This document shows, one piece after another, positions 1-37,216 of a stretch of 37,216 nt of DNA. The notes beneath the pieces are model-generated. The model did no database searches. It saw only the letters and a list, made by a program, of their open reading frames with translations, and was not told the origin of the DNA. Every line of letters begins with the position of its first letter. The first letter of the stretch is position 1. The stretch lies in NCBI GenBank assembly GCA_003990765.1, contig RBNJ01000193.1, positions 1 through 37,216 on the forward strand, written 5' to 3'. The stretch is from Jimgerdemannia flammicorona. Its lineage: Eukaryota. The translations under genes and the position numbers were made by a program.

Positions 1-37
1 TTTTTTTTCTATAGAAGTATTACTCAGTATCTAATAC

Positions 38-510
38 TAATACTTAAAACAAATTGAATTGAATCAAATTTGCTCCAAATTCAATTCAATTCAAAATATT
101 TGAATTAAATTAAAGATCAATTTGATTTAATTTAATTCAAATTGAGGTCCAATTTGATTTGAAGTCCAATTTAAACCTAATTTTTCAAAATTCAATAACT
201 TAACCAAAATATATCTAAATTTAATAAATTTTAGCTTGTTTAATATACTTTATAATAGAGAATCTAATATAATAAAAAATATTAAATTTAGATATATTTT
301 CATTGAGTTATTATATTTTAAATTTGAGATAAATATTTTAAATTAAATCAGACTCTAATTTAATTTAATTGAATCAAATCAGATCTCAATTTGATTCAAA
401 TTCAATTTGATTTAAATTTGATTTAAATTAAAAAATCTCCAATTTAATTTGATTTGAATAACTCTCAATTCAATTTAATTCAAATTGATTCAATTTATTT
501 GAGAGTACTA
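38..510. mobile_element. Foldback MITE, probably hAT superfamily (degenerate)
   Basis: Termini TAATACTT..AAACAAATTGAAT and ATTCAATTTATTTGAGAGTACTA are imperfect inverted repeats. Flanks TCTAATAC (30-37) and TCTGATAT (511-518) match 6/8, both mismatches transitions, consistent with an 8-bp TSD. The interior is TTCAA/TTGAA-rich and near-palindromic. Related copies occur at 18357 and 30420. Confidence 0.65.
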
Positions 511-2160
511 TCTGATATCTGATTCTAGATAATATAGAACTAAAGAAAAAACTCAGACCCTGCTGTATTAGACTATTTGAAATCTTAGAGATAGTTCTAT
601 TATATATAAGCTAGACCTTCTAGTAACTCTAGAGAGAATCTATCTGATATTTCAAATATATATTCCAACTTTAGCCATATACTCTAAATATCTTTAAAAA
701 AAGAATTATACATATTACTGCTAGATTTAATTATTATTAACTAAGAACTAGAATATAAAGTTAATTATATTTTAAATCATAAGAACTAATAATTTAGATA
801 AGCTACTAAGTCTACTTAGTATTACTTAGTAAAATAGAAAAGTACTTCAAATATAATACTATCTGAAAAAAGGAAGATAATCTTCTACCAAATATAAAAG
901 AAGCAGTAATCTAATATAAATATATAATATAATAGAAATTTCAATGGAATTTTCAAAGAATGGTTATATTTCTGATAAGATAAGTATAAATACCTCTGAA
1001 TATTATATAGATAACTCTCTATAATCTAAATAGTTAATAACAATACTGTAAACAAACTAAGAACAAATTGCTATAATTATTTTTATAACTATTGAATATC
1101 AATAAACCTCTACTGAGTTACTCTTTATCAATATATAAATCTCTAGAAATCCAGATCTAAATGAAGTTTAATAATATCTTAGAAGAATCCAATACTTTCA
1201 AATCTTTTGCTACTAATAAAAACTGAAGAAATATTATAAAATAAAATAAATTATCTATTAATAGACTACTCTCAGTAAGGCTAAGCAACTATTCTATCTA
1301 TTTATTAATAACTATACCTATATTATTATAAAAAAACTATATGTTCTTTTTTATATCTGACTCTAAGTCCTTGATCATCTCTATAGAATATCTCTTAAGA
1401 ATATTGCCAACTTAACTGATAAATATTAGAGCAATATCATCTTTTAAGTAGTCTAGTATATAGTCCTTCAGTTTGATAAATATCTAAAGTTTAGTATAGA
1501 ATTGAATGAGTAAGTTCTAACAAAAAAGAGAAGAATGTAATAGTTTATTATAGTAACAAGCTATTGGAAATTATGATAGAATTTCTAATAGAAATACTAA
1601 TAAAGTTCCAATAGAACTTATAATGAAATTTCTAACATAATAGTTATATATACTATATGTAGTATAACTATATATAGATATATCTAGTATATCATATTTA
1701 GCCATAGTCCAAAACTGTATAAATATCCTTATACTGAGTATATTGAAACCTCAGCTCTACTTTTCTCTCTCAAGAATAAAGAAGTATATATTCTTATCTA
1801 GAACTCTCAGACCTAACTTATTAACAATTCTAAGCCTGATCAACTTGGAATATAAATACAGTACCTCCACTCAGCACAAGAATCTGAAAGTGATATTTGG
1901 ACTATACTCTTGCAATAGACATTTGGAATTTAGTACTTCTTTATAGAACTCAGAACTTAGGGCTAATAGTCATCCCTGATTATCTACAACATATCAATTC
2001 TATCAGCATATAGTTTTATTACACATTTTTAATAATATTGATTTATTTGAAATATAATTAGACAGACCTTATTTAAAGTATTATAAAAAAACATATATAT
2101 AATTGAGCTAACTAAATAGCAGATAAACCATAATAAAAAAGCTAATAAGAGTTCATCAAA
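511..2160. other. AT-rich, CpG-depleted degenerate sequence, probably an unclassifiable TE relic
   Basis: Very low GC, essentially no CpG, same texture as the identifiable relics at 26.5-31.4 kb. No recognisable protein motif. Confidence 0.4.
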
Positions 2161-3504
2161 CTATAGACGAAGTTAGTTTAATCAGTATAAACAAAATAAT
2201 TGTCCGTTCTCCATTATGTAAATTTGTTTATTTGGAAGAATCGGAACCCTGGTTCTCAGAATGTAATCTCTTCTTCCTCTTCTCTGTGTATTGCAGACGT
2301 CATTGGGTTTACATGATAGAATTGCACAAACACAAGCACAAGATTCTGTATCGCCGTGGGAGATTTGTGGAGTTAGCCCCTGAGAACTCTGGCGGTTGAG
2401 GAAGAACAGATGGAATATAGGGCATTATTTCATATCCTTAGTATATGTCGTGATTTTTTGTACACATGTTTTAATCCTGGTATACATAATAATAAAGTCA
2501 TCTGCCCAATTTTCCTGATTCCAAGATCCTCGCTACAGACTAAAATGTGCTTGTAGTACTAGTGTCGGATGAAAACTGTGACATTTCAATAAGACGAGCA
2601 GGGCCATTGGTATCCCCTATTGCTCTCCTTGCGGTGATACTTCACTTACTCTCTTATGAACTGAACTGTCGTTATTCATGCAAAACGAAAGCGTATTTGA
2701 GTAGTACAAGGAAATATTGAATTTGAACAAGTATCCGGTTACAGAGTTCTGTTCGGGTACGGGCCACACTATATATGTTGCCGTGATGGCTGGTTATCCC
2801 TTCGGATGAAGCTTCATAGACTTATATTCACATTCAAGCTAAACCACGTAATGATTCTTATGAGAGGGCTAGGAGAGCCAGGAGAGCCTGGACTTTGCTG
2901 AACTGTTTGAAGAATTCTTTGCGCAGATCGCGGACGTAATATGCCAACGATAGCAGACCGCGGTTACTAGGAAATGTCATAGCTGAGGAATATGCATCGC
3001 TGTTTCACCAGGAAGAAAACAGCGGGTGGCAGTCTCAGTCTAGAAGACATCAACGCGCCCGATGTCGTCGTGCGTCTGCTGAACTGGTTGCTGCACGCTT
3101 AACGGAGGTTACATGGCTCATTCTTATTTCAACGTCCCCGAGCGGTCGACACTGACGAAAGCCGCTATAATGAAGGAACCGGTTTGTCGTTAGAGAGTAC
3201 GATGGGATGCTTCGCACATTGGCCTTCTTTTCGATTCGAGTTCAATGGGAGGGCTAATTTAATTTAATTGCTTGGCTGACTAATGGTGGTGCAGCAAGAT
3301 ACCATCACTCATTTCCCGCGACAAAGTGCCAAAGAAAAGGACAAAATCCATTTACTGGCGCGACATCCTCATCATCGACCAAAAGTTATCCGCTGGACAT
3401 ATAGCTCACCACAGAGGGTTTAATGCGCCTTTCTACCTATGAAATACTAATGTGTAGTGGGGTCACTGAGACCTCATACTTTTGAGCCTTGGATTGCTTT
3501 GCAG

Positions 3505-4105
3505 GTATCCTTACGAGTTTGCTGTTCATTCCCCGCATCCAACACACTCCGCCTCCGCTCCTCCTTAACCAGCTTTGGCTCGCGCTATCTGCCTTAACCT
3601 AAGCTCTATCGTCCCTTTGCAACAATCTCTTCTCGGCCCAAATCCCTCGCTCATCTTGCGCTCGGCCTTACTGCCCGCAATCCATCTCCTTATTGACCAA
3701 CTGATCAATGTGTTATGCGTCCCTGCAGACGCTCTGGACTTCCTGCCCTCTCTGTCTCGAGGGCAGTCGGAACGTCGACAACCTGTTCCTCTCGTGCCCT
3801 AGAAAATGCGCTACAAGATAAAGACCGTCGCGGTAGGGAAGACCGGCAGCGAGTGGCCGGTTGTTGTTTAACTATTCTAATGAGTTTGATGGCCAGTTAG
3901 TGGAAAGGGTTGTGAGGACTTGCCCGAGGCTCAAGGTCATCGCGCCGCCGAGATATTTGAACGCGAACGAGGAGTTCGTTAGGTTTATGTGGCAGGATGC
4001 GTTGGAGTTTGATGATGCAAAGGTGATGCGCCGTAGGCTGAAGAAGTCCCTCTGTATTATAGTAGTCGCACTTTGTCCTCCCAATCTACATACATATATT
4101 TTTCA
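3505..4105 (+). pseudogene. Possible frameshifted remnant of an F-box/RNI-like LRR protein gene
   Basis: GC-rich coding-like pieces in shifting frames: LARAICLNLSSI, LCASLQTL..LEGSRNVDNLFLSC, FDGQLVERVVRTCPRLKVI (CPxL-type LRR motif). No clean continuous ORF. Confidence 0.3.
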
Positions 4106-4645
4106 TCTTGTAATTAAAAAAAAAAAAAAAAAAAGAAAAAAGAAAAAAAAGGCGCATGTACAATCCCGCCTCAATGCCATGACATGGCGGAAGGAGAATA
4201 TGTCGTTCTCACGAAAATGTGAAACGCTAATGTTTTGGAGGTTGTGAGTGATGAGCCAGTCTTTGAGAGAACGACGCTTGCGTTCATGGTTGCGACGACA
4301 ACACAAGCTTCAAAGCTATATAAATTGACTTGCTCGTACTCGACTGTCATCTGTAACAGATATACTTTTGGTTGATTGTCAGTTTTCAACATCGTCAGGA
4401 ACTGGAAGACCAGGCATCCGAGAAATCGTACACAAAGACTTCCATGCGGGTGGCGTAGCGCCGTTTGGTCTTGTTGGGTTGTGGGATGGGGTTTGGTATG
4501 CACTTTCATGTAAATGCCTCTTTATTATTAATAGACACTTCATAGTTTACAATTCGCCCGCAATCCACTCGTGCGTGACCCACAGTGCATTGGTAAAATC
4601 TCCATCAACGTTCATTTCATTCATCTCCCCTCCTAAATCTCCCTT

Positions 4646-6042
4646 CTACAACTTACTCCCCCCACCAGGGCTCCTCCACCTTGGCGCCCTCTTATCGACG
4701 AACGCCTGCAGCCCCTCCTTGAGGTTGTCGCCGCGCAGCCACTTCTCGGCCTCGGGCGAATCAAGCAGCTGCGCGGTGGCGTTCGTAAGCGAGTCGGTTT
4801 CGAGAGCGAGTAGCAAGCCCTTCTTGGTCAGCTGGACGGCGTCGGGGGATCTATGTTGATGGGCCTGGGGTAAGTAGGGTTGTCGAAATCTTCCTTTTCC
4901 CACAACCCTCTAAACTCATAATAGCGGATACGTACGCCTCGACAATCCTCTTCGCCCACGCCAACGCGTGCGGAACGACATCCTCGATGCGGGGGACAAG
5001 CTCGTTAACAAATCCGAAATCGCGCGCCTCGATGGCGGTGAGGTGGCGTCCCGTGAGGGCGATCTCAGCGGCTCGTTGGTAGGCTAAGGGTTTGTGTGTG
5101 GGGGAAGGATCGAATCATGTCAGTGCGAGGATGAGATGATGGGAATGATTGTGTGAACAGGGATGGTACGTACTAACGGCGCGGGCGACGCGGGCAATGC
5201 CGCCCATTCCGGCAACAACGCCGCGTTTGACTGCGAGGGTTATAGGGGGAGGGGTATGAGATGGATAGAGGTAAGCGAGCGACATAGAATGAGTGGATCC
5301 AATATTTATAATGCGAACCGAGGAGAGAATTAAAACGAGGAGTAGGTCCAACATGACACGATACCTTCCGGCAGGCCGAAGGTGGACTTCGACGACGCGA
5401 CGACGATGTCGCATGCCAGGACGATCTCCATGCCGCCACCTAACGATGTGAGAATGTGAGAATGTAGTGTCGGAACGTCGTTACAGCCAGGAAATCAGTG
5501 ATAGCCGAGCGAGTGCCGCTGACGGTTCCCCTTCCGATCACTCTCTAACAACGAAAAACAAGATGAATAAATTCGGCTACGCACCGAGCGCGATCCCGTT
5601 AACGGCAGCGATGACAGGTTTACGGGCGTCGTTCCTCCTGCTGAGGCCGCCGAATCCCGTGGGCGGCATGACATCTTGGGGCCAGCCCTGGGTGGCGTGG
5701 GCACTCTTAAGGTCCATGCCGGCGCAAAAGGCGCGCTCACCCGCGCCGGTGATCTGTGGGTATTGTGTTGGTGTGGTTAGGGACCCGTGACGTGCGGGTG
5801 TGGTGAAAAAGGTCCCGGACCGATGCGTAAAACAATAAACTCACCACGACGACCCACACGTTGGGCTGGTCCTCGGCCCAGTCGAAGACGCGGCTCAACT
5901 CCCACGAGGCCTCGAGGGTCAGGGCGTTAAGCTGCTTAGGACGGTTGATGGTGACGAGGAGGACGTGGGGTTTGGGTACGGCAAGGATACAAAACTGGGT
6001 GTTGGGGAAGGGGGGCAGCTGGGAGTTCGTTTTGGCGGACAT
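4646..6042 (-). CDS. Enoyl-CoA hydratase/isomerase (crotonase family) with peroxisomal PTS1; 6 exons: 6042-5845, 5753-5585, 5439-5365, 5230-5174, 5083-4936, 4850-4646
   Basis: The spliced GT-AG model stays in frame. Motifs [83 protein letters not shown]-terminal SKL*. Confidence 0.93.
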
Positions 6043-6374
6043 GTGGACAATGTAATGTAGATGACCAGGAGAGAAGGGAAGTTGTCTGATCGGACCCAAG
6101 AGCCCAAGAGTAGAAGCGTCACGTGAAGCCACTGTTCGACCCATCTAATTAACTATTACAAGAATTGTATATAATGAATTATAGCCACGCGAGAGCTAGG
6201 TCAATGCGATGACACCACGCGCGATGCTCTTCTCTCCTTCCTACTATCCCTCTGAACGAACCAACGAGCGACCATACAACGCGTCATCCTAATTATATAC
6301 TGTTATGACAGTCACTAGTCCTCCATAAATTTTCACAATCAATGCAACCCGTCTTTTTCCTACTCTCCTGTACC

Positions 6375-8970
6375 ATGCCCACTACCCTCAACCTCGTGCA
6401 TTTTAACGATGTCTACCACATCAGCCCGAAGAAAAAGGAGCCCGTCGGGGGGGCCGCCCGCTTTGCCACTGCCATAAACAACCATCTCGACAGTCTCAAC
6501 AAGAAAGGGCCAGACGGGGACCACTGGGTACTGTTCAGTGGCGACGTATTCAGCCCGAGCATGGAGAGCTCCATTACGAGGGGGAATCACATGTACGTAT
6601 CTCTTCCTTTATTTGGTCCAATTGTCGTCGATTTTGGCCACCAACGTTCCATGCTTCACCCTATAGGGTCCCGATCATGAACCAGCTTCATATAGCCGCC
6701 TCTCTGGCGGGCAACCACGACTTCGACTTTGGCGTGCCCAACCTGCAGAAGCTGATCGGCGAAACCAGCTTCCCCTGGCTGCTTTCCAATATCTTGGACG
6801 AAGCCACGGGCGAGCCGCCCGAGGGTTTGGGCCAGTTCCTCGTGCTTAAAGGAAGGAAGAGCGGCATCAAGGTTGGCATCATTGGGCTTGTCGAGAAGTA
6901 AGTTTAAGAGTAAAGGCGAAGGAGGAACATTTCTGCACAATGTATGGGGATTTTGTCATGTGAGCAATGTAGAGATCACGAATAACGTGACCCACACCTC
7001 TTCAGAGAGTGGATCGTGACGATCCCCAATTTCCCGCCCAACCTCAAATACCACTCCGCATCTGATAAGGCGCGCGACCTCTCACGGACGCTACGCGACC
7101 CGTCTGGTCCGCACGCTGTAGACATTGTGGTGGCGCTGACCCACATGCGGCTGCAAAACGACCTGATCTTCGCACAGGAGACGGCGGGGGAGGTGGATCT
7201 CGTGCTTGGCGGGTGAGTGTTTTGAATCCAGCCGGTTTGAACGCCATCATGCATGGTTGGTGTGCACACATTTCATCATACTCACCCCCCCCCCAAAAAA
7301 TAATAATAATTACACAGCCACGATCACTTCTACTATGTCTCCAAATCCCTCGCTCTCAGCGGCCCGGACTGGTCGCGCGACCGCAACATCGCAGCCCAGA
7401 GAGGGACGGACCCAGAACCCGGGGAGCCGGACCCGCGCGTGCGCGTCGTCAAGAGCGGTACGGACTTTCGCGAGCTATCCTTCGTCAAGATTGTGGTCGG
7501 GGATCCGGTGGGGGAGGGAAGGAGGGAAGTGGTCGAGGTTGAAGGTACGTGCATGCTTCGTCGTCTCTTTAATTTATTTGAGGGCGTAATTTTGGATCGA
7601 TCTTCTGATCTCCTTCTCCTCACACCCAAACAGTCACCCGCCAAGAGATTACTTCCACTCTGGCCGAGCACCCGCCAACCGCGGCAATCATCGCCCAAGT
7701 GACCACGTTAGTGAGCGCCAAAACCTCTCGTCCAATTGGCTACACGTGCACGCCCCTCGATGGCCTCTTTTCGACGGTGCGCACGCGCGAATCTAACCTT
7801 GGCAACCTGACCGCCGACCTCATGCAGCACGCCTACGCCACCTGCATCCCCACGGGCGTCGACTTCGCCATCTGTAACGGCGGAGTTCTACGCGGCGACG
7901 CCATTATCGATAAGGGCGTCATCACCCTCGGCGATATCATGAACTTCTTTCCATTCGAGGATCCCGTCGTCGTAATCCGTATTTCCGGCGCGCGCGTCCT
8001 AGCGGCACTCGAAAACTCTTTCGCCGAGTACCCGAAACAGGAGGGAAGGTTTCCGCAGGTTGCTGGGCTGCGCATCGAATGGGACCCGAAGGGCGAGCCG
8101 GGTGCTAGGGTACGAAAGGTGCTCGTCACGAAGTCGAACGGCGATAGTCACCACGGCGGAGAAAGGCAGCATCCGTCAGGGCTTCTGGCACCACCGACGG
8201 GCAGACCAGCACCGTTGCCGTCCCAGCCGCAGGGCGAGCCACTTGATCTGGAGCGAGAGTATGTACTGGCGACGCGGGAGTATATGGCACAGGGAGGTGA
8301 CGGTTTCACCTCCCTTGTGACCCCGCCCCAGGACTACATCGTAGACGGGGAAAACGGTATGCTCATCTCTGCACTCTTTCGGCGTTACTTTCTGGGACTC
8401 AAGTACGTCAACGCCATGCGCACCCACTTTGAGCACGAGTGCACCACCCACAAGCGCGTCGTCGAGGCTGCCCATGTGTGGCGACTGCACGCTAAGAACA
8501 AGCGCGCGAGGGGGTTGCAGGCGGCCGCTGGGCCGGAATCTGGGACCGAGTCCGGGACCGAGACGCCTTCCGGGACGGAAATATCAGAATCTGGATCCGG
8601 CGCCGAGACCGACGCGTCTTCCGTCAAAGGTGGGGAAGAGGGCACGGACGGAGCGGCGCATTCAACGACCAAGGGCGGGATATGCGACGCGCTCACGCAT
8701 TCGGTGAAGGGGCGGCCGTGTTGTCTGAGAGGCGTTCATGGGTCTATGACTGGAGAGGATGTCGAGGATACGAAGTTTATGAGGAAGTGTGAGGAGGTGG
8801 TGGCCGAGTTGGGGGGAGAAAAATCGGAGGAAGTGAAGAGGGAGAGTAAAGAGACGGAGGAAGGGCAAGAAGAGAAAGGGGAGGAGGAGGATGTGGTTAG
8901 GTGGGTCAGGGAGTGGGCTAGTGTCGGGCCCGTGGTCGAGGGAAGGATTGTCGAGGTCGCGGAACAGTAG
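6375..8970 (+). CDS. 5'-nucleotidase/apyrase family metallophosphoesterase (metallophos + 5'-NT C-terminal domain); exons 6375-6592, 6667-6897, 7006-7212, 7318-7544, 7634-8970
   Basis: The spliced model is in frame. Motifs HFNDVYH, GGAARF, FSGDVFSPS, GNHDFDFG, FPWLLSN, ALTHM, GGHDH, VRTRESNLGNLTAD, NGGVLR, FPFED, GRFPQVAG, GGDGF. Acidic low-complexity C-terminal region. Confidence 0.93.
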
Positions 8971-9206
8971 TGGGTATTAGGTGTTCTCATTGGTCACGAT
9001 TCCTAGCTTCTGATGAATTGACATTTATTCACATTGTTCGAATTTCGATTTCTTTGTAATTCCTGTCAATTAAATATCCCAAAGAAAATCCCGCGACTAT
9101 CTACATTTCGCACATTTCACACATTCTATCTCACGGTCATCCTCGGAACCTCGTAACCTGCTTCTGATCGCTCATGACTCTCATTTTCGTCCTTGCTGAG
9201 GGATCC

Positions 9207-9224
9207 GTCAGTCAGTCAGTCAGT
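9207..9224. repeat. (GTCA)n microsatellite
   Basis: GTCAGTCAGTCAGTCAGT upstream of the kinase gene. Confidence 0.7.
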
Positions 9225-9463
9225 TTTACTTTTCGAGGCTAATATGTTAGAGAAATTCCCCCACAAAAAAGAATAACCGACACACTTCTGAATAGCCGGT
9301 TTTGCAAATGGCGCGCTTACGGGTTACGTGGTGAAATAACCCGAAGGCAAGCTGCATCAGGAAGAACTGGACTGGGGCCTCCGATAAATTATGGCCGTCA
9401 TGTGATATGTGGTGTGCCATAATTACACCGAAATCGTCTTTGCGTCAAAAATCGTTTGAAAAT

Positions 9464-12400
9464 ATGTCCGCCAACACCCGCCTACAGAACTTGCTGGCCC
9501 GATTAAAACCCTGGGACGATCTGCACAGAAACCACCAAACAGAAATCTTGGCGTGGAAGGGTCGGTATTCCCGTAACGACCAAGAACTCCGTGCCTGCCT
9601 CGACACCTTGGGCGTGCCGCAGCTGGAGCCATACCTTGCCTGGATTCCGACAAATAAACTATATGGTCTTCAGCAACTTGCCGAAGGCGGGTTTGCCAAA
9701 GTTTACCAGGCACATGTTAATGTGAAGTCAATAGAGTACCAGGTGGCCGCCAAAGAATTAAAGTTATCGATGGTTCCAGAGGTGAGATCCGGTTGATGTA
9801 ATATACAATATATTTTCGACATAGCCTCACTTATCGGTAACCTTGTTATGTCTTCATCCTAACAATATAGTTAGTGCTGAATATTTACTTGAGTCGCTGC
9901 GGAGATGACGTCAACAATCCTCCTACAATGGAAATTGTTGGTTTGTCACGACATCCAGAGACCAGCATGTATCTGATGGTTATGCAGTTTGCCGACCTGG
10001 GTACTCTCGAGAATCAGCCATGCGAACAAGATGGCGATTGGTACACCGCTTTAACATATGCCATAAAACTCGCCAGGCGCTTGGCCAGTCTCCATGATAT
10101 GGGTTTCATCCATGAGGATCTCCATGCGGGTAATGTAGTATTCCACAAGTCTCACACCACGCTTTTGATCGATGTTGGCCTTAGCCGTTCTGTGGAAGGA
10201 GCACATTTCAAGCAAGGAGCCTATGGTCGGATAGAATACCTCCCTCCAGAGATCTTCGAGAATATACAGTTTACACAGAAGTCGGACGTCTACTGCTTGG
10301 GAACCCTGCTGTGGCAGCTGATCGTCGGCGTCCCACCACAAGGCATCGCATCGACAGCTGTTGCCAACAATCCAGATGGACTCCGTGAGCAGATGATCCC
10401 TGGTGCACCAACGGCATTCAACAATGTCATTCGGAGCTGCTGGCATCCTGACCCCGACCAGCGACCGAGCACCCTTCAAGTCTACAATCAGTTGATTGAA
10501 TGTGCAGCCGATTTAGTCGGGATTTCTTCTGTCGTGCAACCAAGCATGGAATGGCAAATTCTGGGACAACTTGCAATTGCACCAGTGCCGTTTTTACCCG
10601 AGGTGGAATCGTTCATTGTCTCACGACGGGCCATCTATCAGCAAGAGTTGGAATTCCGAAACAGCAGCGTCGCCAGCAGTGTCACCAGCAACGTCGCCAG
10701 CAGCGTCGCCAGTAGCAGTGTCGCCAAAAGCGAATTCTACACATGTGAACAACTCAAGCGAATCGCAGAAGAGGACTCTCAACTGGCGCCTGTCACTCCA
10801 CTACAGCAACCAAGTCTAGGTATGTCGCACAACAGCCCACTGCATATCATATTTACATTTACATACTAATGGGCATTTGTGTTCTTGTTTCTTCTCCCAT
10901 CATTCAGACCATAATAGCATCACAGGTAATGGTGGCGAGTGAGAGGCGGGCGATGATCCGATAAGGAATAACAGTTTTCCATACCACAATTGGACTTACA
11001 GCTAACTGTTAGTTTTATGCATGTTGATTGTTAACATATATCAGAGAAAGGTATTGAGACTGGCGAGACTGATGTTGCTGAGCCTCTGAAGCAGAATGTG
11101 ACCAGTATGTCTGAATTTCGTGAATCATTATTTGCAGCTGTCTGATGGGATCAAGCTATATTTTACATACATTTGTTCATCTTCTTTTATTTTCAAACAA
11201 TGGCATTGATGACAAAGAGGCAAGATCTCTAGCTGAGTATTTGAAGCAGAACTTGATCTCAAATGAGTTGAATATCTCTGGTATAACAAAATTGTGAGAA
11301 CTATTATTTATAGAACATCAAGTTCTTTATATACTTAACTTTTCATCTTTATTTACTTTTAGGAAAGAGTATTGGTGATAGGGCTGTACGCATTATTCTT
11401 GAGTTTTTAATACAGAATACAAATTTAACCAAACTCAATCTCAGCAGTATGTCAACTATTATTTACAGCCTTATGGTAGAAGCAAACTTATGATTTAGGA
11501 GTTTTCATATTTTCTGTTCATATTCAGACAACGGTATCGGCATTCTATTGGCCCGCTCCCTAGTTGAATATTTGAAGCAGAACACGAGCATTATTGAGCT
11601 GAATATTGAAAGTATGTCAGAACTATGTGAAGGATTATGGGCAGCTACATGATAGAATTTAGTTTATGTTTTGTATGTTCGCTCATTCTCTGTTCATTTA
11701 AAGAGAATAGCATTGGCGACGAGGGGGCACGCGCCCTAGCCGAGTCTCTGAAGCAGAACACAACCTTAATCAAACTGAATGTCTCTGGTATGTCAAAACT
11801 TTGTGAAGCATTGTGTGCATCTGTATGGTAGAATTAAGCTCACAAACTGGGCATGTCCACTGATCACTTGTTCATTTCGAAGAGAATAACATCGGCCACG
11901 AGGGAGCACACGCCCTAGCTGGGTCTCTGAAGCAGAACACAACCTTGGCCGAGATAAATCTCTCTGGTATGTCAGAACTGTGTGAAGAATTGTGTGCAGG
12001 AATTAAGTTCGCGATAAGGGTGTTCGTTCATTTTCTCTTCATTTTAAAGGAAATTTCATTGGCGACGAGGGAGTATATACCATAGCTGAGTCTTTGAAGC
12101 AGAACATGATCTTGACTGAGATAAATCTTGACAGTATGTCAGAACTGTTTGAATCACTGTGTGTGTGCATGATGGAATCAAGCTCACGATATGTGCGTAT
12201 TCGTTCATTCCCTGATCATTTTAAAGGAAATATTATTAACGACGAGGGGGCACGCGCTCTAGCCGAGTCTCTGATGCAGAACACGACCTTAACCAGGCTG
12301 AATCTCTCTGGTATGTCACGACTGTGTAAAGTATTGTGTGCAGCTGCGTGATGAAATTAAACTCACGAACAGTGAGTGTTTGCTCATTCCCTGTTCATTT

Positions 12401-15400
12401 TAAAGGAAATACCATTGGAGACGAGGGAGCGCAAGTTTTTGCTGAGTCTTTGAAGCAGAACGCGAGCTTGACTGAGCTGGATCTCTCTGGTATGTCATGG
12501 AATCGGGCTCACGATCTATGCATGTTCGCTAATTCCTGGTTCATTTTACAGATAATAGCATTGTCGACAAGGAGGCATGCGTCCTATCCGCGTTTCTGAG
12601 ACAGAACATGACCTTGACCAAGCTGAATCTCTCTGGTATGTCAGAACTACCTGACGGAATCAAGTCCTCGATTTGTGTGTGTTTGTTCATCCCCTGTTAT
12701 TTTAAAGAGAATAAGATTGGCGACGAGGGGGCGACCTTAACCGAGCTAGATATCTCCGGTATGTCGAGGAATTGTGTTCAGCTGCGTGATGAAATCAAGC
12801 TCACGATCTGTGTACGTCCGCTCATTTTAAAGGGAATTACATCGTCGACGAAGGAACATGTGCCTTAGCGCTAAATCTCTCTGGTATGTCCAAACTGTGT
12901 GAGACATTGTGTTCAATTGTGTGATGGAATCAAGCTCATGACCTGTGCATATTTGTTCATTTTAAAGGGAATCATATCGGCGACGAAGGAGCACGTGCCC
13001 TAGCGATGTTTCTGAAACAGAACACGACCGTGACCAAATTGAATCTCTCTGGTATGTCAGAATTATGTAATGTATTGCGTGCAGCTGTGTGATAAAATCA
13101 AGATTACAATCTGTGTGTATTCGCTCAACCCTATTCATTTCAAAGGAAATGACATCCGCAGCGAAGGGGCACGCGCCCTAGCTGGGTCTCTGAAGCAGAA
13201 CACGACCTTGACCGAGCTGAATCTTAATAGTATGTCAGAACTGTGTGGAGTATTGTGTGTATGCAGCTGCATAATGTAATCAAGCTCACGATCTGTGTAT
13301 GTTCGCTCATTCCTTAATAATTTTAAAGGAAATATTATTGGCGACGAGGGGGCACGCATCCTAGCCGAGTCTCTGATGCAGAACACGACCTTGACCGGGC
13401 TGAATCTCTCCGGTATGCCACGACTATGTGAGATATTAGCTGCAGCTGCATGATGAAATCAAGCTCACGATCTGTGCATGCTCGCTCATACCCTGTTCTA
13501 TTAAAGGGAGCGACATTGGCAGCGAGGGGGCACGCTCCCTAATTAAGTATCTGAAATATAACATGACCTTGACTGAGCTGAATCTCGAAGGTATGTTAGA
13601 ACGTGCAAAAATTGTGTACAGCTAGATGGAATCAAGCTCATGATCTGTTCATTTGCTCATCCCCTGTTCATTTTAAAGAGAATGTCATCGGAGTCGAGGA
13701 GGTACGGGTCCTAACGGAGTGTCTGAAGCAGAATATGATCTTGACTGAGCTGAATCTCTTCTGTATGTCAGAGCTGTGAGAAGTATTGTGTGCAGCTGTG
13801 TGAAGAAGTCAAGCTTACGATCTGTACATGTCTGCTCACCACTTGTTCATTTACAGTCAACAGCATTGGTTACAAGAGGGCATCCCGCCTTGCCAAATCT
13901 CTGAAGCGCAGCTCGACCTGGACAGAATTGAATCTCTCCTGTATGCCAGGACTACGTGAATCATTGCGGGCACCTGTAATACAGCTCACGATCTGTACGT
14001 GTTCGCTCATCTCCTGTTCATTTTATAGATCATGGCATCGACAACGAAGAGACACGCGCCATAGCCGAGTTTCTGAATCAGAACATGACCGTGACCAAGC
14101 TGAATCTCGAACGTATGTCAGAGCTGTGTAAAGGCATTGCGTGCATCTGCGTGATAAAATCAAGCTCACGATCAGGGCATGTTCACTCATCCCTGTTGAT
14201 TTTGAAGAGAGTAACATCAGCCATGAGGGGGCATGCACTCTAGCCGAGTCTCTGAAACAGAACACAACCTTGACCGAGCTGAATTTTTCTGGTATGTCAG
14301 AACTGTATGAAGTATTGTATGCAGCTGTGTGATGGAGTCAAGTTCACAATTGTTCATTTTAAAGGAAATGGTATCCACGACGAGGGAGCACGCGCTCTAG
14401 CCGAATCTCTGAAGCAGAACACGACCTTGACCAATCTGAATCTCGAACGTATGTCAGGACTATGTGAAGTATTGTGTGCAGCTGTGTGATGGAATCAAGC
14501 TCACGACCCGTGCACGTTCGCTTGTTTTAAAGGGAACTACATCGGCAACAAGGGAGCATGCGACCTAGCGGAGTCTCTGAAGCAGAACACGACATTGACC
14601 GAGCTGAATCTCCAAGGTATGTCAGGTCTGTGCGGATCATTGTGTGCAGCTGCATGATGTAATCAAGCTCACGATCTGTACATGTTCGGCCATCACCTGT
14701 TTATTTTAAAGGGAATACGATTGGCGACGAGGGTGCACGCGCCCTAGCCGAAACTCTGAAGCAGAATACGACCTTAACCGAGCTGAATCTTTCTGGTATG
14801 CCACAACTGTGTGGAGCATTGTATGCAGCTGCGCGATGTAATGAACCAAACAATCTGTGCGTGTTTGCTCATACCCTGTTAATTTTAAAGGGAACAAGAT
14901 CGACTACAAGATGGCACACGCCCTAGCTGAGTCTCTGAAGCAGAAGAGGTTCCTCAAGTCTTTGAAGCAGAACACGGCCTTGACCAAGCTGAATTTCTCT
15001 GGTATTTCAGAACTATGTGAAGCATTGCGTGCAGCTATATTATGGAATCAAGCTTGCGATCTGTGCGTGTTCTCTTACCCCTGTCCATTTTAAAGGGTAC
15101 AATATCGGCAATGAATGGGCATGCGTCCTAGCCGAGTTTCTGAAGCAGAACACGACATTGACTGAGCTTTATCTTGATTGTATGTCAGAACTATGTAAAA
15201 TATTGTGTGTGGCTGCGTGATGGAATCAAGCTCACTATCTGTGTGTGTTCGCTCATCCCTTATTCATTTAAAGGGAATGAGATTGGCGACGAGGGTGCAC
15301 GCGTCCTAGCCGAGTCTTTGAAGCAGAACACGACCTTGACCGAACTGGATCTCAAAGGTATGTCAGAACTGTGTGAAGTATTGTGTGCAGCTGTGTGATG

Positions 15401-16766
15401 AAATAAAGCTCACGATCCGTGCATGTTCGCTTATTTTAAAGGGAATAAGATTGGCGGCGAAGGTGCACTCGCCCTAGCCGAGTTTCTGAAGCAGAACACG
15501 ACATTGACCGAGCTGAATCTCTCTGGTATGTCAGAACTGTGAAGTATTGTGTGTAGCTGTGTGATGGAATCAAGCTCACGATCCGTGCATGTTCGCTTAT
15601 TTTAAAGAGAATAAGATTGGCGGCGAAGGTGCACTCGCCCTAGCCGAGTCTCAGAAGCAGAACACGACATTGACCGAGCTGAATCTCACTGGTATGTCAG
15701 AACTGTGAAGTATTGTGTGTAGCTGTGTGATGGAATCAAGCTCACGATCCGTGCATGTTCGCTTATTTTAAAGGGAATAAGGTTGGCAACGAGGGTGCAC
15801 GCGCCCTAGCCGAGTCTTTGAAGCAGAACACGACCTTGACCGAACTGAATCTCGAAAGTATGTCAGAACTGTGTGCAGCTGTGTGATGAAATCAAGCTCA
15901 CGATCTGTGCATGTTCGCTTATTTTAAAGGGAATAAGATTGGCAACGAGGGCGCATGCTACCTAGCTGAGTCTCTGAACCAGAACGCAACGTTAACCAAA
16001 CTGAATCTCGAATGTATATCAGAACTGTGTAAAATATTGTGTGCGGCTGCATGATGGAATCAAACTCACTATCTGTGCGTTTTCGCTCATCCCTTTTCAT
16101 TTTAAAGGGAATGAGATTGGCGACGAGGGTGCACGCGCCCTAGCCGAGTCTTTGAAGCAGAACACGACCTTGACCGAGCTGAATCTCAAAAGTATGTCAG
16201 AACTATGTGCAGCTGTGTGATGAAATCAAGCTCACGATCCGTGCATGTTCGCTTATTTTAAAGGGAATAAGATTGGCGGCGAAGATGCACTCGCCCTAGC
16301 CGAGTCTCTGAAGCGGAACACGACATTGACCAAGCTGAATCTCTCTGGTATGTCAGAACTGTGAAGTATTTTGTGCAGCTGTGTGATGGAATCAAGCTCA
16401 CGATCCGTGCATGTTCGCTTATTTTAAAGGGAATAAGGTTGGCAACGAGGGTGCACGCGCCCTAGCCGAATCTTTGAAGCAGAACACGACCTTGACCGAA
16501 CTGAATCTCGAAAGTATGTCGGAACTGTGTGCAGCTGTGTGATGAAATCAAGCTCACGATCTGTGCATGTTTTCCCATCACCTGTTCATTTTAAAGGGAA
16601 TAGGATTGGTGACGAGGTGGCACACGCACTAGCCAAGTCTCTGAGGCCAAATCTTTCTGGTATGTCAGGATTGTGTGAAGCATTGTGTGCAGCTAGGTGA
16701 TGGAATCAAGTTCACTATGTTTATGTGTTTATGTATCCTACACTCATAGCGTCAAGAACAAGGTGA
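9464..16766 (+). CDS. TKL-like non-RD protein kinase fused to 34 RI-type leucine-rich repeats (~1357 aa if all exons are used). Exons 9464-9781, 9871-10819, 10908-10925, then 34 LRR exons from 11045 to 16659, final exon from 16750 (3' end uncertain, possibly 16807)
   Basis: Kinase motifs LAEGGFAKVY, VAAK, LVMQFA, FIHEDLHAGN, IDVGLS, YLPPE, KSDVYCLG, CWHPDPDQRP. The phase-1 donor at 10820 leads into phase-1 exons encoding NxIGDEGARALAESLKQNTTLTELNLS. No stop codon occurs in any LRR exon or sequential junction. Confidence 0.85.
10662..10725 (+). repeat. 12-bp coding minisatellite (AGCAGCGTCGCC-like) encoding an SSVA repeat linker
   Basis: NSSVASSVTSNVASSVASSSVA between the kinase domain and the LRRs. 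Confidence 0.7.
11045..16749 (+). repeat. Tandem array of 34 exon+intron units (~125-205 bp). Exons: 11045-11104, 11197-11280, 11363-11446, 11528-11611, 11704-11787, 11883-11966, 12050-12133, 12227-12310, 12406-12489, 12552-12635, 12708-12758, 12833-12883, 12968-13051, 13146-13229, 13329-13412, 13507-13590, 13679-13762, 13857-13940, 14029-14112, 14208-14291, 14365-14448, 14533-14616, 14712-14795, 14891-15001, 15096-15179, 15274-15357, 15442-15525, 15608-15691, 15774-15857, 15930-16013, 16108-16191, 16264-16347, 16430-16513, 16597-16659
   Basis: Each unit has an acceptor (mostly TTTTAAAG), an 84-nt LRR exon, a donor (mostly GTATGT) and a homologous intron (GTATGTCAGAACTGTGTGAAGTATTGTGTGCAGCTGTGTGATGGAATCAAGCTCACGATCTGTGCATGTTCGCT...TTTTAAAG). 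Confidence 0.95.
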
Positions 16767-18356
16767 TCGAATTTCTGAAACGGAACAAACTGTCACGGTG
16801 GATTTGAGAATAGTTTTTTCAATCAAGAGATTAAAATATATAGGTTGCTATTTTCCATTTGAAAAAATATTTATTAAGTATTGCGAAATAGATAAGTCAC
16901 AATAATATCACATGAAAAATTATATTCCTCGCTCTATTAGAGATACCTTGAGGAAAAAATTGAGATGCATCAAATGAATTGGGATGTATCAAATTTGTAC
17001 CCTCTGCGACTTTGGAGATACGTATCATGTTAGGTGGCATAGAGTTCTATGTAAGATTCGGATCAGGCTCCGATCCGTTTGCTTCAATTCCAATATGTGT
17101 TATCAATACTCGCATGCGAAGGTTGCCCATTCTAGATATCGTGCCGAACGTTATCAGGTCCATATTTTGATGGTAACATCACACATAAGATCGTAAAGTT
17201 GGAGAACTGCCATGGTGGCACGGCGGCACTGTGCCCTATGCGAAGTAGGGTAGAGTGGCGCAAAAGAGAGTTGATGTATGGTGAGCTTTTTTAAGCGTAC
17301 AAACAGTGATTGGAAATTGCTGATAAAAAAAAAAAAAAAACATGATAGTTCGGTCTGCTTGAATCATCCACTATTTCCAATATTTGCTATGATAATGGAT
17401 TAGTAATAGGAACTCATTCATGCAACAGTATGCCTTTATTCGCCCCATGACCTGTATACTTCATTTCTTGATGAGAAGTTCATGGTTATATAAAAAATTG
17501 TTCGCCGCCGCACGTGATGTTGGGTCGCTTTTGTCGAGAGTCTATTTGTTGCGCAATCTTGTTGGTTGTCTTGCCAGACTTTAACTCATTGACAACTGGC
17601 AAGACAGAAAGTCGTAAAAGCACTTCGGTATGATGGTAAAACATGCATTAGTCATAAGACAAGATGCTGAACACTGAAAAAGCAGGTCTGAAGGCCTAAA
17701 GGCAGCCATTAAGAAGAAACTATATTGGCTTCCACATCATATTAAGGTATGATATAAATTCACTGTTAGATACAAGAATTGGACCATTATTATTTACCTT
17801 GTCAGTTATCATCTAATAAATAACTGAGAACTGAAAGCTTTTGAATTTGATAATACTACTTATATAATATATATAACTTAAGTATTTTTTTTAAAAAAAA
17901 ATTCTATATATAAATAAATATTTATCTGAATTCTAATGGTTAATCATTGTCTTGTTGGAGAAAATAACCTATTTTAAGTCATCAGTAGTAAAATATATAT
18001 TAATTTTAAAATAATATATCAAATATTGAAAAAGAACAGATCTAAAGATCTAAAGATAGTTATTAAAAGAAGAAACTAATATGAACTATCTCATTTTATA
18101 TATTTTACAGTTATTATACTAACTTCTATTTTATTATATAATTTTTTTGATTATTTTATCAGACTTTAACTTATTAATTACTATTATTACAAATATTAGT
18201 AGATAGCTTTTTCATATTTTTAAAATATTAAAATTATATAGAGAGATAGAAAATATCTAAATAATATATAAAAATTTATTTATTTATTTAGCACTATTAT
18301 TAAATAAGTTATAATATAAAGAATATTAAGATAATAGTAAAAATAAAAAATAGATT

Positions 18357-18656
18357 TAGTACTTTCAAACAAATTGAATCGATTTAAATCAAATCAAATT
18401 GAGGATTTTTTAATTTGAATTGAGTTTGAATCAAATTGAATTTGAATCAAATTGAGGTCTAATTTGAAATATTTGAATTGAATTGAGATCTGATTCAATT
18501 TGAAATTTGAAATATAATAACTCAATGAAAATATGTTCAAATTTAATAAATGTTGGTATGTTGGATTTACCTTAATAAGGTAAATCCAGTATAACAAAGG
18601 TTATTAAATTTAGATATATTTTTATTAAGTTATTGAATTTCAAAAAATTTAAGTTT
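18357..18656. mobile_element. Truncated copy of the foldback MITE family (reverse orientation relative to 38-510)
   Basis: Starts TAGTACTTTCAAACAAATTGAAT, the reverse complement of the 510 end. Perfect palindrome TGGATTTACCTTA-A-TAAGGTAAATCCA (18562-18588) with imperfect arms extending about 80 bp. Confidence 0.6.
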
Positions 18657-19343
18657 ATAAATTGTTGAAATTTAAAATTAGTGACTTAATATATCAATCT
18701 TTTATTTATTATTCAAATATATAGCAATATAATATATTTAGTACTCATGATACTTACCCAATGTATTCTACTTATCTGATACTAAGTATCTAGCAGTATA
18801 TCTGGCTACAGCAATAGCTAACTAATGGGAATTATCATAAAGCCTTTTTCTCAAAGGTAGATTAGGAGTTAATAGATTCAACTTCTAGAAAATTTTAGAG
18901 AGAGTACTGCAAGTCTTCCCATATCATCTGTAATTATTACAACTGGTCCAAGGATGGCCTCCTGGCTTTGAGATGACTGGGATAACTGGGGCTAGGGGGG
19001 CCAGAGTGATGACTAGGACTAGGACAATAACCAGAGCTAAAGAGCTAACTGAAGCAGCTGAGAGGGTTGGAGCAATAGCTGATCAATTACTTTATCAATT
19101 ATTTTTTTCTTCTTTTTATATTTATCTTAAGTAGTATTGATTTTATCAATTGCTATCCAAATGGATATCTTGTCAATTACATGATTCATATCTTTGAAAT
19201 AATTTGAGAGATAGTTGAGATAAGCTTGAATATATCTTATTTTATTTTTATTAGGTTTTTTTATTATTTTATTTTTTTATTAAAGATAGTAGCTTAAATA
19301 GTTTATTTATACATTTTTAATATCAGGCCAATAAGCAAACCCC

Positions 19344-19530
19344 AAGAGCTTCATAAGCTATAGTGATGCAATTAGAACTTCAAATATAACTAAGAGCTAT
19401 AGTGATGCAATTAATGAGTAAGCCTCAAAAGCTTTGAATATAGTATCAAGAATATAAGCAAGCCAAAAGATAGTGCAAGAGCTATAGTAATGCAATTAAT
19501 GAGCTAGCCTCAAGAGCTTCAAATATGATA
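19344..19530. repeat. Local direct repeats (AGCTATAGTGATGCAATTA x3; CAAGAGCTTCA), possibly subterminal repeats of the hAT relic
   Basis: Visible imperfect repeats downstream (minus sense) of the hAT dimerisation domain. Confidence 0.5.
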
Positions 19531-19619
19531 GTATGTATATTAGAAATTATATTCAAATATTATGATATATAGATATATTTATTTAATATTTCAAGATTAA
19601 ACTATATTTTGAAATATTT

Positions 19620-19750
19620 CAACTATATTTTGAGATTTCAGAATTGACCAGCTTATTGCTACATTATTTATGAATTGTTTCAGAATCTAAAGAATCTCTT
19701 TTAGGTTCTACAAGATCTTTATCTCTTGAAAAAACTCTCTCTATGAGTGT
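19620..19750 (-). pseudogene. hAT transposase relic, C-terminal end of the dimerisation domain (split by the Gypsy insertion)
   Basis: The minus strand reads LIERVFSRDKDLVEPKRDSLDSETIH, which continues the YPNLAKIAYDYLAISITNT segment at 26469+. Confidence 0.8.
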
Positions 19751-20219
19751 TGTGATGGTACAGCTAAATTCAGAAGAAGAAAATAGGGAATAGACACTTG
19801 ATCACACCCATTCCCAAAGTAGTATAGCTTTATAGTTAGCAGTCCTTGATTTTGACATTGTCTAAATTCTTAGACATTATCCAAATCGAACACCCCGATT
19901 TAGTATAGCATTTTGACATTGTCTAAATTTCTAGACATTGTCTAAATGACTCATAACTTAGCCACATAACTCAGTAACTATCTCATAGCTAGCAAACTTG
20001 TATAAATAATCCAGTATCTTCAAGTGAATAAACCTCAGATCGAAATAGTTCAAAAGCAAAGAGATAGCAAAAAAACTAGTAAGCCTGTGGGCAGATACAC
20101 TTCGAACTCACCCACCCTCCCCTACAACTTCAAGAAGACTCTGCGAGAGTCAGAACGGTCAAGTTTTCAAGATACAGAAATCCAACATACTTTCAAGAGT
20201 AAGCGTCCGCTATGTTACA
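19751..20219 (+). repeat. 5' LTR (469 bp)
   Basis: TGTGATGG...GTTACA; about 94% identical to 26000-26468 by manual comparison; TATAAATAA and AATAAA inside. Confidence 0.95.
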
Positions 20220-20222
20220 ACT

Positions 20223-20240
20223 TGGTGCCCATTGGCTGGT
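20223..20240 (+). promoter_or_regulatory. Primer-binding site (tRNA identity not assigned)
   Basis: TGGTGCCCATTGGCTGG begins 3 nt after the 5' LTR; TGG is complementary to the tRNA CCA end. Confidence 0.7.
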
Positions 20241-20333
20241 GATTCAAGATAAATCCCTCACTTTTAAGCTGAATAATGAACAACTACCACTATCCGAACA
20301 ACCATACAAACCGAGCCCCAATACCCAGACAAG

Positions 20334-23300
20334 ATGGATATGAGACTGCCAGGATTCTATAGATATACCTCAGATGAATTAATCATCACTTTCATTGATG
20401 ATTTCGAGCAGTATGCTGCTGTAAGGACTCTGACAGCAGCACAGCAAGTAGCCCTCATACCCTTCAGCCTACGAGGCCCTGCTAGAGCAGCATTCACAGC
20501 TGCAACCCATGCAGGAAATGATACTAATGCCATACTGACAGCACAGAAGACCTGGCTCTGAAATACATATTACACAGATGAGATTAAGCAAGCCCTGAAG
20601 GATCAGCTCAACACAACATGCCAAGGAATGAGTAAGGATCCAAACATATTCTATACCAGAATTCGATATCAGATAATCCTTGCAGATTATGCTGCTGCTA
20701 TCTGAGATCAAGTAGCCAAAGCAATCTTCATGAAAGGAGTCCATTCAGAAATAGCCATGGCCATCCACTCATCACCAGTGATTCTGGATCTACCACAGAA
20801 GGTCACCTATGCTTAGCGATACTGGATAGCCAGACACCCACAAGACCATATAATGGAGAGAGTTACAGAAGTCAGAATCGAGGCACCCAAGGCAACCAGT
20901 GTGATCCCCATCACAATGATCAATCGAAACACACCTCAGCCAAAAGCTACAGAGCAGCAAAAGAACAGTGACCCTATGGAGGAACTCACCAAAAGATTTG
21001 CTGAAATGACTGCCCACCTGGGAGATGTAGTAAAGGAAATCTGAGGAAGAGATCACTGCTCTGTTTAGAAGTTTGCCACCATCTCAGATAAGAAGAAAGG
21101 TACCTGCTACAGCTGTGGAGAAGAAGGCCACTACTCCTATGAATATATGAGTGAAATCAAATGCAAGGCTCAACCAAGCAATGCCACATAAAATAAGGAG
21201 CAGGCCAATATAATCACCTTTGAAGAAATTGGAGAATCCGACAAAGAGGAATGAGAGGCCTATCCTGCTCAGACTACTAAGAAGGATGCTCGCAAAGAAC
21301 CCTACAAGAGACCGCCAGGAAGACCTAAGAAGAACCCAGTGGAAAAGTAGATGGAAACTGCCACAGAAAGCCAAGCCAAAGAGATGGACCAAGATATTGA
21401 GCTGGAGCAAGTAGTTCAAGATATCATCTGAGGAACCACTCCAGCCAGTGAAGGAGAAAAAGAAAAGAAGCTTTGCAAGACCAAGACCTTTAAGTATGAT
21501 ATCTTCAAGGATCTCAGTCAACAAAAGATCAATGCAACCTTTGGTCAGCTTGCAGAAATCCCAACATTTAGACAGCAAATGAGGTTTGGACTTGCCAAAA
21601 CAACTAAGGAACAAGGATGGAAGATAACTGAGGCCAATAATGTTCAAGAGGACTTAGGAGAAGAAAGTGAGGACAATCACAAAACCTCTGCTTATGCAAC
21701 ATGCTAAATTGAAGATAGAACCTTTGAAGCCATCATTGATATGGGAGCAGGAGGATGTCTCCTCAGTAAGAAGGCAGCAGACCACCTAGGTTGGGATGTA
21801 GAAGAAGCAACTAAGCTAGTATTTGTCACAGCTGATGGTACAAGAGCCACACCTCTGAAAAAGATCCGAGACATTCTCATCAAGATCGGAGGAGCAACAA
21901 TCTCAGTAGATGTAATCGTAATCAATGCCACCAACTATGACATCCTCATTGGCAATCAATGGCTTCACAAAGCTAAGGCAGTAATCGATCTCAATGCTCA
22001 GAAGATGCAGATCACCTATCAGGGACAGAAGATATGAATTCCCTTCAATGTTAACAAAGGAGTCCTGCCCAATATGGAGGAAGAAGAGAGTGAGCAAGAG
22101 GAAGCTTATATGGTAACTACTCCAAAGAAGAAGAAAGTTGGATGGATGAGTGAAGAAGAATGGTGCAAGAAGATTGCAGAAGGTTATACCCCACAAGGAG
22201 TCTGTCCTCATGGAATCAAGATATACTGTATGGAGCATGTCAATGATTGCTACCAGTGCACCATTGGAACCAAGAAGATCTACCAGGAAAGAAGGCAGAA
22301 AGCTCTCGAAAAACAGATCAGGGAAGAAGAGAAGGAGGAAAATGATGAACCACCAGCCCTCCTAGAGGACAGTGATAATGAAGAAGAAATCAAGGTCAAG
22401 ATTCAAAAGATCCACCCTGATGCAGTCTTGCCAGAATACAAGTCAGAAAATGCAGCCGGAATGGACATCGCTACAGTAGAAGAAACTGTACTGGAACTCC
22501 AGACAACCACTCTACTCGCAACTGAACTGGAGATAATCATCCTAAAGGATTATGTTGGGATTCTCAAGATAAGAAGCAGCCTGGCTAGAAGTGAAATCAC
22601 AATCAAAGGAGGAGTCATTGATTCAGACTATACTGAAGAAATTCTACTCATTGCTAGAAACCACAATCCTACAATTCCATTCCCAGTCAAAAAGAAGGAC
22701 CGATTGGCACAGATGTTGATCTTCCCAATCATACAGCCAAGGATCATAGAAGTCAAGAATCTAGAGAAAACAAAAAGAGGAAAAAAAGGATTTGGATCTA
22801 CAGGAAGAGGAGTATTCGCCAGCACCAAGATCACTGAACTCGAGCATAAGAAGGAGAAAAACATGAGCAAGCACAGTTACACCATTGGAGACGAATTCCC
22901 ACTCAAGGAGGAACTCAAAAAAATACTCCACAAATTCGAGAATGTCCTTGCCACAGATTTCAAGGATATCAAGGGAAAGACCCCACACTACTATCACAAG
23001 GTAGATACCAGAGACACCGAACCAATTTATCAGAAGGCAAGACTCGTCCCGCCAGCCTACCGAGAATGGCTCAGAGAAGAAATCAAGCAGATGGAAGAAG
23101 CCAGCATCATCAAAGAAGCCAGCAGCCCCTGGTCTTCACCAGTTGTACTAGCTCTGAAAAAAGGAAGCAAACCTGGAGAATTTGCCCCAAGGCTCTGTGT
23201 CGACTACAGAAAGCTCAATACAGTTACCAAGAAGGATTGCCAACCACTACTACTCATCAGTGACATCCTTATAATACTGGGAGATGAAGCAGAGTACTAC

Positions 23301-25511
23301 AGCACCTTGGACTTATACTCAGGATTTCACCAAATCAGACTCACAGAGATGGCAAGTGAAAATTCAGCCTTCATCACCCCAGACGGAACCTATATCTACC
23401 TATGAATACTATTCGAAATATGCAATGCACCAGCAAGCTTTCAGCAAATGATGAACAAAATCTTTTGCTATGATATGGGAAGATGGATGATGGTCTATGT
23501 CGATGATATAATCATCTACAGCAAGACACCTGAGGAACATCTGCAGCACATATAGCAGATAATGGAGAGACTAAGACAATATGGCCTTTATATCAAACCC
23601 AAGAAGTACAAGTTTGCAGAAATCGAGATCTCCTATCTCGGCCATATTATCAATCAAGATGGAACACACATGGACCCCCTCAAAATACAAGTGATAGCAG
23701 CATACCCAAGGCCCACTACTGTCACAGAAGCCCAAGCCTTCATAGGACTTGCCTCCTACTATCGCAGATTCATTAGAGGATTCTCCAACATCGCAGGTCC
23801 AATCTATGAACTCAATAAGAAGGATACCAAGTTCCAGTAGACTGGCAGACAACAAAAAGCATTTGACAAACTCAAGATCAGACTAACTCAGGCACCCATC
23901 CTCAGATGACCCAATTGGACTCAAGAATTTATCCTTCAGACGGATGCAAGTGCATAGGGACTAGGAGTAGCCCTAGCTCAAAAAGAAGATAAAAAAGAGT
24001 ATATCATTGCATATCTTAGCTGTGGAACCCGAGGGGCTGAAAAAGAATATGAGTCCTACAAGTTGGAATGCCTTGCAGTCATCTGGGCTGTGGAAAAGTT
24101 CTACTACTATCTGGCTGGAAGACACTTCACCATCCAGACAGACTACTCAGCTCTCACCTGGCTACTGACAACTGGACAACCCAAGGGAATCTATGCCAGA
24201 TAGATAATGAAGTTACAAGCCTATAATGTAACCATCATACACTGCCCCAGAAGAACAAATTCCAATGCAGATGCTCTCTCACAGACACCTTGAACTACCT
24301 CCAACCAATAAATCAATCATGAATAAGGAGCTCTACTACGGAATTATCACATACCTGGGACAGCAAAAGATGCCCCAATATCTGGAAGAATGGATACAAA
24401 TAATTATCAATAGGATATGGAAACAATTTGAAACTGATGGAGAAACACTGAAGAAAGGAAAATTACTGGTCATACCAGAACACAAGAAGAAGCAAGCGAT
24501 GAAATCAGTATACGAACTTGGCTATCTAGGAGAAACAAATACATATGATAAGGCAAGAAGAATAATATGGTGGCCAGGGATGGAGAAAGATATCAGACAA
24601 TTTGTCAAGACATGTGACAAATACCAGAAACAGAAACAAGACCAATGGAATCAAGCCCCAGGATCAGTACACATAGAACCAGTACCATTTGCCCATATAG
24701 CAATGGATGTAATCAGTCCTCTACCCTTGACCCTGACTGGTAACTGATATATCATTGTCATTGTAGACCTTTTTATGAAGTAGATAGAAGCAGGACCCCT
24801 CAAGAAGCCAATGCACAGTCAATCGCTGATTTCTTCCACAAGGAAATCATCTGCCAGTTCAAGACCCCAACACAAGTAACTACTGATAGAGGAACAGAAT
24901 TTGTGAACCAGCTCTTTGAGGTTCTCTACAAGAAGTACAAGATCCAGCACATTCGGACCACAGCCTATCACCCTCAAGGAAACGGACAAGTAGAAAGGAC
25001 CAACAAAACCCTTAAGAATGTTATCGCCAAGATCTGTAATAACTATGAGAACTGAGATCACTATCTGCCAATAGCACTATCTGCTCTCCGGGATATCTGA
25101 TCACAAAGTACCCATTTTACCTCTTGAGAAATGCTGTTTAGAGAAGAATGTTCTCGAGGAACCCTATCATCCAATGGAGATACCGTATGGAAATATGTGG
25201 ACATGGAAATATGGAGACTATACCAAATCAGGAAGAAGGCTGAGGATTACATAACCAAGGCGCAGACACTATAATGGAGGAATGCAGAAAAGACCCACAA
25301 GTCCTTGAAGATTATCAAGATAGGAGACAAGGTCCTAGTATATCAGAATATAGTAGAAGCTTCATGGTCACAAAAACTAGAGCCCAAGTAGGAAGGACCT
25401 TACCTTGTGCAAGATATAAAAGGGACTACCTTTTGGCTACAAAAACCCTCAGGCACAATAATCTCCACCACCATTCACCGAAACTGACTCAAGAAATATC
25501 ATGGCCAGTAA
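20334..25511 (+). pseudogene. gag-pol polyprotein with many premature stops and frameshifts
   Basis: Gag from 20334; decayed zinc knuckle CYSCGEEGHYSYEY (21105); protease AIIDMGA (21729); RT SPWSSPVVL, RLCVDYRKLN, LDLYSGFHQI, VYVDD; RNase H FILQTDAS, KLECLAVIWAV, NADALS; integrase WWPGM, TDRGTEF, TAYHPQGNGQVER. Gag to RH lie in one frame; 1-bp shifts near 24280 and 24800. Confidence 0.92.
22389..22805 (+). other. Trimeric dUTPase domain within Pol, between protease and RT
   Basis: All five motifs recognisable: AAGMDI, RSSLA, GVIDSDYTEEI, RLAQM, RGKKGFGSTG. Confidence 0.92.
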
Positions 25512-25962
25512 CAAAAGTACTGCAATGGTACTCAAGATCACTAGTGCTGCCCAAAGAGCTATCAAAAGACAATGGCACACCACCAAGCCTCCGACCATAG
25601 AGGCATACTATGAGGATATTCAGAGTATTATGCAGACTCATCTCTCTTGGATCTCGCACTTTAGAGCCTATCAATATCAGGCAGAATTCCAAGAGTACTT
25701 CAAGCTTGGACAGGTGCTCAATCAGGATCCAGCAAAGACCAAAGAGGACTGAATTGCTGAGTGTCAACTCTCCCACTCACAGATCACTATCACCAAAAGG
25801 ATCTACAAGTTATTCTGAGAAGATAAACTAGTGATAGACCACCTGAGAGGAGTAATCCCCACCGACTTCGAGAAAGTGAGAAGACATTATTGGGAAACAG
25901 TCATACAGCAAATTGCACAGTATAAAACCATATAGATGGTTGAAGCCTGGGAGTTTGAATAG
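25501..25962 (+). pseudogene. Extra ORF downstream of integrase, unknown function (~150 codons when internal stops are read through)
   Basis: The ATG overlaps the pol end (..KKYHGQ*). The frame continues MASNKST...KED*IAECQL...KRIYKLF*EDKLVIDHLRGVIPTDFEKVRRHYWE; the internal stops are explainable as CGA>TGA and CAG/TGG>TAG decay. Confidence 0.6.
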
Positions 25963-25989
25963 ATACCTCAGGGACAAAACCATCTATTC

Positions 25990-25998
25990 AGGAGGAAG
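25990..25998 (+). promoter_or_regulatory. Polypurine tract
   Basis: AGGAGGAAG just before the 3' LTR. Confidence 0.7.
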
Positions 25999-25999
25999 T

Positions 26000-26468
26000 T
26001 GTGATGGTACAGCCAAATTTAGAAGAAGAAAATAGGAAATAGATACTTAATCACACCCATTCCCAAAGTAGTATAGCTTTATAGTTAGCAGTCCTTGATT
26101 TCAACATTGTCTAAATTCTTAGACATTATCCAAATTGAACACCCCGATTTAGTATAGTATTTTGACATTGTCTAAATTTCTAGACATTGTCTAAATAACT
26201 CATAACTTAGCCATGTAACTCAGTAACCATCTCATAGCTAGCAAACTTGTATAAATAACCCAGTATCTTCGAGTGAATAAACCTCAGATCGAAATAGTTC
26301 AAAAGTAAAGAGATAGCAAAGGAACTAGTAAGCCTGTGGGCAGATATACTTCAAACTCACCCACCCTCCCCTACAACTTCAAGAAGACTCTGTGAGAGTC
26401 AGAACAGTCAAGTTTTCAAGATACAGAAATCTGACGTACTTTCAAGAGTAAGCGTCTGCTACATTACA
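26000..26468 (+). repeat. 3' LTR (469 bp)
   Basis: TGTGATGG...ATTACA, direct repeat of 19751-20219. Confidence 0.95.
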
Positions 26469-28020
26469 GTGTATTTGTTATTGAGATAGCTAAATAGTCA
26501 TATGCTATTTTTGCTAAATTTGGGTAATCTCTGCTATAGTCCTAATGTTCCTAATGAATTAAATCAAATTAATAATATTTCAAATTAGACCAACTTACTT
26601 ACTACTAAGGTAATATATTAACTTCTGGTTGAAATTTAACAGTTTTACTTTTCAAATAATTATCTAACTCCTCCTCAGAATTTATTATCAGTTTTTGTCT
26701 TTTATTGTTAAATATATATTCAGATTATTTAGCAATATCATCAATATTGACATCATCTCTTATTTTAGTATAATCTTCAAAACTTACATAATAAACTGAT
26801 AGAGAGATATAGTTTTCATTATAGACTATATGAACAGTTGTTTTGGCCACTTTAATCCAAATAGTTTCCCAATTATAATTTGAATAATATTGTAGTTTAA
26901 GCCTAGAATCAAGAACTGGTTTTTATTTAAAAAATAAAATAAATTTCAAAATGGATTCATAGTTCAAAATTTTGAAATAGTTTTTAGTAATAAGTAAATT
27001 TTGAAATATTTACTTATCAGTATCAATATAATAAATTAGATAATCTGTCATTAAATAATATTTTTTCAACTTATTAATAGCTACTATTAGTATCTATTAA
27101 ATGAGAGTATTTGACTCTCTAGTTTCTTCTGATTTTGCTATATGATTTTAAAATACTTTGTTATTATTTTCCAATATATCTAGTAGAAAGTTATAAATCA
27201 TAATAGTAGAATAAATTGTTGGATATTTTTGCTGAGTTATAAGATCTATTGTATATTGAAAACTCTTTAACACCAAAATAATATATATCTTTTAGTAACT
27301 ACCAAGTATAATCTCCAATAGCATATTATTGCAAATCTTTATCAATTATAACTGTTGAATTTAAGGACTATTAATAAAAATTAATTCATTAGATTAGACT
27401 TAGGCACAATTATAGACTTATATCACTCATATACTCAACCAATAAATTAAATATAATTAATTATAATTATCTCTAATAATTCAATGACCTATTTAATCAT
27501 CAAATATGTCAAGTTCTACTAAGTCTTAATATCCAAAATAAGTTTCTTTAGATTGTTGATTTTATAAACTTTATACTATATAATAAATCTCTTATAATAC
27601 TATAATAATGACTAAATCTTAATAATACTCAATCAGAGACTTGAAATTATTTCTCTATCATCATTAGCCTTCAGATAGATTAAAAAGACTTAAATAGCCA
27701 AATTAATAATATGAGCCATATAGTATATATATTATATTGGCTGATAGTTGAGATCATAATTAAATTTCATTTCAATTGTTTGAAAAAATATATTATTGTT
27801 AGATACATTTGAGGAGGCTAAAGATGCTATACAATTGATCACTCTCAATAGTTGTAAATGGCTGGTCTGTGCACATAATCCAGCAAATGAGCCAATTTCA
27901 AAATTCTGCTAAAGAGTATAGCAAAATATTTTGATTAAACAGGGTTGTTGATATAGAAATAGTCAGACAATCAGATGAACATACCCACTAATTGTCTGTT
28001 ATTATAGCTAATATCTAGAG
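26469..28020 (-). pseudogene. hAT transposase relic (heavily mutated)
   Basis: Minus-strand motifs: YMAHIINLAI (~27700; CxAHxxNL), LILDIKT**NLTYLMI (~27500-27540; DxxTRWNSTY), VLDSRLKL (~26900; LDPRxK), DYPNLAKIAYDYLAIS (~26480-26530). Confidence 0.82.
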
Positions 28021-28055
28021 TAAAAATCAATAATTCAAAATATAAGATAACTATT

Positions 28056-28250
28056 TTTTGAAAACTCAACCTTTATCTAAAATTCAATCTTTTTTTAAAA
28101 ATCTGACCTTTCAAAAATCCAATCTTTTTTGAAAATCTGAACCTTTTTCAAAAACCCAATCTTTTTAAAAAATCTGACCTTTTTGAAAATCTGACCTTTT
28201 TTGAAAACTTAATATTTTTCAAAATTCTGACCTTTTTGAAAACCCCTTTT
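28056..28250. repeat. Imperfect ~17-18-bp tandem repeat (CTTTTTGAAAATCTGAC), about 11 copies
   Basis: Directly visible periodicity. Confidence 0.75.
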
Positions 28251-29070
28251 TAAAGACTCACTGACTCTTTATATACTATTATCTATATACCAAAATCTTG
28301 AATATAGCTCCCAAAGATATCAGTAAGATTTTCACCAGAATGAGATTTTAATAGCTTATAAAATCAATCAATATATATTTAAGTTACTAATTTTGACAAA
28401 TCCAATATATATTAATTCCAAGAAATGTATATATATTTAGTGATATCTATGTATCAATAGTGAAGAATATTCAATCTGATATATTCTGTTTTGGGGTAGG
28501 TTAAATCAAAATGAAATATTGAAATTAGTATTCAAAGTTAAATATTAGATCTTACTTATAGTATAATTTTGATAGTATTATGATTTCTTTAAAAGGCTAG
28601 TTTAATTTTACTTTATTAATATCTAGTTTCAAAAGGCAAAAAAGATCTCTTAGCTCTAAATTCTCAACAACTATAAAAGGCTAACTATTATGGATAATTT
28701 AGTAAATAAAATAATTTCATAAAAAATCTTAGCTATTTAATATAAAAGAGAAATATCAAATAACAATAAATTAATAAATAAAAAACAAAAAACAAAAGAA
28801 GCAAACAAATAATATAAAAATCATACTTTTGAGAAAAACAATTCTATTGCTCCTGTTTAATAACGTTTGTAAAATTTGTCAAAATGTACTTATAGATTTG
28901 TTATAGAGCTACTAATAAACTTATATATTATTTTGTAGTAATTATATTTGACTCTTCTGATATCTCCATTCTCTGTATACTCTTTTGTAAACTCTTTCTA
29001 AATACTAGAGCATTCTTTTACTTTTGCTTTTCCTTTCTTAGACTATTATATTAAGACTACACTTATTATA

Positions 29071-30173
29071 CGGGTCTGGTGGTTGAAGAGAGCTGCTGAA
29101 CTGCAGGGAGGGGGATGGGTGCCACTGATGCAGAAGGTGTGGGAGATGAGGACCACCCCTCAAGAGTTCTCAGGAGATCTGCTCTCTTTGGTGGGGCTGA
29201 ATGGAAATCAGTAGCTACAGTTTAAGAGCTTTTGGTAGGGGATGGCAGATGGAGCTCACTGAATTGGCCTGTACTAGCAAGGCAATGAGGAAGAGGTAAT
29301 ATGGGGTCCTGGTATGTGGTGATGGGATAGACTGCTACTGAGGGGTGTTTTACTTGCTGAGTTTAATATTGGAGATAGAGTGGAGTATCAGTAGAGTCTT
29401 GGTCTAGATCTTTGGCCAAGTGGCTAGCAGGCAGCAGAGATTGGCAAAGAGTAGAACTAAGCAAGTATCTAGTCATGGAGTACTGTGGTGCAAAGGTGGC
29501 TTTCTCCCAAATTCTGGGTGGTGTAGTGGTAAATGCTATGAAGGAATATCATATTGAATTACCATACTGGGCATATGATGGATGGTGGCCATTTAGATTG
29601 TGAGGAGTACTATAATGTTGGGCAGACTGGGAGACTGGTGCAGATGCCAGAATACTGGCTGGGAGAGTGTAAGGTTTTGGAAGACTTTTGGATAGAAATT
29701 GGGAATAGACTAGGTGTAGAGCATAGGCCGGCGGAGGAGGGAGGCCACTGGGAGAACTTGCGATCTCAGTTAGTGGATGGTGTAGGTGATAGTTGGCTCA
29801 CTGTAGAATGGGTGTTAGCAGTGTGGGTAGGACTGGCCAGATATTGGCTTTTTGTATTTAAGGAGGAGAGGCAGATGGGGCTGCAGGAGAAGATATTATA
29901 GTGGGAGGAGTTGTTGGGGGATCTGCTGACTGGATGGTGGGTGGGTTGGAGTCCTCAGGGGGGGTAACATCATGGCTTGGTGGTAAGGATCTATGAACAG
30001 AGTGGTGGGAGGGTTGAGATAGTACTGGACAGAGTAGCCTTTCAATGGATAGGGGTAGGAAGGAGAGACCCCCCTAGGGGGATCGGTTAGGGGGTGGGTT
30101 CACTGTATTTATATGGGATAGATGGGTATAATAAAGAATAGAAGTCCAAGTGACTATAAAAAAAAAAAAAAAG
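29071..30173 (+). mobile_element. 5'-truncated non-LTR retrotransposon (LINE 3' end) with poly(A) and TSD
   Basis: G-rich decayed coding-like body, AATAAA followed by an A15 tail. TSD AGACTACACTTATTATA (29054-29070) vs AGACTATACTTATTATA (30174-30190). The 3' terminus resembles that of the LINE ending at 37216. Confidence 0.85.
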
Positions 30174-30419
30174 AGACTATACTTATTATAGCTATATTTG
30201 TTGAAGCTATATCTGACACTGAAGCTATTATCATAGTATTCATCATAAGTGATACTATAAAAGATATATCTGATATACTTGATTGTGATATGCTTAATTA
30301 TGTGTATATATTATTATTGTGAGTTATATCATATGTGAGTTTTGAATTACTATATTTAGTTTTGAATTTTGAATTCAATTCAAATTATAACTTAATTTCA
30401 TTTGATTCAATTTATAGTC

Positions 30420-30643
30420 AAGAGCCTTGATAAGGTAAATTCAGTATAATAAAAATTATTAAATTTGAATGTTTTTATTGAGTTATTAAATTTTAAAAAT
30501 TTAGATTTGAATTAAAATTCAAATTGAATTAAACCTTGATTCAAATCAAATTAAATTGAGTCTCAATATAATTTGAAGTTTTTGAATTGAATTAAATTGA
30601 ATTTAGGTCTAATTCAATTTAATTTGATTTATTAGAAGTACTA
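30420..30643. mobile_element. Half copy of the foldback MITE family
   Basis: TAAGGTAAATTCAGTATAA... matches 18576-18656; ends GAAGTACTA, the reverse complement of the terminus at 38. Confidence 0.55.
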
Positions 30644-31459
30644 CTTTTATTATTTTTCAATAAGTTCAGTTTATAGATTTTCTATATATTTAGTTAAGAT
30701 ATGATACTAGATATTCTATAATAGTTCTTTTTGATAAGATAATATTATCTCAGCTATAGTTAATTATATAGAAATATACTAATTAGAAAATATATATAAA
30801 TTCTATATTTCTTCATTTGGTTTAAAGAAAAGATTCCTGGAGTTTAATAGTATGAAGATTTTGATGATAGTCTGTTCTTCTAACTCTAGAATGAGATTTT
30901 TGTAAAATTTCACTAATTGGTAATAGACTTATTGAGATATATTTTTCTTAAAATAATTGATCTAAAAGAGATATACTTTCTTCTTATCTAAACTTTCAAA
31001 TTCTTTAACTTATCTTATATCTTAAGTTAGCTTAATAACTTTTTATAATTGAGGTACTTTAAACTCTAGAAAGACTACTTGGATAATTTTATTTTCTATA
31101 AATTTAAATCTATTTAGAGTTACTATTCTTTAAGATAACTCTAATTTCTCTAATATATTCAGAATCTATGATTCTTTTTTTAGTTATTACTTCTTATTTT
31201 ACAAGTTCTAATCTTGAGATTAGCTGAATATATATTTCTTTTAAAGATTGTATAGTAAGTTCTATACTAATAAGTTTATTTCTAAGACTTATAACAATAT
31301 CTCTAAAACTACTAAGATTATAGTTTATATCTTTCTGATAGATTTTTATAAGTGGAATAACATTAAGATATAGCAAGATATACTATGATATACTTTTACT
31401 GAGTATAGATTGTTCTTGAGTAGAGACTTCTATGGTCAATATCTTTTACTAGTAACATT

Positions 31460-34400
31460 CAGGTAACACAAGACTCAGACAACACCAGACAATACTTCCA
31501 ATAATGTTTTTGGTAAAAAGTGACTAGCAATATAGATAGTAATGAATATACTAGTGAGTGTGTCAGCCAGGGGGATAGCAGTGTCTTTGACTGGCAGTAT
31601 GTAGAAAGAAGGAGGGGTGATGGTTTGGGAATGCCAAGGTCTTCTATGGCTGGCCATAGTGCTGGTGGCAGAGGAAGAGGTGGACTGAGATAATGAGGAG
31701 AGAAGCAGATGATCTTTATAGACAAGATCAAGATGAGGAGAATGATAACTGATCTGGATGGTTGGCTGGGCCTGGGGAAGGCAATGATGGCTACTATTAG
31801 GAGACAGGGAGGGGGCCCCTTGAGAGGGTCAGATGGTAGGAGAGGAGGGGGAGTAGAGACTGGAGATGTGATTGCTGATAGCACCATGACTGGGAATCTA
31901 GAAAAAAAATCCAGATGTAATAGTGGTTGGTGGTTCAGAATAGGGGGTAGGCATGAGGCCTGGAGACCTGGTAGATGATATAATGGGCATGGTATCAGCA
32001 CTATTACTCAAGAAATCAAGATTAGAATTTGCTGTCATATTGTATTTTCAGAGCTTGATAGTAACTGTGAAAATGATCTTAGGGCTGGTAGTGTAGGAGG
32101 TAAAGGGGGCAGCTTCAGTGAAGTTCATGAAGGAGAAAAAAGGGGTTGAGGTTGGGTTTAAGATAGAGGAATCACTGTTGGAGATCATGGAGAAAGGAGT
32201 GATGGTGGGCAGAGTAGTGGTTTCTATAGCCAGATGCATATACTGAGACCCCTGAGTGGTGCAGTTGATAGTGTTGGACCTGCCTATGGTATTGAAGGAG
32301 AGGACCTGGAAGTTGATTGTAGAGATGGAGAGATTGTGGACATCAGGTTCAGGGTCTGGGAGAGTACTGAGCTCTGGACTAGTGATGTGGATATCTGGGT
32401 ATAGCTGGCTAGAAAGGAGAATATAGGGAAGACAAGAGACTGGCCAGCTACTCTTAAGTGGAGACCAGTAGAGTATAAGGTCTCATGGGTAAAAGAAATG
32501 CTTGAGGAGGAGGAGGATTTTCTGGAAGCTCTTGAGGATCTGATAGGAGCAGTTGAGAGGAGAAGATTGGCTTGGAAGGAGTATGAAGCCAAGATGGTGG
32601 TGGAAATAATAGATGGAAAGAGGGTAAGAATAGACTGGGCAACCTGGGAGAAGATGTAGGGGAGGCAGATCTAGAAGGAGCTACTGAAGAAGTTGGGAGG
32701 CAGTAGGGCAGGCAGTAGTATAGGAGAAGGTAGTGCAGAATTGCAAGAAAGTATCTGGGCTGAGGAGTACAGGATGGCCCAAGGTGGGGCCCAGGGTAGA
32801 TCAAGTGAGATGAGTTAGAAGAGTATGGTGGCAGATGCAGAAATGAGCAAAGAAGTCCACTCTCAGTATAGTGTCCCAAGTGGGGCTGGGAGTGAGGAGG
32901 AACTTCTGGATGTGCCAGAGGAGAAATAGGATGAGTCAGAGGAGGAGTGTATTGGTGGACCCAGAGGTTGGGAATGAAAGGGTTGCCTAGGGGGTTGCAG
33001 AGACAGTGGATGAGGAGAAGTAGCTGTGGAAGATGCTAGAGGGAGTAGCTGTAGAGGAGCTTGGGGGAGAGGACTTCTGGGTTATGAGTGATAGGTATTG
33101 GGAGGAAATTCTTCATGGTGAGGAGGTACTGAAGAAGGTTAGAAATGAGATCCTGGCAGTTCTCTTGGAATCAGTTGAGTATTAAGTAGATGATCAGAGG
33201 GAGGAGGAACTGCAAGCAATTGCAAATGACAGGGCAGCATTCTTGTGGGGTTTGAGAAAGGGGTTGGAGAAGTGGCAAGTAGTCTGCACAGATTATCAGG
33301 CTGAAATAGAAGTGGTGGATGGGGTGGAGTGTTAGGAAATCTTGGAGACATTGGATGCTCAGGCTGTAGTAGAAGAGGATCTGGAAGTAGAGTGGCACCT
33401 CAATCTGGCTGGAGATGAGAAGAGTATAGAATACTAGGTTGGGTTCTTGATATCAATATTATTCAATCTGAATAGTATAATTAGAATATTTTCTTTGAAC
33501 ATAAATAGGTTGAGGGTGTGGCTCAGTAAAGGTATATATGTATTTGGTTGACTCAAGGGACTGAATGTGGATCTCTTCTTACTACAGGATGTACAATATG
33601 AGATAGATGTAGACTTATAGGATTGGACTAGTGAATAGGAGGGGGGGGGCAGTGGTATGGTCTGGGAAGATGGGTATTCTGATTAGAAAAGAGATGGGAG
33701 ATATTGGTGATATTAGACATTGGAGGAGTAGGTTGGTGTGAGAAGTGTGAAAGAGGTCTAGATGGAGCCCTTTGACTGTTAGATCATGTTACTGTCCAGC
33801 ACAGAGAGATGAATAAGTAGATTGGATCCAGAATTTGCAGGAGGCAGGTGTTATAGATGAGGCTGGGATTGATTACCTGGGGGGTGATTTCAATATAGTA
33901 TGAAATAATATAGTAAATAAGACTGATAGTGGGAGAGGATTGGGGAGTAGGAGTGGTGGGTTAGATAACTAGATGGAGTTGGAGAGGCTATGTTTCTTAG
34001 TTGATTCAGGGAGATATTTTTGGAAGGAATGTTGAATTTATACTCACTGAGTGGCAGGGCTGGGCTCTAGAATTAATTGGATATTAACAGCAGAGTACTG
34101 GGAAGTAGATATCTGGGCTCTACTGGAGGTGGTTTAGTGCCCATAGTCAGATCACTGGGGTCTGATAGGGGAGAAGAGGTTTGGAGGAAGTAGAGATAGG
34201 CCTGGATATTGGTAATTGAATTCTTCTTTATTGGAGAATTGTTCTTTATAGACAGGTTGGGAGGTGGAGATTATTGGGAAAATTGGTCAGTGGTGGGAGC
34301 AGGGACTGATGATTGGGGTTCACTAGCAGAGGCTGAAATTGAGTGCTCAGAGGTACTAAAGGGAGGCAGGGAAAGGAAGAAGTGCTCAGTGGTGGCAGAG

Positions 34401-37216
34401 AGTACAATGAGCTTCATAATGATTAGTGGTTCTTCTGAGAAGATGGGCTAGGGTACTTGAGGATTGGGAGGTGGCAGACTGATATATTCTGCAGATTCAA
34501 AAGGAAGTCAAGGAGCTTAAGGAAGTGATACAAATGGAGGAGGAGGTTAAGCTGAAGAGGATAGTGGTAAGGCTGCAGCAGTAAGGGCTGGAGGAGAGAG
34601 AGAGACCCACTAGGTTTTTATCCAGTTACTCCAAGTATAGAGAACTAGACAGCAGTGGGATAGTATCTTGGATGAGGATGGGAAGATGGTGGTGGGGACT
34701 CCTGTAATTCTGGGATTGCTGAAGACTCACTGGGAGAACTTATGGAGTGAGGAAGAAGGGGGTGAGAATTCTCTGAATATTGAGCATCAATTGGAGAATT
34801 GGCATCCTGACCCTGCATTGGGTCTGAGGACACTAGGGGTTCCAGTGAGGGGAGAGTAAGTGTGTACAGTTTTGGCTGCAATAAGCAAGAGGACTGCTCT
34901 GAGAGAGGATAGATTGCACTGGGATTTTTGAAAGAAGATAGCTGGGGTAGCAGTGGCTCTGGAGGAAATGATAGTGATGTGTGATGAGATACTTTGATCT
35001 GGAGCTTAGATTGGGGGCCAGCATCTAGGGCTGGTCTCTTTGCTCTATAAGAATAAGGGGAGAAGAGAAGATTAGAAGAACTGGCAGCCAATCATACTCC
35101 TCAATATGGGGGCACAAGTTGGTGTTGAAGATCTTGGTGACTAGGCTGCAGAGAATCATCCAGCAGATACTAGGAGTAGAACAGAGGGGATTTGTTGGTG
35201 GCAGGTTGATCTGAGATGGTACTGCCTGGGTTTATGGAGTGATTGAAGGGGTCAGGGCCACTGGGGTGGATAGTCAGCTTGTGTTCCTGGATTAGGAGAA
35301 GGTATATAACAGGATGAGGAGAGTCTGGCTAGAGAGAGTATTGAAATAAGTGGGGGTTCCCCCAGAGTGCAGGAGGGCATTAATCAGTCTATTGGAGAGC
35401 AGTCATGCAGCTCTTATAGTGAATAGGCACAGGGGTGAGACTTTTCTACTCAGATATAGAGTGCCACAAGGAGACCCTTTGTCATCCATTCTTTATGCCC
35501 TTTCTTTTGAGCCCCTATTAGACATAATTCAGCATCGAATTGGGGGTTTGGACATTTTGGAGATTAATTGAAAGGTGGGGGCATTTGCTGATGACATGGT
35601 GGTTAGACTGGGATCATTAGAGAATGTGGAGGAACTGAGAATAATAGTGGAAGGGTATGAGAGGGGCTTGGGTGCTCAGTTCAATTGATACAAGTGTGAG
35701 ACTCTGGTGTTAGGCAATGATATTATTGGTGGTGAGGTGATTGGGACAGTAGTTCTAGCAGGAGAACCAGTCTGATATCTGGGGATATACTTTTTGATAT
35801 ATAGGTCTCTTCTGCCATGAGGGTGGTGGGAATGACAATTACTTGTTTGGGAGAATGAGCTCCTGTGGTAGGGTGGTCAACAGATATCTCTAGCAGGGAG
35901 GGTGATGGTGCTGAATATATATTGGTTGCTGAAGTTGTAGTATGTGGGGTACCATTTGGACTTTCCAGCATGGGTGGTCCAGCAACTTCTGAAGATGGTA
36001 AGATCATGGATCTGGGCTGGGTGGCAAAGTCAGATAGGCTGAGAGGTTCTCACTCTGCCTGTCAACTGAGGTGGGCTGGGCTTGATGGATTTTTCCAAGT
36101 GCCTTCATTGCCTATAAGCATGGTGGCTGAAGAGAGCAAGTGAGCTGAGGGGTCAAGAGTGGGTACCACTTATGCAGAGGTTATGGGAAGTTTGGTATTC
36201 CCCCCAGGGGGTATCAGGAGATCTGCTAGTGATATTGGCCATGGATGGTAGTAAGAGGATACATTACAAGAGTTTTTGGTAAGGAGTAGTAGATAGTGTA
36301 AGAAGTATCAAGCTTTGGTGGCAGAGTGAGGAGGGAGAGGAGGACTGGGGACTACAGATGTGATAATGGGATAGGTTATTTCTGGGTAGTATATTGGTGG
36401 AGGACTTTCAGCTTAGTGATGGTATGGAATGTATGTAGGGGCTTGATGGAGACTTGTGGCCAGAAGTATGGCAATGAGTGGGGATTGATGAGGAGTGGGA
36501 CTGGAATGGTATCTGGTCTTGGAGCATGCAGGTGAAGAAGTGGCTTCTTCCCAAGTTCTGGGTAGTCTGGTGGAGGTTCCTAAGGCGGAATGTGATGCTA
36601 AACTACTAGTCAGGGCACTTGGTGACTAGAGACATGATGGAATGCAAGGAATGTATAGACATTGGTCAGGAGGGGGGAGTGGTACAAATACCCAAACATT
36701 GGCTAGAGGAGTGTGAAGTCTTGGGGGATTTTTGGCACAGTATTATGAGTAGATTGAGTTTGTAGCCCCTGGTGGGAGGTGAAGGAGAGAGATGGGGGAA
36801 CCTTCAACATAGGTTGGTGGGTGGGATTGGGGATGAATGGTTGACTTTGGGATGAACTCTGATAGTTTGAGTAGAGATGGTCTGTCATTGGCTTCATGTC
36901 TTTGAGGAGAGCCAGTGGGTGGAGGTTAGGATTAGAGTAGTATGTTGAGAATAGCTGTTACTTGACATTTTGAATAATTGGTAGAGAGGGTAGAGACTAA
37001 GTGGGGGTAGCTGTTGAAAATTGGTGAATTGTATCTATGGTAAAAGTGGAGGTCAGATCAGAGTAGTGGGCAGCTGGGTTGTTCTTCAGCTAGATGAGGG
37101 GGGGAGAAGTAGGAAAGAGGATCTGTGGGGCATTGGCTGAAGGGTTGTGGGTTCTTATATATTATTATATATAGATAGAGTGGTAATAAATGGCAGTCCA
37201 AGTAACTATAAAAAAA
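31460..37216 (+). mobile_element. Near full-length decayed LINE (APE endonuclease + RT, L1/Tx1-like); 5' boundary approximate
   Basis: Sharp shift to G-rich composition at ~31.5 kb (putative ORF1 region to ~33.4 kb), ORF2 motifs, AATAAA and poly(A) at the window end. Confidence 0.85.
33470..37000 (+). pseudogene. LINE ORF2 (endonuclease-reverse transcriptase) pseudogene
   Basis: IRIFSLNIN (~33480), DLFLLQD, YLGGDFN (~33880), SDH (~34147), LKILVTRL..EQRGFVGGRLI (~35130-35210), LVFLD*EKVYNR, VPQGDPLSSILY (35461), AFADD (35581), YLGI. Many stops. Confidence 0.88.

Follow-up and report, generated by a model that had tools for sequence, protein, structure and literature searches.

One-repeat-per-exon LRR genes

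A design in which each exon encodes one leucine-rich repeat (LRR), with a residue formed at the exon junction, has precedents in ciliates, brown algae and vertebrates, so that the gene described here is less surprising than it might seem. In this gene of the fungus Jimgerdemannia flammicorona, a protein kinase and 32 LRRs, one per exon, are joined in a single unit on contig RBNJ01000193.1 (GCA_003990765.1), of which positions 1 to 37,216 of the forward strand (hereafter the window) were analysed. The 90-bp-exon LRR genes of Tetrahymena, according to the available parts of Xiong et al. 2019 (PMC6564038), likewise carry one repeat per exon in a uniform phase acquired by clonal expansion, and the two-exon 'junction' amino acid seen in the window gene was already described there. 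These genes also vary in repeat number, undergo ectopic recombination or conversion between genes, include some kinase fusions and are linked to the REP retrotransposon. However, their exons are 90 bp and phase 2, against 84 bp and phase 1 in the window gene, and the available parts of that paper hold no report of the junction residue as a selected variable site.

The brown-algal LRR-ROCO genes, as covered in parts of Zambounis et al. 2012 (PMC3341825) and Teng et al. 2024 (PMC11378527), also encode one LRR per exon, are shuffled, and are candidate immune receptors with positively selected sites on the concave face, similar to the situation here. Unlike the window gene, their exons are 72 bp and phase 2, encoding plant-type LRRs joined to a Roc-COR GTPase. 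Their four selected sites (14, 16, 18 and 19 of the 23-residue exon-encoded motif) fall inside the exon, and the alternative splicing reported in these algae was not seen in the fungal contigs. Vertebrate NOD/NLRC exons (Hoss et al. 2019, PMC6642158, in part) share the RI-class 28-residue repeat per exon, the fixed border and the preservation of frame. However, their border is described as within the beta-sheet rather than three residues past the strand, and their repeats are old, not homogenised, and accompanied by an N-terminal NACHT domain rather than a kinase.

Among fungi, the Podospora NWD WD40, ANK and TPR repeats (Dyrka et al. 2014, PMC4986451, in part) likewise show high internal identity, concerted evolution and about four positively selected positions per repeat, but these fungal NLR repeats are not LRRs, while the window gene has LRRs, no NB domain and an intron-split repeat. 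Available sections of the literature describe no LRR in fungal NLRs (PMC4986451) and LRR pattern-recognition receptors as absent from fungi (PMC4986451, PMC12881547); PMC12258605, whose Table S9 includes eight Mucoromycota and LRR profiles, may have a bearing on the first statement. A literature search found no description of this LRR family or of any selected split codon. A hypothetical protein of Endogone sp. (P0001, 769 aa) is 59% identical over the kinase exon, and its kinase likewise precedes LRR_6 repeats with the same consensus, although it has about 11 repeats compared with 32.

A spliced kinase-LRR gene

The first kinase exon (9464..9781, + strand) likely begins at the ATG at 9464, contains the Gly-loop GGFAKV and the AAK lysine, and resembles the N-terminus of P0001. 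The second (9871..10819, +) is of TKL type and non-RD (HEDLHAGN, DVG, LPPE), and ends in phase 1 with a GTATGT donor. Transcript-like evidence came from two contig sets, X1 and X2, which were taken as RNA by guess and proved to be spliced, but are crowded with paralogues and drop rare forms. The intron at 9782-9870 is removed in contigs of both sets, and an X1 contig matches 10418-10819 without differences and continues for 164 more letters. A possible 18-nt phase-1 linker micro-exon (10908..10925, +), predicted from its AG/GT borders, and a degenerate 60-nt linker/LRR exon (11045..11104, +) follow. The next LRR exon (11197..11280, +) has an 84-nt form with a CAA acceptor instead of AG; if the in-frame AG at 11216-11217 served as acceptor instead, the exon would start at 11218 and measure 63 nt. 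The depth of X1 (3.47 seen, against 3.41 expected for 60 + 63 nt and 3.99 for 60 + 84 nt) is indirectly consistent with the 63-nt form.

The end part of this spliced TKL-kinase gene is an array of 32 one-repeat exons with homologous introns (11363..16659, +). The exons start at 11363, 11528, 11704, 11883, 12050, 12227, 12406, 12552, 12708 (51 nt), 12833 (51 nt), 12968, 13146, 13329, 13507, 13679, 13857, 14029, 14208, 14365, 14533, 14712, 14891 (111 nt), 15096, 15274, 15442, 15608, 15774, 15930, 16108, 16264, 16430 and 16597 (63 nt). The remaining 28 are 84 nt long, so that all sizes are multiples of 3, and each exon has an AG acceptor, a GT donor and phase 1; the exon border of NOD2 is phase 2. 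A sequence-only reading had counted 34 exons, a number reached only by adding 11045-11104 and 11197-11280. The 31 introns measure 62-99 nt. Identity tables of neighbouring units mark 15096..16513 (+) as the youngest block, in which identity reaches 100% between introns and 99% between exon cores while the junction codons differ. The likely terminal coding exon (16750..16766, +) encodes ASRTR before a TGA, and an X1 contig lies on 16749-16887 with 86 extra letters on its upstream side. That the assembly contains the complete gene speaks against a VLR-like, somatically assembled receptor.

Kinase exon 2 scores 95.8 bits against the PF07714 profile (cut-off 23.1), and the Gly loop, VAIK-type lysine, catalytic Asp and Asn, and DFG-like motif are all present, with HED in place of HRD and DVG in place of DFG. 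By profile and motifs the product is thus classed as a predicted TKL (tyrosine-kinase-like) protein kinase. A domain profile search of the window gene found the kinase only, and no NB-ARC or NACHT domain. The 28-residue repeat, with LxxLxLxxNxI and an amphipathic helix in the window columns, is of RI class (NOD/NLRC type), and a single exon matches RI, NOD2 and others in the PDB. The model of the homologue P0001 predicts a strand-helix solenoid of regular period, with pLDDT >90 over about residues 550-750 and a low-confidence kinase half; Foldseek matches it best to NOD2 (rabbit NOD2 being the top fold match) and RI. The alignment to porcine RI ends at residue 421, so hot-spot mapping rests on repeat arithmetic.

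A codon split by every intron

The sequence-only reading had proposed that each intron interrupts the second x of LxLxxN, the codon immediately before the Asn, and this holds for all 32 phase-1 exons. The bases it listed on either side were also recovered: the upstream exon contributes G (19), A (7), T (4) or C (2), and the downstream exon GG (15), GA (7), AG (6), AT (2), AC (1) or TC (1). Over the 31 sequential joins these produce exactly the ten residues named (G in 13, R in 6, E in 4, W in 2, and N, K, D, F, Y and Q). In the 27 full repeats the preceding residue is S, E, D, K, N, F, Q or T, the same eight, and 12 different amino acids follow the Asn where more than 10 had been claimed.

Column entropy in the window bears out the contrast drawn with the comparatively constant LAESLKQNTTL scaffold, which spans 0.23-1.47 bits. 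The residue after Asn reaches 3.36 bits, the split codon 2.67, N+4 2.45, the residue before the split 2.29 and one helix position 2.20; the split codon is thus highly variable but second rather than first. It is first among 368 repeats from 29 intact arrays, with 3.86 bits and 19 residues (the next columns have 3.16, 3.00 and 2.99). The model of P0001 places the junction-flanking residues in the loop directly after the concave strand, in agreement with the predicted position near the binding surface.

Family-wide selection

The family is large. Seventy-two arrays were examined in the genome, of which 34 are intact, with 5 to 32 called exons (some ended by contig ends); the other 38 had internal stops, frameshifts, <5 exons or numerous uncalled exons and did not enter the stop and selection tests. 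Exon length and intron phase are uniform, repeat number varies, and recombination occurs within and between genes, as in exon-per-repeat shuffled LRR arrays. A kinase lies upstream in 23 of the 47 arrays with room for one, the ORF preceding two paralogous arrays (L051 and L088) contains NB-ARC above cut-off together with Sel1 and Ank, and arrays are grafted onto other N-termini at points within an exon. One array, L069, has exons on both strands.

Selection was assessed in 38 disjoint junction pairs from 13 arrays, picked by intron identity only (introns on average 2.1% different); this set replaced an earlier one of 23 pairs picked on exon and intron sites together. The residue before the split differs in 22 pairs, the split residue in 18, N+4 in 13 and N+1 in 10. 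The corresponding pN/pS values, a rough measure when repeats recombine, are 5.6 before the split (array bootstrap 2.9-9.1), 3.45 at the split codon (1.4-5.6), 2.2 at N+4 (0.9-3.4) and 1.5 at N+1 (0.2-3.3), against 0-0.8 in the Leu/Asn scaffold columns. By this counting method there is diversifying selection at concave-face and flanking residues, and, in line with the sequence-only reading, the codons flanking the junctions show much more non-synonymous variation than the scaffold. The split codon is apparently among the selected sites, but the preceding codon, which lies entirely within the exon, evolves no more slowly, which tells against the split as the cause of the variability.

Selection on the adjacent join

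In the 34 intact arrays, adjacent joins produce a stop in 1 of 459 cases against 14.0 expected under within-chain permutation (none of 3000 permutations gave so low a count). Joins that skip one exon give 11 stops in 405 (10.8 expected), those that skip two 11 in 359 (10.1 expected) and those that skip three 8 in 316 (8.4 expected). Stops have thus been purged from adjacent but not from skip joins, which indicates that the adjacent join is the one under selection; the stop rate of skip joins matches that of the permutations, and these joins show no sign of being kept open by selection. The window alone has 0 adjacent stops against 1.55 expected (P 0.12, not significant), and 30 non-intact arrays of the first batch have 2 against 4.6. 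Forward skips in the window would create a residue unlike both parents in 139 of 465 cases (30%) and a stop in 7, with only I and V new to the gene. Family-wide, adjacent joins already supply 19 residues, and non-adjacent joins add Pro only.

Exchange of DNA between repeats

Four-gamete sets across an intron (markers of at least 2 bases) were found in 3 of the 24 arrays tested, and yield N/I/Y/L in L048 and H/R/Y/W and D/G/Y/W in L053. All four tail-by-head combinations are present in these two paralogues, although L048 is a 3-kb contig of near-identical units in which mis-assembly could fake the combinations. Sets across an exon occur in 4 of 26 arrays, and in 7 of the 38 close pairs the two members belong to different arrays. 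The pre-split codon differs at 2-3 bases in 14 of 38 pairs, as expected of block exchange. One-sided near-identity is commoner mid-exon (129/212) than mid-intron (24/147), but segment-distance correlations peak between exon halves (0.41 vs 0.28); the two disagree on where crossovers fall, and neither the LD profile nor the segment correlations located crossover sites. The proposal of junctional diversity is accordingly upheld in one part, since re-pairing of tails and heads at the DNA level made new residues in 2 of 24 arrays, but not in the other, exon skipping as a selected source.

Origin of the variety

Taken together, these observations point to selection and DNA-level repeat reshuffling, rather than exon skipping, as the source of split-codon variety. 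The gene probably is a constitutively spliced kinase-LRR gene with a selected split codon, DNA exchange as its source of variation and selection on the adjacent join. Its product, some 1,300 aa long, would be a cytoplasmic protein with a non-RD TKL kinase in front of about 32 RI/NOD-type LRRs. The array grew by copying of one exon-plus-intron unit, so the intron falls at the same codon in every repeat. Diversifying selection, detected statistically, acts on three to four presumed surface positions of the predicted post-strand loop, including the split codon. Unequal crossing-over or short gene conversion would move DNA between near-identical units, both within exons and across introns, and an exchange that parts the last base of one exon from the first two of the next would create a new germ-line residue, on whose adjacent join selection could then act. 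Such residues are shown in two paralogues, and we infer the same for the window gene.

Exon skipping, regulated or stochastic, would instead be the main source of receptor variety if the split codon served to generate junctional diversity at the binding loop. Every array exon is frame-symmetric, 7-60% of the forward skips in an array would create a residue that differs from both parental ones, the less usual AAG predominates among acceptors (193/368), and alternative LRR splicing is reported, in the available parts of the respective papers, for brown-algal ROCOs (PMC11378527) and human NLRP3 (PMC6642158). Alternatively spliced products could tolerate a 3% stop rate, and the stop test is thus compatible with skipping. 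However, stops occur at the random rate in skip joins but not in adjacent ones, and the 15 listed of 72 contig joints, weak data, include no skip and three with GT..AG ends, all adjacent (two of them, 13940-14029 and 14112-14208, in one X1 contig). Most LRR joints in the contigs 'go back' or have no GT..AG ends, for which paralogues placed on the wrong repeat are the best explanation; 444-612 contig records fit two places, and such joints were counted neither for nor against skipping. Family introns are also short (60-123 nt), and one X1 contig retains the intron 11447-11527. Short introns usually favour intron definition and retention over skipping. We therefore consider skipping unlikely as the main source; it may occur, as in other frame-symmetric LRR genes, but the codons do not appear tuned to it. 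A broader proposal is quite unlikely: that this fungal lineage possesses a large repertoire of LRR sensors whose introns are retained within a codon for ligand contact, and that frequent tail/head re-pairing, by DNA exchange between coenocyte nuclei or by skipping, yields binding variety within one individual, a recombinase-free junctional diversity that would supply both kinase and NB-ARC receptors.

Relaxed constraint at exposed loop positions, with the intron place a frozen accident and no ligand-driven selection, would fit a family that decays readily (38 of 72 arrays failed the intactness filter) and an intron position that requires just one ancestral unit. Exposed x positions of LRRs also tolerate substitution. 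But pN/pS exceeds 1 at two codons with intervals excluding 1, these codons differ at 13-50% of bases where introns differ by 2%, and other exposed helix positions are near or below 1, so this account is disfavoured and very unlikely. Least probable, and hardly to be expected, is targeted mutation or somatic editing beside the splice sites, writing four bases before the donor and a few after the acceptor. Multi-base changes do cluster exactly there (14/38 and 6/38 pairs), and four-base tails recur across arrays (TCCT in 19/34, GAAG in 20/34), but recurring tails are the outcome to be expected of gene conversion and selection, and the contigs, a weak source, showed no conspicuous within-run variants at these sites. 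Adjoining intron bases and synonymous sites are no more variable; pS is 0.28-0.35 at the Asn beside the junction and 0.30-0.31 at a mid-exon control Asn, which indicates no local mutation hot spot.

Significance

The intron within a selected codon provides a built-in test of which joins selection sees, and the split codon is a case of crossing-over making a new residue without point mutation. The window gene is a candidate fungal non-self sensor, whose product would most likely detect non-self or modified self and signal through its own kinase. In the genome of this fungus, dozens of LRR arrays, on kinase and NB-ARC backbones, bear the evolutionary signature of non-self receptors.

Organization of the window gene

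The gene consists of a kinase followed by a tandem array of exon-plus-intron units at 11363–16659. The kinase (PF07714) occupies two exons, 9464–9781 and 9871–10819, the second ending in phase 1. A donor and acceptor scan places 32 exons in the array, all frame-symmetric and in phase 1, and 28 of them are 84 nt long; the 34 exons of the sequence-only reading are reached only when two degenerate exons upstream of 11363 are counted. The terminal exon is short and probably begins at 16750. Each 84-nt exon comprises 27 codons (N-x-I-G-x-E-G-A...L-A-E-S-L-K-Q-N-T-T-L-T-E-L-N-L-x) preceded by two bases and followed by one, so that in every repeat the intron splits the codon before the Asn of LxLxxN, as that reading had held. 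Its base counts at the junctions, ten residues from sequential joins and flanking variability likewise agree with the exon table. Over aligned columns the array introns have a mean similarity of 0.80, higher than the 0.73 of the 84-nt exons, and acceptors are mostly AAG within TTTTAAAG (27/32 in the window, 193/368 family-wide). From each of two neighbouring exons (12708–12758 and 12833–12883) 33 nt of the helix region are missing, and another (14891–15001) contains an internal duplication of 27 nt; the reading frame is kept in all three.

A neighbouring gene, with a 5'-nucleotidase C-terminal domain exon at 7609–8970, ends ~500 nt before the kinase. An ORF near 5737–6144 on the minus strand appears, from our reading of its translation, to be enoyl-CoA-hydratase-like. 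A decayed LTR-retrotransposon-like pol region (21700–25600) retains dUTPase, reverse transcriptase and integrase zinc-binding domains. By eye, 29000–37216 is strongly G-skewed and poor in CpG, which would fit old, mutated transposon DNA.

Transcription and splicing

The kinase intron is spliced out in contigs from two presumed RNA runs (X1 and X2), and one contig of X1 matches the window exactly and extends past 10819. The window gene, or an allele nearly identical to it, is therefore transcribed. Transcript contigs demonstrate splicing of three introns. Among the 15 of 72 joints displayed, three have GT..AG ends, all joining adjacent exons, and no non-adjacent GT..AG joint was found. Two of the three fall in the array, on a contig of depth 115 compared with 7–9 over the kinase part, which may represent a close paralogue. 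In both runs a joint runs back 79 bases inside one exon (16109–16187). Most likely this reflects a paralogue in which one exon is followed by another much like it, a back-splice being a conceivable alternative.

Variability and selection at the junction

The split codon has the highest column entropy of the family (3.86 bits, 19 residues, 368 repeats), followed by the fourth residue after the Asn (N+4), the wholly exonic codon before the split (pre-split) and the residue after the Asn (N+1); within the window it ranks second. Intron identity was the sole criterion for choosing 38 disjoint junction pairs (mean difference 2.1%). Of these pairs, 18 carry different residues at the split codon and 22 at the pre-split codon. 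The corresponding pN/pS values are 3.45 (array bootstrap 1.4–5.6) and 5.6 (2.9–9.1), compared with 0–0.8 at the Leu and Asn scaffold columns, bearing out the proposal that junction-flanking codons vary nonsynonymously above the scaffold. Both codons look to be under positive selection, and the signal at the unsplit codon is no weaker; being split is therefore not the cause of the variability. Synonymous variation is equal at the Asn beside the junction and at a control Asn, evidence against a local hot spot of mutation.

A stop arises when an exon ending in T precedes one starting AG, GA or AA. Across the 459 adjacent joins of the 34 intact arrays there is one stop, where within-chain permutation predicts 14.0 (a count this low arose in 0/3000 permutations). 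When one, two or three exons are skipped, the joins contain 11/405 (10.8 expected), 11/359 (10.1) and 8/316 (8.4). Because stops are depleted in adjacent joins and occur at the permutation rate in skips, selection acts on the adjacent-join codon. The depletion also suggests that the assembled exon order is mostly real. The window alone gives P 0.12 in this test, which has no power there. Exon skipping would be compatible with the pattern, the cost of 3% dead isoforms being small. Across the family, Pro is the only residue that non-adjacent joins contribute beyond the 19 already given by adjacent ones; per array, non-adjacent joins add 0–8.

Re-pairing of exon ends in DNA

All four combinations of two upstream exon ends (tails) and two downstream exon starts (heads), each differing by at least 2 bases, occur across an intron in 3 of 24 arrays. 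They yield N, I, Y and L in the paralogous array L048, and H, R, Y, W and D, G, Y, W in L053; the tails in L056 share their last base and give no new residue. Some of these sets, mainly those of L048, could be artefacts of near-identical units being wrongly assembled. The same test across an exon is positive in 4/26. Tail–head linkage is weak, at 1.45x chance across the intron and 1.30x across the exon. One-sided near-identity is more frequent mid-exon than mid-intron, but segment correlations indicate the opposite, so no preferred crossover site is established. In the 18 pairs whose split residue is altered, the change is confined to the upstream base in eight and to the downstream bases in five, and involves both in five. 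The feature is real and its earlier interpretation half right: new pairings do create new residues, in the DNA of L048 and L053, but the skip joins through which skipping was to generate diversity show no stop depletion.

Structural position of the split codon

The closest longer homologue is a 769-aa Endogone kinase+LRR_6 protein (P0001), followed by Endogone and Jimgerdemannia kinases, a pattern that suggests an Endogonales-type fungus as the organism. The fold of P0001 matches NOD2 and ribonuclease inhibitor (RI). In its AlphaFold model the strand covers E-L-N (654–656), and the equivalents of the pre-split and split codons (658, 659) lie in the loop after it; of the concave face or adjoining loop originally proposed, the model favours the loop. 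Repeat arithmetic on RI (Asn at position 404, the following repeat 29 further along, numbering shifted by one residue) presumably places Y430, D431 and Y433 at the pre-split, split and N+1 positions. These are the binding hot spots of RI in the porcine chain (PMC9939524). The mapping is consistent with the split site being a contact surface, and we infer that the variable positions are exposed.

Related arrays in the genome

One unit as query gives at least 428 matches in its own genome, and the exact junction pattern gives 220, with 0 control matches. Of 80 stretches taken, 74 were scanned, yielding 71 arrays (72 with the window's), 34 of which passed the intactness filter. A window-like kinase lies upstream in 23 of the 47 arrays with enough room; others are preceded by NB-ARC-Sel1-Ank, Ank, Crinkler N-terminal or TPR ORFs. 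The long upstream exon of several arrays closes, still in frame, with the end of an LRR, and an intron of the LRR type comes next, so arrays were grafted at points inside an exon.

Long exons with P-loop, NB-ARC, Sel1 and ankyrin domains precede the arrays of L051 (1096–5091, array from 5093; contig G000:C73), L053 and L091 (C150), and L088 and L092 (C4311), predicted from their domains to be NLR-like genes with LRRs in a fungus. The Ank exon finishes, in frame, with part of an LRR and a donor of the LRR type. L051 and L053 have a second NB-ARC-like ORF ahead of these exons, and L091 and L092 have CHAT domains further upstream. Crinkler N-terminal exons lie directly upstream of arrays at L059:2248–2874 (minus strand), L085:3889–4419 and L068:126–611. 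The final exon of one kinase-LRR array (L047:7479–7916) carries ubiquitin-interaction motifs. The 3-kb contig L048 (G000:C21307) contains nothing but 182-nt units, nearly identical to one another and distinguished mainly by their junction codons.

Comparison with known systems and proposed function

Tetrahymena 90-bp-exon LRR genes follow the same logic, and their junction amino acid is already named (PMC6564038); brown-algal ROCOs additionally show alternative splicing and a concave face under positive selection (PMC3341825, PMC11378527). Vertebrate NOD/NLRC genes likewise devote one exon to each repeat, and their repeats are of the same class (PMC6642158). Concerted evolution with a few selected sites is also a feature of the repeats of fungal NLRs, which are reported to have no LRRs (PMC4986451, PMC12881547). 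Our literature search found no description of this fungal LRR family, nor of any selected split codon.

Non-RD kinases are linked to pattern recognition. The product would most likely be a germ-line-encoded intracellular receptor with an immune role, its long LRR solenoid displaying a variable loop surface, and binding to that surface would alter the activity of the non-RD kinase. Homogenised units would gain variety through unequal crossing-over, short conversion and point mutation, with diversifying selection sorting the variants. Copying of one unit accounts for the fixed position of the intron, and its location within a selected codon gives recombination an extra route to a new residue.
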